NCBI GenBank assembly: GCA_000004985.1
Contig: GG738886.1
Length of the DNA: 64,000 bases
Source of the DNA: Naegleria gruberi
Taxonomy: Eukaryota
Strand: one strand, 5' to 3'
Numbering within the stretch: the stretch's first letter is position 1; the number at the start of each line of letters is the position of its first letter. Shown here piece by piece: positions 1 through 64,000 of the stretch. The notes beneath the pieces were generated by a model, which ran no database searches, had not been told where the DNA came from, and saw nothing but the letters and a program-made list of their open reading frames with translations. Made by a program: the position numbers and the translations under genes.

Positions 1-92
1 TCACCAGTCTTGTAATAGACCAAAACAGCATACTTTTCAGTGGATTCAAGTTCTGGAATATTGCTTCTATCAAGTTCAGTGAGAGTGGTCAT
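1..92 (-). CDS. 5' end of a gene running off the left edge. N-terminus MTTLTELDRSNIPELESTEKYAVLVYYKTG..., function unknown.
   Basis: ATG at 92 on the minus strand; the open frame continues to position 1. The ORF track omits it because it is shorter than 60 aa inside the window. Confidence 0.3.
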   Translation of the reverse strand, partial: MTTLTELDRSNIPELESTEKYAVLVYYKTG

Positions 93-442
93 CTTTATAT
101 CATTCCGAATAGAATTTCATCATTTCCAATTTTAATCAATTTTAATCCAATCATTAACAATTTGTTTTAAATAGCATACATATTCAGCAACAGCATAGAC
201 ATTGTAATCACACAATGATGAAAACAACCAACCTTTTATATAACAAAAAAGTAGTTAGAGGGTTCAATATGTTGTTCTATTTTTTTCGTTTGTGTTTTGT
301 TTCAAGTTTGTCTGGCTTAATTTAGTCTTCCAAATTGCACCTATTAATCGATGAAGGCGAAAATTGATTGTGTTGGAACTTGATGATATTAATAATAATT
401 TCACCTTGTTCATATTTCAAATATTAAAAGCTATAGGGTAAT

Positions 443-1347
443 ATGAAGGTATTGAATGAACCATCAAGAAATTATTATTTTGATGATGATCGGAATAATA
501 ATCGGGAAAAGATGAAGATTAAAAATTTCTTTCAGAAAAAATATTACCAATTATTGGATAGGGGTTTTATGTTTGATTTTTCAAATATTACTAGATTATT
601 ACCCCTATCGATACAGAGATTAATGTAAGTGTAATGGATTTGATGACAATTTGGACTCTTACAATTATTAGAGAAAAATTTAAAAACAATCCTAAATATT
701 CAAAAATCATGAATTTATTGTGGTATGCAGTGATTATCATCGGATTGGTGCCACTCTTGTTAGTCTTGTTTAAAAAGACAGATGAGGATCAACAGCAACC
801 AGGAAATACTCAAAATGGTACCAACAACAATACATCCAATAATACAACAGTTTCTAGGAGAGGGGATTTATCACTGAGTGGAAACAAGGTTTGCCTAAAT
901 GCCAAGGCTTTCCTTCAAGAGGATGAATTATTTGAAAATAGAAACGATCAAAAGGAAAGTGGAGAAATCAATGATGAATTTAATAATGATGAAAGAATTA
1001 AATCATTGAAAGATTTGACCAAGTCAAATGATGTCTATCTTATCTGCCAAGTTTCATCGGATGAAGAACAAAATTATTATCAGGATTTATTAGAGACGAG
1101 ATATGGATTTTTCAATCAAGTCAAGACACTTTTCTGTGAAACAAGCAAGGGTAAAATTGCATTCTGTCGTCAAATTAATCCACAATTATGTTTTGAAGTG
1201 GACAGAGAAACAACCCGAGAATTAATCAGATTCTATCAAAATGTTTACATGATCAAAAAACAAGCCAAAAACGGATTGAATGAAGATAAAGTTTTGGAAT
1301 TTTCAACCATCACAGATGCTCTCACTAATGCATCCAAGAGAAAATAA
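443..1347 (+). CDS. Hypothetical single-pass membrane protein. Proposed model join(443..624,672..1347) with a 47-nt intron gtaagt...ttattag.
   Basis: ORFs 443..628 and 634..1347 merge in frame if the 625-671 intron is removed (phase 2). TM helix LLWYAVIIIGLVPLLLVLF. No family recognised. Confidence 0.4.
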
Positions 1348-1457
1348 ATTTGTAAATAAATTGAAAAGTAATTTAATTGGCTGTCATATTTCTCATAATC
1401 ATGATACTGTCATTGAGATACATTGAAAACAATTTAATTGTAAATATTATTAAAAAA

Positions 1458-3881
1458 ATGGCTAAACATCCACCTTTAAAGATCAAAACACAGCATCGGA
1501 ATCCCGAAGAAGTGAAAGCACTCTTTTCCGAGAATATTAAATACATTGAATCATTTCTAGATAAATTTAACATTTCACCACAAGAATCTGATTCAATAGT
1601 AGATAATTTATTTGAAAAAAACCTTTCATTGCCTCTCTTTGTTTCAATTTATGATGATACCAATAGCAAGATGAAATTTAGTAATATATTGACCTTTTTG
1701 AAATATTTATTAACTGTTGGATCTTCTGCAAAAGTTACAGGAGAGGATATTACCGAATTGATTGTAAAAGTTTCACCTTGCATTGAGTTTATTCAATATG
1801 GACTAGATAATGATATTGGAAATAGTTTTGATAAATTATTGAGTGGAAATGAACGAATTGATTTTTCATCCGATAAAATTGTTGAGGAATGGCTCGTATC
1901 AACTTACCATATCTACTTTTGCATGATTAAACAATTCATAGCTACAGGTAAACTTTCTTTGAAAATAATTCAATATTTTAGGAAAGCACTTCTTCATTTA
2001 CTAGTTATTTTGAGACATATTGGTAATAGAAAAAGAATGGCAATAATGAATGGAGACACTGATTTCAACCTTTCATTCTCAGAAAAGTCATTTATGGTTT
2101 TATGTTCTAATTTACTCAAAAAGGGATTTAAACATGGTTTTTTGCAATCCAATTATGCTCATCAAAGAGTTTTCTTGGAGGGTATCTACTATTGTTTTGA
2201 TAATAGGATGAATTATGCCAAGTTTCTACACACCTTGTTAGTGTCTACAGAAAAGAGAGGATTTAGAACGATGCGTTCCTTAATAAGAAATGATATTCAA
2301 GATATTGGAGAATTGACTGGAAATGATATTATTCCACATGGAATAAGTAAGGGTGACACTGCCACAAATGTTGCTACTAGAGCGGTCAAATTTCTATGTT
2401 CTCTGTATGGTAAAATGAAGGATATAAATATGACACTACTTCCAGTTCTCCTTGAATTCCTACCTTTCGTGTTGAAAGTTTTGAATTGGACCTTTATCCC
2501 AGCATTTTTAAAAGAAGTTGCAACACAAGTTTGTGCAGTACTCGTAGGAACATTTGAACATGCAGCAACACCAACAGTGGAGAATGAACATTATCTCAAC
2601 ATTATCAGAGACGCCCTTCCATTCCTATTTAACTATGTTTCAACAAAGATTCAAGACCTTTCTAGTGGAACGCAAGTACTGTGCTATAATATGATTATTT
2701 GGATTGCTAAAACACGAACTTCTTTCACTATCGAACAATTGACTCCACTGCTAGAGATTTATGAACCTAAATTAATAAGTAAGAAAGAGTACTTGGAAAT
2801 GATCAAATCTGTATGGGTTCGTACCGTTGGTAGAGAACATGTTCTAAATCCATTTTTTATGAAACGATTGTCAGAAATGTCAGAAATTGAAATTCTACAT
2901 GAGGAAGCCTTGCCAAGAGTGAAAATGATTATGCATCTTTTGAATATATTTTCACAATCTATTAATAATTACATTGATTTAAAAGTAGTGGCCGCTTTAA
3001 CCATTAAGAAAATTGAGGAATTTCTGAACAAGACTGAAAGCACTACTTTACAGGACTTTGATATGAGCAATACCTTCTGTAAAATTTTAATCCATTGTAT
3101 TGATAACATTACAGATGTGGAGAATATCTTTCCAATTCTACACGACCTCATTAAGGTAGCCATCAGTACTGAGCATATTCATCGAACTATCAGTTCTTCT
3201 GATATTTCTGATTTGAATGATTTTATCTTTAGACTTTTCAAATATGAAGAGGGATACTTTTTAGATTTGGTTCGTTTATTGCATGACAGAGGTTTATTGG
3301 AAAAGTGTTGCAAGGGAGAGGAATCAGGTGAACTCATTAATAACCTTATACTGCCCTATGTACTTGAACAATCAAAAGGTGGTGAGAGTCGTGTTCCAAG
3401 TCAAGCTACTTGGGTACTCATCAGTTTAGTTGTCTCTGATATGGTATCTTCAAGAAAACTAGTCGAAAGGATCAAGCATCACATTATAGAGAGCTGTTCC
3501 TTCCTTCGTGATGGCCCTACAAAGTTTGACTTTTTACAGAGACCTTACTACAAGGCCTTACTGAGTCTTGCCACTTTAATCTTTGCATACTATCCAGAGG
3601 AGATGATTGACTATCTACTTCCAAATAGTCAGGTTCTATTTTCCTCTGCACTTACATCACCTGACACTAGCAATTATTTCCCACTATTGTACAATTTTAC
3701 ATTGAGTGCTGCAGAGTATTTTTTGGATAATGATTTACTTTCTAAAAGTCCTGAGATGTTACTTTCACTTCAAGTGCTCTTTACATTTGTTCATTACATG
3801 CCACTGAATGTATCCAATATTATTCTAGTACGTCGAGTTGTGAATAAGTTTGATTTGAGTGTTAGGGAATTTTCTTCATAG
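1458..3881 (+). CDS. Large alpha-helical hypothetical protein of about 807 aa.
   Basis: Long uninterrupted ORF. The track starts at TTG 1377; the first ATG is at 1458 (MAKHPPLKIK...). Composition is leucine-rich and helical with no recognisable catalytic motif. Confidence 0.55.
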   Translation: MAKHPPLKIKTQHRNPEEVKALFSENIKYIESFLDKFNISPQESDSIVDNLFEKNLSLPLFVSIYDDTNSKMKFSNILTFLKYLLTVGSSAKVTGEDITELIVKVSPCIEFIQYGLDNDIGNSFDKLLSGNERIDFSSDKIVEEWLVSTYHIYFCMIKQFIATGKLSLKIIQYFRKALLHLLVILRHIGNRKRMAIMNGDTDFNLSFSEKSFMVLCSNLLKKGFKHGFLQSNYAHQRVFLEGIYYCFDNRMNYAKFLHTLLVSTEKRGFRTMRSLIRNDIQDIGELTGNDIIPHGISKGDTATNVATRAVKFLCSLYGKMKDINMTLLPVLLEFLPFVLKVLNWTFIPAFLKEVATQVCAVLVGTFEHAATPTVENEHYLNIIRDALPFLFNYVSTKIQDLSSGTQVLCYNMIIWIAKTRTSFTIEQLTPLLEIYEPKLISKKEYLEMIKSVWVRTVGREHVLNPFFMKRLSEMSEIEILHEEALPRVKMIMHLLNIFSQSINNYIDLKVVAALTIKKIEEFLNKTESTTLQDFDMSNTFCKILIHCIDNITDVENIFPILHDLIKVAISTEHIHRTISSSDISDLNDFIFRLFKYEEGYFLDLVRLLHDRGLLEKCCKGEESGELINNLILPYVLEQSKGGESRVPSQATWVLISLVVSDMVSSRKLVERIKHHIIESCSFLRDGPTKFDFLQRPYYKALLSLATLIFAYYPEEMIDYLLPNSQVLFSSALTSPDTSNYFPLLYNFTLSAAEYFLDNDLLSKSPEMLLSLQVLFTFVHYMPLNVSNIILVRRVVNKFDLSVREFSS

Positions 3882-4307
3882 AAGAATATTGGAATCGAAT
3901 TGGATATTATGGCCAATAATGAAAAATAAGAGAATCATAAAATGATAAGAGAATTGAAATGAGAATTTTTTTGGAATATTCAATCTTCTCTTTAAATACA
4001 AAGATTCAACATCAAGAATTGTCATTACTAAGATATTCATATAATACAATGAACACTCCCAATAAAGTATTCTGAATGAAAATCTACAAGGAATTTCAAA
4101 TAGAAACCAATTGCTTCATAGGCTTGTAATGGACTCATTCACTCCGCCTTACTGAAAGTGGTTGTTGGATTCCAATTAGATTCTGTTTAAATGAGCTTAA
4201 AATACCTCACCAACAGCACAATCCAATTCAATTCAGCCTGAAAAAAACAAATTCAAAACGCGTTGTTTGCGCAAACCTCTGTACAAAATACAAAACACAC
4301 TCGAGAT

Positions 4308-5336
4308 ATGATGGGAAAGAAATTATTTATTGGTGGGATTATGATGATCATGATGAGCATGATGATCGTTGCTGTAGTGAGCGAGACCACAGCTATTGCT
4401 AGCTCAGCCATTGAAATTTACACCCAAATGGATAATGCTGAAAAATCCGCTGTTACTAGCACCACTGTTGCTGTCAATAATACTCAAACTGCCATTTCTC
4501 TTTATAATTATCAATATCTCACAGTCAATAGTCTTCCTGGTTATGCTTGGAATTACTATTATGTTGACTTGAATGCCAACTCTTATGTTTCCATTTCACA
4601 TGCCAGTAGAAGTGGTGGTTCTATGGAAATTTTGATGAATCACTATGATCGTCCAACTATTTACTCCTACAGCAAGAAGAATTATCTCTACACTTATCAA
4701 TCTACTTTGACCAGTGACCCAAAGAGCTATTATAACAGACTTTACATTGCTGTCAGAAATACTAATTCTTATGCCAGTAATGGTTACACTTTGAGCGTTA
4801 GAATTTATACCAATACTGTCACTCCAACCCCTACACCAACCACCACCACTATTTATAGAACTAACTATGGTTTGACTCTTGGAATGGGTGTTCCTGCTTT
4901 GGTTATTACTCTCATTCTCTTCTTTGTTGTCCTTTCTCAAATTAAGAAGATTAAGCTCTTGACCTCAAGAATTGAACAACTCGAAAAGAAGTTGCAATAC
5001 AACATGCAACCACTCTCTGAACAAGAAATGCCTGTCATGATGAATATTCCACTCATGTCTGCCAATACTTTACAACAAGATCATGAAGAAATTCAACAAG
5101 TTCCACAAACTCAACCAATTGTTCAACCTCCAACTATCAATGCTGTTCCAGAACAACAACCAACTACTCTTCCACATTTCTTCCCACAATTTGTTCAACA
5201 ACAACAATTGCCACCTCAATTCAGAAATGCTCAACCTTATCCATTCATGTATCCACCACAAGTTGTTTTTGCTCAACAACCACAAGTTCAACCTGTTATT
5301 GCTCAACAACAAACTACTGGTCAATCCAAACAATAA
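4308..5336 (+). CDS. Type-I membrane protein: signal peptide, PPC-like (pre-peptidase C-terminal-like) beta-sandwich ectodomain, Thr/Pro stalk, one TM, Gln/Pro-rich cytoplasmic tail.
   Basis: MMGKKLFIGGIMMIMMSMMIVAVVS signal-like N-terminus. YYYVDLNANSYVSISHASRSGGSMEILMNHYDRPT...NRLYIAVRNTNSYASNGYTLSVRIY matches the PPC pattern (DLDL.L...G...S......E.I....GtYY.V.....SG.Y.L). TM GMGVPALVITLILFFVVL. Tail rich in QQ/PQ. Confidence 0.5.
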   Translation: MMGKKLFIGGIMMIMMSMMIVAVVSETTAIASSAIEIYTQMDNAEKSAVTSTTVAVNNTQTAISLYNYQYLTVNSLPGYAWNYYYVDLNANSYVSISHASRSGGSMEILMNHYDRPTIYSYSKKNYLYTYQSTLTSDPKSYYNRLYIAVRNTNSYASNGYTLSVRIYTNTVTPTPTPTTTTIYRTNYGLTLGMGVPALVITLILFFVVLSQIKKIKLLTSRIEQLEKKLQYNMQPLSEQEMPVMMNIPLMSANTLQQDHEEIQQVPQTQPIVQPPTINAVPEQQPTTLPHFFPQFVQQQQLPPQFRNAQPYPFMYPPQVVFAQQPQVQPVIAQQQTTGQSKQ

Positions 5337-5745
5337 ATTATTAACATGTAAATATTGCTTACAATTTGCGTCTTTTTCTTATTGAAATCAGAAATTAGGT
5401 TCATTTTAGTGCCAATTACCAATAAGATCTGATAATCAGATCGAAATCTGAACACTTAATACATTTCTGATCACAGAAAGGGCTGTGAAAGGTTTACCTT
5501 CAGTCCAAGCCACCATAATAAGGCCATCAATTTTTCAACCTTATTTTTACTCTCCGTTTCTCTTGTTGAAACTTCTTAACAATTTTCATAATTACTACCC
5601 TATCAGTGCCAAGTCAATATCCATTCTTAAACGGGTCCTCCTTTCCATTTTACAGAACTCGTTATTATTAATATTGTACTTTATTTAGAAAGTGGAATTG
5701 CTCAATAGGGACGAGGTACATTCATTTGCCAAACCCTTAAAAAGA

Positions 5746-7551
5746 ATGGGATCAACAGCATCCACCCCAACTTCCTTCACTTCATCAAATCATAGAGTAT
5801 CGACAACATCAACAGGAGAAGGAAGTACCTTAAGTGATCTATTGTCAGACTATAATATCACCACCAAGACAAGTAGAAGTAGTAACAATAATAATAATAG
5901 ATCTTCATCACTCATATCGATTGATTCTGAATCATCACTACTGGGTAATCAATCATCATTGTCAGGTAGTGAATTTCAGGATGGAAAACAGAGCTCTTCC
6001 TACTCTTCACTTCACTCCTTTCCTCCAACAAAGAGAAGAAGTGCAGCAGCCAATCCCTTATTGTTGAATAATAGCACTGGCAATGCCAAATCGTATCCCT
6101 TATTACCTGCAGTTGGTACGAGAGTGTCGACAGCTTCTTCATCGAAACGATCGGCTGCTCTTCATCAATCAGCTAATCAATTGAATTCTAATAAGCCAAG
6201 TGATGAATGCTATGGTGCTTCTTCGATACATTTGCCAACTCTAAATAGCAATTCATCATCAGCGATGAATATGATGAATATTAACAACACAGCAGCCTCA
6301 ATAGGTACTTCTTCTACAAATAATAACAACAATATTAACAGTATGATTAATAATACTGTTTCCACTGATGAAATGTATCACAACCTCCTCACCAAGTCCT
6401 CCTCTAAGAATTCCCTCCACAACATGATGATGATGAATGCAATGAGCAATGTATCAGCTTCATCAACTTCATCATCACCTACCTCCTCCTCAATAACAAT
6501 CTATTCAACGCCCAATCAACACTCCTCTCCTAAGTGGTCCAATACTTCAAAACCTCATCATCATCAACCACGAAATCATCCATCCAATAATTCCCACTCT
6601 TACATATCGACGCCTCCAGAGGATTCCTTGCTTAATCATCCAATTACGCCAAAAGTTAAATCGCCACAATTCAATTTACAGAACAATTTCTCCAATAGTC
6701 CAATAATATCAAATCATTCAACATCGTCGAGTAATAATGATCAGAATGATGAAACAGGTTCTATTAAATCGAATTCAACAGCTTCGACACCCTCCTCAGT
6801 GTCAAATTCTCCAAGAAGAGGTGTTTCATTGCTGCAAGTGGCTGAACAAATTCATCCCTTACAAGACTTAATTTCAGTTCCACGATTAACTCAATCAAGA
6901 TCATTGGGAATACTTGAAGAATATTTACCAGTAACATCAAGTACTAGTTCAGGTCAGTTACAATCATTGAATCCTCCTAATAGTTGTAATGGAAGCACAT
7001 CTGCTCGAAGGAGTAAGAAAACTTCTACTCCCACACTTAAGGATATTCAAGATATGTGCTACAACTCTGAGAACCTTTCACAACAAATCGATATGGAAGA
7101 GGAAAAGAAGAGAAAGCTTGCAGCTCACAAGAAACGAACTGAATTGGCAGAACCGTATCGAGTTGGCACCACAGCCAACAAAACAAGAGAACCTCGTTAT
7201 GGAGATACTCTTTCCTCTCAGCAAGCTAATAGAAGAAACCAATCTCGTTCGTCTTTAAGAAAAGGTCCAGACTCTGATCAATTGAAGTGTGAATTGACCA
7301 ATTCACCAACAGGACTTGATGCAATCCTCTTGAATTCCTCCAGAACTCTCACCAACTTTGGTAATGAAGCTGTTGCCATTTATGTGACATGCCCAACATG
7401 TGCACCTGAAATTAAAACACCAGCCAAGAGTATTGCTAAGGAAAAGAAGAGAAGAGTCTTAATGTTGCACCAGAAACATTCGGAGAGAAAGAACAATCAA
7501 CATCAGCAGACGAGGAGATCTCATTCGGTGATTGGAATTGTTCATCATTGA
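5746..7551 (+). CDS. Ser/Asn/Thr-rich low-complexity protein with a basic C-terminal region; probably nuclear.
   Basis: ORF 5692..7551; first ATG at 5746 (MGSTASTP...). Long homopolymeric N and S tracts. C-terminal KRKLAAHKKR and KEKKRR basic clusters. Confidence 0.5.
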   Translation: MGSTASTPTSFTSSNHRVSTTSTGEGSTLSDLLSDYNITTKTSRSSNNNNNRSSSLISIDSESSLLGNQSSLSGSEFQDGKQSSSYSSLHSFPPTKRRSAAANPLLLNNSTGNAKSYPLLPAVGTRVSTASSSKRSAALHQSANQLNSNKPSDECYGASSIHLPTLNSNSSSAMNMMNINNTAASIGTSSTNNNNNINSMINNTVSTDEMYHNLLTKSSSKNSLHNMMMMNAMSNVSASSTSSSPTSSSITIYSTPNQHSSPKWSNTSKPHHHQPRNHPSNNSHSYISTPPEDSLLNHPITPKVKSPQFNLQNNFSNSPIISNHSTSSSNNDQNDETGSIKSNSTASTPSSVSNSPRRGVSLLQVAEQIHPLQDLISVPRLTQSRSLGILEEYLPVTSSTSSGQLQSLNPPNSCNGSTSARRSKKTSTPTLKDIQDMCYNSENLSQQIDMEEEKKRKLAAHKKRTELAEPYRVGTTANKTREPRYGDTLSSQQANRRNQSRSSLRKGPDSDQLKCELTNSPTGLDAILLNSSRTLTNFGNEAVAIYVTCPTCAPEIKTPAKSIAKEKKRRVLMLHQKHSERKNNQHQQTRRSHSVIGIVHH

Positions 7552-7699
7552 TTTGCTTATTGGAAGAAGAATTTAGAGATTTATTTGCGAGAGAATTTGA
7601 TTTTTAATTTATTATTAAACTTTGTAATTTTAAATTGAAAGTATTTAAATGTAATATTTAATATATTTAAAAAAATTGTATTTAAAAATTTAAAAAAAA

Positions 7700-10600
7700 A
7701 TGTTCACCATATTCGAAGATGACGGTGCAGATGATAATATTGAAGTTGATGATCATCCGATACAATCACTCCAATATCGGGATACTAAAATTAAAGCAAC
7801 ATCATCATCGTTACAAATTCATCAAGACAATGATGATGAATTGGAATTGATGGAAGAAGGAGCAGGATCAATGGTAGGTGGTTTAAAACTATACAACAAC
7901 CTCTATAATTTATAATTAATATTATTATCTAGTCAATTCCTTCGGATCAATTTTCATCATCATCAGCTTTTGGAAGAACACATCAACAACAACGAAGATT
8001 TAAAATTCATTCTGATGCTGATAGAACAGAAAATTTACCACCTTCATTGGTACAATCAGCATTGAATCAATCTGCTAATAGGAGAGTATTTGGAGCTGTT
8101 TTATCGGATAGTGGTAGCTTGGAACATTCAACAGTAGGATCATCATCTAATACTAGGCAATCTGTTGAAACTGCTAATAATAATACAACAGAAGATGAGG
8201 AGGAAAAGCCATTTGATAAATATTGGAATGTTCAGTTACCTTCTTCAAGGATTAGACCTTCGGTTTCTTCACAATTAAATACAACATTGAATAGGAGTTC
8301 GAATAGTGGTGGAGCAGTAGGAAATGGAGCAGATTTGCTTATGAAATCACCATTGGCAGCTCGATTATTGAGTCCATCAACAAGGAATGCCATTTCAAAC
8401 ATTTCATCAACAAGTCTTAATGAATCTGTCAAGAATGTTCAAGGAACAAATGATGAAAATTTCGAAAATTATGTGCATGAAACTTTCGGAACAAATTCAA
8501 ATAAGAATAATCAATCGATTGTGAATAGAAAACCTGCAATTAGTGTATTCGAGGATGAAAATATTGAAAAATCTACCATTGAGGAACAATATTTATTTGG
8601 TGCTGAGGATGAAGAACCATCGATGGAAACTAATGTAAATAGAAACTTTGAGAAAAGACCTTCTCAACAATCCAACAATCAATTTTCTTCTCCTTTGAAA
8701 AAAAGAAAATTAGCTTCACAACAATTAATTTCTAATGCTGGTCATACGGAAGTTGAGGATGAGGAAGAAGATTTGGCCAATTGTTCACTTGTCATTTCAC
8801 CACCTCCTTTTGATGAAGAGGAAACATCCTCTGCTGCCAATAACATGCTCTTTGGAAATGATGAAGAAAATGTGAGTGGACCAATCTTGGAAGCAGGTCT
8901 CTACACTGGACGATCCAGGGATAGAAAGAGTAGAATTAAAAGTAGTTACTATGAGCCAGGATCACCACTCAATACTGGCCTTGAGAATAATCCTTCAATG
9001 ATCATTTCGAGTTCACCACTCTTGAAATATACAGTACCATCGACGGAGAGTGCCAGCAACAACAACATGCTGAATGATAGTATTACCAATAGAAGCTCTA
9101 TTCTCAATGAGAGCCTCAGAGAGAGGGACGACATTATCGATCAATTGAATAATGAAGCTGAGGGAGAGAGAAGAAAACTCAAAGAATACAAGCTTCTCAT
9201 CGAAAAACTTCAATCAGAGAATGCTCACCTCAAGCAACAAAACTCTTCAATCAAAAAGAAGAATGAGGAAATACTGATAGAAACAGAAAAGGAAAATAAC
9301 ACTAGGGAACTTGAAATTCAATCTTTGAAAGAGAAAATTGCCGAACAACAAACCACTATTAACTTACAAAATCTTTCCAAGACTCAAAAAGAATCTAAAT
9401 TTACAGAAATCGAAAGTAAAATTTCTGGAATCAACAAGACTGTAGAGACTTTGAAAAGTGATATTGTACAAAAGGACATTACCATAGAAACTCTCAATAG
9501 TCAAATTGAATCAATGAACAAACAATTGGAGGAAGCATCAACTACCAATTCTGAACTAATGACCGTCTATCACTCTCAAAAACATGAATTTAATTTATTA
9601 AGCCATGAATATGAAATACTGACATTCAAAACTTCACAATATGATTCAAAGATTCAAGAACTTGACCAATTACAAGATGAAATCAAGACACTCAAAGCAG
9701 AGCTAAATGAAAGAAATGAGGACAAGAAAAAGATACGAATCTTGGAAGCGGAATTGCAAAAGGCCAGTGAATCTCTCCAATCACAAGAAGTTCTCAAGGA
9801 AGCCATCAAGGACTTTGAATCTGAGTTGACCAAGTTGGAAGTTCTTCGAATTGAAAATAGTTCACTCGAGTCCAAGTTGTACAATACTGAATCACTTTTA
9901 AAGAGCTGGGAAAGTGCCTTCCCTAATAATACTCCATCGGATGTAAACTACAATATCAAGTTACAAGCCAAGAAAATAACTCGCCTCGAAGAAACCATTC
10001 AAGAAGTGAATCAAGAAAAGTTTGACATTGCCAAGCATGTGGAACGTTTAACTGTGGAGTTGGAATCAAGGGAGACAGAATGTGCCGAACTTCGAAATGA
10101 AAACAAGCAACTCGAAGAGAAACTGGCCAGCACTGAAGTAAAGCTCTTCGCTGCCAAGAACCAATTGGAGAGCTCTATGAAATTTGCTCACATCAACGAC
10201 AAGGAAGAGGCTATGAATGCTGCTGCCGATGAGGAAACTAAGGAAAAGATAGGCCATCACATGAGTAGAATAGCTGCCCTTGAAAAGATCATTGAGGAGA
10301 AGGATGTAAATACTCGTGAACTATTTGAAAGATTGGATATTTTGCAAAAACAAATAATTGACAAACAGACTCTTATCGAAAACTTTGAACATGAAGTGGA
10401 GAAGGTTAATGCTCAAAAGTTGGAAGTTCAAACCAAATCAGATGAATTACAGGTACGAGTTGAAAAATTGGAAAAGAACAGAGACGCTCTCGAATTGGAA
10501 ATTGCAAACTATGAAAAGAGACTAGGAAAGGGAGAATACAATAAGGAGAAATTCAAAATTCTTCACATGAAAATCAACCCAGAAATTGAGGCCAAAAAAT

Positions 10601-11085
10601 CCAGTGACAATGACATTGAACGATTAAAGACAGAAAATAAGCTCCTCACCGAAGAAATTACCTCCCTCAAAGAGCAATTACAAATCTCCTCCAACGATAA
10701 TGCCTCCAGCTCAATTAACAATCAACGAGAAATTGAAAAGCTCAAAGAAGAAAATGCAGATGCCCAACGCAGAATTACCAAGCTCAAAGAAGTTTTCCAA
10801 AAGAGAATTAACGAATTTAGAAAATCAATCTATCTCTTATTTGGTTTCAGAGTTGATGTCATTGAAAATAATCGATTCAGATTGAGCAGCATGTATGCAG
10901 AATCTCCAGAAGATTATCTCATCTTTGAAAGTGATGGAAATGCCATGAAACTCTTAAACTCTGAATTTGCTTGTTCACTAGAGGAAAAATCCATGAGATT
11001 TTTAAAGAATTTCAGATCCATTCCAGGATTTTTATGTTCCATTACTTTGGATTTATTCAACAAGCAAACTGTTTTCACCCAATAA
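7700..11085 (+). CDS. mad1: Spindle assembly checkpoint protein MAD1, join(7700..7873,7933..11085).
   Basis: The 59-nt intron 7874-7932 (gtaggt...tatctag) joins the two ORFs in phase 0. There is a roughly 600-aa coiled coil. Mad2-interaction motif KFKILHMKINPE (human KVLHMSLNP). The C-terminal domain RINEFRKSIYLLFGFRVDVIENNRFRLSSMYAESPEDYLIFES...IPGFLCSITLDLFNKQTVF is colinear with human MAD1 ([41 protein letters not shown]...IPAFLSSLTLELFSRQTV). Confidence 0.85.
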
Positions 11086-11236
11086 TAATTTTGATTCATC
11101 ATTATTATTAATATAGTTAAAACTTTCATCAGTAAACAATCCAAAGTTGGAAAAACTATAAAAACATGAATATTACACAACCTTACTTTATCACCACGAC
11201 ATTACAATACGCACGAACAAGCCACACAAATGATCA

Positions 11237-12726
11237 TTGTTCTCGAACAAGAGAAAACAAAACAATTGGAAGAGAAACATTGATGCAGATTCAGAGTTTG
11301 ATTCATGCGGAAAAAAGAGAAAACAAGATGAAGAATTGTTACCTGATGAAATTATAATTGAAATTGTATCATATCTTTCTAATTTTGAAGGATTCCGATT
11401 CATGTTTGTCAGTAAACAATTTATGAAAGCTTGCCGATTAATTAGAAAATGTTTGATCACTTCTTTGGATTGCACTGCCGAATTATTAAGCCTATTTTGT
11501 GAATCACCATTCGCTGAGCAAATTCACTCCTTGGTGATTGATGTTCCAATCACTTGGGAATTCTTCAATCAAATCAAACTTAATTTTACAAATTTGAAAG
11601 AGTTGAATCTGTACGAAGTAGCATTTCTCGATTTTTCAAATTATTTTGAAAGCAACCATTTAGAATCTTTAATAGTTCGAAACTGTAATAACATTAATCT
11701 CAATTCATTGCATTTATTCAATTTACAACATATAGAATGTCCCCTAAAGTCATCCATGGGGTCGGTAATATCATTCATTCGAATACTTTCAGCTTAAAAA
11801 GCATTACACTGCATGGGAATGGAAATGTGATTAAGGAGGCTCACTTGTTTAAAAATCTTCCAGCATTGGAATATCTTAAACTTGTCAGATTTAACATTCC
11901 AGTTTCACAATTTAAGGAAATATTGAATTGTAAAGGTTTAAAATCACTACATTTACAATTCATTACTAACACGAGTGCCATTCTTTTGGACCAAAAACAT
12001 TCACAGTTGTTCAATTTGCCAACATTAGAAAAATTAGAAAGTTATCGAGTAGATCTTGACCTTATGCAGATTCTTATCCAATCAATGATTGCTCCTCTAT
12101 TGAAATATTTATCAATTGGGGTAAATGGTGTCTTTAATTTTACACTTTCAAAAGCCTTTAGAGAAAATACATCTCTATCAAATATTGAAAACTTGTCTAT
12201 TGAGAATCAGATAGAAAATATGGAAATAATTGAAAAAATTTGTGAAAAAATATCAAAGTTACCCTTAAACAAATTTGCCTTTTCTGGAAATTCACTATGT
12301 TTCTCAAAAATTTCAACATTTAATTTATCAAATTTAGTTCAGTTTCGTTACAATGCATCCGAAAATGTAAAATATTTGAAAATATTCAATTCCCCTCACT
12401 TTGAAAAGTTGGAAATTTTACAAATTAATTTTAACAATTATTCTGTAACAGATGAAGAATTAGAAGACTTTGCCAAATGCACTTCAATGCCAAATCTCAC
12501 CAGACTTGAGTTTAAATATCATAAACGACACCTATCAAAATTTACAGAGATTCTGTCAAATAATCCATGTTTCTGCAAAATTGAAATCAATTACATTTCC
12601 ATTCTCAGATGTGGATGCCAAACTTCTCGTCCAAACATCCAATTATTTGAAAAAGTGTCAAGAGTTATTGTTAGAGAGCAATTTAATTTCTGCTTTTGGC
12701 AGAAAGATGTTGTACGATTCAAATAG
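11237..12726 (+). CDS. F-box/LRR-repeat protein. Two frames need joining by a 32-nt intron (11761-11792) or a frameshift. The 5' end is uncertain because there is no in-frame ATG before the F-box.
   Basis: LPDEIIIEIVSYL F-box core followed by leucine-rich repeats (LxxLxLxxN). ORFs 11237..11797 and 11737..12726 merge if gtcggtaat...ctttcag is removed. Confidence 0.5.
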
Positions 12727-12879
12727 ATTTCCTGTTATTGGGTATTTTAATTTGTAATCTATAAACAATTTATTCTCTCTGTTAAATTAAATTCAAATTT
12801 ATTGTGTTAGTTGAATTGTAAGGAGAAGCTGTGCTTGTGAATTCTCACAAGTTGGATAATCTAATTGCTACTGATGCTG

Positions 12880-14664
12880 TCAATAAGAAGTATAGACAGA
12901 AATGTGTTCAGTTATGAAACATCCCTTCACAAACATTGCTGTTGACAATGGAATGTACAATCCGTCAAATTCCTTCTCCAATCTCTTTTTAATCCATGAA
13001 TCGACTTGATTTCTAGAAACTGAAATAGATGGTCGAATGGTGAAAGGTAATTTCCCCTTACATGAAGAAACTGTGCATGTATGTTTCTCCACAAGATATC
13101 CAATTGACAAAGCTGCCAATTCAATTTCTTCTTCAGATTCCGAGTTTGAATATTGTGAAATTAGTGATTCCACATTATTATTTTGTTCAATGAGATTCCT
13201 TAATATTTCAGGAGAAACACCTTTGAATTTGTTTACCAAGTTTGGGTTTCGTTCAGCCAACTTGAGCATAAATTCTTCATCATTCAAGAATGGAGATAAA
13301 TTAATGTTTGGTTCCTTCTCACAGGAAACATACTTTAAAATTAATTCCTTATCAGTTCCCAATCTTCGGCTCAAATACTTGAACATTTCAGGATACTGAT
13401 CTAAATATTTCATGACAAATTCCTTGTCATCTTTCAATCTGTCAGAAGCATAACAAAACAGCTCTGGAACCTTAGATAATACAAATGACATAACCTCTTC
13501 ATCATCTAAAAATTGCAATCTTGTTGAACTAATACATTCAGGATGATATTTCAAACATTTCAAAACAAATTCCTTATTTTCCCTAAGATATTTAGGTGCC
13601 AAATAGATTGCACTCTTAAATCTCGACAATAAATCCCAATCTTCTTCCCTACTATTTTCTAATGGATCCAATTCAATATACTCCAAATTTCCCTCCATAT
13701 ATTTGATCCATTTCACTTCCTTGTCAGTGAACATTAAATATTCAGGAATGAATTGAATTAGTCTTGCATCTTTCTTGATTAATTCACGTAAGAATTCCTC
13801 ATCTGATTTAAGATGTTTTGGAAGGTATTTAAATAGCTCTGGATATCCATTCAAAATCAAATTGACTCTATCTTCTGCGGAATAGTCAATTAGCTCATTG
13901 TTTCCTAAAATTCTCTCAATCATTGAAACAGTTGCATATTGAAGGAGATTCTTATCTTGTGAAATGGCTTTCAACACAATTTCTTCATCATTTCTAAACT
14001 CAATATTTGCAAATTTCAAGGCATTTGGATTACATTCAATTGCCAATAATGTCAATTCCCTGTCACCATTCATACACAAACTAATATTCTTGCTTAATAT
14101 TTCAATAACTAGCTCTCTATCGACTTCTTTCCAATTGACAAATTTGAGAATTTCTGGATTCAATTTTACGAAATAATTCACCAAATTTTCAGGAAAAATG
14201 TCTGAATTTTCTTTTAATTTCAGATCTGCATTTCCATATTTGAAATTAAACGAAACTGGTTCATCTTTTGGGAATAATTTTGGGAAAATTTGATGATTTG
14301 CCTTGATTGCCTTCACAATAAAGTTTGGATCTTGTCTCATCTTGTCAGGAATGTCAATTTTAATGCCAAATAAATGTTCCCTCGCTATTAGAAAGTACAA
14401 AATAAAGTCTTGATCATTTAAAATTGATAAATTTCGCAATAGATGGGGATATTTAACAAGAATGTGGCAGTCTCGATAATATTCTAATGGAATGTATCGT
14501 GGTTGATTCTTTAATATTTCGTCTCGTTTCGAACAATATTTTAGAAAGGATTTTCTTTGATTTTTGAATTTTGAGAAAAGAAGATTTGATTTGATATTAA
14601 AATCCAAATTGATCATCACACCAGATTCATCGTGTGTGAGATTATCAATATTATTTTCTTGCAT
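12880..14664 (-). CDS. DUF4116-repeat protein.
   Basis: Tandem roughly 35-aa repeats of the form D[ED]EF[VL]LK.L..P.....A...L+.D+EF (for example ELFCYASDRLKDDKEFVMKYLDQYPEMFKYL), matching the DUF4116 consensus. First ATG at 14664 (MQENNID...). Confidence 0.6.
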   Translation of the reverse strand: MQENNIDNLTHDESGVMINLDFNIKSNLLFSKFKNQRKSFLKYCSKRDEILKNQPRYIPLEYYRDCHILVKYPHLLRNLSILNDQDFILYFLIAREHLFGIKIDIPDKMRQDPNFIVKAIKANHQIFPKLFPKDEPVSFNFKYGNADLKLKENSDIFPENLVNYFVKLNPEILKFVNWKEVDRELVIEILSKNISLCMNGDRELTLLAIECNPNALKFANIEFRNDEEIVLKAISQDKNLLQYATVSMIERILGNNELIDYSAEDRVNLILNGYPELFKYLPKHLKSDEEFLRELIKKDARLIQFIPEYLMFTDKEVKWIKYMEGNLEYIELDPLENSREEDWDLLSRFKSAIYLAPKYLRENKEFVLKCLKYHPECISSTRLQFLDDEEVMSFVLSKVPELFCYASDRLKDDKEFVMKYLDQYPEMFKYLSRRLGTDKELILKYVSCEKEPNINLSPFLNDEEFMLKLAERNPNLVNKFKGVSPEILRNLIEQNNNVESLISQYSNSESEEEIELAALSIGYLVEKHTCTVSSCKGKLPFTIRPSISVSRNQVDSWIKKRLEKEFDGLYIPLSTAMFVKGCFITEHISVYTSY

Positions 14665-14874
14665 TTTTTTACAATTTAAAAGCAAATTTCAAAAATATTA
14701 ACTGTTATTCGTTAATTTTAGAAAGTTTATTTTGAAATTTACTAAAACGAATTCACCATAGAACAAGATTTAGAAACATCTCTATTCCATCTATTTTCCA
14801 TTTTCAAAATTTTCATTATTCGAATTGTTTCTGATATTATTTGTGGAATTTTGAAAAGTTGACAAGTTTAAAAA

Positions 14875-15784
14875 ATGTCTGAAAAACAAGTTAGAGTGCA
14901 ACTGGTCGATTTTAACATTCCGAAAGGATCATCATGTGAATCCTTTCGAATATTTGAAAAGAAAGTTAAGAATTCATCTAATTAACTCATTTTCTTGCTC
15001 TTTCGATCCAGTTGCTTCTCTAGAACGGAAAAAGGGAATGTCCTGTATACAAATCGATAGGAATTATAATCTTTTAATGATATCAAACCAACAAACTTTA
15101 TTATTTTACGAGTTGGAAACTAGACGAAAGTTATTCGATTGTCAATTTAAAAAAATTATTTATTATTTCAAAATACTTGATGGAGATTTATTTATATGTA
15201 GTTGTGAAAGAAATGCTACATCATTCCGAATTGAAAGATATAATTTTAAACTAATTTTGAAAACTAGAAAATATTGGAAATGTTTCGTTTGGGAAAGTCG
15301 ACATTTTGGACAATTTTCTGGATTCGATCTTGGACCAGATCACTTAATTTATTTGTGTGATCTCAAAACGAACAAAATAGCCACTTTAAAATACGAAACT
15401 GGCCAAGAAATAGTTTCGTTATCAGGCACAGTTTCATATTGTTCGAATCTCACTTTTTCTCCCAATGGAGATTTGTATGTTTCTGGTTTTCTAGTATTGC
15501 ACCATTTAATTAGAAATCACAACAATTTATGGCTAAGCAAGAATCAAATTGCAATTTCAATGTTAGGGAACTTTCGAATATCTTATCCTGAAGTTATTTT
15601 CTTTGAAAAATCAAGTGAGAGAATTTACCTATCCGATAGAGAAAGAATAGTTCTAATTTTTGATAAGAATATGAAAAAAATCAATTCGAAACTTGTTGGT
15701 AGTGACATTATTGGATTAACAATTGATGAAAGAACTGGATATTGTTATGTTGCTACTGGGAAACGATTGTTTATTTACAAATGA
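14875..15784 (+). CDS. Hypothetical protein, possibly beta-propeller or NHL-like. Model join(14875..14935,15012..15784).
   Basis: The ATG 14875 exon (MSEKQVRVQLVDFNIPKGSS) joins ORF 14936..15784 in frame (phase 1) across a 76-nt intron gtgaat...gatccag. No motif identified. Confidence 0.4.
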
Positions 15785-16025
15785 GATAAATTTCATTCAA
15801 TTATTGATTTTTAATTTTGAATGTTGAAATAATCTTGTTTGGATTAATGTCACATGTCAATTTGTAATAAACCATTTGATTTTTTGATTGAAATGTCATG
15901 GTATACTGGCTGTGAAAGGATGACGTTGAAATCCAGCTCATCAATAAATTACATTCAATAAATTTTTATTCGAAACTAAATTCTAATCTACATATATAGT
16001 CAACAAACACAATGAAATCATTATT

Positions 16026-16918
16026 TTACAACAATTCACACTTTCCAGAAGCTGGTTTCTTCTCAGGTTCAGTTTGTTTAAACAAGAATGCTCGAATAGC
16101 CTCATCAAAAACTCCCTTCACACCTTGTTGAGTTTTTGCGGAACATTCGGCATATTTCAAAGCCTTGATTTCCTGTTTCAATTTCTCGCCTTGTTCAGCG
16201 CTCAATGGTTGTTTGCCCTTTTCACGCAACTTTTGAACGGTCGATTCATTTTCACGCAAATCGACTTGAGTACCCACCAAAATGATTGGAACATTCTTGC
16301 AGTGGTGCGAGACTTCTGGGTACCACTTCAAACGGACATTGTCGTAACTGGCTGGATTAACAACGGAGAAGCAAATTAAAAAGACGGAGGTACCTGGATA
16401 GGAGAGTGGACGCAATCGATCATATCTGTGTTGTTGTGCGTTGTGTGTATTGATATTAATATAGGGTGGTGAGTTGGAATATTTTTGTTGGATTTGATGG
16501 TGGTATGGTTTTCGATATTATTATGTATTTGATTCAATATTTTAAATAAATAATATTTTTTTGTTGTTGATGATGGAAATTTGTTTCATCACGTGAAGAA
16601 ATATTTGTATTATTATTATAATGTGAAAGTTAATGTTCGAAACTAGAATAAATTAAATAGAAACTCACTCTTCTTGACCAGCTGTATCCCACAAACCCAA
16701 GTTGATAGTCTTACCATCAACCATAACGTTAGCAGAGTAGTTATCAAAGACAGTTGGAACGTATCTATTAGAAACTTGTTAATAAACTATAATTTTCTAT
16801 TCGAAACCTACTCTTCAGGGAAGTGATTCTTAGCATAGACGTACAAGAGACATGTCTTACCGACAGCACCATCACCAACGATAACGCATTTAATATGTTG
16901 AACGGTTGTCTTGCTCAT
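16026..16918 (-). CDS. Rac/Rho-family small GTPase, complement(join(16026..16425,16669..16764,16812..16918)).
   Basis: Spliced protein [25 protein letters not shown]...[46 protein letters not shown]...[18 protein letters not shown]...CELL. Motifs G1 GDGAVGKT, G3 DTAGQE, TQVD and SAK are present, with a C-terminal CaaX. Introns are 47 nt (gtaggt..ctaatag) and 243 nt (gtgagt..acacag), and the phases check. Confidence 0.85.
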
Positions 16919-18171
16919 TGTATTGTTGGAGTGTTGACAATTTTTTTTTTAAAGTTTTAAATGTGACAAGTGAATGACAGCTTGACAGAGGGCATGACTA
17001 AGGATCCCTTAACGGTGAACTGTGAAGAATGACTTGATGAACACAGAAATTGAGAATTTAAATGTAAATTGAGGTAACGTATTTTTGTTTGAGGTTTTTA
17101 AATTGATGCCTGAAAGGTGGCAGCAGTTAATTTTCAACAATGGCACAGAAGAGAAGAAAAAGGATATTGGTGCTCTTCTCTTATTCATCATCTAGATTCC
17201 CAATTGGTGTTTAGATAACCAATAGGAAGCTAGAACATGAATTACATTCGTGAAGGGAGAAGGAGGAACTCTGAAAAAGTGTTGGACCTTTCAAATTGAT
17301 TGTGTTGATTCATCAGGAGCGAAGATTGTGTTGGAAAATAAAGAGCAATTCAAGAATAAGATTTGGGTTTTGGTGTTTTGTTGATTATTTCACAAGTTGT
17401 TGCAATTTGATCATCGACAGTAAGTAATGTATAAAATGGATTGAAATAGAACATGATCATTGCTGACTAACTTCCTTTTAATGTTCTTGATATATTTCAA
17501 TAGTTCAATGTTCTTGATCATGATTCGTTACCTCAAATTCAAAATCGCTGTACCCTTTGGCGCCAAAATGAATTGTTAAACCTAAGGTAACTTTTACGAA
17601 CACTAAAAACAATTCAAAAAAAATATATTAATCATGAAGTTGATGAAGGAAGTAATGTTTCCTTACAACAACACATGGTATAATTATAAGCCTATTTAAT
17701 CCTTAATCAAATTCTTCCTAAGGTAATATTCCTTATTCTTACTTGGCAATTAACTAATTGGAAATTGAACGAGGTAAAAACACCGATCTTAACATTTTCA
17801 TATTTCTCAATAATATTAAGAATTATTTAAAATTACATTAAAGATGAATTAAATACAAATAGTACAATACAATCATCAAAAAAGTATAACAATATGGAAT
17901 ATTGCATCTATTGGACCTCAATATACAATAACCAAATATTGAAACGACAAATTAAAACATTGCCCTACTCAACATCCTGATTTGATCTCCCTTATGCAAT
18001 TTCTTCCTTATTTATTCTTCATGTTATTATTTTACGGACCTTAAAAAAACACCACAACAACCTAGTACAGACATTGTCAATAGACTTTGTTAATGAGGAG
18101 CATACTAACATCAACAATTTAGCGATAAATTCCAATGAACAAACATAGTACCAAATATTAATAATGAAATA

Positions 18172-20097
18172 ATGGGCTCTAGCACATCCATCACTCACAC
18201 CAATCCATCCTTAATGGTGGTGAGGAAACATAAAAGACATTCAGCTCATCATTATGAAAAACACTCTCAACAACAAGAACATTACTCTGGGAATGTTACA
18301 CAGTCCTTGAATTTATCCAATCCTTCAACTAGTTGTTCTTCACCACAACATTCGAAATATGTCCACAACAGTGTTGATGAGCTTGTCTTTTCAACGAATA
18401 AGCCACCCCTTCAGCTGAATAATACCCAACAATTAAATACCCATAGACTTCAGCATGAGGATGATAATTATCATTCTTCGCCCAATTATAATTTGCAACA
18501 CATTAATCATTCACAGCAATCACAAATTGCTTCACCGACTAGTAGTAGAGTGATGCTTAATTCACCACCAACTCCCACCACCAACAAGAAAACACTCCTA
18601 ACAACTTCTATTGATGATTGTTTGCCTGATGCAGACCTAACCAGAAGAGGGCACGTTGTGTTGCCTCAAATTCAAGCAACAGCAACATCACCACAACCAC
18701 CTTTAAAAATTCAAAGAGAGAATTCTATACCCACTAATAGTAAGGATTCGAATTCGCCGAAATTAACAACCTCCTTATCGAATGAAACATTCTATTCAGA
18801 GAACCACAGTGAAATAAGTCCCCCTGATCCATTTCAGTCTTCACAAAAGGGAGCTCCCTCCAAACTTTCCTCAACCAATTCTAATCAACAAGAAAAAGAT
18901 TCTTCACCACCTAGTAAGGAAACCTTTACTCCAGTAGTTGCTTTTAGTCCAACCGTTACTGATATTGAAGATGATTCAAAGGCAATTTACATGCATCCAT
19001 ATCATGGAAGCTTACCTCCCCGTAGTCCAAGCAATTCAACATGCTCTTCAAAGACCTCTTCAAGCAATTGCAGCGCTTTTTCATCTCCTAAAGAGAAGAT
19101 AACATCCCCTTCTCATTCATCATCGTACAATACCACATCAGCTACATACTCATCTTCACCATCACCATCATCAACAACATCAGGAGTTGCAACTAGCTCT
19201 TCTCCAACTACACTCATCCAACCATCATCAACAACATCTGTTAATGCATCTAACACAACACCAGAAACTATAACATCCACACCAATAATCTCAAAAGAAA
19301 CACCCAAACCAACCATTGAGATCAGTAAAATATCGAATGCTGCCCCGACTACGTCTTCGCCAATTTCTAAAGATAAATTAAAGAGAGCTAGACCTCTTTC
19401 TGCAACCAAAAATCCACTGGTTCAATCTCTTACATTGGAAAAATTTAAAGACGATTTAGCTATTGGAAGAAAATCCAAATCAAATATCATTTCAGATAAT
19501 TCAGTCAAGGTAGCATACAGCTCTTCACTAACTAGATCAGTGGAAGAACCATTTAAATTCACAAATCCTATAAAAACAAAGAACAGATCAACTAGTGTCA
19601 ACTCGAGAAGTGTTGCACTGTCTCCAAAGAAGAGTTCAAAATTGTATGATGAAGATGACATGGTAATGATGGACACACCACCGGCCATGTTCAATAGATT
19701 TGAATTACAAAAACAATTAATGAATACCGATCAAAAGAGTAAGGAAATGAAGATTGATTTGAGGAGTAGTGTCACTCTTGATAATCACCGAGACGTGTTG
19801 TCAATGTTTTCTCACAAACATCAACAAAAGGATAAAGGAGGTGTTTCATCTCCAATTACCTCTCCAACTAGACACCATTCTCCTTTGAATTCTAGTAATG
19901 ACGATTTTGAAAATATTGGCAATGAAGAGATTCGAATCTTCGTCACACCACCAACATTCCTTCCAGACTTGAGCCATTTAAATTTGACTCATTTACAATT
20001 GAGAATGTTATCGAATGAAAGATCGCAAAAGAGAAAAATGGCAAGATCCAACAAGAGAGAAAGTACCTTTAGTTTGAATGGAATAAAGTTTGATTAA
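18172..20097 (+). CDS. Ser/Thr/Pro-rich low-complexity protein; MGSSTS N-terminus could be myristoylated.
   Basis: Uninterrupted 641-aa ORF from ATG 18172. Mucin-like STP tracts. No enzymatic motif. Confidence 0.5.
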   Translation: MGSSTSITHTNPSLMVVRKHKRHSAHHYEKHSQQQEHYSGNVTQSLNLSNPSTSCSSPQHSKYVHNSVDELVFSTNKPPLQLNNTQQLNTHRLQHEDDNYHSSPNYNLQHINHSQQSQIASPTSSRVMLNSPPTPTTNKKTLLTTSIDDCLPDADLTRRGHVVLPQIQATATSPQPPLKIQRENSIPTNSKDSNSPKLTTSLSNETFYSENHSEISPPDPFQSSQKGAPSKLSSTNSNQQEKDSSPPSKETFTPVVAFSPTVTDIEDDSKAIYMHPYHGSLPPRSPSNSTCSSKTSSSNCSAFSSPKEKITSPSHSSSYNTTSATYSSSPSPSSTTSGVATSSSPTTLIQPSSTTSVNASNTTPETITSTPIISKETPKPTIEISKISNAAPTTSSPISKDKLKRARPLSATKNPLVQSLTLEKFKDDLAIGRKSKSNIISDNSVKVAYSSSLTRSVEEPFKFTNPIKTKNRSTSVNSRSVALSPKKSSKLYDEDDMVMMDTPPAMFNRFELQKQLMNTDQKSKEMKIDLRSSVTLDNHRDVLSMFSHKHQQKDKGGVSSPITSPTRHHSPLNSSNDDFENIGNEEIRIFVTPPTFLPDLSHLNLTHLQLRMLSNERSQKRKMARSNKRESTFSLNGIKFD

Positions 20098-20184
20098 ATG
20101 ATGATTGTCTGACTTGGGAAAAAATCATTAGCCTTCAAGGGGTTTATTTAATAACAACACATGAATATTGATGATTAATGTGTA

Positions 20185-20257
20185 GGGGTCTTGGCGCAGT
20201 CGGTAGCGCGTAGGTCTCATAATCCTAAGGTCGTGAGTTCGATCCTCACAGACCCCA
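20185..20257 (+). tRNA. tRNA-Met (anticodon CAU), elongator type.
   Basis: The 73-nt GGGGTCTTGGCGCAGTCGGTAGCGCGTAGGTCTCATAATCCTAAGGTCGTGAGTTCGATCCTCACAGACCCCA folds as a cloverleaf. Acceptor stem GGGGTCT/AGACCCC, anticodon loop CTCATAA, T-arm GGTCGTGAGTTCGATCCTCAC. The T-run at 20260-20265 is a Pol III terminator. Confidence 0.85.
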
Positions 20258-20259
20258 AC

Positions 20260-20265
20260 TTTTTT
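20260..20265 (+). terminator. Oligo-T RNA polymerase III terminator downstream of tRNA-Met.
   Basis: TTTTTT lies 3 nt after the tRNA 3' end. Confidence 0.4.
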
Positions 20266-20282
20266 CATTTGAGTTAAATTAT

Positions 20283-20561
20283 TTATAATTTTTTAATTTT
20301 AGATCCCATGTCATCTAATTGTTTGTTTGCATGGTTCAATCTTTCCGATTGTCCTTTCAATCTAGAAGCCGATTGACTTCCAACATCAATCATTTCATTA
20401 CTCATTGCAATCATATTGTCCAACATTTGATTATTCTTATTGTAAACATTTAATATTTCGTCCAGTTTATCCATTTGTTCCTTGGAAACAACACCTTCTT
20501 TTTTCGAATCAGAATTGGTTTTTGATTTGTTGGCACTGGTGGATGCAGACTTTTGAGACAT
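20283..20561 (-). CDS. Small coiled-coil protein with a Q-SNARE-like motif and no transmembrane anchor.
   Basis: 92 aa. The segment EMIDVGSQSASRLKGQSERLNHANKQLDDMGSKI resembles the Qb/Qc SNARE heptad pattern (..IDMG.EI..QN..LD..). There is no C-terminal TM and no further exon before the convergent tRNA. Confidence 0.35.
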   Translation of the reverse strand: MSQKSASTSANKSKTNSDSKKEGVVSKEQMDKLDEILNVYNKNNQMLDNMIAMSNEMIDVGSQSASRLKGQSERLNHANKQLDDMGSKIKKL

Positions 20562-20738
20562 TTTTTTTAAATCTATAAATAAACAAGCTCACGTTTCAAA
20601 AATCTAATTACTAGTATTCTTCAGTCAATTCCCTATTCTAAACCAATAAGGATAACCAGGATTCATCAATATCTTCATTCCAATTACCATTCGGAAATCA
20701 ACAGCTTGCAATAAATTGTTGAATTTATTCCTCAACTC

Positions 20739-22384
20739 TTGAAAAAAATGATTCAACGTGAAAGTGAACAAGATTTTGCAATTTCTTCATCATTGACAAC
20801 AACAACAACAGGAAAAAGACTACTATTGAACCATACAACAGATGCATCAACATTAATTAATTCTGATGATTCGGAAGGTGTTTGTTGTGATGTTTCCGAG
20901 TCTTTTATGGAAAATGAAGAAGAATTTAGTTGCATGAAAGAGGAGGAGGATGAAGAATTTGCTTGGGATAAACAAGTTGATGAAGAAATTGAAGTGGAGA
21001 AGGAGGAGAAGGGAAAGTTGGGATATTATGATTTTTGGAGGTCGATTGGTTCTCCGAAATATGTGGTGGCTCCGATGGTGGATCAGAGTGAAATGGGTAT
21101 GTTTTGATGATGGAGTTTTTTGTGTAATTATTTAACAAATTGATTGGAATTGGGTGTGAAATTGGTGGAATTGACGTTGAATTGTGGAATTTTGAATGGA
21201 AATTGATGGAAATTTGATGGAATTAATAACAATTTGATTGAATTTGATTGGAAATTAATGAAAATTGTGGAAATTCTGTGTAAATTTGTGTAAATTTTAT
21301 AGCATTTCGATTGTTATCAAAGGAATATGGAGCTACACTTGCCTATACACCCATGTTTCATGGCATGTATTTTGCATACCATAAGAAATATAGAGCTAGA
21401 TTTTATCAATTTAATCCTGATTTGGAAGGACCAGTTTTTGCTCAATTCTGCACTAATGATCCAGAGACTTTTGTTCAATGTGGAAAACGTGTTTGGGATT
21501 TGAGTAAACAGAAAATTAGCGCCATAGATTTGAATTTGGGGTGAGTATTCAATGAATTTCAATGGAATTTTACCAAAAATGTAATTAATATTTTGGATTT
21601 TAATGAAATATTCGAAAGATGTCCACAAAGAATTGCCAGAAGAGGAAGATACGGATCATTCCTTATGGAAGATTTACAAACTGTTCATTCAATCATCAAC
21701 AAGGCCCATTTGGAATTACCAATGCCAGTCACTGCAAAAATTAGAATTTTCGAAGATTTGGAATTGACCATGAATTATGTCAAGACAGTAGTTGATGCTG
21801 GTGCTCAGGTGTTATGTGTTCACGGAAGGACAAGAGAACAGAAAGGAGCCAATCAAAATTATGCTGATTGGACTGTCATTCGAGCCATCAGAGAACAATT
21901 TCCACAAATTCCAATGATTGCCAATGGAAATATTCGTACATTCCAGGACGTGCAAGATTGTCTGGAATATACTCGAGTGGATGCAGTCATGAGTGGTGAA
22001 GGCCTCTTAGAAAATCCAGCTCTATTCAATGGAGGTCAATTCGTCCATCCACTCGACATTTCAGACAAGTATGTCAATATTTGTAAAACTCATTTCCCAC
22101 CAGATCACAACAATATTAAGAGACATTTATTTAGAATTTTGGATAAATACATCCCAGAAGATAGAAGTGACCTAAGAGGCATACTAGGAAAGGCCTCACT
22201 ATGGGAACATTACAGAGAATTTGTGGATTATGCAAGGAAAATTGAAAATGAATTTGATTTTAAGGAATTGGAATTTGAACCATCGATTTGTGTAGTGACA
22301 GATCCAGAAAATCATCCAATTGTGAAGAAACCATTGAGAAAGAAGGATGTTGAGACGGATAGTGGAGCTGCTGATGAGGAATAA
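20739..22384 (+). CDS. tRNA-dihydrouridine synthase (Dus1-like), join(20739..21096,21303..21540,21619..22384).
   Basis: [31 protein letters not shown]...IDLNLGCPQRIA...PVTAKIRI...HGRTREQ...IANGNI match the Dus family, including the catalytic Cys in LNLGCPQ and the Lys in AKIR. Introns are 206 nt (phase 1) and 78 nt (phase 2), both GT..AG. Confidence 0.8.
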
Positions 22385-22634
22385 TGGATAAATTTGTGAA
22401 TTTTTTTTATTAGAAAGGGATTTTTTCTGGAAAATCTTTCTTTTCTTTTTCATTATTTAAATTGGTTTTGTATCCATGATTAATATCAGATAATTGTTTA
22501 ACCAATATTTTAGTTTTTGCAATTCCATTTTGTTTTGGATAAAATAAGGAACTTGAAGAAACTTTATTGAAGGAGATTAATGTTGATTTCAACTGTTTTT
22601 CTTTTATTTGAATCTTGAATTCTAGTGTTGTGAT

Positions 22635-25325
22635 TTACTTCTTCAAAAATTTGATTCTCTTAATTTCGTGTAGTTCTTCTTCGAAAAATTCTGAAGTCAT
22701 TGAGGTTCTATGTTGAGCCAATTGTTGATTCTTGGATAATAGTGCAATTAATTTCAAGTAATTTTTCAATTTTGGCTGTTGAAAAGTGTTCGATTTGGTC
22801 TGCAATTCATTTAAGGTCAAGTGTGGCTCTTGTTGGAGAGTATTTAGCATTTTCTCTTCCTTTTCTCTTGATTTCTTTTTCAAAATGTCAGCAAACACAT
22901 TAATGATTGGATCTGCATGATGAGCATCAGCTTTCAACATACCAGCATAGGTATGGAATGCTGGATTTGATGGAGAATCCAATCTTACATAATTAATTAA
23001 TGCAAAAATTACAGTTTTCACAGTGCTGATTATTACAGCAGTCAAGAAACCGTAAAAATAATTGGCAACAATAAGTAACAAATCCATAAATCCAAAAACG
23101 TTGGTGTGAACAAGCCAAGTTCCCTTCTTTCTCAAAAAGATGAATCGTAAAACGAATACAGTTGCCACTGTTATCAGTTTACCTGAAAGGAAGGAAACAA
23201 TTCGAAATATAAGCTCCAATCCGTTCTGGAATAAAAATCCAATACCGAAGAAAATTTCATTAATGAACAAGCATACAAATCCAATAATAAGAAGGATTGC
23301 ATAAATGATGAAGAAGTAAACAGCTGTTGCTACTGCATAGTGAGCTGCTTGTGAGCCAGGATAACTGGAAGCTTTGACAATTGATTGAGATTTGAGTGAA
23401 AATTGAAGAGTTCCATTTCTATATGAATCCATCTGTTGAAATTTGGAATAATTATTAACAATATATTGTTAGAAAGAAAACTTACATGATTCTTATAATT
23501 CTTGGCAATCAATAAAGAAATTGAGAACATGGTAATGACTGTAATTACCACGGAAAGGTAATAATTTACCTCAATAACTTTGAATGCTGGAATCAGTATG
23601 TTGGTAATAGTAGCTTGACATGAATCCGAGTTGTTCGTAAACAAGACACAAAACAAGGTAGTCAACAATAAATAAATTATGTTAATGGCAGAATACATGA
23701 CATGAACAGAGAAGGCAGAGAAAGTTCCCACAATGAGTAAGCTAATCAACAAGGCAGATGACATTCCAATAATAAATCTTGATGGGAAAAAGAAGTTAGA
23801 CCACTTTTCTCTTGAATAATTTTCCAAAGCTCGTTTCAGAACTGTTTACAATATAATAAATAATCATGATTAACTTATTAAAGTAAAACCTACCAATCCA
23901 TTTAATTTTGGCGTAATACTTTAGTTTCAGCAATGGAATTACAATAATTCTTCTGAAAACACTTCTTTTCTTATTTTCCCAATATCTTTCAATCTTTTCA
24001 TCTAATCGATCTTTAATTTCATCCGTTTCTAGTGAGCTCAATGATGTAGAGATTGCACTAGTATCAGTTGAGCTATTCTTATTTGCATAGTAAGCAAATG
24101 ATCGTTTGAGCTTTTTCTTTGAAATATTTCTCAACAAGGTTCTAACATGATAGTAATACCTCGACAATCTGTGTCGATAAAAATTGAACCAATCCTTCAT
24201 TTTGAATTTGGTATAGACCTGAGCAATGGAAGAGATGAGTAAGAGAGCAATCATGAAAATTGATCCAAAAGCAAGTATCCATTGAAGAATTAAAAAACCA
24301 GAAATAAACTGGTATTGCGATTGTTGAATATTGTAAATCATATTCTTTGAAGTGGAATTGAGAAAATCGAGAAAATCTTTTGGAGACTCTATCATGTGTG
24401 TAATATTCACAAAAGTGAAATTGGTCTGTCCTGGATTCAAGTATGGATAACTTCTAGGTATGATTTCAATTGAGAACAAACTATTATGGTAGCAATTAAT
24501 TGACCATATAGTTTGTGTAATATCACATCCTAAAGCAAGTATAACTATTAGAAAAGTACAAATTCTCTTCCAAAACGGCATTTGAACTGCATTATTCAAT
24601 ACTGTAACTGATAGAATAAATCCAGCCATTAATGAAATTGTTGCAACTCCACTGTTAAAATTATTTAAATAATTATTTTCCAAATTATTTAAAATAAATA
24701 TTATTCGAATCCTGTCAAATATTTTGAAAACCTACCTAGTATCACCAATATAATCACAACCTACAATAATATTATCCATTCTATCATCAGCAAACCACTG
24801 CCAAACTCGTGTTACATAAATTGCACTAAAGTACAATCTTGCAAACAGAAACCACACCACAAATCTATAAAACACATTCTCATTAATCAGGTCAACCACT
24901 GGAATCCTCAAGCAACACGAACTCAAATGATAGAATATCTTCTTTGGTATACAATGTCCTACCAAACCTTCACATCCATTAAAACAAACACAACACATTC
25001 CATAACTTGTTGTTCTCCTTCTTCTATTGGTGAGATATTCCCGAACAGTAAAGTGTAAATCATCTTGTTCAGTGGAATGGGTAAGGAATTGATTCAGTGA
25101 TGGACAAGGTTTTTGATGATCATCGTGATGATGATGGTGATGATGATTACTATCAATTATTACCTTGTTGTTATTACTGGCTGATTCGTAGTAGGCCGAT
25201 GATGATGACGATGATGAATTATGATAAGTATGATGATCAAAAGGCTCTTGATAGGAATGATAATCAGTGTTGGCAATGGAGGGAGATACTCCATGAGGAT
25301 TGGATGATGTACTATCCATCATCAT
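22635..25325 (-). CDS. Multi-pass membrane protein of about 11 TM with a His-rich, Cys-rich N-terminal region; family not recognised. Model complement(join(22635..23432,23486..23841,23894..24651,24736..25325)).
   Basis: Four consecutive minus-strand ORFs join in frame through 53-, 52- and 84-nt GT..AG introns (donors gtaagtttt, gtaggtttt, gtaggtttt). N-terminus MMMDSTSS...HHHHHHHDDH followed by the Cys cluster GMCCVCFNGCEGLVGHC. Many hydrophobic helices. Confidence 0.55.
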
Positions 25326-25648
25326 CTTCTTGTTTCTTGTTTATTCCTTTATATGAAGAGTTTGATGATGATATTTTGTTTTTTTTGATTGGAAGATTTA
25401 CAAATTGCCTTCCTCTTCGGAGAAGATTCTATTGGTTACATTATTTGAAATGTGCATTATTGTTATATGATAATGAAATTATCCACCACATGTAAGGAGC
25501 TCTTGAGGCGTTTTTTTAAGCGGTGAAACTTACCGTTACACTATTTGAAATTCTTAAATCAAAATTAAAGTTTTAAAATAAAAAAAGCCTTCAAGCTGTT
25601 ACTATTTACACTTGTTTTTATTGCACATCATGATGTGATTGGAACAAA

Positions 25649-26851
25649 TTATTCAATGGAAAGAACAACCTTGCCAATAGCTCTCTTCGAATGAACCATT
25701 TCGTGAGCCTTTTTAATTTCATCCATCTTGAACGTGGTAATCTTGATCAAATTAAAGCAATTTCCCTCCGATAACACTCTATTCATCAACAAGTCAAATT
25801 CCTTCTGTGCCTTACCCATATATTGTATCAGATTGTATTTTGGATACTTTTTAGAGCAGGCTTTCATCTTGTTAGAGCTGATATAAATTCCAGTCCTGAT
25901 CAATGTAGAAAGAGTTAATTCGGCAGGACCTGGTGGCACAAGACTACTATAAACTACATGAGAGTCAGCTCTTCTACAATCCAAATGTTGGCAAACATCA
26001 TCGTAAAAGTAGTATCCTCCAACACAGTCAATTACCAAGTCAATGTATTGATCTCCATTCTCACCCTTAATCAATTCACAAATGGATGGTAATTCACTGG
26101 ATTCTTGATGTTTCTCTTGAGTGCCATCCTTAGCAGAGGTTTGTGTATAATCAATGACAACGTCAGCTCCCAACGATTTCACATATTCCACATTTCTTGT
26201 TGAGCACACTGCATAGACTTTGATATTGAAATATTTGGCCAAATAATGTTTGGCGAATAGCAAAGCAATACTTCCCGTGCCACCAGAAGCACCAATGACC
26301 AATACTTTGAAATCTTCCATTTCCTTTGGCTTTTCATTCATCTTTTCTGGATGAGCTATGTGTTTCTTCAACAAAGATTCTACGAGTGGATGTTGTCTGT
26401 AGGCATCGATTATGGTTCCACCACTTGTTGCAAAAGCAGCTGCCTTATTATAATCCATATCCTTTGGTTTCTTAATCAAATCATGATCTTCAAAGACGCA
26501 ATATTCAGCAAACGTACCAGTCTTGGCTCCTGCCTTTCCACCACAAACCAAATCACCAACTTTGAATTGGGTGACCTTCTTACCAACTGCTGACACAACA
26601 CCACTGGCATCCAATCCCAAAACACAAGGGAATTTGAGCTTGACAGCCATTTTGACTCTCCCAGAAGCCATATGACAATCGCCAGGATTAATACCAGCTG
26701 CATGGACTCGGACCAATACTTGATGATCCTTCAGAGCATCTTGCTTTGGTTTTGGATGATCTTGCACAATTTTAAAATCAGGAAATTCAGCATAATCTTC
26801 AATAATAATTGCCTTCATAATGTATTGTATATTGTTGGTACTACTATTCAT
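25649..26851 (-). CDS. Medium-chain dehydrogenase/reductase (zinc-type alcohol dehydrogenase / quinone oxidoreductase family).
   Basis: VLVRVHAAGINPGD and VGDLV motifs. GxGxxG Rossmann loop VLVIGASGGTGS. Single 400-aa exon. Confidence 0.8.
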   Translation of the reverse strand: MNSSTNNIQYIMKAIIIEDYAEFPDFKIVQDHPKPKQDALKDHQVLVRVHAAGINPGDCHMASGRVKMAVKLKFPCVLGLDASGVVSAVGKKVTQFKVGDLVCGGKAGAKTGTFAEYCVFEDHDLIKKPKDMDYNKAAAFATSGGTIIDAYRQHPLVESLLKKHIAHPEKMNEKPKEMEDFKVLVIGASGGTGSIALLFAKHYLAKYFNIKVYAVCSTRNVEYVKSLGADVVIDYTQTSAKDGTQEKHQESSELPSICELIKGENGDQYIDLVIDCVGGYYFYDDVCQHLDCRRADSHVVYSSLVPPGPAELTLSTLIRTGIYISSNKMKACSKKYPKYNLIQYMGKAQKEFDLLMNRVLSEGNCFNLIKITTFKMDEIKKAHEMVHSKRAIGKVVLSIE

Positions 26852-27289
26852 ACGAGTTTCAAAAGTTAGTTCTACTATCGGTTGTTATTCTTAGTTGTTA
26901 TATGCCCACCACTACTACTATTAGAAGAGAGAGATGATAATAATTTTGTATTAAGCTTAGTGAGATATTAGTACTACTATGGGTGAATACTATTAATGAG
27001 ATGTTGAGATGTTTTTTAAAGAGTTGTTGTTTGCTTTCTGTGCCATTTCTTGATTTAAATTGATACTCACTCGGGCAAGTGAGGGATTCATTGTTTCCAA
27101 ATTGTGGCTCAGCCAATTATGGAATTACCTCGCGGGTTTCCTAATGGCCATAGGAATTTTTACAAATTAAGAACAAGTGCTACGGAGATCCAATTCTATT
27201 TTGTTTATCTCTTATTCTTCTAATGGTCAATGTAATATTAATAATATTACTAATAATATTTAATATTTAAATTATAATATTTAAAAAAA

Positions 27290-30080
27290 ATGCAAACAAG
27301 TAGTACTAGTAAGAGAATTGATGCCTTGCCATCCACCATCCTTCCTACCCGATATAAAATTTTCTTAAATCCAGATTTGAAGAATTTTGTATTTGATGGT
27401 GAAGAAACTATTGAATTGAAAATTAATCCACAAGAATTATCATCAGATCATACTAATAGTATTGATAATCTATTAAAATCCATTGATCGTATAGTTACGA
27501 ATAGTAAAGAATTAAAAATTGATCAAGCCTTTTTAATGATCGGAGATGGTCATGGTCATAGGGTTGAATTTAAATCAATTGATTTTCATGAAGAGTTTGG
27601 AATTGTTAGTTTTGTATTGGAAAAGTCGTTAGATGAAATTTTGAATCAGTTAAATATCAAGGTTGATGATTTGAGTGTGTTTAGAATGTTTTTGCACTTG
27701 AAATTCAGAGGAGAATTGAATGACAAGTTGAATGGCTTTTATCGATCAAAGTATGTCAGAGATGGTGTTGAATCATATGCTGCAGTAACACAATTTCAAC
27801 CTGCCGATGCTAGAAAATGCTTTGTTTGTTGGGATGAACCAATTTATAAGGCAGTTTTTGAGATTTCACTTGTTGCTCCAAAGAATTACAAAGCACTGTC
27901 CAATATGAACTGCATTCAAGTGGATGATTATGATGAAAGTAGTAATCTTCACAAATTTTCTCCAACTCCTCCAATGTCAACCTATTTGGTTGCTGTTATT
28001 GTTGGTGATTTTGATTATGTTGAAACTATTTGTACAGAAACATCCAAGCCAATTCCTGTTCGTGTCTATACTCCAGTTGGAAAGAAGGAACAGGGTCTCT
28101 TCTCACTTGAAGTTACCTCTAAGGTATTGGCCCTTTTTGAAAAGTATTTCCAGGTGGAATATCCATTGCCTAAACTTGACATGATTGGAATTTCTCAATT
28201 GAGCTTTGGTGGAATGGAAAATTTTGGATTAATTACTTTCAGAGAGCAAATTGTTCTTGTTGATCCAATCAATACCTCTGCGGCTGCCAAGCAAAATGTT
28301 TCCATTGTTGTCGCTCACGAAGTATCACATCAATGGTTTGGAAATCATGTTACTCCAGCTTGGTGGGAATCATTGTGGTTAAACGAGAGTTATGCTACGT
28401 ATGTATTAATGGCCTACTGTATTTAATATTTACAATCAATTATTTGAAATAATGTTTTATGGAAATTATAGTTATTGGGAATACTTTGCTATTGATAATC
28501 TCTTCCCTGAGTGGGGCGTTTGGGAACAATTCGTTTATGCTGACTTTTTGAGAGCATTCGACTTGGATGGAAAGAGATCTACTCACCCAATTCAAGTATC
28601 AGTCAATTCTACTGCAGAAATCGATGAAGTTTTTGATGCCATCTCATATAGTAAGGGTTCATGTTGCGTTAGAATGTTAATTGAATGGCTTGGTATTGAC
28701 CAATTCAGAAAGGCAATTATTGCTTATTTGAACAAGTATGCCTTTTCCAATGCCAAAACTGAGGATTTGTGGACATCTTTGAAAGAATCACTCAATGTTG
28801 ATGCAGCATCCATGATGAAGAGTTGGATATATTCCTCAGGTTATCCTGTTGTAACCATCAAGGAACATTTGGAAGGTAACGAAAAGGTATTAACATTAAC
28901 ACAAAACAGATATTTGGAAGATGGAGGTTTGGATAGTGAGGATTCAACCATTTGGTACATTCCTATTTCCTATGTTTTGTGCAATAGTGATAATTCAATT
29001 ACAGAATTTAAAGAAACCATGAATGAAAAGAGCATGATTTTGAGAATTCCCGCCTCTTCCAAATGGATCAAATTCAACAAGAATCAAATTGGATTTTATC
29101 GCGTCAATTATCAAAGCTCTGAATATTATAGCAAATTGAAGGTCGCCATCAAGGAGAAGAAATTATCACCAATTGATAGAATGGCATTAATAGAGGAAAG
29201 TACAACCCTCTCAAAGAGTGGTCTTGTGCCAATTGAGCAAGTTTTATCATTATTTGAAGCCTATTCCTTAGAAGATAACTATACAGTCCTGACAACTGTT
29301 TCTTCCTGCTTGTCCACTATTGAAAATCTTATCAAACATGAATCAAGCCAAGCATTGGAAAAATTTGCAGCACTTGGAAGAAGTATTTTCCTTCATTTGA
29401 GAGATGATCTTGGTTGGACTCAACAAGAAAACGAAAGCCACTTGAGAAGCATGACCAGAAGTCTTGTATTCTCAAATCTTGTTAGTTACAATGACAAGGA
29501 AACTGTACAAAAGGCATTTGAAAAATTTGCTCAATTCAAGGTTGATCCATCAAGTTTAATTCCAGATTTGAGAAGTGTAGTATATTCAGCTGTTGTAAAA
29601 TATGGAAATGAGGAAGATTTCAAACAAGTTTTGAATGTCTATTTAACATCGGATTTAACTGAGGAAAAAGTGAGAGTTTTGAAATGTCTTGGCCAATCTC
29701 CAAATGAACAATTAATTGATGAAACAATCAATAGAACTCTTGACGGATCTGTTCTCACTCAAGATATTTCGTACATGTTAATGGGTCTATCACAAAATCC
29801 AAAAGCAAATGAAAAGCTCTGGAGATTCTTTTTCAAGAATTATGCAGCAATTAGACAAAAATTCCAAGCAGGACTATTATTTGGAAGAATCATCAAATTA
29901 TTCACTGAAAGTTCACTGAATCCACAACATGTTTCAGAAATTAAAGACGAATTAGACAAGGTTGCTACTAGTGCCATCTTGAGAACTGTCAATCAAGTTA
30001 AGGAAACTATTTCACTCAATAGTGCATGGAGTATTCGTTCAGCTCCTTCCATTGTTAATTGGTTAAATAAAATAGAATAA
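27290..30080 (+). CDS. M1-family aminopeptidase (aminopeptidase N / puromycin-sensitive-like), join(27290..28398,28472..30080).
   Basis: GGMEN exopeptidase motif (GGMENFG). Zinc motif HEVSHQWFGN...WLNESYA (HExxH-18-E). A 73-nt intron gtatgt..ttatag at phase 2 restores LNESYATYWEY. C-terminal ERAP1-like helical domain. Confidence 0.85.
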
Positions 30081-30173
30081 ACTAGTGATATTTCAAATTT
30101 TAAAATATTTAATCAATATGGTGCCCGTCTTCTCGTGTACTATCTGTTTTTATCTTGTTGTAAAAACGAAAAA

Positions 30174-31607
30174 TTATTCAGAACAGTTAGTGTAATATTC
30201 TGCAATGGATGAATGTGAAATGGATGCTACAAATTTGCCCAAACTCAAATCATAAAATTCCTTAATGGACTCATAATCTGCATCTTGTCCTAACCTGTTA
30301 ATATTTGCATGTGTTATAAAGTGATGAATCAGTGAATCCTTCTCTAGAAAACGATGTTTGATGAAATCGTGAACTCTCCTCTGAGACCAGTTAGGTATTA
30401 CATTGAAATTGTAATCTTTAGAATGAGAAATTATTTCAACATAGGGTAATTCGCTTAAAATATCCAATTCCATAAGATTGTCCATGAGTGAAAATCCTTG
30501 TAATGATAAACGAACTAGCTTTGGGAATCTCTTCCTATTTATACCACTAATAATGTTGTTCTCAATTGTTTTTACAAAATCCCAATAACTATCATCCAAA
30601 AATGTATCCATACGAATTGTCAAATCTCTAACATTTGGAAACACCTCTTGTTCACTCAGAAAATTAGCATATAACTCAGAACCCTCATAAAAGTATGATA
30701 ATCTACCAAATTGAAAGCATAAGTATTGTACATGATCAGGTATAGCAAAATTCCTATAATTCCATTCATTTAACACTATGGATATTGCAATGTAATTCGA
30801 AGCTACTTGGTTAAACTGTGTAAAATCTTGATCCTGATTCATATCAATCATCAGGCCAAGAGCTTTCGAATCTGAGGAATCTTTTGAAAATAATCCTTGA
30901 GAAATTAAACAGCAATTTTCATAGGTATCACCTTCATCATAATATCCACTCCATTTTTCACTGTCAAAGTATGAAATCATATTCAGAGATAGAATAAGTG
31001 CTTTGTGTAGGAACAAATCATAGGAATTGAGGTGGGTTAGTGCTGAAATCTTTTCAAATTTCTCATTAGAAACTACTAGTTTCTGCATTCTCTTTTCGAA
31101 TTGCTCATTCATCTCAGGAGTATCCACTTCATTCTCAATAGTATCCAAACTCGGATAAGGATGGTACGATCTATAACACTTCGAAGGATCAATTATTTGA
31201 GCATATTCACGATTGGAATTCATCTCTGTTGCCTCAATTAACTTTTGCATTCTCACCAAAGGAATTGCTTCAGTCACAGATAAATCACCTGTTGCCAATG
31301 AACATCCCTCAAATGATTCATAACGTTTCCAATAAATTACCAACTCCAAAACATTGGAAACTCTCCTCCAAAACTCTGACATTTCCTCCACAAACTTTTG
31401 ATGAGCTTCCCGAGAGAGCAGACAAGTCAATTTATGAATGGTCCTAACTGTCGTTAAATCCATATAATTAATAATCATAGGATGGATTTGTTTTTTAAAT
31501 TTCATAATATCATCATGATGATTCATATTCACTTGATGGATAGGTCCAAGCAAGAACTCAAAAATACAACAACGCCAAATCTCTGAAGGAAGGTTGAGTA
31601 GTTTCAT
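30174..31607 (-). CDS. Hypothetical protein with an F-box-like N-terminus.
   Basis: LNLPSEIWRCCIFEFL resembles an F-box core. The remaining 400 aa has no recognised domain. Confidence 0.45.
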   Translation of the reverse strand: MKLLNLPSEIWRCCIFEFLLGPIHQVNMNHHDDIMKFKKQIHPMIINYMDLTTVRTIHKLTCLLSREAHQKFVEEMSEFWRRVSNVLELVIYWKRYESFEGCSLATGDLSVTEAIPLVRMQKLIEATEMNSNREYAQIIDPSKCYRSYHPYPSLDTIENEVDTPEMNEQFEKRMQKLVVSNEKFEKISALTHLNSYDLFLHKALILSLNMISYFDSEKWSGYYDEGDTYENCCLISQGLFSKDSSDSKALGLMIDMNQDQDFTQFNQVASNYIAISIVLNEWNYRNFAIPDHVQYLCFQFGRLSYFYEGSELYANFLSEQEVFPNVRDLTIRMDTFLDDSYWDFVKTIENNIISGINRKRFPKLVRLSLQGFSLMDNLMELDILSELPYVEIISHSKDYNFNVIPNWSQRRVHDFIKHRFLEKDSLIHHFITHANINRLGQDADYESIKEFYDLSLGKFVASISHSSIAEYYTNCSE

Positions 31608-31715
31608 TTTTTTTGTAATTCCACAAGTTCATCTTCATCTTTAACTATTCCAATACTCAAATATAGTAGTAGAAAATATTTACAAGTTTATAATTTAGTG
31701 GTGCTACTGGTTCAA

Positions 31716-33127
31716 TTATGCAGAAACAGTAGTAACAAGACCAAATACTAAACTAAGGGTCAAATAAATAACAAATGTCAACCCAACACTCATGGCAAAA
31801 ATAGTCCACTTGTAGATACGGTCTGAAACTTCGGTAATGGCGAAACAAGCAAATCCAATAATGAATCCACACATTAATCCTCCCAAGTGGCCAGCATAAT
31901 CTACATAATCAGAGAAACTCCACAAAAGTGTAATTACAATAATAAATCCAACACTGATGCATTGCATAATCTTTGGCTGAGTTGGAATCTTCTTCCAACG
32001 AATGATAATATTAGCAACCTTGGCACCAATCAATCCCATAATTGCTCCAGAAGCTCCAACTGAAACACTATCTGGAAGGGCAACACAGCTCAATAAATTA
32101 CCTCCAACACCTGCAATAATATAAATTGGAAGAACACGATACCACTTCCAAGTCTTTTCATAACCCATACAAATCATTACTTGAACAAATAAATTCATAA
32201 ACAAGTGCAAAAATCCTGCGTGCATTATGAGTGGAGTGAATAAACGCCAAAGTTGATATTCCTTCTTGATCTTGTAAGCAGATTTGGCTCCTAATAAGAG
32301 AAGAGTTGAACTAGATGGCCCAATAGATGGATTAGAACTATCAATACCTCCAACAGATACCTCTACAATAAAGTAAATGATTTGTACAATGGAAATCCAA
32401 AAGCAAAATGTCTTGAGCATATTCTTGTAATCTTGCTTTCTGGTTGGTGAACAAGGTGGTCCAACAAAACAAGGACAACAACACATTAAACAGGTCTAAT
32501 TCCGATTAATATTAAATAATAGTATACAAAACTTACATGATACCATTGTGGTGTAATACCATGCAAATTATAACTCCAAAACATGTCCTCATTCATATCA
32601 TATTGTTGTTGATAAGGATCTGTAGGTCTATTTTGTGATTCAACATCAACTGGTTGACCTGTTGCACTATAACTTCCACCTCCTAATAATAATAATATTA
32701 ATTTCCAATATTGTTATTATTATTGTTGTATAATTTTGTATATAATTCAATTGAAAAGGGTCAAATAGAAAAACCTACCAGCAGTACTACCAGATCCTTG
32801 AGAGAACATACCACCAAGTCTAGAAAACATGCCTCCAAACATTGATCCTCCTCCAGAAGAAGAACCTCCATTATCAGCAGCTCCACCAGCATAATTAGCA
32901 GAAGAAGGTTGATAAGAAACAGCTTCTCCCGAACTTAATACTCTTCCTGATGATGATGATGCATTGTTATTGTTGTTTGAATTGGAAGAACCATTACCGA
33001 GAGATCTTCCTCCTCCAAGGCTTCTACCACCTCCACCACCGAGGGATCTTCCTCCTCCTGATGATGGATTATTGTTATTGTTATTATTATTATCGCTTGG
33101 TAAATCACGAATTGTATGAACAGGCAT
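31716..33127 (-). CDS. Rhomboid-family intramembrane serine protease with a poly-Asn/Gly-rich N-terminal extension, complement(join(31716..32495,32537..32682,32779..33127)).
   Basis: Catalytic GASGAIMG (GxSG) and the His-containing helix AGHLGGLMCGF. LFTPLIMHAGFLHLFMNLF (H..N). Introns are 41 nt (gtaagt..aattag) and 96 nt (gtaggt..attag), and the phases check. N-terminus NNNNNNNNNPSSGGGRSLGGGGGRSLGGG. Confidence 0.8.
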
Positions 33128-33540
33128 GATGATTGAATTATATACAAAAATTATTCTACAATGGATACAAAAAAAACTAAAAAGACTCGAGAATTCGGTT
33201 AAGGTTATTAGAGTTTGATATTTTGTTTTTTAATAAAGTTGATGGTTGTTGATGGAAAAAGTTTGAGAGAAAAATTGTTGTTCTCCTCTTCCTTTGTTTT
33301 TTTTAAATTTTATTTTAGAATTAAAAACGAAGAAGGAATGTCGGGTGATGGCGCTGTTTTTGTGGGGTTGTGAGTTCGATTCTGGATGGTTGCTTCTACG
33401 ATTTTTTCTAGTTTGTTTGAAGAGTTCGTGATTTGCCAGTTTGGTAATTGAGAAGTATGCAGTTTTGAACAGTGCATTGTCTAATTCAGATATTTTTCTC
33501 ACGCAATTGAATTGTTCAGGTTTCGAATATCAATGGATGA

Positions 33541-34614
33541 TTAGCTGTTATTCGATTCATTCTCATTGTTGCATGCGGCATGTTGATCCTTATCATTGAG
33601 AATAAACTTCATAGACATTGGATAGAAATCATCAAAGAATGAATAGTGTCGATATTCCAAATAATTATGTGGCCACTTGTCAATACCTAATTCGTTTCGA
33701 ATAGAATAAAACTTTCTCTTAATGGTCGATAAACTGCATCCTAATAAGGTACATGCTTGTTGTTGAGTTAAATGCAAAATTCTAATCATCTCATCTGTGG
33801 TAATATTCTCAACTGTTCTCTTTCTAGTAAATTTGACATTAGAATCTATTTGAACAATTGAAACTCTTTGATCTTTCGAATAATTAAAACAAGTTTCACC
33901 CTCAGAAAAGTGTTTTTCTAATAATTCATTCATCGATTCACATGCATCCAATTCCTCATCATCCATAATCACATACGAAACTTTTGTTTGCGTTGGTTTC
34001 TCCACCTCATTCGAAACTGTTCCTTCCTTTCGTTTAAATTCATACTTTCTCTTTATCTTTTTCGATTTTTTAATTCCTGCTGTTTCTTTAAACATGTAAT
34101 CCACAATAAATGTTTGATTATCTTTAGATTTCGAATCATTGACACCCTTGTTCGTTATTGGAAAGTTTACAATATTAGAAATATTGTGATTACCACTTGT
34201 GGAAGCAACTGCTACTGCTTTGATTCCTTGTGGATGAGAATTTGTTGGTGATGAAACATTTGAATGATGAGCATTCACATGTGATGAATGTAAACAACTT
34301 CCATGCTTGTTAAATTGGTTTAAATTATTCGAAACATCCACTTGTTGATGATACTTTACATGTGGACTAGAGACGATTGTTGTAATGGTAGAAGTGAGAG
34401 GTGAAGTGGTTGGTGGAGGAAGCACGACAATGCTTCTTTGATGTTCAAAGTTATTCGAAAGGTTGTGGCTGGAAGTGTGTCCATGATTTGAGTTGGATAC
34501 AAGTTTCGAATAGTTTTGAAGTGAATTATTAACATGTTGTTGTTCATGTTTCGAAAAAGATATGTGTTCTTCTCCATGCTCATGTGGGGCGGTTGATATT
34601 ATTCGATTCAACAT
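33541..34614 (-). CDS. RWP-RK domain-containing putative transcription factor.
   Basis: C-terminal ITTDEMIRILHLTQQQACTLLGCSLSTIKRKFYSIRNELGIDKWPHNY matches RWP-RK (L..YF.L....AA..LGV..T.LKR.CR..GI.RWP.RK). The N-terminal part is low-complexity and His/Asn-rich. Confidence 0.7.
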   Translation of the reverse strand: MLNRIISTAPHEHGEEHISFSKHEQQHVNNSLQNYSKLVSNSNHGHTSSHNLSNNFEHQRSIVVLPPPTTSPLTSTITTIVSSPHVKYHQQVDVSNNLNQFNKHGSCLHSSHVNAHHSNVSSPTNSHPQGIKAVAVASTSGNHNISNIVNFPITNKGVNDSKSKDNQTFIVDYMFKETAGIKKSKKIKRKYEFKRKEGTVSNEVEKPTQTKVSYVIMDDEELDACESMNELLEKHFSEGETCFNYSKDQRVSIVQIDSNVKFTRKRTVENITTDEMIRILHLTQQQACTLLGCSLSTIKRKFYSIRNELGIDKWPHNYLEYRHYSFFDDFYPMSMKFILNDKDQHAACNNENESNNS

Positions 34615-35383
34615 GTTTGAAACTGAAACCCAAAGTGTGGCCTTTTTTTACGTTGTTTACCTTCACTGTGTTTGATTGTCCTCGGTCTTTCATCTCTGGG
34701 TAGTGTAATCTTGTGGGAGAAACTAGACGAAAGTTGAATTATTATAATAATGGGGTCTCTTTTTTACAACTTCAGAGGACTACCTGCTTTTGGTTGTTGC
34801 TTCCATTTGGAAAGCCTTGTTTGGTGCATGTGGAGCTTTGTTTACTTGTTACGAGTTGTGCTCTGAGATGTTGCGTAACAATTGACAAACTAAACTTGAC
34901 AAAATTTGCCCTTTGAGTTTTGTTTCTCTATGAAAATTGAGATAAAACCAATTAAATTGGGCAGAGAGCTGCAATTTATTGATACAATAAATTATCTAGA
35001 GTTACAACTGTTGGATTGTTTACAATAACTTGTTCTAGACGAAAGTTTTCGAATAGTTTCTAGTAGGTTGGAAATTTGTCTTACTGTTCATTGAATCTTG
35101 TGGTTGCTGTAATTTGGAACTGTATTGTTGTAATACAATTCTGGATTTTTTACATTTACCTAAATAAAAATTATGCAAGTCAGTTTGAAACTGTCAAATG
35201 TTATCTGTGGCAACTACTTTGCACTTCACAAGTTAAGTAATCTAGCATACAATTTGGGTGGGTACTGAACTGTTATTTTATTTTGATATTTGATGATGGT
35301 ACGTAGTTGTACGAAATCATGCGGTAACGAATTGCCTTATTCGAAATTTGGTTTCTTTACATTTTTTAAATAAACAATTACTT

Positions 35384-36784
35384 TCAAATACAATCATCTA
35401 CAATTGCATTGGATATGTTGCATTCTCTAAATTCAAGTAATTTCTTTCCAAAGTTGTTATTTTTCAATGAAATGTATTTCAAATGTTTGAATTTTTCGTA
35501 ATTTTCAAGGATTGAAGTGGCACCCTCTATTCCAATGAAATTAATATCCAATTCAATAATGGTCAATTGAGATAGTAATTTGGAATTGGAGAGGAGAATC
35601 ATTCCCTTGTTAGAAATCTTATTGTCATTCATTTTGAGAGTTTTTAAACTTTTGAGACAGTTAATGGTTGGATTGACCAATGCTTCAATGAATTCCCAAC
35701 CAAGTCTGCACTCTCTCACTGTTAAATTTTCCAAACTTTTTAAGGATTGGTTTCTAATGACGGATTTGAAAGCTTTCTCTCCAATTTTCAAACCAGACAT
35801 GTCCAAAGTAATCATATTGTTGAATTTAACTCGAGGAGAAATTGCAAAGGGTGAAAACATGTTCCAACCCATCCTTAATGATTTCAATTGTGTAAAATTC
35901 AAAGTTTCTGATAATTTAACCTCTTTCATATTATCAATTGAATATTTGAAACTTTTTTGAATATTCAAATAGGTCAAATTGCAAAGATTCGAATTTGGAG
36001 CAACAAGTAGTTCAAAATCTTGATCTGTGAATGAGCAATCAGATGCTGAAAGGTAGGTTAAATGAGAGGCATATTTCCAATTTGCAATGGATGATAATGA
36101 TACTCTTGCTTGGTCGATAATTAATTTCTCAAGCTTTGTAACTTTGGAATTTTCACTGAAAAGTGAACTCAAATTTAAAGAGGCACATCCAGAAACATCC
36201 AAAACCTTCAAATTTCCAATTAAATCCCTCTCCATTATTGTCAACAGGTCATGTTCAGCAAAGGTATAACTAAAATTGAGGTCAATCTTTAATTCTTCCA
36301 AATTTTTGAAAACTTGCATTGTTCCAATTCTATCAAACGGAAAATAATCATTTCGTATAATGAGTTTTTTCAAATTTTCACATTTCAATTCTTGTATTAA
36401 ATACAATGGCACAATTCCATTATCTTTCACTTCCAATTCCAAATATTGTTTCGAAAATCTATTCCCACCACAACCTTTATACGATTTAAAATGATTCGAA
36501 CTAATTTCTCTTAACGAAACCTTTCCCACACAATATCTAAACTGTCTACTCACCACCCCACAAACCCTCATCACAAAAACTCCCTCCAAATACTCGAAAA
36601 TATTCATCACCATTTCATTCAATAAAAATTCATTATCCGATGCTAAATTAAATTCGCAATACACTTCATCATCATTTAAATAATCGAGAGAGTGATCGTG
36701 ATAGAGAGGTGTTTGAGAAAGTGGTTTTTGATTGTTGTTATTGTTATTTGGAGGAGGAGATTTTTTGAATAGTTTTCTTGACAT
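35384..36784 (-). CDS. F-box/LRR-repeat protein.
   Basis: MVMNIFEYLEGVFVMRVCGVVSRQFRYCV F-box-like region. About 12 LRRs (LKxLxLxxN...). N-terminal PPPNNNNNN tract. Confidence 0.65.
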   Translation of the reverse strand: MSRKLFKKSPPPNNNNNNQKPLSQTPLYHDHSLDYLNDDEVYCEFNLASDNEFLLNEMVMNIFEYLEGVFVMRVCGVVSRQFRYCVGKVSLREISSNHFKSYKGCGGNRFSKQYLELEVKDNGIVPLYLIQELKCENLKKLIIRNDYFPFDRIGTMQVFKNLEELKIDLNFSYTFAEHDLLTIMERDLIGNLKVLDVSGCASLNLSSLFSENSKVTKLEKLIIDQARVSLSSIANWKYASHLTYLSASDCSFTDQDFELLVAPNSNLCNLTYLNIQKSFKYSIDNMKEVKLSETLNFTQLKSLRMGWNMFSPFAISPRVKFNNMITLDMSGLKIGEKAFKSVIRNQSLKSLENLTVRECRLGWEFIEALVNPTINCLKSLKTLKMNDNKISNKGMILLSNSKLLSQLTIIELDINFIGIEGATSILENYEKFKHLKYISLKNNNFGKKLLEFRECNISNAIVDDCI

Positions 36785-37104
36785 TTTTTAAAGTTTAAAA
36801 CTTCAAAGTTCAGAAAAAGAGTTTTGGTGGGATGCATTTCAGAGAATGTTTGATGAACCTGAATATGCATAAATTGAGATTGTGGAAGACATCAGTCAGT
36901 AATCAAAAATTAATATCACTGAAATATTCAATTTCTGAATAGAAGATCAATACAAAGCCCCTCAATATTTAACTAGAACACCAATTGTTCTAACTTCTTC
37001 CTCTTCACTGACCGATCCATCAGTCAAACGCCAAATGTCACTGAAGATCTAATCATTCATCAACAAAAAACTCTCCCAAATTAACTCAAAACAACAAAAA
37101 AAAA

Positions 37105-37809
37105 ATGGGTCAATCAGCATCTCAACCAAACAACATTTACGTCTCCAAGCAATTCTCCTCTCCCTTCTCACTCACAGAAAAAACTGTACAAACCTTCTCG
37201 GATTCAGTTTTTTCGGTTGCACAATCTGCCGCCTCTTCTGGTTCTTTTTTGGAGGGAAATTTTTCATCTGCACCGTTAAAAAGAGGCGGGAGTTTTAATA
37301 TTACCTCATCATCAACAAGTAGTAGTAAACAACATAGTCCAGGGAGTAGTGGAATTGGAGCAATGTATTTGGGAGGAGCAAATAGTACGGGAATTGGAGA
37401 ATTATTGTATGGTGGAAGTGCTAGTGTTCATAGTAAGAGGGAGAGAAGGCGAAGTGTTTGTGCTAGAGAAGTGAGAGTTGAAAAGTATTCGATTCGTCAT
37501 GAAGATTTGATTAAATCGTATTCATTGAGAGGGTATTTTGTGATGGATAGTGCTAATGTGTTTGTGAATGATAAGTTGGTTGTGCAGTATTGTCATATAT
37601 TTGGGCCAATTTCGAATAAGAGCCATTATATGAAAAGATATGTTTCGACCCAAGTGGAAGAAACACTAAATTTGGGAAATGATTCTAAATGGGTAGGAAA
37701 GGACTTTGATTTTATTATAAAACATGATTATAAGAGGATGATTACTGAAGAGAAACTAACCCTACCTGACAGCATTATCGTTTCAACAGTTGAAGAAATT
37801 AAGTGTTAA
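37105..37809 (+). CDS. Hypothetical protein; the MGQSAS N-terminus fits the N-myristoylation consensus.
   Basis: 234-aa ORF from ATG 37105. No recognised domain. Confidence 0.45.
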   Translation: MGQSASQPNNIYVSKQFSSPFSLTEKTVQTFSDSVFSVAQSAASSGSFLEGNFSSAPLKRGGSFNITSSSTSSSKQHSPGSSGIGAMYLGGANSTGIGELLYGGSASVHSKRERRRSVCAREVRVEKYSIRHEDLIKSYSLRGYFVMDSANVFVNDKLVVQYCHIFGPISNKSHYMKRYVSTQVEETLNLGNDSKWVGKDFDFIIKHDYKRMITEEKLTLPDSIIVSTVEEIKC

Positions 37810-38153
37810 TTTCTGTGCCAATTTGCCAAAGATTTTCAATGAAAATTACAAAAATTCAAAACTACAGTAGTGAGCCCACCATCCAAACTCTTGAGAAACC
37901 TTCAATTCAATTCCGAATCATGCATACCGTGGTCAATTCCGTTCAAAGAGCAATGCAAGGTGTAAAATCCCAGTATTCATTGTAATGCGCATAATCCTCA
38001 ACATTTGTGCGCTTCAACAAAACAATAAAGGCGGACACAAACTAAATCTCAACACTTTCAATTAAAACGCACGCTTTGCATTTTGATAAAACAACCAAAC
38101 AAAAAAAACAAAAAATCGTTTAGCCTCAATATTTATTAAATATCTTCATCAAC

Positions 38154-38567
38154 ATGTCCACTACTACAATTGAAGTCCCACAAGCATTCGGATGGGTCTT
38201 GCTTATGGCTGTTGCTCATGCCTTTGAACTTTTTGTATTTGGAGGAGTTGTCGGAAGCTATAGAAAGAAGCACAATGTCAAGTATCCTGATGTTACTGGA
38301 CCTGAGGAATTTAATCGTGCCATGAGAGTACATTACAATGCATTGGAAGGTGCTCCATTCTTCTTTGTTACCTTATTAATTTGTGGATTTTATTGGGCTG
38401 AATTAGCTGCCCTTGCTGGTTTCATTTACATTGTTGGTAGAGCTATTTATTGTGTGGGTTATCTTAAGAGTGTTGAAGGTAGAACTACTGGAGCAATTAT
38501 TTGTCATTTGGCCGAATTGATGTTGTTGATTGGTTCAATTGTTTTCATCTTTAAAATGATTGTGTAA
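38154..38567 (+). CDS. MAPEG-family protein (microsomal glutathione S-transferase 3 / LTC4-synthase-like).
   Basis: 137 aa with 3-4 TM helices. RAMRVHYNALEGAPFFFV...IVGRAIYCVGY matches the MGST3 pattern (RAHQNTLEVYPPFL...IVGRVLYAYGY). Confidence 0.75.
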   Translation: MSTTTIEVPQAFGWVLLMAVAHAFELFVFGGVVGSYRKKHNVKYPDVTGPEEFNRAMRVHYNALEGAPFFFVTLLICGFYWAELAALAGFIYIVGRAIYCVGYLKSVEGRTTGAIICHLAELMLLIGSIVFIFKMIV

Positions 38568-38652
38568 ATATACAAGCGAGCTCAATGATAAAATTCATTT
38601 TCTTTTAAATTCGTATACTTTTGTTTATTATTAGTGGACTAAGAATTGCATT

Positions 38653-39878
38653 CTATTGGAAGTTTAATACAATGGTTAAATCACATAATCGTTTAGCTAG
38701 TCTTGTTTGTTGAAGTTTCCTTGCAAATTGGTCCAGTTTGGTATTCCTCTTTCTTGTCCGAGCAAGTAATTTCATTTCTCTTTTAGTATTTCCAATAATT
38801 TCTTCCGTTTTCATAGATTTCAGTATTGTGAAATCCGAAAATATTGTATCATTTAATTTGTAAACTGGTGTAATATCCCAATCTCTAAACTCATCAAAAT
38901 AGGGATGTAGAAGAGCTTGAGACACTGTCATTCGATTATTTGGATTGAATTGTAAAAGGTTTTCCAATAAATCCAACTCATTACTATCCAAATAGGAGAA
39001 TAAACTAGCTATCTGTCTCTTCTTTGGCTCACTTCCAATTACATTTTGAATGCAATCCTTAATCATTTCTGGTTTCGAAGAAATAAGTCCAATCTCTTCA
39101 TCTGTGGGCATTCCTAAAATTTCAATCATAGTAATGATCATATCAATAGTACTATTACTCCTTAACAATGGTTTTCGTAAAATAAGCTCAGCAAGTAGTA
39201 ATCCAACACAGAACATGTCCATTTTGGCAGTGCACGAAAAATTAGTAGAAAATAACTCTTCAGGACTTCGATGAGGATTATTCCAAAGATACACTGTAAC
39301 GAAAGTATCTCCTTCCCTTTGCCAATTAAGAAACCCTTGCAGTGTAATTTCGCATTCAGTATTGACCATAATATTGAATGGCCTGATTCCTAAATGCACA
39401 ATTCCATTCACATGTAAAATTCTCAATCCCACCAATAGCTGAAAAATTATATATTTTCTATGAATTAATTCCAAAGATAAACTCCTCAACACGGTATGAA
39501 TATCAAAGAATTCAACATAAGTGCTCATAATAATCAGATCTTTTCCGATAACTTTCAACCTGCTTCCTAAATTCAAAGCTTTACAATCGGAATTATTTAC
39601 ACTCAAATTAATCATCAACATGGCACTCCTACAAATCAGCAAATGGTAGGGATGTTCATCCTCCTCGGTTATTTCCTTCTCATCAAACAAATTACAATAT
39701 TGCTTGATAAATAATTTATTCTTCCCTCTGAACCCTTTATAACATTTCAAATACTTTTTTGAGAATTATAATTCATTCCAATTCGTTTTTCCAATCATGA
39801 TGAACCTACACTTTTGTCGGTTATTTTTTCGAGTGAATGAAAGGATTTCTCCAGGTAGCTCAAGCTATCTTGATTCAT
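38653..39878 (-). CDS. MAPK-like (CMGC) pseudokinase, complement(join(38653..39756,39810..39878)).
   Basis: MAPK-like FQLLVGLRILHVNGIVH...MDMFCVGLLLAELIL...ILGMP..EEI...LLHPYFDEF. Catalytic motifs are degenerate: HRD becomes HLGIRPFN, DFG becomes QGF, and there is no GxGxxG loop. The 23-aa first exon MNQDSLSYLEKSFHSLEKITDKS is joined by a 53-nt intron gtaggttc..aaaaag at phase 0. Confidence 0.6.
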
Positions 39879-39925
39879 TTTTTTTAAATTTTAAGGAATC
39901 CAGTTGAAAATTATTCTAAATAAGA

Positions 39926-41892
39926 TTATTTCATTAGAGAATCAATGCATTCTTTGAGAACTAATTTGTGGATTGGCTTTGTGAGTAGTTGATCAAAGAG
40001 TGGTGATTTCTCTATCAATACATCTCCTGTCAACGCTACAACCTTAATATCTCCTTGATGTCTATTTCTAAGAATTTTGGTTGCTTCAACTCCATCTAGA
40101 ACTGGCATATTCTATAAAGAAATATATTATTTTCTTTTAATTTAAAAGAAACTTACCAAATCTGTAATAATAAGCTTGTGCCTTCCCTTATCAAATAGTT
40201 CAATTAATTCTTTTCCGTCATTGGCAGCATCTACAGAATAACCAAGACTTTCAATAAGTTTTGTAATGACTCTCCTGTTCACAGAATTGTCATCAGCAAT
40301 TAGAATTTCAGCTTTCGAGTTGCTTGCCTTATTTTGACAGCAAGTTGAAAAGAGACGAATATAATTTTCTTGAATGGCTAGTTGTCTCTTGATGGAAGGA
40401 TCAATTTCGTGTAAAGATTCGCTACTATTCTTACTTCTCTCTAATTTGCATTGTACAATTTCCAAAGGAAGAATTACAGTGAATTCTGCTCCACAATTTT
40501 CATCAGATTCCAATGTAATATCTCCTCTCATGGCTTGAACATTGTGTTTTACAGTTGAAAGTCCTAATCCACTCCTTTTTAAAGGATTAAAAAATGTTTA
40601 AGCTACATCTATACGTACCCAGGAATGATTGACTGATTCAAATTATGTAACTGTGCAAAAGGTTCAAATATTTTGGCTTGTTTTGATTTTGGAATGCCAA
40701 TTCCGTTATCTTTCACTTTGAAAATGATATCTCTTTCAATAACTCCATTCACCTGTCGTTCATCTCCTTGGACAAAGCATTCCAAATCGATGGAATCTCC
40801 AATTTTTGATGCCTTTACGCCATTGGTCATAAGATTTGATATTACTTGATGTATTCTAGTTTGATTAGCTCTCACAAAGAGGTCTTTCGCTTGTTCATCA
40901 ATTGAGACGTTCACATTGACTTGAAATTGTTTCGAATAACTCTTAATGATATTTCCCATCATTTTCACACAGTTATTCAAACTAAATATTTTGAAAAACT
41001 TGGTAGCCTCTGAAGATTTATCATCTGACTTCTTTTCATGTTCAATTTTCACAAGTGTCAGAACATCCTCAATAAGATTGAGTAAAATTCCATCCGAGGA
41101 GGCAATTGTCTCAACTAACTCTCTTTGATATTCTGTTAGATTTGTCTCTCTCAACAATTCAACACTTCCCAAACTACTCAAACAAGGAGATCTAAACTCA
41201 TGACTGATATGGCGAATAAAAACTTCCTTACTTGACAAGGCCATTTCTAACTCCTTTGCTGTTTGTTCCAATTTTGTTATTTTTGATTGGAGAGCTGAGG
41301 ATGTTGACAATACATAATAGCTCAATAAATAAATACACAAAGCAGTTGCCAAATTCTCGAATATTAACTCTATCGAATTCGAAAAGATCAAACTATGAAC
41401 TATTGTTCCACAATATAAGAAAAATGTTACAAAGAATGGAGCCAACGTATAATGCAATGAAGTCATCGTGTTTGATGACATGAGTATCAAAATATACATT
41501 GGAGAAAGGAGAGCCCGATTATCTGCCACCAAGAAGTACCTAAAACAAAACAAGAGCAATGAAACAGTCATTCTAACCTTTTCCTCTGCCTCTGTAGATC
41601 TCACAAGGCCCACTCCAAGCATGGAACGAATAAATTTTCCATTCACTATAACTCCAAATATAATACTACTCGTCATGATGATTAAATGTTGCCATCCCTT
41701 ACAAAATGAATAAGCAATCAGAAGGGCATACTCCATTATTAGTACTTTTAAAATTACGTTATCCTTCATAGGAAGCGTAAGTACATGTTTAAAGAAGGGT
41801 CTTAGTCTCGGATGTAAACTATCATATATTGCTTGATCCTCCAAATCCAAGGCAAATCCTCTCAAGGGATCCACTACTAATTTTCCCACCAT
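39926..41892 (-). CDS. Membrane-bound hybrid sensor histidine kinase (multi-TM N-terminus, HisKA, HATPase_c, REC), complement(join(39926..40111,40157..40574,40619..41892)).
   Basis: H-box IRHISHEFRSPCLSSL. N/G boxes NLMTNGVKAS and VKDNGIGIP. After the 44-nt intron, G2 SGLGLS. Receiver domain ILIADDNSVNRRV...LIITDL|NMPVLDGVEATKILRN...VVALTG...LTKP is split by a 45-nt intron gtaagt..tatag. Five to six N-terminal TM helices. Confidence 0.8.
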
Positions 41893-42263
41893 AATATTTA
41901 TCTACAGTTCGTTGTGTTGTTGTTTGTAAAAAAATTCTCTGCACAGGCAAACTTGTGTGATGAGGAGGTTTTTTTGTTCTCAAGCAAGCAGTAAAGTTCT
42001 TGATATTGTTGGTGGGGTGGTGACATGTTGTGAAGAGAGAGGGAGTTAATGAGTAAGAACTGAACATGATGAGCTCTAAACCTTAATAAGGACATGGATG
42101 GGAGATAAAATACAGAGGTCCAGATCCTCAGGAATTGAAAGATAAAAAGGTGGCCAATAAGATGTACTGCAATGGATAACACTATTAAAGTTAAATATTT
42201 TACAACACTTCCATTTGGTCTAGCTTTCCTTTATGTAAACAAATACAGAATTGCCATTAAATA

Positions 42264-43023
42264 TTAACCCAGGAAAACTTCACATTTACTGTACATTTTT
42301 CCATTCTTGTTGGAGGTGGCGAGGAAATGAAGCTTATCGACTGTGAATCTGATTGGTTTGGTGAATAAGGTTTCGAGCATTTTCTTTCGTTTCAATAGAT
42401 CTTTCTGTTGAGTAACATATTAAATAATGACAAAATTAAGAGTTTACCCTGATTTTGTAATGTAAACTTACAGTTTTAACATAGGAAATTGAAATATGAG
42501 GAACATATTCATGATTCTCTACAATATTAAAACACTCTACTATTAAATCATGCAATTGAATCAATAATTCATCTTTCCTCTCATCTCCAATCCAAACTTT
42601 AGGTTTCATTACAATAATTGAATTAATTGTATGTTCGAAAATATCCAACTCATCAAGTTCAATATCAAATGGTTGTATATCATGCTCCTTTAACAGTTGT
42701 TTCAACTTTCCTTTCGCCACACTGAATCCTGCCTGAGCAACGAAAGGGTAAGCACTGAAATAAAATCCGAAACAGTTATAACTCATCTAGATCTGTTGAA
42801 AAACTACATACACATTGATGTGTGCTGGCCAACAGGATTTATTTCCCTCATAGTCCAACACTTCATGTTCGGGATGGTGAGGAAATAATTGTGGCCACAA
42901 ATCGAGTGGTGGAATAATAGTACAAGCAGTGCTGACAGTTGTGTAAGTAGAAGAACTTGTTGTTGGTGCCTCGTCAGAAGAAGAAGAATTATCAGATGAT
43001 GATGCTTTTTGTTGCTTTTTCAT
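42264..43023 (-). CDS. 2H-phosphoesterase-like protein (LigT/CPDase-like, tentative), complement(join(42264..42404,42448..42754,42812..43023)).
   Basis: Three ORF pieces join in frame through 57-nt (gtatgt..ttcag) and 43-nt (gtaaac..caacag) introns. There is one clear H-x-S/T-x motif, PHISISY. The expected first motif reads AHINV, which is why the call is tentative. Confidence 0.4.
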
Positions 43024-43162
43024 TGTTGTTGGTGATGGTGATGAATTGTTTTTTTCTTGCTGTTTGTTTAATGCTACTGGACGATTTTGAACTTGATGAA
43101 AATAGTTTCAATTTCAAAGTTGAAACACAATTTTATGTAATTAATTGACTCTGCTAAAATGT

Positions 43163-44145
43163 CTAATACTGATTATATTTAAACATAATGTAAAGTACCA
43201 AGGCACTTTGAAACCAATTCAGAAAAGTTCCCTCCGTAATGGTTCTATTCTGTTTGAGCTCTGCCAGAACAGAACCGACATCTAGAACAATCTGATTACT
43301 ACTTGCTAATGAGGCGGCAATTGAATCATCCTCGAATGGATTTTCCAAATCTTCATCTCCTTCATCCAATACATCCTTTATAATTAAAATGTCTTGACCT
43401 AGTCCTCGTTCGCCCATTACTTCTCTCAAATGTGTCAATAATTTATCGAATTGACTTCTTGACATTGTATAGCAACTTTCCTCGACGTTAAAAGTTTTTG
43501 CATATCTATAGAACACATATCTTGAGATCCAATTATCTGTTTCATCAATTGATAATTTAACTTCATGAGGTTCAACATATTCCAGTTCAGAATCAAAATC
43601 TGCATATAAATCTCCACTCTTTTCACATTCTACCAAATCACTCTTCAATCTATCAATTTCTATCAATCCTTTATCCATCAATTCATTAATTTTAAGAATG
43701 GTGTCAACACAACAAGCCACAATATTCCGTTGATGAAGTGATTGTTTGAAATTATTACAATGTACAGTATTTACAAGTTTTTTCTTCTTTATAGAAGTTT
43801 CCTTCTTCTTTTGCTTCTCCTCCGATGAGGAATCATAATTCAATGCAGGAGGACCCTGATACAAATGATTAAAACTTTCTTCTTATCATTTGCATCATCC
43901 TTTTCCTCATCCTCCTCGGCTACCTGATTAGAGATTTGATTCCTCTCAAACAGCACTGATCCATTCAATATAAGTCTATCAATGATATTTAAAATTGATT
44001 GTCGTTGCTTTAAAAGGGTATCCTGATCAAGCATTGATAGAGTATCAGCTCCACCACCCATCAAATAGTCATCACGATAAGTCCTCCTATGATTGTTATT
44101 ATTATTTAGGAAGAGACAGAGTCCATCATCATAATCGGACAACAT
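43163..44145 (-). CDS. Acidic hypothetical protein, complement(join(43163..43855,43924..44145)).
   Basis: ATG at 44145. The two ORFs join in phase 0 across a 68-nt intron (gtagcc..tatcag). Lys-rich and acidic stretches. No recognised domain. Confidence 0.4.
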
Positions 44146-46502
44146 TTTCCAGCATATTAATAAATTAAATTGTTGTTATTATTATTTGTATTATTACTAT
44201 ATTACTATTATTGCTAATATATTAAATACTACTAGTATAATTATTGTTGTTGTATGAAGATGATGTTAAAGAGTTGAAGTGAAACTGTCTTTTTTCAACA
44301 CCAATAGTGATAGGCAATGAATGTTGACAATTTTTTTTCAATTCGGAAAGTTTGTTTAATGATGGTGATTGGATTTATTTGTATTGGTTGAGGTTTGATG
44401 GGAGTTGGACAATCGGAAATAGTGTAGGGCTTTGGCCTCTTTACATTCGATAGGTCCAAACAGAATAATAATTATTATCAGGGGGGAACAATGTTGATGT
44501 CCGCGTGTTACTGGAAAATAAAATAAATAAAATTATGGGTCAAAAAACTACTACCTAACAGCTGATTTTTAAAAAATATTACTGCACTCTTTTTTGGTTG
44601 ATAAAAGTAGTCATCGAATACTGTGGTATTATTTACAATAGTGGTATTATTACATTTAATATAGATTGAGGATATGATACAAGCCATCATCTTGTAGTTA
44701 CACTCAATTTTTTGAACAATTTTAATGGTTATTAATGTAGTACAAAAGAGGAGTGTAGTTGTTAGTTTTGATGGAGAGGAATTTTGACTTGATGTTGACA
44801 GTCAAGATTAAAACCATTGTAACGTAATAAATATATAGTTTAAGGATACCATTGTTTCGGAATCAGTGACACACTATGTAAGTGTTCGTATCATGTCTAT
44901 TTGTTAAGTATAATCGTGTTTTGATTGTTTGTGAAGGCAAATATGGTATCCCTTTATTTATATTGATGATTTTCTCTTATAAAAACCATCTCCTATAATC
45001 AAATAGCTCATTCTAGATATATGTAGATTTCAAATGCATAAGGTTCACTATAACAGTAGAATACATTGCTTTACGTGAATGCTGTGATTTTTAATGTTTT
45101 ATGTGCACTAGTAAATTAGTTCTATCTTCAAACGAATGACAGTTCAAAAATTGTATCTATTTTTTGGTGAAATTTTTGGAATAGGTAGTCAAAACACTCA
45201 TACATACCGTATGAGTATTATGACTGTATGATAATTAGAGAAGTGATACAAAACCGTGATGAGTGCAAACTGTAGAAATTTCAAGAGATGAGTTAATCGT
45301 GCAACCAGATTAAGAACTTAACTAAATTAGAACATTTTTTAAACCAGTAAAAATTAAGAGAAATCTCTCTACCAACTTTAGACAAGCTCATTTCTGATAA
45401 TTAAGAAGATAGACCATTCAAGATTTATAGAAAACGTAGTAATACATACACTCTCCAGAATTTGAGGAGATGAAGCTTTGGTACGACCGTGCAACATATG
45501 AACATGTTGTTAGAAAGTTTAGAATGTTATATCTTTTTGTATACACGGTAATTTCCCTTTGTCTTTTTACAGTAAATTGCACGAAATGTGATCATGAAGG
45601 AGCTGTCTATTCATCAAATAAAAACATGTATTTATTAATTCCGAGCACAAAGTCTGGGACTTTTGGTCAGTAACACTACTTTCAGGCCATTTTTGATCAC
45701 TATGTTCTCCCCTGATTATTATTAAATATTAATTAATTTATTAAATTATTATTATTATTGATTTGTATTTCCAACTTGGAAATTCCAACAATTGTTGGAG
45801 AAACAATAATACTATTGAAGAAAGAAGATGTTATCTGTTGGGTAAATGCATAGCAGAAGAAAGTTTGATTTGATGATTCCGTAATTTAGTCCTGTTTGTT
45901 TATTATCTTGTACTTCAATAATGAAGAAAATCCAATCTCCAAGATTCACCACATTTTGAACAATCTAATTGGCAGTTTTGTCATCAAGATTGATAAAAAT
46001 TTCAAACAATAAATTTACTATTCTACTATTTTGATGAATATCCAAAGGTGATGTACAGTCAACATCAATATTTTCTGTGTTGAATTGATGAAGAAAATCA
46101 GTAATGATTTTGATGAGCCACTCTCCAATTCCAAATACTTCAAGTACAAAGGAGCTGATTATCAGCTCATAAAGTTATGAAATTCTCAGAATTTCCGATG
46201 CACTCAAAGACACTTCAACACACACCAAGCCAATTACCGTTTTGCTTGTTTGAATTTTAATATTTTTAAAAATTCAAACTTAAAACAACATCATGAGGAA
46301 TCAATCAATTGGTGTTGTTTGAAGGCGGCTGCATTATAGAATCTTTTTACAGTACAAATGGTGATATCTCTAGAAAACTTTTGCTTGACAGGTGCTGATT
46401 TCTTCACTAGAAAAGCAATATCTAAGTTTTACTTCTAACGGAGCCTCTATTTAATTTAGATTAACTGAAAAAAACAATCAATTTCCATCATTTAATTATT
46501 TA

Positions 46503-49500
46503 ATGATGATCAAAACGACAGAGTTGAGATCGATATTAGTATCCGCATTATTATTCTTCTTCTTGTTAATCATAGTATTTTGTGGATCGATATTTGGGTT
46601 GAGTGGATTTACTTTCGATCAGGATGCATACAACAAGATTTGGAATGATGAAACGGAAATTTGGTTTGGTCAATCGACAGCTCTTACAGGTCAAACTAAA
46701 GAGTGAGTAATCTTTTCTCCAATTATTATAATGATGTAAAGACTAGGATATCCAATGATGACAGGAGTTCAGGCAGCCTTTAAAGAAATCAATGAAAATT
46801 CTGGTGGAGTTTGGGGAGGTAAAAAACTGAGGTTAATTACATTGGATGATGGTTATGAGCCAGCTAGAACTGTAAATAATACGATTCAGCTCATTAATAA
46901 TAACACAATATTTGGATTGATTGGATATATGGGGACAGGTACTTCGCAAGCTGCATTTCCATATCTTACTGAATCAAAACTTCCATTTATTGGTGCATTC
47001 ACGGGAGGATTGTTTTTGAGAACACCTTTTGTTTCTAATATTGTGAATATTAGAGCTAGTTATCAAGACGAAACTGTAGCTATGGTAGAATATTTAGTTA
47101 CAGTAAAAATGGTGAGGAGAATTGCAATCTTTTATCAGAATGATGCATTCGGCATGTCAGGGGTTGATGGTTCTAGTTTGGCATTGACGGCTCTTGGAAT
47201 GAGTTTAGTTTCAAGAGGTTCTTATGAAAGAAATACTATTGTTGTCGCGAAGGCAGTTTCAGATATTGTTGCTGGAAATCCACAGGCAATTATCTGCATG
47301 TCAACATACAAACCAACATTGGAATTTATCAATACAGTCAAGAATAGGACAGATTTTGACCCAAACATTGTTTTCATGACTGGCTCTTTTATTGGTTCTA
47401 ATATTTTACCATACAGAGATAGTGTTGTCATTACTCAGGTATTACCTCCACCAACCAACACAAAATACCCAATTGTTCTAGCCTATCAGAGAGCTATGAA
47501 AGCATCCAATCCAAATTTCGTGCCTTCCTATGTGGAATTGGAAGGATACATTGCTGGAAAGATGGCAGCAAATATATTGACTCAAAGAGTTTCTGGAGAT
47601 TTGACACGCAGTAATTTTCTTCAACTTGTCTATTCCACTAGTACCTATATTATTGATAATCAAGTTATTGGACCGTACAAGCAATGTAGCTCTTCTAGAT
47701 CCTTGCATTACTTTTTTGATGATCCTCAAAATCAAGATGCCTTTCTCTATCCAGTTTTACAACCACGTACAAGATTGATACCACGAAAAATTGAATCAAC
47801 ATTTGTTGCGCCTTGCTCTTGTAATCAAGGTTTGAGATCTATTTGGAAAACTTCTCAAAATGCTGATAGTTCATTTAGTGAAATTTCAGATCCAATGGTT
47901 TGGGATACTACTAGTACTACTAATTATACCTGCTTCTATGATCCAACAAAGACTCTCCCACCAATTGTATTTGGACACATATCATCTGGAGATAAGTATG
48001 ATGAAGATTTTCTAGTTGGAGTGTTATTAGCATTCAACGAAAAAAACAATCAAAAAGGTATACGTGGAAGCGTGCTAAGAATTCTCACAAAAACCCCATC
48101 CAATAGTTCTGCTTCTGCCCTTATTGATACAGTTAATTTGTTGAAAAATGATTTTAATGTACTTGGAATTTTGGGTGGATTTTTACCAAGTTCTAGTTAT
48201 GCTCAATTCGTAGATCAGTTTAAAACTCAATTACCTAACACATTGTTTCTATCGCCTTCCACATCATATGACTCTCCAACATTGAGAAGTGTATTTTCTC
48301 CAAATATTATTCATATTGGATTATCTATTCGTGAAAAGTTGGCCACCTTTTTCGATTTTGAAATGAATGCAAATGGGCATTCCAGATTTTCTGTAGTATA
48401 TGGTAAATCCACTGAAGGGGCAGCAGATTGTAAAGAGTTCAAGAACCAATTGAGCCAATTTGGATTAACTGTTGAGAGTGAATATGAACATTCATCATCT
48501 GTTACAGATTACAAGTTAGTCACACAAGCACTTGTTTCAAATGATGGTAACCCTCAATCTGTTGTTGTTCTACTTCCTGAAAATATATCCTCATTCTCTT
48601 ATTTGAGTACTGTAATCAAGGGTATTGTGAATATTGGAAAGAGAGATGACTTGTCAATATTCTTTTTGTACTTTAAATATACATCTTGGGTGGCAGATGT
48701 TTTTAACTTGATGGCTAGTCTTAATACCAAAAATAATGTATATCTTATTCAAAGATATCCTCATGTTGTGGACACTCAATTACCTTTAGTTGCAGCTTAC
48801 AATAATTTGTTCAGCAAGTATTATTCTTCTTCTGTTTCTACAACTGGATCTTTAGAAGGTTTTTTGGCTGCAAGCTTTTTAATTGAAGTTTTGGAGAATA
48901 TTTCTCCATCTGCAGATATTAATGGACCAAGTACAATTTTCACAATTTACCAAACGCAACAATTTTTGAAATATTCCATTCCATTTGGTAATTTCATTAG
49001 TAATTCTTGCAATTTGGGCATGAGAACAACCTATTTGTACAAGCTGGACGGATCGACCTTTACAAATGTCAAAATTCAATCATTTGACAAGACTAAATGT
49101 GGTCTTTCAGAAGATATTTTTTCCTCTGAAAGTTCCATTGAAAAACAACTTTTATTTGGTAGATTACTACCCGTGGAAGATGCTTCACTTCCATATGATG
49201 ATTTTAGTGTTGGTTTGAATGCATTATTCACATCTTATAACACTAAGGGAACACTGGATACTGCAACTTTGCACTTAAAAACTCTGTACTATTCAAGCAG
49301 AGAGGAAATGACCAAGAAGGCAGAGGAGCTCATTCTAAAATACAAAATTTTTGGATTTTTAGGATCTAGACTAGTCTATGATGTTACTGAACTCAAGGCT
49401 ATAATGGAAAATTACAAGATACCAATTATAGGTCCACTTTCTTCTCAGTTAGCTTTGAGAGAACCTTACTCAAGGTTTGTGGTCAATTTAAGACCTAGCA

Positions 49501-51176
49501 TTGTTGAGGAATCTGTAGTTTTGACAAGATATCTGACCTCTGTTATTACCTCAAGAAAACCAACAGTTCTCATTCTCAGCGGATCATCTTACTATTGGCA
49601 GCAAAATAGTAATAATGTTGTTTCATTTTATTCGAAGAGTATTGAAGGAGTTTCGATTTCATCAACTAGTATTTCGTCAGTCTCTTCCACTTCTGGTAGA
49701 GCTGTAGAAGGTTCTAAGCCAGACTTGGTTCTTTTGTTGGCCTCTCCAACAGAAGTTTCACAATTTCTAACCAACTATCCCACTTTTTCCTCTCTAATTG
49801 GAATACCTTCAGAAATTTCATCTATTTCTAGTTTCAAAACACTCTTAAATGATATACCTTCTTCAGTAATAATTAGTCCTCAATTTTTAGAAAGGTATGA
49901 TAAGGCTTCATCAACAAACTTTATGGCCAGAGATTTCTTGATAGACATGGCCAAATACTCAACCTCATCAAATACCTCCACACTAATGTATGAAGCTTAT
50001 GCAGTGGGTTATATGACAACAACTGTTCTCAAGTTCATGTCCCAAGCCAATATGGATTATAGCAGAGAAAAATTTGTTTCCACATTTTTCGAGAGGTCTG
50101 TATTTGAATTAGGAAATAATGAATTTGGACCGTATGGCGATGAGTGCTCCATACAATCCACTTTTGTAGTGAAAGGCTCTTGTGAATCTGTTTCTGTTTG
50201 TAATTGTAGTCAAGGCGTGAGAGCTCTTCAAATCAATTCTCTAACCTCATCCTCGGATAGTATTTTATATGAAATGAATTTCAAAACATGTGGATTGCAA
50301 GCTATTGAACCACTTCTTTCAGATGGAGCCATTGCTGGTGTTGCTGTTGGGGGTACACTAGCTTTTTTAGGTACTCTATTTGTTATACTAGTACTGATTT
50401 TCTGTGCAAGAAATAGATCCTCAGTTAAGAATGCTCCCAAGTCAGGAAATATCACTTGTGCATTTACGGATGTTCAAAGCAGTACAAAACTTTGGCAAAA
50501 TAATGAAAAGGCTATGAGAAATGCATTAGAAATTCATGACAAGATTATGAGGAAAAATCTTGAATTATTCAGAGGTTATGAGGTCAAGACAAATGGTGAT
50601 AGTTTCTTTGTTGCCTTTAAGGATCCATTTGATGCTGTTTTATGGTCTTTAACAGTTCAATTAGATTTATTGAATGCGAATTGGCCTTCAGAATTATATC
50701 ACGAATATGATTGCAGACAGGAATGGGATGAACGAATCAAGAAACCTTATTGGAGTGGATTGAGAGTGAGAATTGGACTTCATTACGGAAAGGGAGATTG
50801 CAAATGGGATAAAACCATGAAACGCTTCGACTATTTTGGAACAGTTGTAAACAAGTCAGCACGTATTGAAGCATTAGCACATGGAGGACAAGTTTTGATC
50901 AGTGAAGAATTATTGGAAGTAACTAAAGACCTCTTCCAAGATGTTAAGAAAATAGCCAGTTGTGATGAATTTCCAGCCTATCAAACCACTACAAAAGAGG
51001 AGAAGAAACTAGCTGTGGACGACAAAACCTCAACAACAGCTAGTCTCAAACATCAAAATTCTCTCTCTAGTGTATTGGGTAGGAGAAGAACTAAAATTCT
51101 AATTGATAGAACATTCACAGCCGCTGAGTTGGGAGTTTATCCATTGAAGGGACTATCTGAATCGAGCAGACTTTTC
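46503..51176 (+). CDS. Receptor-type class III adenylate/guanylate cyclase: signal peptide, three tandem periplasmic-binding-protein type I (LivK/ANF-receptor-like) modules, one TM, cyclase domain. Model join(46503..46702,46742..>51176); the 3' end is lost in the N gap.
   Basis: Signal-like exon 1 MMIKTTELRSILVSALLFFFLLIIVF. A 39-nt intron gtgagt..gtaaag gives ...ALTGQTKELGYPMMTGVQAAFKEINENSGGVWGGKKL, the LivK N-terminal signature. TM AIAGVAVGGTLAFLGTLFVILVLIFC. Cyclase motifs FTDVQSSTKLW...GYEVKTNGDSFFVAFKD...LRVRIGLHYG...DYFGTVVNKSARIEALAHGGQVLISEE. The ORF then runs into the 50-N gap at 51177. Confidence 0.8.
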
Positions 51177-51226
51177 NNNNNNNNNNNNNNNNNNNNNNNN
51201 NNNNNNNNNNNNNNNNNNNNNNNNNN
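51177..51226. other. Assembly gap (50 N).
   Basis: Run of n. Confidence 0.95.
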
Positions 51227-51230
51227 TTAG

Positions 51231-52400
51231 TATTACAGAACTTTGACAACCTTCAAACTCAATCAAATTAGCAAATAATCTATTTATATAAATTGAAACC
51301 CTGCTATGTGATGTATACATCAATGTTACAAATAATTGTTTGTTGGATATATTTCTCTATGTAATATATTGAGTTTGATTGAATACTGTCAATAACAACA
51401 CTATTAAACTGTTAAAAGGGACCTACATTTTATTTGATAATATCATTTATCTATGTATTATATCGACAAATACCTGGTATCATGATTATATTTTCTATAT
51501 TTTCAATTTGGGAAATGTCGCAATGTCAGTACTTAATTGAAATATTGCCATAATACCAATTATTGATTATATATCATGAAACTGATATTATAGACTTTAT
51601 TTGATGTATATATGAATATATGATTGAAATATTTCAATTTTGACTTTTCTTAATGACATGGGTAGTTCACTAAGGTAGTCACTTTGCCATATGACAACTA
51701 TCTAAGATGATATTGAAATCATTCTAAAATTGATATTATGAGAGTATTTGATGATTACAACATGATGAAAATGAAAAGGAATTAATTATTACAATATTTG
51801 ACATGTAAGAATGTTACCTTTGATCAATTGGATAAGTAGCTTGACAGACATTCCAATTATATAGATATTGATTTCTATTACTCAGATACTTTACAAATAT
51901 CATTTATAAGAGTAGTGGTATATTCTGTTTTTTTATACTTCTTGATATTGACTTGTCATAATATCATGAGTAATTGCTTACATGGTTAAATGACATGTAT
52001 ACTGAATGATGTCCAAATGATATGAAATTGATAGGAACCTCTTTATATGATGTTTATAACATATTGTATCAATTTGGTATTGAATCTCATTGATCTTAGG
52101 GAACTCTCCTATTAAATTTTGTAAAATCAATATTTACCTTCCTATGGCACCATTTCTAATTATTATGATATGAAATTGAATTCTACATCATTATATATCA
52201 TCTAAATCATTATGGTAAAGTTTCAATAGTGGTTCTTTTTCAAGATTTCATCCTTTTCATCATAGTTGACTATGTTTGATTGAGTTAAGAAATCTGTAAA
52301 CATGAAAGTTAAAATAAATTTGATATTCGATGTTTACTCATCAAGTGGAACATTTTCATATTAGGATTCAATATGTTTTGATGAGAAACTCAAAAGTTAT
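51231..52400. repeat. AT-rich non-coding block of diverged short repeats. The terminal roughly 300 bp (52100-52400) is copy 1 of a subtelomeric repeat unit.
   Basis: No ORF. Recurring words (tgatattgaaat, atatcatga, atgacatg). 52128-52400 aligns in inverse orientation with 62480-62780, and 52296-52400 is identical to 63206-63310. Confidence 0.6.
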
Positions 52401-52788
52401 GGGGTTTGGGGTTGGGTTTGGGTTTGGGTTTGGGTTTGGGTTTGGGTTTGGGTTTGGGTTTGGGTTTGGGTTTGGGTTTGGGTTTGGGTTTGGGTTTGGG
52501 TTTGGGTTTGGGTTTGGGTTTGGGTTTGGGTTTGGGTTTGGGTTTGGGTTTGGGTTTGGGTTTGGGTTTGGGTTTGGGTTTGGGTTTGGGTTTGGGTTTG
52601 GGTTTGGGTTTGGGTTTGGGTTTGGGTTTGGGTTTGGGTTTGGGTTTGGGTTGGGTTTGGGTTTGGGTTTGGGTTTGGGTTTGGGTTTGGGTTTGGGTCT
52701 GGGTTTGGGTTTGGGTTTGGGTTTGGGTTTGGAATTGGGTTTGGGTTTGGGTTTGGGTTTGGGTTTGGGTTTGGGTTTGGGTTTGGGT
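52401..52788 (+). repeat. Telomere-like hexamer array (TTTGGG)n, G-rich on the + strand, internal to the scaffold.
   Basis: About 64 tandem units of gggttt, with a few variants (ttggg, gggtct, ggaattggg). It runs directly into the N gap. Confidence 0.9.
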
Positions 52789-55700
52789 NNNNNNNNNNNN
52801 NNNNNNNNNNNNNNNNNNNNNNNNNNNNNNNNNNNNNNNNNNNNNNNNNNNNNNNNNNNNNNNNNNNNNNNNNNNNNNNNNNNNNNNNNNNNNNNNNNNN
52901 NNNNNNNNNNNNNNNNNNNNNNNNNNNNNNNNNNNNNNNNNNNNNNNNNNNNNNNNNNNNNNNNNNNNNNNNNNNNNNNNNNNNNNNNNNNNNNNNNNNN
53001 NNNNNNNNNNNNNNNNNNNNNNNNNNNNNNNNNNNNNNNNNNNNNNNNNNNNNNNNNNNNNNNNNNNNNNNNNNNNNNNNNNNNNNNNNNNNNNNNNNNN
53101 NNNNNNNNNNNNNNNNNNNNNNNNNNNNNNNNNNNNNNNNNNNNNNNNNNNNNNNNNNNNNNNNNNNNNNNNNNNNNNNNNNNNNNNNNNNNNNNNNNNN
53201 NNNNNNNNNNNNNNNNNNNNNNNNNNNNNNNNNNNNNNNNNNNNNNNNNNNNNNNNNNNNNNNNNNNNNNNNNNNNNNNNNNNNNNNNNNNNNNNNNNNN
53301 NNNNNNNNNNNNNNNNNNNNNNNNNNNNNNNNNNNNNNNNNNNNNNNNNNNNNNNNNNNNNNNNNNNNNNNNNNNNNNNNNNNNNNNNNNNNNNNNNNNN
53401 NNNNNNNNNNNNNNNNNNNNNNNNNNNNNNNNNNNNNNNNNNNNNNNNNNNNNNNNNNNNNNNNNNNNNNNNNNNNNNNNNNNNNNNNNNNNNNNNNNNN
53501 NNNNNNNNNNNNNNNNNNNNNNNNNNNNNNNNNNNNNNNNNNNNNNNNNNNNNNNNNNNNNNNNNNNNNNNNNNNNNNNNNNNNNNNNNNNNNNNNNNNN
53601 NNNNNNNNNNNNNNNNNNNNNNNNNNNNNNNNNNNNNNNNNNNNNNNNNNNNNNNNNNNNNNNNNNNNNNNNNNNNNNNNNNNNNNNNNNNNNNNNNNNN
53701 NNNNNNNNNNNNNNNNNNNNNNNNNNNNNNNNNNNNNNNNNNNNNNNNNNNNNNNNNNNNNNNNNNNNNNNNNNNNNNNNNNNNNNNNNNNNNNNNNNNN
53801 NNNNNNNNNNNNNNNNNNNNNNNNNNNNNNNNNNNNNNNNNNNNNNNNNNNNNNNNNNNNNNNNNNNNNNNNNNNNNNNNNNNNNNNNNNNNNNNNNNNN
53901 NNNNNNNNNNNNNNNNNNNNNNNNNNNNNNNNNNNNNNNNNNNNNNNNNNNNNNNNNNNNNNNNNNNNNNNNNNNNNNNNNNNNNNNNNNNNNNNNNNNN
54001 NNNNNNNNNNNNNNNNNNNNNNNNNNNNNNNNNNNNNNNNNNNNNNNNNNNNNNNNNNNNNNNNNNNNNNNNNNNNNNNNNNNNNNNNNNNNNNNNNNNN
54101 NNNNNNNNNNNNNNNNNNNNNNNNNNNNNNNNNNNNNNNNNNNNNNNNNNNNNNNNNNNNNNNNNNNNNNNNNNNNNNNNNNNNNNNNNNNNNNNNNNNN
54201 NNNNNNNNNNNNNNNNNNNNNNNNNNNNNNNNNNNNNNNNNNNNNNNNNNNNNNNNNNNNNNNNNNNNNNNNNNNNNNNNNNNNNNNNNNNNNNNNNNNN
54301 NNNNNNNNNNNNNNNNNNNNNNNNNNNNNNNNNNNNNNNNNNNNNNNNNNNNNNNNNNNNNNNNNNNNNNNNNNNNNNNNNNNNNNNNNNNNNNNNNNNN
54401 NNNNNNNNNNNNNNNNNNNNNNNNNNNNNNNNNNNNNNNNNNNNNNNNNNNNNNNNNNNNNNNNNNNNNNNNNNNNNNNNNNNNNNNNNNNNNNNNNNNN
54501 NNNNNNNNNNNNNNNNNNNNNNNNNNNNNNNNNNNNNNNNNNNNNNNNNNNNNNNNNNNNNNNNNNNNNNNNNNNNNNNNNNNNNNNNNNNNNNNNNNNN
54601 NNNNNNNNNNNNNNNNNNNNNNNNNNNNNNNNNNNNNNNNNNNNNNNNNNNNNNNNNNNNNNNNNNNNNNNNNNNNNNNNNNNNNNNNNNNNNNNNNNNN
54701 NNNNNNNNNNNNNNNNNNNNNNNNNNNNNNNNNNNNNNNNNNNNNNNNNNNNNNNNNNNNNNNNNNNNNNNNNNNNNNNNNNNNNNNNNNNNNNNNNNNN
54801 NNNNNNNNNNNNNNNNNNNNNNNNNNNNNNNNNNNNNNNNNNNNNNNNNNNNNNNNNNNNNNNNNNNNNNNNNNNNNNNNNNNNNNNNNNNNNNNNNNNN
54901 NNNNNNNNNNNNNNNNNNNNNNNNNNNNNNNNNNNNNNNNNNNNNNNNNNNNNNNNNNNNNNNNNNNNNNNNNNNNNNNNNNNNNNNNNNNNNNNNNNNN
55001 NNNNNNNNNNNNNNNNNNNNNNNNNNNNNNNNNNNNNNNNNNNNNNNNNNNNNNNNNNNNNNNNNNNNNNNNNNNNNNNNNNNNNNNNNNNNNNNNNNNN
55101 NNNNNNNNNNNNNNNNNNNNNNNNNNNNNNNNNNNNNNNNNNNNNNNNNNNNNNNNNNNNNNNNNNNNNNNNNNNNNNNNNNNNNNNNNNNNNNNNNNNN
55201 NNNNNNNNNNNNNNNNNNNNNNNNNNNNNNNNNNNNNNNNNNNNNNNNNNNNNNNNNNNNNNNNNNNNNNNNNNNNNNNNNNNNNNNNNNNNNNNNNNNN
55301 NNNNNNNNNNNNNNNNNNNNNNNNNNNNNNNNNNNNNNNNNNNNNNNNNNNNNNNNNNNNNNNNNNNNNNNNNNNNNNNNNNNNNNNNNNNNNNNNNNNN
55401 NNNNNNNNNNNNNNNNNNNNNNNNNNNNNNNNNNNNNNNNNNNNNNNNNNNNNNNNNNNNNNNNNNNNNNNNNNNNNNNNNNNNNNNNNNNNNNNNNNNN
55501 NNNNNNNNNNNNNNNNNNNNNNNNNNNNNNNNNNNNNNNNNNNNNNNNNNNNNNNNNNNNNNNNNNNNNNNNNNNNNNNNNNNNNNNNNNNNNNNNNNNN
55601 NNNNNNNNNNNNNNNNNNNNNNNNNNNNNNNNNNNNNNNNNNNNNNNNNNNNNNNNNNNNNNNNNNNNNNNNNNNNNNNNNNNNNNNNNNNNNNNNNNNN

Positions 55701-58700
55701 NNNNNNNNNNNNNNNNNNNNNNNNNNNNNNNNNNNNNNNNNNNNNNNNNNNNNNNNNNNNNNNNNNNNNNNNNNNNNNNNNNNNNNNNNNNNNNNNNNNN
55801 NNNNNNNNNNNNNNNNNNNNNNNNNNNNNNNNNNNNNNNNNNNNNNNNNNNNNNNNNNNNNNNNNNNNNNNNNNNNNNNNNNNNNNNNNNNNNNNNNNNN
55901 NNNNNNNNNNNNNNNNNNNNNNNNNNNNNNNNNNNNNNNNNNNNNNNNNNNNNNNNNNNNNNNNNNNNNNNNNNNNNNNNNNNNNNNNNNNNNNNNNNNN
56001 NNNNNNNNNNNNNNNNNNNNNNNNNNNNNNNNNNNNNNNNNNNNNNNNNNNNNNNNNNNNNNNNNNNNNNNNNNNNNNNNNNNNNNNNNNNNNNNNNNNN
56101 NNNNNNNNNNNNNNNNNNNNNNNNNNNNNNNNNNNNNNNNNNNNNNNNNNNNNNNNNNNNNNNNNNNNNNNNNNNNNNNNNNNNNNNNNNNNNNNNNNNN
56201 NNNNNNNNNNNNNNNNNNNNNNNNNNNNNNNNNNNNNNNNNNNNNNNNNNNNNNNNNNNNNNNNNNNNNNNNNNNNNNNNNNNNNNNNNNNNNNNNNNNN
56301 NNNNNNNNNNNNNNNNNNNNNNNNNNNNNNNNNNNNNNNNNNNNNNNNNNNNNNNNNNNNNNNNNNNNNNNNNNNNNNNNNNNNNNNNNNNNNNNNNNNN
56401 NNNNNNNNNNNNNNNNNNNNNNNNNNNNNNNNNNNNNNNNNNNNNNNNNNNNNNNNNNNNNNNNNNNNNNNNNNNNNNNNNNNNNNNNNNNNNNNNNNNN
56501 NNNNNNNNNNNNNNNNNNNNNNNNNNNNNNNNNNNNNNNNNNNNNNNNNNNNNNNNNNNNNNNNNNNNNNNNNNNNNNNNNNNNNNNNNNNNNNNNNNNN
56601 NNNNNNNNNNNNNNNNNNNNNNNNNNNNNNNNNNNNNNNNNNNNNNNNNNNNNNNNNNNNNNNNNNNNNNNNNNNNNNNNNNNNNNNNNNNNNNNNNNNN
56701 NNNNNNNNNNNNNNNNNNNNNNNNNNNNNNNNNNNNNNNNNNNNNNNNNNNNNNNNNNNNNNNNNNNNNNNNNNNNNNNNNNNNNNNNNNNNNNNNNNNN
56801 NNNNNNNNNNNNNNNNNNNNNNNNNNNNNNNNNNNNNNNNNNNNNNNNNNNNNNNNNNNNNNNNNNNNNNNNNNNNNNNNNNNNNNNNNNNNNNNNNNNN
56901 NNNNNNNNNNNNNNNNNNNNNNNNNNNNNNNNNNNNNNNNNNNNNNNNNNNNNNNNNNNNNNNNNNNNNNNNNNNNNNNNNNNNNNNNNNNNNNNNNNNN
57001 NNNNNNNNNNNNNNNNNNNNNNNNNNNNNNNNNNNNNNNNNNNNNNNNNNNNNNNNNNNNNNNNNNNNNNNNNNNNNNNNNNNNNNNNNNNNNNNNNNNN
57101 NNNNNNNNNNNNNNNNNNNNNNNNNNNNNNNNNNNNNNNNNNNNNNNNNNNNNNNNNNNNNNNNNNNNNNNNNNNNNNNNNNNNNNNNNNNNNNNNNNNN
57201 NNNNNNNNNNNNNNNNNNNNNNNNNNNNNNNNNNNNNNNNNNNNNNNNNNNNNNNNNNNNNNNNNNNNNNNNNNNNNNNNNNNNNNNNNNNNNNNNNNNN
57301 NNNNNNNNNNNNNNNNNNNNNNNNNNNNNNNNNNNNNNNNNNNNNNNNNNNNNNNNNNNNNNNNNNNNNNNNNNNNNNNNNNNNNNNNNNNNNNNNNNNN
57401 NNNNNNNNNNNNNNNNNNNNNNNNNNNNNNNNNNNNNNNNNNNNNNNNNNNNNNNNNNNNNNNNNNNNNNNNNNNNNNNNNNNNNNNNNNNNNNNNNNNN
57501 NNNNNNNNNNNNNNNNNNNNNNNNNNNNNNNNNNNNNNNNNNNNNNNNNNNNNNNNNNNNNNNNNNNNNNNNNNNNNNNNNNNNNNNNNNNNNNNNNNNN
57601 NNNNNNNNNNNNNNNNNNNNNNNNNNNNNNNNNNNNNNNNNNNNNNNNNNNNNNNNNNNNNNNNNNNNNNNNNNNNNNNNNNNNNNNNNNNNNNNNNNNN
57701 NNNNNNNNNNNNNNNNNNNNNNNNNNNNNNNNNNNNNNNNNNNNNNNNNNNNNNNNNNNNNNNNNNNNNNNNNNNNNNNNNNNNNNNNNNNNNNNNNNNN
57801 NNNNNNNNNNNNNNNNNNNNNNNNNNNNNNNNNNNNNNNNNNNNNNNNNNNNNNNNNNNNNNNNNNNNNNNNNNNNNNNNNNNNNNNNNNNNNNNNNNNN
57901 NNNNNNNNNNNNNNNNNNNNNNNNNNNNNNNNNNNNNNNNNNNNNNNNNNNNNNNNNNNNNNNNNNNNNNNNNNNNNNNNNNNNNNNNNNNNNNNNNNNN
58001 NNNNNNNNNNNNNNNNNNNNNNNNNNNNNNNNNNNNNNNNNNNNNNNNNNNNNNNNNNNNNNNNNNNNNNNNNNNNNNNNNNNNNNNNNNNNNNNNNNNN
58101 NNNNNNNNNNNNNNNNNNNNNNNNNNNNNNNNNNNNNNNNNNNNNNNNNNNNNNNNNNNNNNNNNNNNNNNNNNNNNNNNNNNNNNNNNNNNNNNNNNNN
58201 NNNNNNNNNNNNNNNNNNNNNNNNNNNNNNNNNNNNNNNNNNNNNNNNNNNNNNNNNNNNNNNNNNNNNNNNNNNNNNNNNNNNNNNNNNNNNNNNNNNN
58301 NNNNNNNNNNNNNNNNNNNNNNNNNNNNNNNNNNNNNNNNNNNNNNNNNNNNNNNNNNNNNNNNNNNNNNNNNNNNNNNNNNNNNNNNNNNNNNNNNNNN
58401 NNNNNNNNNNNNNNNNNNNNNNNNNNNNNNNNNNNNNNNNNNNNNNNNNNNNNNNNNNNNNNNNNNNNNNNNNNNNNNNNNNNNNNNNNNNNNNNNNNNN
58501 NNNNNNNNNNNNNNNNNNNNNNNNNNNNNNNNNNNNNNNNNNNNNNNNNNNNNNNNNNNNNNNNNNNNNNNNNNNNNNNNNNNNNNNNNNNNNNNNNNNN
58601 NNNNNNNNNNNNNNNNNNNNNNNNNNNNNNNNNNNNNNNNNNNNNNNNNNNNNNNNNNNNNNNNNNNNNNNNNNNNNNNNNNNNNNNNNNNNNNNNNNNN

Positions 58701-61073
58701 NNNNNNNNNNNNNNNNNNNNNNNNNNNNNNNNNNNNNNNNNNNNNNNNNNNNNNNNNNNNNNNNNNNNNNNNNNNNNNNNNNNNNNNNNNNNNNNNNNNN
58801 NNNNNNNNNNNNNNNNNNNNNNNNNNNNNNNNNNNNNNNNNNNNNNNNNNNNNNNNNNNNNNNNNNNNNNNNNNNNNNNNNNNNNNNNNNNNNNNNNNNN
58901 NNNNNNNNNNNNNNNNNNNNNNNNNNNNNNNNNNNNNNNNNNNNNNNNNNNNNNNNNNNNNNNNNNNNNNNNNNNNNNNNNNNNNNNNNNNNNNNNNNNN
59001 NNNNNNNNNNNNNNNNNNNNNNNNNNNNNNNNNNNNNNNNNNNNNNNNNNNNNNNNNNNNNNNNNNNNNNNNNNNNNNNNNNNNNNNNNNNNNNNNNNNN
59101 NNNNNNNNNNNNNNNNNNNNNNNNNNNNNNNNNNNNNNNNNNNNNNNNNNNNNNNNNNNNNNNNNNNNNNNNNNNNNNNNNNNNNNNNNNNNNNNNNNNN
59201 NNNNNNNNNNNNNNNNNNNNNNNNNNNNNNNNNNNNNNNNNNNNNNNNNNNNNNNNNNNNNNNNNNNNNNNNNNNNNNNNNNNNNNNNNNNNNNNNNNNN
59301 NNNNNNNNNNNNNNNNNNNNNNNNNNNNNNNNNNNNNNNNNNNNNNNNNNNNNNNNNNNNNNNNNNNNNNNNNNNNNNNNNNNNNNNNNNNNNNNNNNNN
59401 NNNNNNNNNNNNNNNNNNNNNNNNNNNNNNNNNNNNNNNNNNNNNNNNNNNNNNNNNNNNNNNNNNNNNNNNNNNNNNNNNNNNNNNNNNNNNNNNNNNN
59501 NNNNNNNNNNNNNNNNNNNNNNNNNNNNNNNNNNNNNNNNNNNNNNNNNNNNNNNNNNNNNNNNNNNNNNNNNNNNNNNNNNNNNNNNNNNNNNNNNNNN
59601 NNNNNNNNNNNNNNNNNNNNNNNNNNNNNNNNNNNNNNNNNNNNNNNNNNNNNNNNNNNNNNNNNNNNNNNNNNNNNNNNNNNNNNNNNNNNNNNNNNNN
59701 NNNNNNNNNNNNNNNNNNNNNNNNNNNNNNNNNNNNNNNNNNNNNNNNNNNNNNNNNNNNNNNNNNNNNNNNNNNNNNNNNNNNNNNNNNNNNNNNNNNN
59801 NNNNNNNNNNNNNNNNNNNNNNNNNNNNNNNNNNNNNNNNNNNNNNNNNNNNNNNNNNNNNNNNNNNNNNNNNNNNNNNNNNNNNNNNNNNNNNNNNNNN
59901 NNNNNNNNNNNNNNNNNNNNNNNNNNNNNNNNNNNNNNNNNNNNNNNNNNNNNNNNNNNNNNNNNNNNNNNNNNNNNNNNNNNNNNNNNNNNNNNNNNNN
60001 NNNNNNNNNNNNNNNNNNNNNNNNNNNNNNNNNNNNNNNNNNNNNNNNNNNNNNNNNNNNNNNNNNNNNNNNNNNNNNNNNNNNNNNNNNNNNNNNNNNN
60101 NNNNNNNNNNNNNNNNNNNNNNNNNNNNNNNNNNNNNNNNNNNNNNNNNNNNNNNNNNNNNNNNNNNNNNNNNNNNNNNNNNNNNNNNNNNNNNNNNNNN
60201 NNNNNNNNNNNNNNNNNNNNNNNNNNNNNNNNNNNNNNNNNNNNNNNNNNNNNNNNNNNNNNNNNNNNNNNNNNNNNNNNNNNNNNNNNNNNNNNNNNNN
60301 NNNNNNNNNNNNNNNNNNNNNNNNNNNNNNNNNNNNNNNNNNNNNNNNNNNNNNNNNNNNNNNNNNNNNNNNNNNNNNNNNNNNNNNNNNNNNNNNNNNN
60401 NNNNNNNNNNNNNNNNNNNNNNNNNNNNNNNNNNNNNNNNNNNNNNNNNNNNNNNNNNNNNNNNNNNNNNNNNNNNNNNNNNNNNNNNNNNNNNNNNNNN
60501 NNNNNNNNNNNNNNNNNNNNNNNNNNNNNNNNNNNNNNNNNNNNNNNNNNNNNNNNNNNNNNNNNNNNNNNNNNNNNNNNNNNNNNNNNNNNNNNNNNNN
60601 NNNNNNNNNNNNNNNNNNNNNNNNNNNNNNNNNNNNNNNNNNNNNNNNNNNNNNNNNNNNNNNNNNNNNNNNNNNNNNNNNNNNNNNNNNNNNNNNNNNN
60701 NNNNNNNNNNNNNNNNNNNNNNNNNNNNNNNNNNNNNNNNNNNNNNNNNNNNNNNNNNNNNNNNNNNNNNNNNNNNNNNNNNNNNNNNNNNNNNNNNNNN
60801 NNNNNNNNNNNNNNNNNNNNNNNNNNNNNNNNNNNNNNNNNNNNNNNNNNNNNNNNNNNNNNNNNNNNNNNNNNNNNNNNNNNNNNNNNNNNNNNNNNNN
60901 NNNNNNNNNNNNNNNNNNNNNNNNNNNNNNNNNNNNNNNNNNNNNNNNNNNNNNNNNNNNNNNNNNNNNNNNNNNNNNNNNNNNNNNNNNNNNNNNNNNN
61001 NNNNNNNNNNNNNNNNNNNNNNNNNNNNNNNNNNNNNNNNNNNNNNNNNNNNNNNNNNNNNNNNNNNNNNNNN
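52789..61073. other. Assembly gap (8,285 N).
   Basis: Run of n. The two giant ORFs of 2,972 and 2,901 aa across it are artefacts of translating N. Confidence 0.95.
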
Positions 61074-61236
61074 GTTTGGGTATTTTGTTGGTTTTTTTAG
61101 TAAAGTTTTAAAAAAAGTATATAGTTCTTATCTAGTTATCGAGTTGTGGTGTAAATGTGTTGTTTTTAAGCTATTCGAAAGTAGTAACGATTTCGATATT
61201 CCGTTACTTTGCGTCACTTTGCGGACGGACTTATAT

Positions 61237-62214
61237 TCAATAAATTAATTTCATAGCTACTAGATTGGGATTAGTAGATTCATCAAACTTGTCTTCAACA
61301 AGAATTATTCTTAACAAGTATTCCATCAAAATTCTAGAACTAATTCTCTTTTGTTTGTCAATTTGTAGACAAGCTATTATAGCCCATTTTAGGTCTGAAT
61401 TGGGTAATTTCTTATTGAAAGCTTTCAAGATGAATTTATCAATTTCTGGTTGAGTCTTGAAATCTCTATGGAAATCAGTTGTCTTATCTTCAGATAAAAG
61501 TCTGTAAATGATTACACCAAGACACCAAATATCCAAAGATGATCCAACTTCATTAGTGGGAGGATTGTTATGTAATCTGCCAATATTTGTACAAGTAATT
61601 CTACTACTATCCACAACTTCGCACATTTCAAAATCTGCTAATCTAATTTTCACATTACCAGTTTTTTCATCATATTCTTCAACAAATATATTATCCAATT
61701 CAATATCTCTATGCACTACTTTCGAATTTTGATCTGCATGTAATGCTCGGAGAGCTTTAGAAAGCTGGTAAGTCAATAATGCAATTGTGTTTTCGGATAA
61801 ATTTGTCTTTTTAGAGAGTTGTTGCAAATCTCCAATTTCATAAAACGGCATCAATGTATACACATAACTGTCTCCTTCATAAAATCCCAAAATTTCAACA
61901 ATATGATGATGATTCAATAAAGATACAACCCGAGCAGCATTCCTCTCCCTCTCCAAAACTTCGTATTGTTCTGGTTCCTCCTCTTCATCAACCCTCCTTA
62001 CCACCCGAACAACAATATTGCGAATATTATTGTTATTATTCTTCTCGTAGTCAGAAACATTTTGATTAGCCTCATCCCCAACAACTTCCGAGAGACATTG
62101 TAGTACCGTTGCTCTTTCGCTATTGCTTTTGAGTATTTTTATTTGTGAATATTTACAGCCAGTTAATTGTTCCAATTCCACGAAAAAGTAGGTCTTGTGG
62201 AGTCTGCTTGACAT
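61237..62214 (-). CDS. Divergent protein kinase-like protein (CAMK-like catalytic loop, atypical DFE motif); possibly a pseudokinase. Subtelomeric.
   Basis: HRDIELDN catalytic loop, ADFEMCE in place of DFG, SLDIWCLGVIIYRLL (subdomain IX), no glycine-rich loop. ATG at 62214. 325 aa in a single exon. Confidence 0.55.
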   Translation of the reverse strand: MSSRLHKTYFFVELEQLTGCKYSQIKILKSNSERATVLQCLSEVVGDEANQNVSDYEKNNNNNIRNIVVRVVRRVDEEEEPEQYEVLERERNAARVVSLLNHHHIVEILGFYEGDSYVYTLMPFYEIGDLQQLSKKTNLSENTIALLTYQLSKALRALHADQNSKVVHRDIELDNIFVEEYDEKTGNVKIRLADFEMCEVVDSSRITCTNIGRLHNNPPTNEVGSSLDIWCLGVIIYRLLSEDKTTDFHRDFKTQPEIDKFILKAFNKKLPNSDLKWAIIACLQIDKQKRISSRILMEYLLRIILVEDKFDESTNPNLVAMKLIY

Positions 62215-62479
62215 ATGCTGAATGAATGGAAGGAATAAAGTGTAGGCAATTTTTTGAAGACTAGTACTTTTTTCGCTTGAAAAACAGGCAACAAATATTT
62301 AGGATAAAAAATAGCCTAAATGTCTACGAAAATAGTAAGGTGCTTATATTTCCATGGCAAAAGTTCTTGGTGTTGCCTTGTATATCATCATTAACAATAT
62401 TCATAATCACTTTCATATCAAATTATAAAAGTTCATGTCTGTAGATATAAAAGTATAGATTGAAAAGGGAAGATGTGAA

Positions 62480-62790
62480 GTACAATTGGTCAACAATAAC
62501 TTGTTAGTTTCTCATCAAAACATATTAAATCCTGACATGAAAATGTTCCATTTGATGAGTAAACATCGAATATCAAATTAATTTTCACTTTCATATTTAA
62601 AGATTTCTTCCCTCAATCACACATTGTCTACTATGATGAAAAGGTGGAAATCTTGAAAAAGGACCACCTATTGAAACTTTACCAACATGATGTAGATGAT
62701 ATATAATGATGTAGAATTCAATTTCATATCATAAAAATCAGAAATGGTACCATGGGAAGGTAAATGTTGATATATTATGGTTGACTTTAG
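62480..62790 (-). repeat. Subtelomeric repeat unit, inverted copy 2.
   Basis: The reverse complement of 62641-62775 aligns with 52128-52260 at about 90% identity. 62513-62590 is the reverse complement of 52300-52400. Confidence 0.7.
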
Positions 62791-62799
62791 AGAAAGACA

Positions 62800-63125
62800 A
62801 GTCAGACCAACTCTATCAACTTCAATCAACAATATATACATGAAAATGCTCCATTCGATGAGTAGAGATATAATATCAAGTTTATTTTAACTTTTATATT
62901 CACGATTTCAACTCTAACATGCCATCTGATAAACTATGGACACGGATGAATTTCTGGAAAATGACCACTTTATGAAACTTTACCATCATGTTATACATCT
63001 CTACTAATGTATATGGTTCAATTTTCAGACAGTTTGGTGACATTCTTTCTTTCAATAAGGCAAAGGGTGAATTTCAAGGTTGTCTTGGAAGATCAGGAGG
63101 AATCTTGAATATAGAGAACCACATC
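62800..63125 (-). repeat. Subtelomeric repeat unit, inverted copy 3, more diverged.
   Basis: The reverse complement of 62840-63020 aligns with 52218-52390 (atggtaaagtttca...gaaagttaaaataaa[c/t]ttgatatt...catttt). Confidence 0.6.
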
Positions 63126-63155
63126 CTCAATCTACAAAATACATATCAATCGATC

Positions 63156-63205
63156 NNNNNNNNNNNNNNNNNNNNNNNNNNNNNNNNNNNNNNNNNNNNN
63201 NNNNN
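63156..63205. other. Assembly gap (50 N).
   Basis: Run of n. Confidence 0.95.
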
Positions 63206-63310
63206 CTGTAAACATGAAAGTTAAAATAAATTTGATATTCGATGTTTACTCATCAAGTGGAACATTTTCATATTAGGATTCAATATGTTTTGATGAGAAA
63301 CTCAAAAGTT
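63206..63310 (+). repeat. Subtelomeric repeat unit, direct partial copy 4, 100% identical to 52296-52400.
   Basis: 105/105 identical (ctgtaaacatgaaagttaaaataaatttgatattcgatgtttactcatcaagtggaac...aaagttat). It then diverges into unique sequence instead of telomeric repeats. Confidence 0.85.
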
Positions 63311-63620
63311 ATAGTTGACCTCTTTTACCTCACATCTTCCCTTTTCACTCTATACTTTTATATCTACAGACATGAACTTTTGAAATTTGATATGAGAGTG
63401 ATTATAGATGTTGTTAATGATGATATATACTATATAATCTCATTAAACGATTTTGAAATTAACATTCTTCCTATGGTATCATTTTACAAATTTTAATCTT
63501 ACATTATTTACAAAGTTAATATTTTATAAATTGAAAAACTAAATATACCACGTTTTCCCACTCATCATTTCCGATCGAATGATATAAAATTTTATGATAT
63601 TTGAATAAGTTTATAATTTT

Positions 63621-64000
63621 GGGCTAGGGTTTGAAGGTTGGGTTTGGGTTTGGGTTTGGGTTTGGGTTTGGGTTTGGGTTTGGGTTTGGGTTTGGGTTTG
63701 GGTTTGGGTTTGGGTTTGGGTTTGGGTTTGGGTTTGGGTTTGGGTTTGGGTTTGGGTTTGGGTTTGGGTTTGGGTTTGGGTTTGGGTTTGGGTTTGGGTT
63801 TGGGTTTGGGTTTGGGTTTGGGTTTGGGTTTGGGTTTGGGTTTGGGTTTGGGTTTGGGTTTGGGTTTGGGTTTGGGTTTGGGTTTGGGTTTGGGTTTGGG
63901 TTTGGGTTTGGGTTTGGGTTTGGGTTTGGGTTTGGGTTTGGGTTTGGGTTTGGGTTTGGGTTTGGGTTTGGGTTTGGGTTTGGGTTTGGGTTTGGGTTTC
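63621..64000 (+). repeat. Telomere-like (TTTGGG)n array running off the window end; probable chromosome or scaffold terminus, G-strand 5' to 3'.
   Basis: After a degenerate start (gggctagggtttgaaggttgggtttggg), the gggttt hexamer is unbroken to position 64000. Confidence 0.85.

Follow-up and report, generated by a model that had tools for sequence, protein, structure and literature searches.

A divergent heterolobosean RWP-RK protein of Naegleria gruberi and the gene-free spacer upstream of its gene

RKD of plants and MID of Chlamydomonas are short RWP-RK proteins in which the domain lies near the C-terminus. The NLP/NIN proteins, which are nitrate-response factors of plants, have a C-terminal PB1 domain and a long N-terminal GAF-like/nitrate-sensing region. 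To our knowledge, humans have no RWP-RK factors. In Naegleria, RWP-RK ranks as the third-largest DNA-binding (transcription-factor) family in Table S3 of Herman et al. (2021, BMC Biol 19:142; PMC8296547), where 39 genes are counted for N. gruberi and 26-27 for N. fowleri strains, and an RWP-RK factor is reported there as up-regulated in mouse-passaged N. fowleri (PMC8296547). The preliminary description of the locus studied here held the family to be sparsely studied in protists, which is fair as far as it goes; the presence and size of the family in Naegleria are already published in that paper (PMC8296547).

The DNA that we analysed is a 64-kb stretch of N. gruberi (hereafter the window; GC 0.334, three N runs), in which the RWP-RK gene, the spacer and the neighbouring gene are arranged as follows.

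33541..34614, minus strand: CDS of NAEGRDRAFT_70845, single exon, 357 aa (from the ORF list and identity to the NCBI protein)
34615..35383, no strand assigned: spacer of 769 bp, gene-free, between two same-strand genes, with no coding signal and no Rfam family
35384..36784, minus strand: upstream neighbour on the same strand, an LRR protein by Pfam LRR families, whose stop codon is the distal edge of the spacer

We found that the ORF at 33541-34614 (minus strand) matches N. gruberi NAEGRDRAFT_70845 (EFC41423.1 / XP_002674167.1 / UniProt D2VPF8) from end to end at 100% identity. Hence, the gene is already annotated, with an identical single-exon model. NCBI and UniProt name the protein only 'predicted' or 'uncharacterized protein', despite its clear RWP-RK membership. 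The dicodon score (model trained on the other genes of the window) is positive in the reading frame of this ORF alone, the GC content of the CDS is 0.334, and a domain HMM search found no further RWP-RK gene in the window. For the neighbour, the reference protein P0091 (311 aa) corresponds to the C-terminal 311 aa of the LRR ORF and has the identical stop codon. Hence, the spacer boundary matches the annotation. With the gene annotated and both the presence and the expansion of RWP-RK in Naegleria published, the locus is ordinary and already known. A SNORD33-like match inside the CDS (33557-33642, minus strand) reached 26 bits against 44 and lacks the CUGA D box, so we attribute it to chance.

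The protein encoded by this gene is divided into four parts.

34075..34614, minus strand: N-terminal region, aa 1-180, low-complexity, S/N/H/T-rich, predicted to be disordered, poorly conserved
34027..34074, minus strand: basic motif KKSKKIKRKYEFKRKE, aa 181-196, conserved in a 3-sequence alignment
33664..33807, minus strand: RWP-RK-type helix-turn-helix core, aa 270-317, Pfam PF02042, ending in KWPHN, not RWPxR
33595..33663, minus strand: C-terminal extension, aa 318-340, subfamily-specific, Y..E..RH..F...YPMSMKFILN

The identification of the gene as RWP-RK was right: Pfam PF02042 matches with E=1.2e-6, the domain is found in 8/8 aligned relatives (best E=4e-11), and the helix-turn-helix core is predicted with confidence. 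The domain had also been described as clear and C-terminal. It is C-terminal, at aa 270-317 of 357 with only 40 residues after it, and less clear than stated, since the match takes in only positions 1-44 of the 49 in the model and scores 28.8 bits, just under the gathering cut-off of 29.3, and the protein has KWPHNY; the precomputed database Pfam (PF02042.22) does list NAEGRDRAFT_70845 as a match. The end of the model that is left unmatched is the name-giving motif, and the protein reads GIDKWPHNY at the site of RWPxRK. Beyond RWP-RK, Pfam detected no domain in the 357 aa.

Structure prediction separates the first 260 residues, predicted to be disordered, from an ordered C-terminal part. With AlphaFold2 and the alignment of relatives, pLDDT is mostly below 55 across aa 1-260, of which aa 1-180 align poorly to relatives, and aa 265-340 are predicted at pLDDT 84-97. 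The predicted helices of the core lie at 273-278, 284-291 and 295-309 (pLDDT 84-97), and the C-terminal extension is modelled as short helices packed against the core (pLDDT 86-94). Within the basic motif, the 3-sequence alignment shows no variation at K182, K185, I187, K188, R189, K190 and Y191; by its letters, the motif resembles a nuclear-localisation signal and may act as one.

Against the PDB, Foldseek placed at the top nothing but small helix-turn-helix domains that bind DNA (GerE, NarL/LiaR, LuxR-type VqmA/CviR, LysR and sigma region 4), at E values of 0.2-0.9 that are not significant, and there is a weak profile match to the NtrC-family DNA-binding domain (HMMER E=0.68). The predicted three-helix core superposes on bacterial GerE/NarL/LuxR-type and Fis/NtrC-type domains with a target-normalised TM-score of 0.5-0.6, likewise not significant. 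Judged from the model, the bacterial likeness appears to be a resemblance of fold only, without family membership.

In layout, NAEGRDRAFT_70845 is similar to RKD and MID, with a variable N-terminal region, a single C-terminal RWP-RK-type helix-turn-helix and no further Pfam domain; unlike these proteins, it is without the RK of RWPxRK and has a conserved YPMSLxFILN extension. It has the RWP-RK DNA-binding core in common with NLP/NIN proteins, but neither PB1 nor a GAF-like/nitrate-sensing region was detected with Pfam, and at 357 aa the protein is much shorter. Hence, NAEGRDRAFT_70845 is not NLP-type. The N. fowleri domains given in Table S3 of PMC8296547 (e.g. ...LHLSQTQACKILGCSISTLKRRFGELKHELGMEKWPSY) end in KWPSY or KWPQY, which is the KWPxY variant seen here. 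The 39 N. gruberi genes of that paper presumably include NAEGRDRAFT_70845; its sequence was not found in the N. gruberi list of the supplement text, which may be incomplete (PMC8296547).

The relatives comprise the N. gruberi paralogs NAEGRDRAFT_80184 and NAEGRDRAFT_74996, one Willaertia magna protein and several metagenome proteins, and no close ortholog occurs in the protein collections searched. A profile search over 1.84 billion cluster representatives (E<=1e-3) returned 90 matching representatives, about 40 of them matched through the C-terminal extension (profile position 175-179). In a 55-sequence alignment, we found the core LHLxQxQA..LGCSLSTLKRRFY to be near-invariant, with W314 and P315 each present in 53 of 55 relatives. 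Before WP, 32 of these relatives have K and 13 have R; where the RK pair would stand, most have Y/N/D/F, then Y/F. From the alignment, we define a heterolobosean KWP-type subfamily as LHLxQxQA..LGCSLSTLKRRFY..(K/R)WPxx(Y/F) followed by YP(M/L)SLxFILN. This signature is common to about 40 cluster representatives, including the N. gruberi paralogs and Willaertia magna, and all of its elements are present in NAEGRDRAFT_70845 at aa 280-340. We thus assign the protein to RWP-RK and, within this family, to a divergent heterolobosean branch.

In the Naegleria/Willaertia branch, (K/R)WPxx(Y/F) and the YPMSLxFILN tail together form a variant signature that is consistent. Since this signature lies near the Pfam threshold, family counts based on thresholds may be underestimates. 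Moreover, since N-Y stands in place of the basic RK pair, DNA binding as in plant RWP-RK proteins is not to be assumed.

The spacer upstream of the gene had been described as unusually long and less AT-rich than other intergenic DNA, and as the upstream region of this gene. Because the spacer starts at the stop codon of the LRR gene, part of it is the 3' flank of that gene, so the last of these descriptions is true of only part of the interval. Two features of the spacer bear on its division.

34615..34900, minus strand: GC-richer block, 286 bp, GC 0.392, adjoining the start codon (from fine-scale composition)
35277..35282, minus strand: AATAAA hexamer, about 100 nt past the stop of the LRR gene (read from the sequence)

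For length and GC content, the controls were gaps inside the window only. The spacer is 769 bp long against a median of 352 bp for the 26 other gaps shorter than 1 kb, two of which are longer (789 and 941 bp); the length is thus unusual only in a weak sense. Over its whole length, the spacer has a GC content of 0.334, equal to the window mean and to the CDS and at the 49th percentile among all 769-bp windows. The other gaps pooled have GC 0.305; compared with those that measure at least 300 bp, the spacer lies 0.9 SD higher, and its GC content is equalled or exceeded in 4 of the 26 gaps. Hence, the lower AT content does not hold for the spacer as a whole and does hold for the sub-block at 34615-34900.

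Among equally long windows in the other gaps, only 0.1% are as GC-rich as this block, a figure that is inflated because the boundary of the block was chosen post hoc, after the profile had been viewed. Its sense strand is A/C-rich and G-poor (A 0.37-0.43, C 0.18-0.25), and the remainder of the spacer (34901-35383) is ordinary, with GC 0.300. Several other genes of the window have GC 0.35-0.38 in the proximal 150 bp upstream. Hence, the block is the top end of a common pattern and forms no separate class.

The spacer was also said to have no ORFs, and this was borne out: ORF enumeration gave no ATG ORF longer than 38 aa on either strand, and the dicodon score is below zero in each of the six frames. 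An in-frame stop 12 codons upstream of the main ATG means that there is no in-frame extension of the protein. A tblastn search with 90 family proteins found nothing significant in the spacer. The weak tblastn matches of many relatives at about 35117-35200 (plus strand) come down to one string, 'ILDFLHLPK*', which resembles the VLHLPQ motif of the family and is followed by a stop; the domain HMM has no match there, and we consider these matches to be chance.

A structured 5' UTR or small ncRNA had been suggested for the spacer, and this was not borne out. We searched for Rfam families (Rfam 15) permissively over 33100-35500 and, at gathering level, over the entire window. In the spacer, the permissive scan gave only mir-989 at E<=1, a chance-level match (E=0.8, 19.1 bits against a gathering threshold of 59), and at gathering level nothing in the window matched save one tRNA outside the spacer. 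Compared with 200 dinucleotide shuffles, the block at 34615-34900 had fold z values of -0.12 on the sense strand and +1.50 on the antisense strand. Hence, it is no more stably folded than its shuffles. In a sliding scan of 120-nt windows on both strands, again with dinucleotide shuffles, the lowest values in the spacer were -2.3 to -2.9, at 34900-35059 and 35100-35219; these are no outliers, as both the CDS and the downstream gap contain values just as low (-2.5 to -3.0). A bacterial promoter/terminator scan, which is inapplicable to a eukaryote, gave no enrichment.

There are no repeats or mobile elements in the spacer beyond a 13-17-nt exact repeat, and no similarity to the rest of the window. 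The 13-nt exact direct repeat CTAGACGAAAGTT lies at 34723 and 35035, with a third exact copy within a CDS at 15120, and the flanks of the copies are dissimilar. The closest relative from outside N. gruberi, on Logan contig L001, has 51% identity and different neighbours; this is the sole foreign locus with upstream DNA, and that DNA has no similarity to the spacer. The relatives from metagenomes are located at contig ends or in compact loci. Taken as a whole, the spacer is not special, and it gives no sign of a structured RNA or a hidden gene.

The best explanation, which we consider probable, is that the locus comprises an ordinary, annotated Naegleria RWP-RK helix-turn-helix regulator that acts in the nucleus and a normal spacer with a promoter and an unstructured leader. 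The N-terminal half would be disordered and of low complexity, with the short basic motif serving as a putative nuclear-localisation signal. The compact domain at the C-terminus, some 75 aa long, most likely uses its third helix to bind DNA, so that the conserved STIKRKFY helix would read the DNA. On the heterolobosean branch, the classical RWPxRK would have become (K/R)WPxx(Y/F), followed by the conserved YPMSLxFILN, a tail that is predicted to pack on the helix-turn-helix core and may stabilise it. From the upstream side, the spacer would then begin with the 3' UTR of the LRR gene, within the distal 3' flank, where the AATAAA at 35277-35282 is possibly the poly(A) signal, and continue with the promoter of the RWP-RK gene and its 5' leader. 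We place the core promoter and an A/C-rich, unstructured leader in the proximal, somewhat GC-richer ~290 bp, that is, at 34615-34900. Counting against this explanation, the 286-bp block is GC-richer than nearly all non-ORF stretches of the same size in the window; the sub-threshold Pfam score, the N-Y in place of the RK pair and the lack of significance of the Foldseek matches also weigh against it.

For the block, two other origins have to be weighed. The spacer, chiefly at 34615-34900, could hold an element of structured 5' UTR or a small ncRNA missing from the annotation; pointing this way are the GC content of 0.392 (top 0.1% among non-ORF windows of equal length), the lack of an ORF in the block and the low fold z values of some 120-nt windows farther upstream (34900-35059 and 35100-35219). 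However, the block itself folds as its shuffles do, the low values are as frequent in the CDS and the downstream gap, the best Rfam match had E=0.8 with none at gathering level, and an A/C-rich, G-poor sense strand disfavours stable pairing; we regard this origin as highly improbable. The block could instead be the decayed remnant of a former N-terminal coding extension that is now only leader or spacer. The paralog NAEGRDRAFT_80184 is longer at its N-terminus by about 130 residues, the sense composition of the block resembles that of the low-complexity N-terminal CDS, and its dicodon scores of -0.05 to -0.06 are the highest in the spacer and near the -0.02 to -0.18 of the N-terminal CDS. But the best E value of the 90 family proteins within the block by tblastn was above 0.2, all three sense frames contain several stops (including the in-frame stop 12 codons before the ATG), and the longest open stretch is not headed by an ATG, which makes such a remnant quite unlikely.

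For the protein, the alternative is that sequence-specific DNA binding was lost, the loss of RK and the gain of YPMSLxFILN having turned the domain into a protein-interaction module. The motif KWPHNY in place of RWPxRK, the Pfam score 0.5 bit below the cut-off and the lack of significance of the matches to DNA-binding folds are consistent with this. Against it, the core with the basic recognition-helix residues STIKRKFY is near-invariant among 55 relatives, as expected for a functional DNA-reading helix, and the variant motif runs throughout an expanded family (26-39 genes per Naegleria species) that is catalogued as transcription factors in the supplement cited (PMC8296547). We therefore consider the loss of DNA binding unlikely and retain the reading of NAEGRDRAFT_70845 as a nuclear, DNA-binding regulator as the probable one. 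Since RWP-RK factors appear to be absent from humans and one is up-regulated in mouse-passaged N. fowleri (PMC8296547), the DNA-binding mode of the variant domain is worth an experiment; to this question, the NAEGRDRAFT_70845 locus contributes nothing special.

Two minor features lie in or at the proximal block.

34580..34693, minus strand: upstream ORF of 37 codons, out-of-frame and overlapping the main ATG (from ORF enumeration)
34738..34752, minus strand: putative TATA-like run, picked out by eye from the letters, some 125-135 bp before the ATG; on the sense strand it reads ..ATTATTATAATAATT..

The 37-codon ORF is relevant only with a transcription start upstream of 34693, and the relevance of the TATA-like run hinges in the same way on the position of the transcription start. 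One may conceive of the block as a functional transcribed leader in which the upstream ORF (34693-34580) gates the translation of the RWP-RK protein, for example by nutrient state, which we think very unlikely; what speaks for it is that the ORF exists and that the block is unusual in composition. If true, such gating would be a post-transcriptional layer of control on a member of the third-largest transcription-factor family of Naegleria.

The palindrome TTCGAA is over-represented in the window, occurring 52 times against 19 expected from base composition, and this excess is present despite window-wide CpG depletion (observed/expected 0.46). We found nine copies within the 1.1-kb stretch 33522-34555 over the RWP-RK gene (Poisson P ~1e-6), eight of them inside the CDS and one shortly after the stop codon. 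Since seven of the eight CDS copies lie in the frame xxT-TCG-AAx, encoding Ser-Lys or Ser-Asn, the cluster is for the most part a codon-pair effect of a protein rich in S, N and K, and this effect does not account for the choice of TCG there.

Next to this gene, a second GC-richer stretch (33300-33450, GC 0.37-0.41) was observed, whose minus strand is strongly C-rich and G-poor. The gap that holds it separates the RWP-RK gene from a downstream ORF:

32747-33127, minus strand: G/S/N-rich ORF of 126 aa, downstream of the RWP-RK gene

One 120-nt window in this stretch gave a fold z of -2.99 on the plus strand. The stretch is similar to the GC-richer block that lies upstream of this gene, a likeness suggestive of a promoter or leader composition that the two share.

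A covariance-model match was found inside the RWP-RK coding region:

33557-33642, minus strand: SNORD33-like (C/D-box snoRNA) match

This match scored 26.2 bits (E=0.095), where the gathering score is 44. It is thus sub-threshold and has a UGAUGA box without a CUGA D box; we judged it to be due to chance.

The 769-bp spacer upstream of the RWP-RK gene holds two of the three exact copies of the 13-mer CTAGACGAAAGTT in the window, and the third is within a CDS. Their positions, given for the first two over the longer 17-mer match described below, are:

15116-15132: copy of CTAGACGAAAGTT
34719-34735: copy of CTAGACGAAAGTT
35035-35047: copy of CTAGACGAAAGTT

Between the copies at 15116-15132 and 34719-34735, the repeat lengthens to a 17-mer. 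No similarity was found flanking the three copies in the window, and the repeat may be due to chance or may be a short cis-element.

On L001, the Logan contig with the closest non-gruberi relative of the RWP-RK protein, the called product is 203 aa long, and an in-frame upstream extension of ~28 Q/N/H-rich codons is possible (448-1143). The downstream neighbour on that contig carries a CEP19 domain, which differs from the arrangement in the window; hence, the two loci are not syntenic.

For the LRR gene at 35384-36784 (minus strand), we found an uninterrupted ORF of 466 aa, and the reference N. gruberi protein (311 aa) begins at Met156 of this ORF; the reference model may be N-terminally truncated. 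Further along the window is a large ORF:

46755-51176, plus strand: ORF of at least 1474 aa, entering a 50-N gap at 51177

It has ligand-binding domains of the periplasmic-binding-protein/ANF-receptor type and an adenylate/guanylate cyclase catalytic domain, and from this combination its predicted product is a receptor-type cyclase.

The window also has two GGGTTT arrays (~64 copies, 97% matches) in identical orientation, which look telomere-like:

52402-52788: array 1, adjoining an 8.3-kb N gap (52789-61073)
63618-63999: array 2, extending to the window end

The internal array, which lies beside the N gap, may represent either an interstitial tract of telomeric repeats or the point where scaffolding joined on a contig from a chromosome end.

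Rfam gave a single gathering-level match in the window:

20185-20257, plus strand: tRNA-Met (CAT) gene

Follow-up and report, generated by a model that had tools for sequence, protein, structure and literature searches.

The hybrid sensor histidine kinase (HK) gene and the neighbouring gene for a MAPK-derived predicted pseudokinase (PK) in Naegleria gruberi are probably two separate, intact genes whose adjacency is lineage-specific and requires no direct coupling between the two proteins; a probability of about 0.6 was assigned to this reading. The pair lies on the minus strand of a 64,000-nt stretch of contig GG738886.1 (assembly GCA_000004985.1), which was analyzed as a whole and is referred to as the window. 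The features of the locus were as follows.

38154..38567, plus strand: MAPEG gene, flank (Pfam 8e-23)
38653..39878, minus strand: gene of the MAPK-derived predicted pseudokinase PK, 389 aa (exons 39878-39810 and 39753-38653; intron 39809-39754)
38887..39836, minus strand: kinase-like domain of PK, aa 15-312 (alignment, Pfam, AF2, Foldseek)
39879..39925, minus strand: AT-rich spacer of 47 bp from the HK stop codon to the PK ATG (sequence and gene models)
39926..41892, minus strand: hybrid sensor histidine kinase gene HK, 625 aa (exons 41892-40619, 40574-40157 and 40111-39926)
39944..40306, minus strand: receiver domain (REC, Response_reg) of HK, across intron 2 (40156-40112) (PF00072, 3.6e-18)
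40460..40866, minus strand: HATPase_c domain of HK, across intron 1 (40618-40575) (PF02518, 5.4e-23)
41035..41229, minus strand: HisKA/DHp domain of HK, aa 222-286 (PF00512, 3.8e-12)
41293..41775, minus strand: multi-pass membrane (sensor) region of HK, about aa 40-200 (AF2, hydropathy, conservation)
42264..43023, minus strand: LigT-like gene (2',5' RNA ligase family), flank upstream of HK (Pfam PF13563)

A preliminary description of this DNA had placed a three-exon membrane HK with HisKA, HATPase and REC domains tail-to-head with a CMGC/MAPK-like gene, with less than 50 bp between the coding sequences. The gene model and the Pfam analysis confirmed the HK, the shared strand and the best matches to ERKs confirmed its neighbour, and the distance from the HK stop codon (39928-39926) to the PK ATG (39878) was 47 bp, a value contingent on the model of PK exon 1. 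The MAPEG gene, whose orthologues are FDP41_006333 and C9374_008337, converged on the 3' end of PK with 85 bp in between. Within the window no further copy of HK or PK was found, and the kinase at 61237-62214 showed no relationship to PK at E ≤ 1e-3.

The two HK introns were 44 and 45 nt long with GT..AG ends, and both were also present in the RefSeq protein XP_002674170.1. Along 87% of its length the HK model matched P0002 at 100% identity; codons 1-84 were conserved among the homologues of N. fowleri and N. lovaniensis, and the C-terminus fell at the same end point as in homologues from three species. The HisKA domain contained the H-box histidine H231 within SHEFRSP, which was invariant across 12 homologues. 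The HATPase_c domain had a complete set of boxes (N, NLMTNG; G1, DNGIGIP; F, IFEPF; G2, GSGLGL), and the C-terminal REC domain had the residues DD519-520 (within ADDN, 518-521), the phospho-acceptor D563, T592 and K609. HK is a multi-pass membrane hybrid histidine kinase with intact catalytic boxes, and from these residues it is predicted to be competent. The gene is part of the expanded heterolobosean HK set; its family has members in N. fowleri, N. lovaniensis and Willaertia, and identity to the homologues from N. gruberi, N. fowleri and N. lovaniensis was 43-52%.

The AF2 model of the HK membrane region (pLDDT 79) placed six helices in residues 44-214, and the hydropathy analysis showed four segments with KD ≥ 1.5. 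Residues F115, R118, P131 and P152 were invariant in this region, and no Pfam domain was detected in aa 1-220. The C-x4-H pair that had been reported in the N-terminal helices was located at C64 and H69. Alignment with 11 homologues showed that none of them had the pair (Y, K, L, H or I in the Cys column; G, S, T, I, A or N in the His column), so it was unique to this HK and a metal site was unsupported. Ethylene receptors (ETR) have three N-terminal TM helices with conserved Cu(I)-binding Cys/His and further residues that bind ethylene, an arrangement that HK did not show; the lack of conservation at C64 and H69 led to the rejection of a metal site of this kind. The preliminary description had itself made no claim of homology to ethylene receptors for this pair.

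Sequence searches showed that PK is related to MAPKs. The Pfam Pkinase score was 73 bits, the best PDB sequence matches were ERK1 and ERK2 (1e-32 to 1e-29; ERK1, 1.2e-32), and the top 60 matches were all MAPKs. ERK1 scored 116 bits, and MAPK15-like proteins of Paramecium and of metagenomes scored 120-129 bits. The AF2 model of PK had a complete two-lobed kinase fold (pLDDT 83, pTM 0.82), with the C-terminal helices modelled at pLDDT 60-78. The top Foldseek matches to the model were ERK2 (TM about 0.65-0.7), ERK1, p38 and MPK4, a fold match that is partly circular because the model was built with a MAPK alignment. Classification, set beforehand as a check, placed PK inside CMGC by both sequence and fold.

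Comparison with about 145 MAPK-like homologues confirmed the reported loss of the Gly-loop, the HRD Asp and the DFG. The Gly-loop GxGxxG read TDKSYL (within ITDKSYL, 19-25), the alphaC Glu was replaced by Ser66, HRD read HLG (H143-L-G145) with both Arg and Asp lost, and the DFG position read QGF or GFL (Q162-G-F164) with the Asp lost. PK kept the beta3 Lys K40, the HRD His, N150, T176/Y178, S186-P-E188 with the APE Glu, the alphaF Asp (D202) and R297; of the catalytic set, only K40 and N150 were retained. Of the 63 strongly conserved columns PK retained 30, with retention biased to the structural core and losses at catalytic positions. The MAPK signature LLHPYFDEF noted earlier occupied residues 304-312. 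T176-V-Y178 aligned with the TEY/TDY of ERK1 and 79 homologues and is a putative dual-phosphorylation motif of the activation loop; this motif and the retained K40 are additions to the preliminary description. In the common-docking region RDWDITP, the first Asp aligned with ERK DPxDEP, and the second acidic residue was replaced by Ile. With the Asp missing from both HRD and DFG and a kinase fold predicted, PK is, on its residues and modelled fold, a CMGC/MAPK-derived (ERK/ERK7-like) predicted pseudokinase. It is predicted to be unable to perform phosphotransfer by the canonical mechanism, and the loss of these two residues, together with that of the Gly-loop and the alphaC Glu, speaks against listing it among active MAPKs by canonical criteria.

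The PK intron was 56 nt long with GT..AG ends. An in-frame stop lay directly upstream of exon 2, while the N-lobe homology reached the first codon of that exon. BLASTP alignment of PK with P0227 ran from Met1 through the splice junction. Both observations support the exon-1 model. Both RefSeq models at the locus are wrong. NAEGRDRAFT_70850 (XP_002674170.1) is a chimera of the upstream LigT-like gene and HK and lacks the first 84 codons of HK; NAEGRDRAFT_70849 (XP_002674169.1) is a fragment covering only the last 189 aa of the 389-aa PK. The literature search found neither locus tag mentioned in any paper, and the present value of the analysis is mainly in annotation, as these two N. gruberi models need correction.

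The question of whether PK is a gene at all bears on its adjacency to HK. If PK were a non-functional relic, a duplicated MAPK in decay, the adjacency would be meaningless. This agrees with the loss of all key catalytic residues, the 189-aa fragment called by the genome annotation, the intron donor GTAGGT (not the commonest form), and a PK cluster with one member in the protein collection and no second copy, for example from a transcript assembly. Against it, exon 2 was open over 366 codons at a genome GC content of 33% (chance P about 6e-13 at the base composition of the window), whereas 200 shuffles of 52 kb produced a stop-free run of 205 codons at most. An open exon 2 of this length argues for a real coding gene and not a decaying copy. 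The identity of PK to any MAPK was only 30-36%, and divergence to this level without a stop or frameshift points to long-term selection on the reading frame; a decaying copy would have had to reach some 30-35% identity with its frame unbroken. The retention of the structural core beside the catalytic losses and the complete two-lobed fold in the AF2 model also speak against decay, and a relic is considered unlikely.

The search for PK relatives also bears on this point. No clear orthologue was found by HMMER search of 1.84e9 representative proteins or by the JGI metagenome scan, the only close match being the 189-aa fragment of PK itself; this would suit a relic, and it also weakens the case for a conserved partner of HK. 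HMMER ranks 2-5 were tandem two-kinase proteins, whose two domains inflate the scores. The JGI scan gave one generic MAPK (26% identity), and the word-index search returned a single canonical MAPK. P0227 is a candidate orthologue: it had in common with PK the change of HRD to (Y)LG and of (A/C)DFG to LQG and the alignment from Met1, whereas it lacked the TxY. In the NJ tree PK and P0227 grouped with 22% bootstrap, too low to support the grouping. Several protist proteins that resemble MAPKs also have a degenerate HRD and/or DFG (P0227, P0221 of Pelomyxa schiedti, P0228 of Arcella intermedia, P0175, P0206 and P0258), and no robust grouping of PK with them was found. Few pseudokinases are known to derive from MAPKs or from the CMGC group at large, and several independent MAPK-like pseudokinases have turned up here in protists. 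The literature search found no paper linking Naegleria pseudokinases to MAPKs.

The gene neighbourhood was compared by tblastn of PK (E ≤ 1) around eight loci that hold an HK homologue, 10 kb to either side, from N. fowleri, N. lovaniensis and Willaertia magna; an unannotated PK orthologue unlinked to them may lie elsewhere in these genomes. None of the eight had a kinase-like sequence near the HK homologue, in agreement with the gene tables, and this included the closest N. fowleri homologue, FDP41_012257. The pair put forward in the preliminary description was thus not conserved in these three species, and the genomic position of HK differed from that of every homologue examined. In N. fowleri and N. 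lovaniensis the MAPEG and LigT-like genes were direct tail-to-tail neighbours about 118 bp apart, and tblastn of PK at these two loci gave no match at E ≤ 1. In N. gruberi the same two genes were separated by 3.7 kb holding exactly HK and PK. Since the flanking genes adjoin directly in both relatives, N. gruberi alone has HK and PK set between these conserved flanks. No transposon-like or repeat boundaries were seen flanking the block. A change in gene order would account for the position of the two genes: either the pair entered the space between MAPEG and the LigT-like gene on the way to N. gruberi, or it disappeared on the way to N. fowleri and N. lovaniensis. The two genes form one block between the conserved flanks, as a co-moving unit would look, which is a point against the favoured reading.

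Among 37 same-strand gaps in related genomes, one was 47 bp or shorter and eight were 100 bp or shorter. The gap between HK and PK is therefore short and near the bottom of the distribution, yet within range for these compact genomes, where closely spaced same-strand genes are common. With this spacing, either the PK promoter overlaps the 3' end of HK or the two genes are co-transcribed.

A functional two-gene module, in which HK and PK are co-transcribed or co-regulated and PK serves as a scaffold or output partner, is consistent with the shared strand, with a gap shorter than 36 of the 37, with the single block that both genes fill, and with the preservation of PK as an open gene; HK proteins fused to protein-kinase domains also occur in Physarum (PMC4758236). 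However, the adjacency was missing at all eight HK-homologue loci of the three heterolobosean genomes, and no evidence of HK-PK coupling was found here. Of the roughly 15,700 genes of N. gruberi, about 265 encode kinases. From these approximate counts, about one chance adjacency of an HK and a kinase would be expected among 24-28 HKs. The module is thus improbable, and the suggestion that PK could be a scaffold or regulatory partner of HK was left unsupported. If the pair were co-regulated, an early-branching eukaryote would be connecting a two-component receptor with MAPK-type signalling in a new way, but the comparison across species speaks against it.

A more specific version would make HK and PK a co-transcribed cassette that was moved or lost as a unit, with the dead TxY MAPK as the dedicated adaptor of HK to a MAPK cascade and a member of a conserved LG/LQG ERK7-like pseudokinase family including P0227. 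This version is very improbable; if true, it would provide a direct link from His-Asp signalling to a MAPK-like protein in Discoba. A single HK-REC-pseudokinase fusion gene, formed if the HK stop codon were read through or removed by splicing, would fit the 47-bp gap and the shared strand, and an in-frame splice from a phase-0 GTATTG in HK exon 3 to the acceptor of PK exon 2 is conceivable, but the fusion was rejected with next to no probability left to it because the HK C-terminus is conserved in homologues of three species and PK has its own ATG exon, aligning from Met1 with P0227, and because the hypothetical splice would remove the conserved receiver Lys609.

With HK and PK taken as two separate genes, a stimulus at the membrane domain would lead to autophosphorylation of HK at His231, and the phosphate would pass to Asp563 of its own receiver and then by way of an HPt protein to a response regulator. 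PK appears still to fold as a MAPK, with its fold-core residues and a TxY-like motif of the activation loop in place; if it acts at all, it would be a non-catalytic decoy, scaffold or allosteric binder in MAPK-type signalling.

In the yeast Sln1-Ypd1-Ssk1 to Ssk2/22-Pbs2-Hog1 pathway and in plant ETR1-CTR1, His-Asp phosphorelays feed MAPK cascades. The link in these systems is a response regulator or a Raf-like MAPKKK that binds the receptor, and neither gene adjacency nor a dead MAPK is involved. They resemble the present locus in having a hybrid HK and a MAPK-family protein, and differ in that here the two are adjacent, an adjacency that is not conserved. PK was like ERK1/2 and ERK7/MAPK15 in the T-x-Y and SPE register and in the C-terminal HPYF..F motif, and unlike them in the absence of the Gly-loop, the alphaC Glu, the HRD Arg and Asp, the DFG Asp and the TRWYRAPE P+1 segment; of the two acidic residues of the ERK common-docking site, only one aligned.

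In fungal group X HKs, the HK is fused to a protein-kinase domain. In the Physarum SHKPs (PMC4758236), the HK is physically linked to a Ser/Thr-kinase-like domain in one protein. Unlike both, the N. gruberi locus has two genes: HK ends in its own stop codon, and 47 bp downstream the MAPK-derived PK begins with an ATG exon of its own. For N. gruberi, 24 HKs, mostly multi-TM hybrids, were reported (PMC6324907), and 28 HK and 33 receiver domains were counted in another study (PMC11589745). Kabbara et al. (2018) reported that none of the N. gruberi HKs has homology to the known HK groups (PMC6324907). The HK of this locus has the same architecture as these 24 HKs of Excavata groups II-IV, namely a multi-TM N-terminus followed by HisKA, HATPase_c and REC (PMC6324907).

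Two neighbouring genes, encoding a hybrid sensor histidine kinase (HK) and a kinase-like protein, were reconstructed on the minus strand of the window. Base composition was about 33% GC, and introns were short with GT..AG ends. Complete identity of the HK region to a RefSeq protein of Naegleria gruberi assigns the window to that species.

Features of the window (coordinates, strand, feature)
27290-30080, plus, M1 aminopeptidase; two adjacent ORFs, Peptidase_M1_N/M1 and then M1/ERAP1_C
39878-39810 and 39753-38653, minus, kinase-like gene (two exons, 389 aa), reconstructed model
41892-40619, 40574-40157 and 40111-39926, minus, HK (three exons, 625 aa), reconstructed model
41293-41775, minus, HK membrane domain (aa 40-200)
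46755-51230, plus, receptor-type nucleotide cyclase with periplasmic-binding-protein, ANF-receptor and Guanylate_cyc domains
51177-51226, 52789-61073 and 63156-63205, runs of N (assembly gaps)
61237-62214, minus, second kinase gene (Pkinase domain, 94 bits), bordering the 8.3-kb gap

The two M1 aminopeptidase ORFs are most likely a single gene with a short intron. The cyclase ORF was truncated at its 3' end by the first assembly gap, and the list of ORFs contained artefacts of about 2900 aa that stem from the 8.3-kb gap. The second kinase gene showed no relation to the MAPK-like protein described below at E<=1e-3.

Pfam analysis of the HK revealed HisKA, HATPase_c and Response_reg domains. Its kinase motifs were complete (boxes H, N, G1, F and G2), as were those of the receiver (DD, D563, T592 and K609), and on this basis the HK is predicted to be catalytically active. 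Neither a Pfam family nor a specific PDB fold corresponded to the membrane domain; among 12 heterolobosean homologues, F115, R118, P131 and P152 were invariant in this domain, which may form the part of these HKs that senses a ligand or signal. The best-supported reading of the HK is that of an unexceptional protein within the expanded hybrid-HK family of Naegleria.

The RefSeq protein XP_002674170.1 (NAEGRDRAFT_70850; 753 aa) was 100% identical to the window HK region and spliced both HK introns, and it joined the upstream LigT-like gene (42264-43023) by a splice to HK codon 85. The 84 codons skipped in this way, including two conserved transmembrane helices missing from the RefSeq protein, aligned well with the N-termini of the N. 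fowleri and N. lovaniensis homologues, which bears out the start at 41892 taken in the preliminary description. Because these codons were conserved, and because the LigT-like gene was a gene of its own (193-194 aa) in N. fowleri and N. lovaniensis, XP_002674170.1 is a chimera (window 41640-43023, minus strand). XP_002674169.1 (NAEGRDRAFT_70849; 189 aa, 'predicted protein') covered only the C-lobe half of the 389-aa kinase-like protein.

The kinase-like protein matched Pfam Pkinase at 73 bits, and its closest solved structures were ERK1 and ERK2 (1e-32 to 1e-29). A search of a representative library of 1.84 billion proteins returned its own fragment and four proteins with two kinase domains, followed at 30-38% identity by MAPK-like proteins of ciliates, apicomplexans and metagenomes, MAPK15/ERK7-like ones among them. 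The AF2 model of exon 2 showed a two-lobed kinase fold (pLDDT 83, pTM 0.82); its best Foldseek matches were ERK2, ERK1, p38 and Arabidopsis MPK4, a likeness that is partly circular since the input alignment consisted of MAPKs. Compared with about 145 homologues, the Gly-loop read TDKSYL, Ser66 occupied the alphaC Glu position, HRD was replaced by HLG, the DFG position was QGF or GFL, and TRWYRAPE had become NNPHRSPE. Retained were K40, the HRD His, N150, the APE Glu, the alphaF Asp, R297 and T176-V-Y178, the last in register with TEY, and 30 of the 63 strongly conserved columns were kept. The protein is predicted to be a pseudokinase of MAPK descent. Both earlier classifications, of a hybrid HK and of a MAPK-like protein without Gly-loop, HRD and DFG, were upheld.

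Exon 2 contained a stop-free run of 366 codons, for which the chance is about 6e-13 at a stop probability of 7.4% per codon; when 52 kb were shuffled 200 times, no such run exceeded 205 codons. A MAPK copy drifting neutrally to 30-35% identity would not remain open. Catalytic residues were lost and the structural core was retained, a pattern that fits a maintained non-catalytic protein. The best-supported reading is a lineage-restricted, maintained, MAPK-derived pseudokinase. Neither locus was mentioned in the literature searched.

The gap between the two coding sequences was 47 bp, a value that hinges on the exon-1 model of the pseudokinase. This model is supported by an in-frame TAA directly upstream of exon 2, where N-lobe homology reached the first codon, and by alignment with P0227, a 367-aa eukaryotic MAPK15-like pseudokinase on ENA/Logan contigs of 14-52 kb, which ran from Met1 through the splice junction (residues 1-312). 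Gene tables of related loci gave 37 same-strand gaps with a median of 212 bp (<=47 bp, 1/37; <=100 bp, 8/37); the 47-bp gap is short, yet within the range of these compact genomes. N. gruberi reportedly has about 265 protein kinases among about 15,700 genes (Fritz-Laylin et al. 2010), and with 24-28 HKs these figures give about one HK-kinase adjacency expected by chance.

Conservation of the pair was examined at eight HK-homologue loci.

HK-homologue loci compared
N. lovaniensis: C9374_008361/008360 (tandem pair), C9374_008347 and C9374_014302
N. fowleri: FDP41_006311 with its tandem neighbour, FDP41_006325 and FDP41_012257
Others: an ENA N. fowleri-like contig, and Willaertia magna ABK040_002655

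An annotated protein kinase adjoined the HK at none of the eight, and tblastn with the pseudokinase within 10 kb on either side found no match at E<=1. In a rough NJ tree the window HK was nearest FDP41_012257, whose downstream neighbours were a 176-aa protein and an ankyrin/zf-MYND protein. The adjacency was not conserved at these loci, the comparison proposed in the preliminary description, so that a functional module with the pseudokinase as scaffold or regulatory partner of the adjoining HK is unlikely rather than refuted; an adjacency specific to N. gruberi is best supported.

Separately, two N. fowleri HK paralogues on VFQX01000051.1, FDP41_006311 and FDP41_006325, lay about 25 kb from each other and shared an identical 234-aa stretch. 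In ENA contig ERZ2098899 the upstream flank of one of these loci was joined to the downstream flank of the other, which indicates gene conversion or assembly collapse.

MAPEG orthologues were located in N. fowleri and N. lovaniensis, and their neighbours were compared by tblastx. Orthology with genes of those regions was confirmed for four window genes, namely MAPEG, LigT-like, the gene that follows it (43163-44145) and the cyclase; the cyclase adjoined the region in both relatives too, in rearranged order. In both, MAPEG (plus) and LigT-like (minus) lay tail-to-tail about 118 bp apart, and in N. gruberi the interval held exactly the HK and pseudokinase pair (about 3.3 kb). This points either to an insertion of the pair on the line leading to N. 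gruberi or to its loss in the common ancestor of N. fowleri and N. lovaniensis. No flanking repeats were found around it.

Protein-library and metagenome searches yielded no clear orthologue of the pseudokinase. Degenerate motifs were found in six further MAPK-like proteins, P0175, P0206, P0221 (Pelomyxa), P0228 (Arcella), P0258 and P0227. P0227 and the window pseudokinase had in common the changes of HRD to (Y)LG and of (A/C)DFG to LQG, and their degenerate Gly-loops were alike (KQSYSLCYK vs DKSYLKCYK). At conserved columns the two deviated in the same way five times, where other pairs did so 0-2 times; the NJ bootstrap for their grouping was only 22%. P0227 is a lead that could still revive the idea of an HK-pseudokinase module.

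Follow-up and report, generated by a model that had tools for sequence, protein, structure and literature searches.

What kind of receptor is encoded by a long gene of Naegleria gruberi that breaks off in an assembly gap? The original prediction described a signal sequence, three tandem PBP-I modules, one transmembrane (TM) helix and a class III cyclase, and it favored a GRESAG4-type enzyme over a metazoan natriuretic-peptide receptor guanylate cyclase. That architecture was borne out by Pfam and profile searches, structure prediction and hydropathy, and the assignment agrees with the best PDB matches of the catalytic domain, 1FX4 and 1FX2. We put the probability at about 0.82 that the protein is a membrane receptor adenylate cyclase of N. 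gruberi, with three flytrap modules, from a family of Discoba.

We confirmed that the gene for this receptor-type cyclase is real and placed as described. It lies on the + strand of the window (the whole stretch of DNA analyzed, 64,000 nucleotides), starting with the ATG at 46503 and cut by the gap, both as proposed. A tblastn search with the protein model found one locus only in the window, and a public N. gruberi predicted protein is 100% identical to the gene product; the public model, P0001, lacks exon 1 and is truncated at both ends. The gene is laid out as follows.

46503..46702, + strand: exon 1, 200 nt, or 66 codons plus 2 nt (translation, hydropathy)
46703..46741, + strand: predicted intron, 39 nt, GT-AG (GTGAGT...AAAG), with in-frame stop codons inside
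46742..51176, + strand: exon 2, 1478 uninterrupted codons, no stop codon, ending at the assembly gap
51177..51226: assembly gap, exactly 50 N by the coordinates of the N run, probably a placeholder length

Exon 1 supplies the signal sequence or signal anchor together with the opening strand of module 1 (IWFGQSTALTGQTK), giving an N terminus that is colinear with the N. gruberi paralogue P0027, N. fowleri P0168 and Willaertia P0003. Unspliced read-through of the intron meets a TGA at 46704-46706, and the splice at 46703-46741 is the sole GT-AG pair that preserves the frame. Across the junction, which joins ..LTGQTKE to LGYPMMTG.., an ungapped match to homologues (..LTGLSKKLGTEMRDG..) is restored. 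Exon 2 is open throughout in a genome of 34% GC, and the encoded protein has at least 1545 aa.

The 3′ end is a different matter. Position 51230, given earlier as the end of the gene, is only a mechanical ORF end, since the frame reaches the TAG at 51228-51230 for no gap length but exactly 50 nt; downstream of the gap, all three frames meet a stop within 1 to 15 codons. In the homologue alignment, the sequence before the gap stops two residues short of the last beta-strand of the cyclase domain. Homologues go on after ..RLF/RVF with QI/EI..R.YPPLR.. and then a tail of about 50 to 70 residues, and here the gap conceals the end of that strand, an R-x-[FY]-P-[PA]-L-R motif, a tail of ∼40 to 60 residues and the stop codon. 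By this alignment the catalytic domain is essentially complete upstream of the gap, with the C-terminal tail and the R-x-[FY]-P-x-L-R motif missing.

A Kyte-Doolittle scan gave two hydrophobic segments only, at residues about 5-40 and 1263-1291, which fix the topology.

Residues 10-32, nt 46530-46598, + strand: predicted signal sequence or anchor (hydropathy)
50328..50408, + strand: single TM helix, residues 1263-1289, AIAGVAVGGTLAFLGTLFVILVLIFCA (Kyte-Doolittle scan)
50448..51176, + strand: class III nucleotidyl cyclase domain, residues 1303-1545 (Pfam, PDB alignment)

The ectodomain is large, as claimed, at ∼1230 aa instead of the about 1,180 first estimated. The cyclase does sit close behind the membrane, with a juxtamembrane linker of 13 residues in place of the ∼25 suggested. 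A Pfam search of the protein found no kinase domain between helix and cyclase, in keeping with the proposed lack of a kinase-homology domain. This is the layout of ESAG4/GRESAG4-like cyclases, in which a signal sequence leads into a large ectodomain that one TM helix joins to a cytosolic catalytic domain; here the N-terminal segment is a prediction. At ∼23 residues, the hydrophobic core of that segment is longer than is usual in cleaved signal peptides.

In the Pfam search the cyclase domain scored 89.8 bits with Guanylate_cyc (PF00211), whose cut-off is 21.9 (E 2.1e-25). Its top PDB matches, 1FX4 (GRESAG4.3; E 2.5e-30) and 1FX2 (GRESAG4.1; E 6.3e-29), are ahead by about 19 orders of magnitude, and alignment with these two placed the catalytic residues.

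50469-50471, + strand: metal Asp1310
50586-50588, + strand: adenine-specifying Lys1349 (EVKTNGDS)
50598-50600, + strand: metal Asp1353
50769-50771, + strand: Arg1410
50829-50831, + strand: adenine-specifying Asp1430 (RFDYFG)
50850-50852, + strand: transition-state Asn1437
50862-50864, + strand: Arg1441

Arg1410, Asn1437 and Arg1441 align with the 1FX4 and 1FX2 residues that make up the transition-state Asn/Arg and the phosphate-binding Arg. The canonical catalytic residues are thus all kept and all upstream of the gap. They include both members of the metal-binding pair, D1310 and D1353, and both specificity residues, which had mistakenly been thought to fall partly in the missing C terminus. 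Given the Lys1349/Asp1430 pair, we predict that the enzyme is an adenylate cyclase. Residues 1466-1520 form a low-complexity insert of ∼55 aa ahead of the last cyclase strands.

The ectodomain is divided among three modules.

46635..47951, + strand: module 1, residues 45-470, range includes the intron; PBP type I / Peripla_BP_6 fold
47952..49127, + strand: module 2, residues 471-862; divergent PBP type I fold
49128..50315, + strand: module 3, residues 863-1258; membrane-proximal PBP type I fold

The Pfam search gave the anticipated Peripla_BP_6 and ANF_receptor matches, at graded strength: module 1 matched Peripla_BP_6 at E 3.2e-40 and ANF_receptor at E 2.3e-10, module 2 at E 4e-9 (37 bits; cut-off, 31.7) and E 4e-4, and module 3 matched Peripla_BP_6 weakly (E 0.0045). 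Residues 469-856, covering module 2, score 91.6 bits against the family module HMM. In hhalign comparisons covering 317 to 352 columns, the modules proved mutually homologous end to end (M1-M2, 98.9%, E 3e-17; M1-M3, 98.7%, E 4e-16; M2-M3, 97.6%, E 3e-12). AlphaFold2 returned a PBP fold for each module: M1 and M2 have a pLDDT of about 80 to 90, beta and alpha elements alternate in the M2 model, and M3 alone, with a 20-sequence alignment, has a mean pLDDT of 85.7 and a pTM of 0.87. In Foldseek searches the M1 and M3 models match LivJ/LivK-type binding proteins (TM scores of 0.73 to 0.80), best of all 4KV7; for M3 the values are E 1.6e-19 and TM 0.73/0.78. All three modules are, by these models and profiles, predicted to be full bilobed PBP type I folds, that is, LivJ/LivK-like Venus flytraps (VFTs).

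A low-complexity origin of the modules, checked as an alternative, was ruled out by the profile matches and the confident structure predictions.

Each module thus resembles a bacterial LivJ/LivK protein such as Rhodopirellula baltica 4KV7 or Ralstonia 3LOP. Unlike in those proteins, the fold is triplicated and tethered to a membrane enzyme, not serving an ABC transporter, and every copy adds a small C-terminal beta-hairpin with cysteines. The terminal motif reads C382...C425-x-C427-NQGLR...C464 in module 1 and C1202...C1220-x-C1222-SQGVR...C1250 in module 3; in module 2, two of the four cysteines are lost and C823 and C853 remain. Module 1 resembles 4KV7 at E 6e-45 in sequence and at E 1.2e-20, TM 0.78 and 29% identity in structure (Foldseek), with conserved aligned motifs. 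4KV7 itself is a bacterial "probable Leu/Ile/Val-binding protein" whose own ligand is not known, and the amino-acid sensing first suggested for the receptor is at most a possibility; equivalents of E. coli LivJ Glu226 and Tyr202 are not apparent in module 1 when it is compared by eye with the LivJ sequence.

How might such a receptor work? The N-terminal signal sequence or anchor would place the ectodomain outside the cell. From what is known of class III cyclases and of trypanosomal receptor cyclases, both halves of the active site would lie on a single chain, so that the enzyme is expected to act as a homodimer whose two sites are symmetric, and ATP would be its substrate. Trypanosomal receptor cyclases are described as having two VFT domains and one TM helix ahead of a catalytic domain that dimerization activates (PMC6027212), and by analogy activity here may depend on the way in which the ectodomains keep the two chains together. 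We imagine that a small solute in one or more flytrap clefts would close the flytrap and reorient the dimer, and that the short linker would relay the change straight to the catalytic dimer, without a kinase-homology or coiled-coil relay. Module 1 would be the most likely sensor, being the best conserved of the ectodomain modules (63% identity to P0002 and 43% to Willaertia).

It is possible, if doubtful, that modules 2 and 3, and perhaps all three flytraps, serve only as degenerate scaffolds or dimerization spacers, and that the cyclase is switched by membrane or physical stress such as pH, osmolarity or proteolysis. Acid pH, hypotonic stress or trypsin activates the T. brucei cyclases 5- to 100-fold, and these enzymes have no known ligand (PMC6027212). 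Conservation is far lower in modules 2 and 3 than in module 1, at 26 to 28% identity to Willaertia, and both are weak against Peripla_BP_6, and module 2 is down two motif cysteines. Against this, the bilobed fold is complete and confidently predicted in all three modules, and the likeness of module 1 to a free bacterial binding protein, with its aligned motifs conserved, suggests a retained binding function. In addition, the same tandem cassette is found joined to the domains of class C GPCRs, a family of ligand receptors that includes the protist proteins P0004 to P0009. In P0004, P0005 and P0006 the ectodomain is colinear with M1-M2, at 25 to 29% identity over about 810 to 940 residues; P0007 to P0009 have two modules, each matching module 1 individually; and all six (P0004 to P0009) carry the terminal Cys motif. 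In those proteins the VFT is joined to 7tm_3, unlike the N. gruberi output, which is a single helix and a cyclase and not seven helices.

That leaves the family to which this flytrap cyclase belongs. Orthologues occur in N. lovaniensis (54% identity over module 3 plus cyclase), in a Logan assembly (44%) and in Willaertia magna (30% over 97% of the length). Cyclases with three modules and the same layout are N. gruberi P0027, N. fowleri P0168 and P0031, P0059 and P0065 of Acrasis kona. Those with two are Euglena gracilis P0091/P0095, E. longa P0089 and the metagenomic P0099, P0100, P0114 and P0127, and the euglenid Rhabdomonas has one four-module protein. The two-module proteins, which differ in being about 1200 aa long, share with the N. 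gruberi protein the module type and terminal Cys motif, the TM helix, the linker and the catalytic motifs. Homologues, two-module proteins included, carry a post-catalytic R-x-F-P-x-L-R, whose counterpart region in N. gruberi lies inside the gap.

The trypanosomatid ESAG4, GRESAG4.1 and GRESAG4.3 offer a similar picture: a VFT/PBP ectodomain, one TM helix, a very short linker, one class III domain with the Lys/Asp specificity pair, and no kinase-homology domain. An insertion before WxGLRVR (alpha3-beta4) occupies the same place in both and is ∼16 to 18 residues shorter in N. gruberi. There are differences as well. The trypanosomal enzymes have two modules (PMC6027212) to the three of N. gruberi, the ectodomains being compared by description, and catalytic identity to the PDB segment of GRESAG4.1 is 36% only. 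The N. gruberi protein alone carries the extra insert before the last strands, and its host is a free-living heterolobosean amoeboflagellate with an intron in the gene. The same T. brucei GRESAG4.1 segment is 46 to 51% identical to the two-module proteins, among which the kinetoplastid-like metagenomic ones have the catalytic domains nearest GRESAG4.

Could the resemblance to the euglenozoan and trypanosomal receptors be convergent, the heterolobosean fusion of bacterial-type PBP modules with a cyclase having arisen on its own? We consider this improbable, though some observations point that way. Module 3 falls below the cut-off of PF25493 (Peripla_BP_A-cyclase), the profile for an ESAG4/GRESAG4-like membrane-proximal module, at E 8e-6 and 25.5 bits against 27.2, and the match spans profile positions 277-331 only, which is the common C-terminal Cys motif; the membrane-proximal module of two-module cyclases reaches up to 151 bits. 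An M3 HMM matches that module weakly, scoring the N-terminal module of P0114 above it (48 bits versus 13 bits), so positional orthology between M3 and the euglenozoan membrane-proximal module is not evident from these HMM scores. Module 1 is nearer a planctomycete protein (E 6e-45) than an ancient eukaryotic domain might be, and such PBP modules occur fused to several outputs. However, both groups close the module just ahead of the TM helix with GP-x-G..C...CxCNxG and follow it with a short linker containing APK or APx. They also have in common FTD[IV]..ST.LW and YEVKT.GDSF, the insertion ahead of WxGLRVR and, by homologue alignment, the post-catalytic R-x-[FY]-P-x-L-R; among solved catalytic domains the best match is a trypanosomal one, and both host groups are in Discoba. 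The 7TM proteins give the same partial PF25493 match as module 3.

A metazoan NPR-type receptor guanylate cyclase, an ANF_receptor ectodomain joined to a cyclase, is very hard to credit. The weak ANF_receptor matches of modules 1 and 2 (E 2e-10 and 4e-4) and the database label "Guanylate cyclase domain-containing protein" on relatives would fit it, and NPR-A/B do follow the same general plan, in which one TM helix connects a PBP-type ectodomain to a class III cyclase that acts as a dimer. Yet Peripla_BP_6 scores far above ANF_receptor, and NPR-A/B have one ectodomain module, a kinase-homology domain, a coiled-coil linker and the Glu/Cys pair for GTP. The N. gruberi protein has none of the last three, with 13 residues from helix to cyclase and Lys/Asp at the specificity positions. 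The sole guanylate cyclase among the PDB matches, 3ET6, comes in at E 1e-3 against 2.5e-30 for GRESAG4.3. A pseudogene or assembly artifact, with a disruption under the gap or an exon 1 foreign to the gene, seems just as implausible: the 3′ end is missing, the public gene model differs at both ends and the predicted intron is unusually short, but 1478 codons run uninterrupted in an AT-rich genome, the catalytic residues are all conserved, and full-length homologues are colinear with the protein all the way from its signal sequence to the last strand.

The original prediction was right that the host is not a kinetoplastid, and it took the trypanosomal resemblance as an oddity. Heterolobosea and Euglenozoa both fall within Discoba. 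The resemblance is therefore less odd than it seemed, and the protein probably belongs to a Discoba-wide family of cyclases with PBP ectodomains. Among the proteins compared here, those of Heterolobosea (Naegleria, Willaertia and Acrasis) have three modules, and the Euglena and kinetoplastid-like metagenomic proteins two. The gene would then encode the three-module form that a known class of receptors takes in Heterolobosea.

The gene that begins at 46503 on the forward strand encodes a receptor-type cyclase with three tandem periplasmic-binding-protein type I (PBP-I, or flytrap) modules, confirming what the original prediction had observed. The parts of the gene model, and the runs of N that bear on it, are as follows.

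Gene model and assembly gaps in the window
46503-46702, + strand: exon 1, ATG at 46503, 66 codons, by translation
46703-46741, + strand: intron, GTGAGT...AAAG, 39 nt, predicted from in-frame joining of the exons
46742-51176, + strand: exon 2, 1478 stop-free codons, abutting a 50-N gap
51177-51226: run of 50 N
52789-61073: run of 8285 N
63156-63205: run of 50 N

The exon 1 product opens with MMIKTTELR, followed by a hydrophobic stretch of ~23 residues and then ..IWFGQSTALTGQTK. When exon 1 is read through unspliced, a TGA is met at 46704, and among GT-AG splices 46703-46741 alone preserves the frame. The predicted junction, ..LTGQTKE/LGYPMMTGVQAAFKEIN.., aligns without gaps to a N. gruberi paralogue (P0027; ..LTGLSKKLGTEMRDGILAAFEEVN..) and to the homologues from N. 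fowleri (P0168) and Willaertia magna (P0003). The public model of this gene, the N. gruberi NCBI/UniProt "predicted protein" P0001 (1444 aa), is 100% identical to our protein. Translation of the public model begins at an internal Met (MTGVQAAF, nt 46758), which costs it the signal sequence as well as the opening strand of module 1; its end, ..SSVLVDYV, is without counterpart in the present reading or in the homologues and seems to be an artificial splice that bypasses the gap. By our reading, the public model of the locus is wrong at both ends (46503-46757 and 51070-51176). The mechanical end of the ORF falls at 51230; the TAG at 51228-51230 was rejected as the true stop, being in frame only if the gap measures exactly 50 nt. 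We also rejected the reading of the gene as a pseudogene or an assembly artefact.

The window is AT-rich (GC ~33%). Around the cyclase gene lie ORFs of an ordinary eukaryotic kind, encoding MAD1, an M1 aminopeptidase, a histidine kinase, and a Ser/Thr kinase, and no paralogue of the cyclase was found elsewhere in the window. The histidine kinase ORF is a fragment (HisKA + HATPase_c; 40612-41892, − strand) lying ~4.6 kb upstream of the cyclase gene on the opposite strand, and the Ser/Thr kinase ORF is at 61240-62214 (− strand). Two giant "ORFs," 52330-61248 (2972 aa) and 52406-61111 (2901 aa), both on the + strand, are artefacts of the 8285-N scaffold gap.

Hydropathy marks only two hydrophobic segments in the protein, residues ~5-40 and 1263-1291. 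Between them lie three units of ~390-425 residues each (M1 to M3), alike in their opening strand and in the Cys motif with which they close.

The three flytrap modules (residues of the predicted protein; nucleotides of the window, + strand)
M1: opening strand IWFGQS at residue 53; closing motif ..GPY..C382..C425SC427NQGLR..C464 (residues 382-464, ~47685-47933); Pfam Peripla_BP_6 E 3e-40; PF25493 no match
M2: opening strand IVFGHIS at residue 475; closing motif ..SC823NLGMR..C853 (residues 823-853, ~49008-49100); Peripla_BP_6 E 4e-9, 37 bits, above cut-off; PF25493 no match
M3: opening strand LLFGRLL at residue 870; closing motif ..GPYGDEC1202..C1220NC1222SQGVR..C1250 (residues 1202-1250, ~50145-50291); Peripla_BP_6 E 0.0045; PF25493 ("Adenylate cyclase, PBP-like domain") E 8e-6, 25.5 bits, below the 27.2 cut-off

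That all three are real PBP-I modules follows from the agreement of the Pfam matches with module-to-module comparison, structure models, and matches to a solved bacterial protein. By BLAST, M1 matched M2 in register (E 9e-12) and M3 at E 1e-4; when profiles built from three orthologues were compared, the modules aligned end to end (M1-M2 98.9%, E 3e-17; M1-M3 98.7%, E 4e-16; M2-M3 97.6%, E 3e-12). An AlphaFold2 model of the exon 2 part of the ectodomain, from a nine-sequence alignment, gave pLDDT ~80-90 for M1 and M2 and <50 for M3. The low value for M3 reflects a shallow alignment, not a missing fold, because M3 alone with a 20-sequence alignment reached a mean pLDDT of 85.7 and a pTM of 0.87. 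Both models matched LivJ/LivK-type solute-binding proteins, with 4KV7 at the top (E 1.2e-20 and 1.6e-19; target TM 0.78) and, lower down, AmiC, UrtA, and the flytraps of AMPA receptors, mGluR, and GABA-B. M1 matches 4KV7, a Rhodopirellula "probable Leu/Ile/Val-binding protein," by sequence alone at E 6e-45. The modules are thus not low-complexity sequence.

The module-end motif, GP[YF]G..C...CxCNQGxR...[TK]CG, is family specific and near-invariant among homologues, with four Cys in M1 and M3 and two in M2. In the predicted structure it folds as a small beta-hairpin, presumably stabilised by a disulfide, and it is mainly this region that the PF25493 profile matches.

The catalytic domain starts only 13 residues past the TM helix (NITCAFTDV, residue 1303) and matches Pfam Guanylate_cyc at E 2e-25. 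Among solved structures its best matches are T. brucei GRESAG4.3 (1FX4, E 2.5e-30) and GRESAG4.1 (1FX2, E 6e-29), the next being a mycobacterial cyclase at E 1e-11. Together with the modules and the TM helix, these matches bear out both the architecture and the resemblance to trypanosomal receptor cyclases that had been proposed. The insertion that trypanosomal cyclases carry ahead of WxGLRVR is also present here, although ~16-18 residues shorter, and a heterolobosean-specific low-complexity insert (residues 1466-1520) precedes the last two strands. Alignment to 1FX4 and 1FX2 places the metal-binding Asp pair at D1310 (FTD) and D1353 (GDS), the substrate Lys at K1349 (EVKTNGDS), and the substrate Asp at D1430 (RFDYFG), with R1410 (LRVRIG) and N1437 and R1441 (VVNKSAR) in place. 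Lys/Asp is the adenine-specifying pair of class III cyclases; since K1349 and D1430 form that pair, the protein is predicted to be an adenylate cyclase, and we rejected a guanylate cyclase. One chain holds all of the catalytic residues, and the enzyme is therefore expected to act as a symmetric, two-site homodimer, as the trypanosomal enzymes do.

The original prediction had placed the specificity residues partly in the missing C terminus. This was wrong: the gap takes nothing catalytic, and the substrate (cAMP) is predictable already, without closing it. Our sequence breaks off at ..ELGVYPLKGLSESSRLF, while the N. lovaniensis orthologue (P0014) runs on ..RVFEIKCAEIAMRQYPPLRV.. for ~45 residues more and the Willaertia homologue ..RLFQIKSREMMKRTYPPLRI.. 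for ~56. Since homologues continue with the last strand, a motif, and a tail, the gap is predicted to take two last-strand residues, an R-x-[FY]-P-x-L-R motif, the tail, and the stop; with at least ~40 codons missing, it is probably longer than 50 nt. As for the motif itself, R-x-[FY]-P-[PA]-L-R is common to heterolobosean, euglenid, and metagenomic receptor cyclases, being kept after the catalytic domain in P0014, P0003, P0022 (N. lovaniensis), P0091 (Euglena gracilis), and P0114; the equivalent region of the window falls in 51177-51226. Euglena and two-module metagenomic proteins also carry R-x-F-P-x-L-R.

How widely is this design spread? An exhaustive HMMER search of 1.84 billion representative proteins, with M3, the TM helix, and the cyclase domain as the query, gave 16,618 matches, a majority of them cyclase-only and many with 2-5 cyclase domains. 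Among high-scoring relatives of the catalytic domain (P0015-P0040 and others), 68 of the 150 matches listed carry 2-5 cyclase domains in a long chain and lack any PBP module. Matches spanning both module and cyclase include proteins of N. lovaniensis (the orthologue P0014, 54%, and P0022), N. gruberi (the paralogue P0027, XP_002673284), N. fowleri (P0168), Willaertia magna (P0003, P0051), Acrasis kona (P0031, P0056, P0059, P0065, P0070), Euglena gracilis (P0091, P0095, P0112), E. longa (P0089), and Rhabdomonas costata (P0084), as well as many metagenomic proteins. A profile search matched bacterial cyclases and proteins from metagenomes or EukProt, but no named trypanosomatid receptor cyclase.

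Modules were counted with a family HMM. Full-length heterolobosean proteins have three each (residues 49-462, 469-856, and 864-1261 in ours), Euglena and metagenomic proteins of ~1200 aa have two, the second strongly PF25493-like, and the Rhabdomonas protein has four. The catalytic fragment of T. brucei GRESAG4.1 (1FX2, with its sequence taken from the structure-match alignment) is 46-51% identical to two-module proteins versus 36% to the Naegleria protein. From these identities, we group the trypanosome enzymes with the two-module proteins and see the heterolobosean ones as more distant cousins. An M3 HMM scored 115-585 bits on the third modules of Naegleria, Willaertia, and other three-module proteins and 10-80 bits on other modules. 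Judged by these scores, the third modules are mutually orthologous, and the three-module layout is therefore older than the Naegleria-Willaertia split.

The flytraps also occur on other outputs. P0004-P0009 join the same tandem flytrap cassette to a 7tm_3 domain of the class C GPCR type, and the cassettes of P0004-P0006 align colinearly with M1-M2 at 25-29% identity over ~810-940 residues. P0005 lies on a Logan contig (run SRR10663366). A single flytrap module stands ahead of two protein kinase domains in P0011, and locus L001 (3001-7482) was grouped with these cassette fusions.

What the computations show is the topology, a flytrap fold for each of the three modules, and a catalytic domain that is complete, carries ATP-type residues, and follows the TM helix after 13 residues. 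In the mechanism that we consider most likely, a solute would close one or more flytraps, reorienting the dimer and with it the catalytic pair. By analogy with class III cyclases, activity would be set by how the two chains are held, a control proposed for the trypanosomal receptor cyclases (PMC6027212). Identity to two homologues is 63% and 43% for M1 and 37-41% and 26-28% for M2 and M3; as the most conserved module and the nearest to free bacterial binding proteins, M1 is the best candidate sensor, and M2 and M3 may be spacers or dimer interfaces. In a by-eye comparison of M1 with E. coli LivJ, equivalents of LivJ Glu226 or Tyr202 were not apparent; no ligand can be named, and the closest structure, 4KV7, has none assigned. 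The main rival mechanism is gating by stress without any ligand, which has been seen experimentally in T. brucei cyclases and could by analogy apply here.

Neither the gene nor its class is novel; the protein is in public databases with its Pfam domains precomputed. As far as could be found, what is undescribed is the three-module heterolobosean form, the spread across Heterolobosea and euglenids, and the tandem cassette common to cyclases, class C-type 7TM proteins, and receptor kinases. In the searchable literature we found no description of receptor-type or PBP cyclases in Naegleria, the genome papers giving cyclase counts only; a pangenome paper counts at least 81 (PMC9928731). Cyclases are not mentioned in a euglenozoan comparative paper, and a large phylogenetic study covers trypanosomatids and Bodo only (PMC7719234). 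A review calls receptor-type cyclases with two Venus-flytrap domains "a hallmark of trypanosomatids" (PMC6027212).

We put at slightly under even odds, roughly 0.45, the joint reading that PBP/Venus-flytrap receptor adenylate cyclases are not a kinetoplastid speciality and date at least to the Heterolobosea-Euglenozoa ancestor; that the sensor is a portable tandem-flytrap cassette on at least three outputs (cyclase, class C-type 7TM, and protein kinases); that a receptor with three modules, as in Heterolobosea, could combine signals from two or more solutes; and that M1, near free bacterial binding proteins, could be a tractable entry to long-sought ligands. In trypanosomes, receptor adenylate cyclases are involved in evasion of host immunity, social motility, and tsetse transmission, with their ligands and the role of the flytrap unknown (PMC6027212, PMC7719234). 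Because free-living heteroloboseans and euglenids share the design, its origin would lie deeper in Discoba. Their homologues are non-parasitic and experimentally accessible, with an outer module still near characterisable bacterial binding proteins.

Follow-up and report, generated by a model that had tools for sequence, protein, structure and literature searches.

The right-hand end of one Naegleria gruberi scaffold carries two arrays of (TTTGGG)n, and the question it raises is whether the inner array lies inside the chromosome or was put there by assembly. The window analysed is a stretch of 64,000 nucleotides of contig GG738886.1 from the JGI draft assembly of N. gruberi NEG-M (GCA_000004985.1). 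We read the region as the right end of a scaffold of N. gruberi NEG-M, with (TTTGGG)n as the telomere repeat of the species. Four contigs, a main contig A and the small contigs B, C and D, are separated by three runs of N, at 51177–51226 (50 N), 52789–61073 (8,285 N) and 63156–63205 (50 N), and scaffolding alone links the last 12.8 kb. The first 50-N gap, between contigs A and B, is nominal and is entered by an adenylate-cyclase ORF (46755–51176). Contig B (1.56 kb) starts with AT-rich, non-coding DNA (51227–52125, + strand, 25% GC), in which all ORFs are shorter than 50 aa and comparison with contigs C and D gives no significant match (scores no higher than those of shuffles). The gap between contigs B and C is sized, and its content is presumably repetitive; the gap between contigs C and D is again nominal, and contig D, at 795 bp, is roughly the size of a single Sanger read. 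The 8,285-N gap separates the first array from a stray GTTTGGG, behind which come a kinase-like ORF, repeat-unit copies and then the second array. All of the features listed in an earlier note on this DNA were found, at the coordinates given there or a few bases off.

Both arrays were delimited by TRF and a motif scan. The first occupies 52401–52788 on the + strand and makes up the last 388 bp of contig B (TRF period 6, 64.7 copies, 97% matches at 52402–52788, (GGGTTT)~65). It has an irregular start (GGGGTTTGGGGTTGGG), followed by 39 perfect repeats, with three variants within the final 140 bp. The terminal array (63618–63999, + strand; TRF period 6, 63.5 copies, 97% matches, (TTTGGG)~64) has a degenerate start (TTTTGGGCTAGGGTTTGAAGGTTGGG) and then about 59 perfect repeats, which stop one base short of the end of the window. 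A three-repeat 18-mer, allowing up to three mismatches, gave 121 matches, all on the + strand and all within the two arrays, where shuffled sequences predict 0.03; the same scan of the first 51 kb gave no other array and no three-repeat match. Both arrays are tandem TnGm repeats with copy numbers far above chance, and qualify as telomere-type. The second has its G strand on + and reaches base 63999 of 64000, whereas the first ends a contig, not a scaffold. Because the window stops one base past the second array, it cannot by itself show the scaffold end. The third occurrence of the repeat is a GTTTGGG at 61074–61080 (+ strand), the first seven bases of contig C after the 8,285-N gap, in the same orientation as both arrays. 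All three are G-rich on the + strand, and their arrangement is head-to-tail. Counting every phase and both orientations, a telomere 7-mer would fall by chance at one of the five contig boundaries with a probability of about 0.004. The G-richness of both arrays on the + strand and the stray 7-mer directly after the gap had been noticed before, and both observations were borne out.

According to the main text of a 2013 survey, TTTGGG is the candidate telomere of N. gruberi, identified from scaffold termini of the same JGI assembly (Fulneckova et al. 2013, Genome Biol Evol, PMC3622300). This agrees with the earlier assignment of the region to a chromosome end with TTTGGG telomeres; the motif itself, which had been called unusual as a telomere unit, is not new, having been published there. 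The survey and the present locus have species, assembly and hexamer in common, but the main text of the survey gives no locus-level account, and contains no repeat unit, no healed junction and no mention of the present scaffold. It does state that many genomes with terminal arrays also have internal blocks, and that experimental tests of telomere candidates are still required (PMC3622300). The candidate-level status of the terminal position, and the survey's call for experiments (PMC3622300), are what can be said for the arrays being ordinary microsatellites and not telomeres. We consider this very improbable, given the TnGm form with the G-rich strand towards the scaffold end, the report of TTTGGG at scaffold termini in the main text of PMC3622300, the lack of any other array or three-repeat match in 51 kb, and the degenerate proximal repeats, which are typical of telomere bases. 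A literature search on Naegleria telomeres, subtelomeres and telomerase RNA returned the 2013 survey as the sole relevant item and nothing on telomerase RNA. Nanopore data exist for N. gruberi (PMC12695648). Papers reporting Nanopore work on N. fowleri and N. gruberi contain no discussion of telomeres.

Paramecium telomeres are a mixture of TTGGGG and TTTGGG. The likeness to the present arrays lies in the telomeric hexamer TTTGGG and in occasional TTGGG or GGGG variants, but the N. gruberi arrays are essentially pure TTTGGG. Moreover, Paramecium is a ciliate, whereas N. gruberi is a heterolobosean with the standard genetic code; the long ORFs in the window end at all three stops. A ciliate origin of the DNA, with a Paramecium-type repeat, was rejected on the standard code and on exact matches to three N. 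gruberi proteins.

The DNA adjoining the arrays contains a shared block of 391 bp, the subtelomeric unit, copies of which (B, C1, C2 and D) were found in the last 12.8 kb; a search with an nhmmer profile gave none in positions 1–51176. The sole full-length copy, C1 (391 bp; 62771–62381, − strand), is inverted relative to copies B and D and is 90% identical to each. In the alignment, copy B (52126–52400, + strand) comprises unit positions 1–275, and copy D (63206–63427, + strand) comprises positions 168–389, from the first base of contig D. Copy C2 (about 62838–63024, − strand) is diverged, with 73–75% identity to the others, and stands in tandem with C1 at an offset of about 302 bp. The repeat family and its inverted and direct orientations had been described correctly, but the size of roughly 300 bp given for it corresponds to the tandem offset in contig C and not to the 391-bp block. 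Copies B and D are identical at 107 of 107 positions (52294–52400 and 63206–63312), where an identical stretch of 105 bp (63206–63310) had been reported. Copy D then continues for a further 115 bp of unit (63313–63427; 90% identical to 62495–62381 inverted), and is followed by unique, AT-rich DNA adjoining the terminal array (63428–63617, + strand, 20.5% GC). The 320 bp of unique DNA previously placed before that array is in fact 305 bp, of which the first 115 bp are unit and about 190 bp are unique; this 190-bp part, compared with the DNA downstream of C1, scored no higher than shuffles. Copy D has no assembly sequence on its left flank, and at least about 170 bp would be lost at the 63156–63205 gap if copy D is as complete as copy B. 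The unit gave no Rfam match at E≤1 and no tRNA, in a search for a known RNA or tRNA-derived element. The inverted arms formed by C1 and D (62381–62602 and 63206–63427) are 90% complementary. Their flanks, ending in GCCTTG and beginning with TACTAT, share no duplication, and a transposon with terminal inverted repeats was rejected for lack of a target-site duplication.

The junction between unit and array lies in contig B. Copy B aligns with C1 up to ...AAAAGTTAT at 52400 and there changes to GGGGTTTGGGGTTGGG(TTTGGG)n, while D and C1 carry on beyond the cut point with A/TGTTGACC... and extend 115 bp past unit position 275, where B stops. The array does not begin where the repeat ends, as had been thought, but cuts the unit at position 275 of 391. 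Because the array truncates the unit instead of following its end, break-and-heal telomere addition is indicated: the sequence of contig B bears the signature of a chromosome end that broke inside the 391-bp unit at position 275 and was healed by telomere addition. Irregular first repeats, seen at the junction in contig D too, argue for a genuine telomere base over random ligation into an array. At ...AAAAGTTAT/GGGGTTT the terminal T alone can pair with the repeat (a 1-nt overlap); a GTT lies 2 nt upstream. De novo telomere addition is known from subtelomeric deletions in Plasmodium falciparum, from yeast and ciliates, and from human terminal deletions. The present junction resembles these cases in that repeats follow immediately on non-telomeric DNA, at a position past which an intact copy runs on, and in its irregular first repeats. 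It differs in that the truncated and the intact copy may be separate loci, in the overlap of a single T, and in a context known from sequence only. The unit/telomere junction is a new detail of the present locus, whereas the motif was already known.

A kinase-like ORF of 325 aa (EFC41428.1, NAEGRDRAFT_70853) lies at 61237–62214 on the − strand and matches Pfam Pkinase with E=1.3e-26. When it was aligned to STK33 and ULK1, VRRV was found for IKKV, HRDIELDN for HRDLKLEN and DFE for DFG; in this alignment the ORF does not show the set of features of an active kinase (beta3 Lys, HRDxK...N loop, DFG and Gly-rich loop). The kinase fold is matched by Pfam but catalytic residues are missing, and NAEGRDRAFT_70853 is probably a pseudokinase. 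Among 5.8 billion proteins, no relative other than itself was found at E≤1e-10, and the protein is alone in its 90% cluster, an orphan. A subtelomeric family of kinase genes was rejected on this search. The gene had been taken for a divergent kinase-like paralog of the kind carried by subtelomeres; it is kinase-like, but the search at E≤1e-10 gave no paralog. As regards a Y'-like multi-copy element, the gene was single in our searches, in which identical copies may have been collapsed. Because the gene is without a paralog, the distal segment is not demonstrably multi-copy in the manner of Y'. NAEGRDRAFT_70853 sits in a chain of read-sized contigs with unproven order. A search for other contigs encoding the kinase, a neighbouring gene or two small ORFs of contigs C and D gave no record for these; a rhomboid gene lying 30 kb away was the only query with a return, a single ENA metagenome contig. 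Metagenome scans with the core of the repeat unit and with the left edge of contig C gave no match.

The earlier note had set a true interstitial tract against alternative ends concatenated by scaffolding. These are the right alternatives, the former ranking ahead of the latter, and each falling short of an even chance. We lean towards a healed tract that is truly internal, lying head-to-tail in front of a distal add-on segment, but hold this reading tentatively. A chromosome end would have broken within the 391-bp unit at position 275, and telomerase would have added repeats straight onto the break, healing it. A distal segment would later have been copied onto the healed tract, leaving the tract inside the chromosome; this segment would comprise unassembled DNA, probably repetitive and several kb long, together with the kinase-like gene, the two inverted units, the intact unit, the unique 190 bp and the terminal telomere. 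As the likely mechanism, a strand of the short telomere would have invaded a TTTGGG seed on a different chromosome, near its end, and break-induced replication would then have run out to that end. We infer the continuity over the 8.3-kb gap, the order of events and the recombination mechanism.

An internal position is favoured because contig C opens with GTTTGGG in the orientation of the arrays (chance about 0.004). In either orientation of contig C, such a sequence cannot be a natural terminus, and implies that a telomere tract passes here into non-telomeric DNA. A false join of two ends is disfavoured because joins through telomere reads give head-to-head arrays, and these are head-to-tail. 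The left 1.3 kb of contig C is unique within the window, so that its placement distal to contig A by mate pairs is not obviously confounded by repeats; in addition, the internal reading uses every contig once and in the order of the scaffolder. Several observations weaken it. The array, which no sequenced molecule crosses, ends contig B and is followed by 8,285 N, and contig C has 7 bases of repeat compared with about 385 bp in contigs B and D, which is odd if a long perfect array adjoins C. At 8 kb, an internal telomere tract would be exceptional in length, and the gap may therefore contain other DNA. The internal array is near-perfect (97%), like an active telomere. Nor is the distal segment, with its orphan kinase-like gene, demonstrably multi-copy. 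Finally, the 107 of 107 identical positions of B and D stand beside an identity of only 90% of each to C1. For ordinary paralogs at 90%, the chance of this would be 0.9^107, or about 1e-5 by our own arithmetic. The simplest explanation would be one locus in two states, and an internal tract then calls for a duplication of very recent date or for homogenisation among terminal units.

It is a real possibility, though one we would not bet on, that B and D are two versions of one chromosome end, from homologues, culture sub-populations or recently exchanged ends, placed in series by the scaffolder. The short version B would have broken in the unit and healed, with its array a true terminus, while D would keep the whole unit and the 190 bp; contig C with the kinase-like gene would be mis-placed or come from a different end, and the internal position would be an artefact. 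The identity of B and D from the first base of D to the exact branch point is what a forked assembly graph would show, and the read-sized contig D (795 bp) suggests few supporting reads. Both arrays are about 385 bp, which points to a length limited by reads and not by biology; the first array abuts a gap, and its initial 39 repeats are no less clean than the terminal array. A poorly supported scaffold end is also indicated by the small size of the contigs and the nominal 50-N gaps. As in known gap artefacts of draft scaffolds, the array closes its contig, and a sized N gap and very small contigs come after it; the difference is that the arrangement is head-to-tail, not head-to-head, and that the next contig opens with a telomere 7-mer in matching orientation. 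Two alternative ends would leave this GTTTGGG to chance (about 0.004), would require the links that put the unique contig C about 10 kb beyond contig A to be spurious, and would need three end types to account for B, D and C together. They would also normally be expected to give overlapping positions, and not a positive gap of 8.3 kb. Improbable, in our view, is a cloning or assembly chimera at the B junction or at the GTTTGGG of contig C, such as could arise if sheared and telomeric fragments were ligated together in a Sanger library; the genome would then have a D-type end only. A small fraction of inserts in Sanger shotgun libraries is chimeric, which counts in favour of this explanation, and the region is built of very small contigs. 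However, the B-type path is the main 1.56-kb contig and the D-type path is read-length, so that B is at least equally supported, and the repeats that open the B junction are irregular (GGGGTTTGGGGTTGGG), as at the natural junction in D, and do not set in mid-array at an arbitrary phase.

An interstitial telomeric sequence has non-telomeric DNA on both sides within one contiguous sequence; here the right flank is 8,285 N, with the 7-nt GTTTGGG beyond. The tract is not to be filed as an interstitial telomeric sequence on sequence evidence, and its internal status comes from scaffolding only. Telomere-primed recombination accounts for the X-ITS-Y' arrangement of yeast and for the (TTAGGG)n islands between human subtelomeric duplicons. 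The locus resembles both in having a head-to-tail tract at the border between chromosome-specific DNA and a distal block that ends in a true telomere. It differs from both in that continuity across the tract is not sequenced and the distal block, whose kinase-like gene gave no paralog at E≤1e-10, may not be multi-copy. The interstitial TG1-3 tracts of yeast measure about 50–150 bp, and the implied tract or gap of about 8 kb is far longer. A yeast-like remodelling of the end, in which a terminal break was healed by telomerase and a distal block of about 11 kb was then captured from another end, leaving a multi-kb head-to-tail internal tract, is conceivable, and we give it somewhat less than even weight.

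In many eukaryotes, healed ends and internal telomere tracts belong to the standard biology of subtelomeres, and the locus is either ordinary subtelomere biology or an assembly ambiguity. Its importance beyond curation is small, and its practical value is a flag on the last ~12.8 kb of this scaffold in the draft assembly. If the internal tract is true, the 391-bp unit would be a ready marker for locating other ends, and the locus would be a first example of chromosome-end repair and exchange in Naegleria, and the first documented case of chromosome healing and a telomere-bounded subtelomeric duplication in a heterolobosean.

The sequence is discontinuous over the final 12.8 kb of the window. 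Three runs of N (50 N at 51177–51226, 8,285 N at 52789–61073 and 50 N at 63156–63205) divide the scaffold end into four contigs, here called A (up to 51176), B (51227–52788), C (61074–63155) and D (63206–64000). The 50-N gaps are nominal placeholders, and D has the length of one read. The GC content is 33%, and long open reading frames (ORFs) end in all three standard stop codons; this use of stops excludes a ciliate, the source at first suspected from the motif. Three ORFs encode exact N. gruberi proteins (the kinase-like EFC41428.1, EFC41349.1 and EFC41423.1), and the window therefore belongs to the 2010 JGI Sanger draft of strain NEG-M.

The terminal block is preceded by a gene at 46755–51176 (+) for a large adenylate/guanylate cyclase of receptor type that carries periplasmic-binding-protein domains; its ORF enters the first 50-N gap, and its 3′ end is thus unassembled. 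Just upstream are genes for a histidine kinase (40609–41892, −) and an LRR protein (35384–36784, −). Two adjacent ORFs on the same strand, 27290–28426 and 28452–30080 (+), are separated by 25 bp. The second encodes the C-terminal half of Peptidase_M1 together with ERAP1_C, and the pair (27290–30080) looks like a single M1 aminopeptidase gene interrupted by either a frameshift or a short intron. A tandem repeat at 21137–21297 (AAATTGATGG) has a period of 10–11/21 bp and is imperfect, with 65–81% matches. In a public 'metagenome' assembly (ENA ERZ929261, PRJEB11402), a contig of 2.1 kb is 99.4% identical to 30682–32754 and codes for an identical rhomboid protein, indicating that the sample contained either N. 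gruberi itself or a strain or haplotype very close to it.

The kinase-like gene that the earlier note placed inside the terminal block is present at 61237–62214 (−) and encodes 325 aa, EFC41428.1. A protein-kinase fold is recognised by Pfam (E=1.3e-26), and ULK1 and STK33 are matched at ~1e-13. The protein has Arg at the position of the β3 lysine (VRRV), a catalytic loop (HRDIELDN) without its lysine, and DFE instead of DFG. Because these two lysines, the DFG glycine and the glycine-rich loop are missing, it is probably a pseudokinase, judging from its sequence. The view of the gene as a paralog typical of subtelomeres was not supported: among 5.8 billion proteins no relative other than itself was found at E≤1e-10, and it is the sole member of its 90% cluster. 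Collapsed identical copies of the gene are possible.

Both telomere arrays noticed earlier were recovered with Tandem Repeats Finder, as (GGGTTT)64.7 at 52402–52788 and (TTTGGG)63.5 at 63618–63999, each on the + strand with 97% matches. A three-repeat probe allowing up to three mismatches gave 121 matches, all on the + strand and all within the two arrays; shuffled sequences lead to an expectation of 0.03. The first array forms the final ~385 bp of contig B and the terminal array is equally long, the length of both being set by the reach of anchored Sanger reads. The first 39 repeats of the first array are clean. Three variants (TTGGG, TCTGGG and TTTGGAATTGGG) lie in its final 140 bp, at 52645–52739, and could be low-quality read tails at a contig end or genuine decay of an internal tract. 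No variant repeats were seen in the terminal array. The TTTGGG motif and its reading as a telomere are already known: that reading is correct, and was published in a 2013 survey of eukaryotic telomeres which covered the same N. gruberi assembly (PMC3622300). According to the survey, many genomes with terminal arrays show internal blocks as well, and experimental confirmation is still required (PMC3622300). A literature search on the telomeres, subtelomeres and telomerase RNA of Naegleria gave nothing beyond this survey, and the Nanopore papers for N. fowleri and N. gruberi leave telomeres undiscussed; Nanopore reads of N. gruberi are described in PMC12695648.

The repeats near the arrays share a common block of 391 bp, as determined by pairwise BLAST, local alignment and an nhmmer profile. 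The sole complete copy is C1 in contig C (62771–62381, −). Copy B (52126–52400, +) covers unit positions 1–275 and copy D (63206–63427, +) positions 168–389, both with 90% identity to C1. Copy C2 (~63024–62838, −) is 73–75% identical and forms a tandem pair with C1, the offset being ~302 bp. The family is confined to the terminal block, and the nhmmer profile detected no copy in the first 51 kb of the window. Where copies B and D overlap (52294–52400 and 63206–63312), 107 of 107 positions are identical; the identity reported before stands, and its length is corrected from 105 to 107 bp. The first 167 unit positions are present in copy B and lacking in its twin D, so that at least ~170 bp must be missing between C and D. 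In contig D, 190 bp of unique, very AT-rich DNA (20.5% GC) separate the unit from the array. No resemblance was found between the unique part of D and the DNA beyond C1, or between the left 900 bp of B and contigs C and D. The unit block had no match to Rfam or tRNA, and no target-site duplication was found for the inverted pair C1 and D.

At the end of the overlap both contigs read ...AAAAGTTAT, after which B continues as GGGGTTTGGGGTTGGG(TTTGGG)n and D as AGTTGACC..., with C1 agreeing with D. Since B departs from D and C1 in mid-unit, the array in B takes the place of the last 116 bp of the unit, and does not begin where the repeat copy ends, as the earlier note had it. A telomere tract in mid-unit, with irregular first repeats and two other copies continuing, very probably records an end that broke and was then healed by telomerase. 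The terminal array of D opens with irregular repeats too (TTTTGGGCTAGGGTTTGAAGGTTGGG). The main alternative to healing, a chimeric clone at the B junction, is unlikely: the assembler used the B-type path for its main contig, and random ligation would join the array at perfect repeats. By its sequence the junction qualifies as de novo telomere addition, provided that the truncated and the intact copy are one locus.

The first array may be a real head-to-tail tract inside the chromosome, to which we give just short of an even chance. The stray motif noticed after the large gap, GTTTGGG, proved to be the opening bases of contig C, in the same orientation as the array. With every phase and both orientations counted, telomere 7-mers occur at 41 of 51,176 positions, and from this background the chance that any of the five contig boundaries outside the arrays carries one is ~0.004. 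At the edge of C it is a natural terminus in neither orientation, and therefore indicates a run of repeats that gives way to ordinary DNA. Had two chromosome ends been falsely joined via telomere reads, the arrays would stand head-to-head, and head-to-tail was observed. Each contig is used once in the scaffold order, and as the left 1.3 kb of C are unique, repeats give no obvious reason to doubt its placement ~10 kb beyond A.

Alternatively, B and D could be two versions of an end that the scaffolder placed in series, an explanation we take seriously while leaning somewhat against it. The 107 bp common to B and D are identical, yet each copy differs from C1 by 10%; by our own arithmetic the probability of this is ~1e-5 if they are ordinary paralogs. 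The identity extends from the first base of D, itself only one read, to the branch point, as in an assembly-graph fork. The repeat in contig C amounts to just 7 bases, compared with ~385 in B and D, an internal tract of 8 kb would be unusually long, and the cleanness of the first 39 repeats also favours an end. The 'internal telomere array' may be a product of scaffolding. Chimeric artefacts are an improbable source of the arrangement, and it is scarcely credible that the arrays are not telomeres at all. The first array was not classed as an interstitial telomeric sequence, because non-telomeric DNA does not lie on both sides of it in one contiguous sequence.

A healed break within a subtelomeric repeat is an ordinary case of a known process. 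If the first array does lie inside the chromosome, the end would have broken within a unit and healed, and the resulting short telomere would have invaded a TTTGGG seed of another end. Break-induced replication would then have copied the invaded end out to its tip, leaving the healed tract behind within the chromosome. The identity of B and D would be accounted for if unit, 190 bp and telomere form a homogenised cap common to several ends, which would also explain why D fails to extend leftwards. Such an architecture would work like the X-ITS-Y′-telomere arrangement of yeast and the (TTAGGG)n islands between human subtelomeric duplicons.
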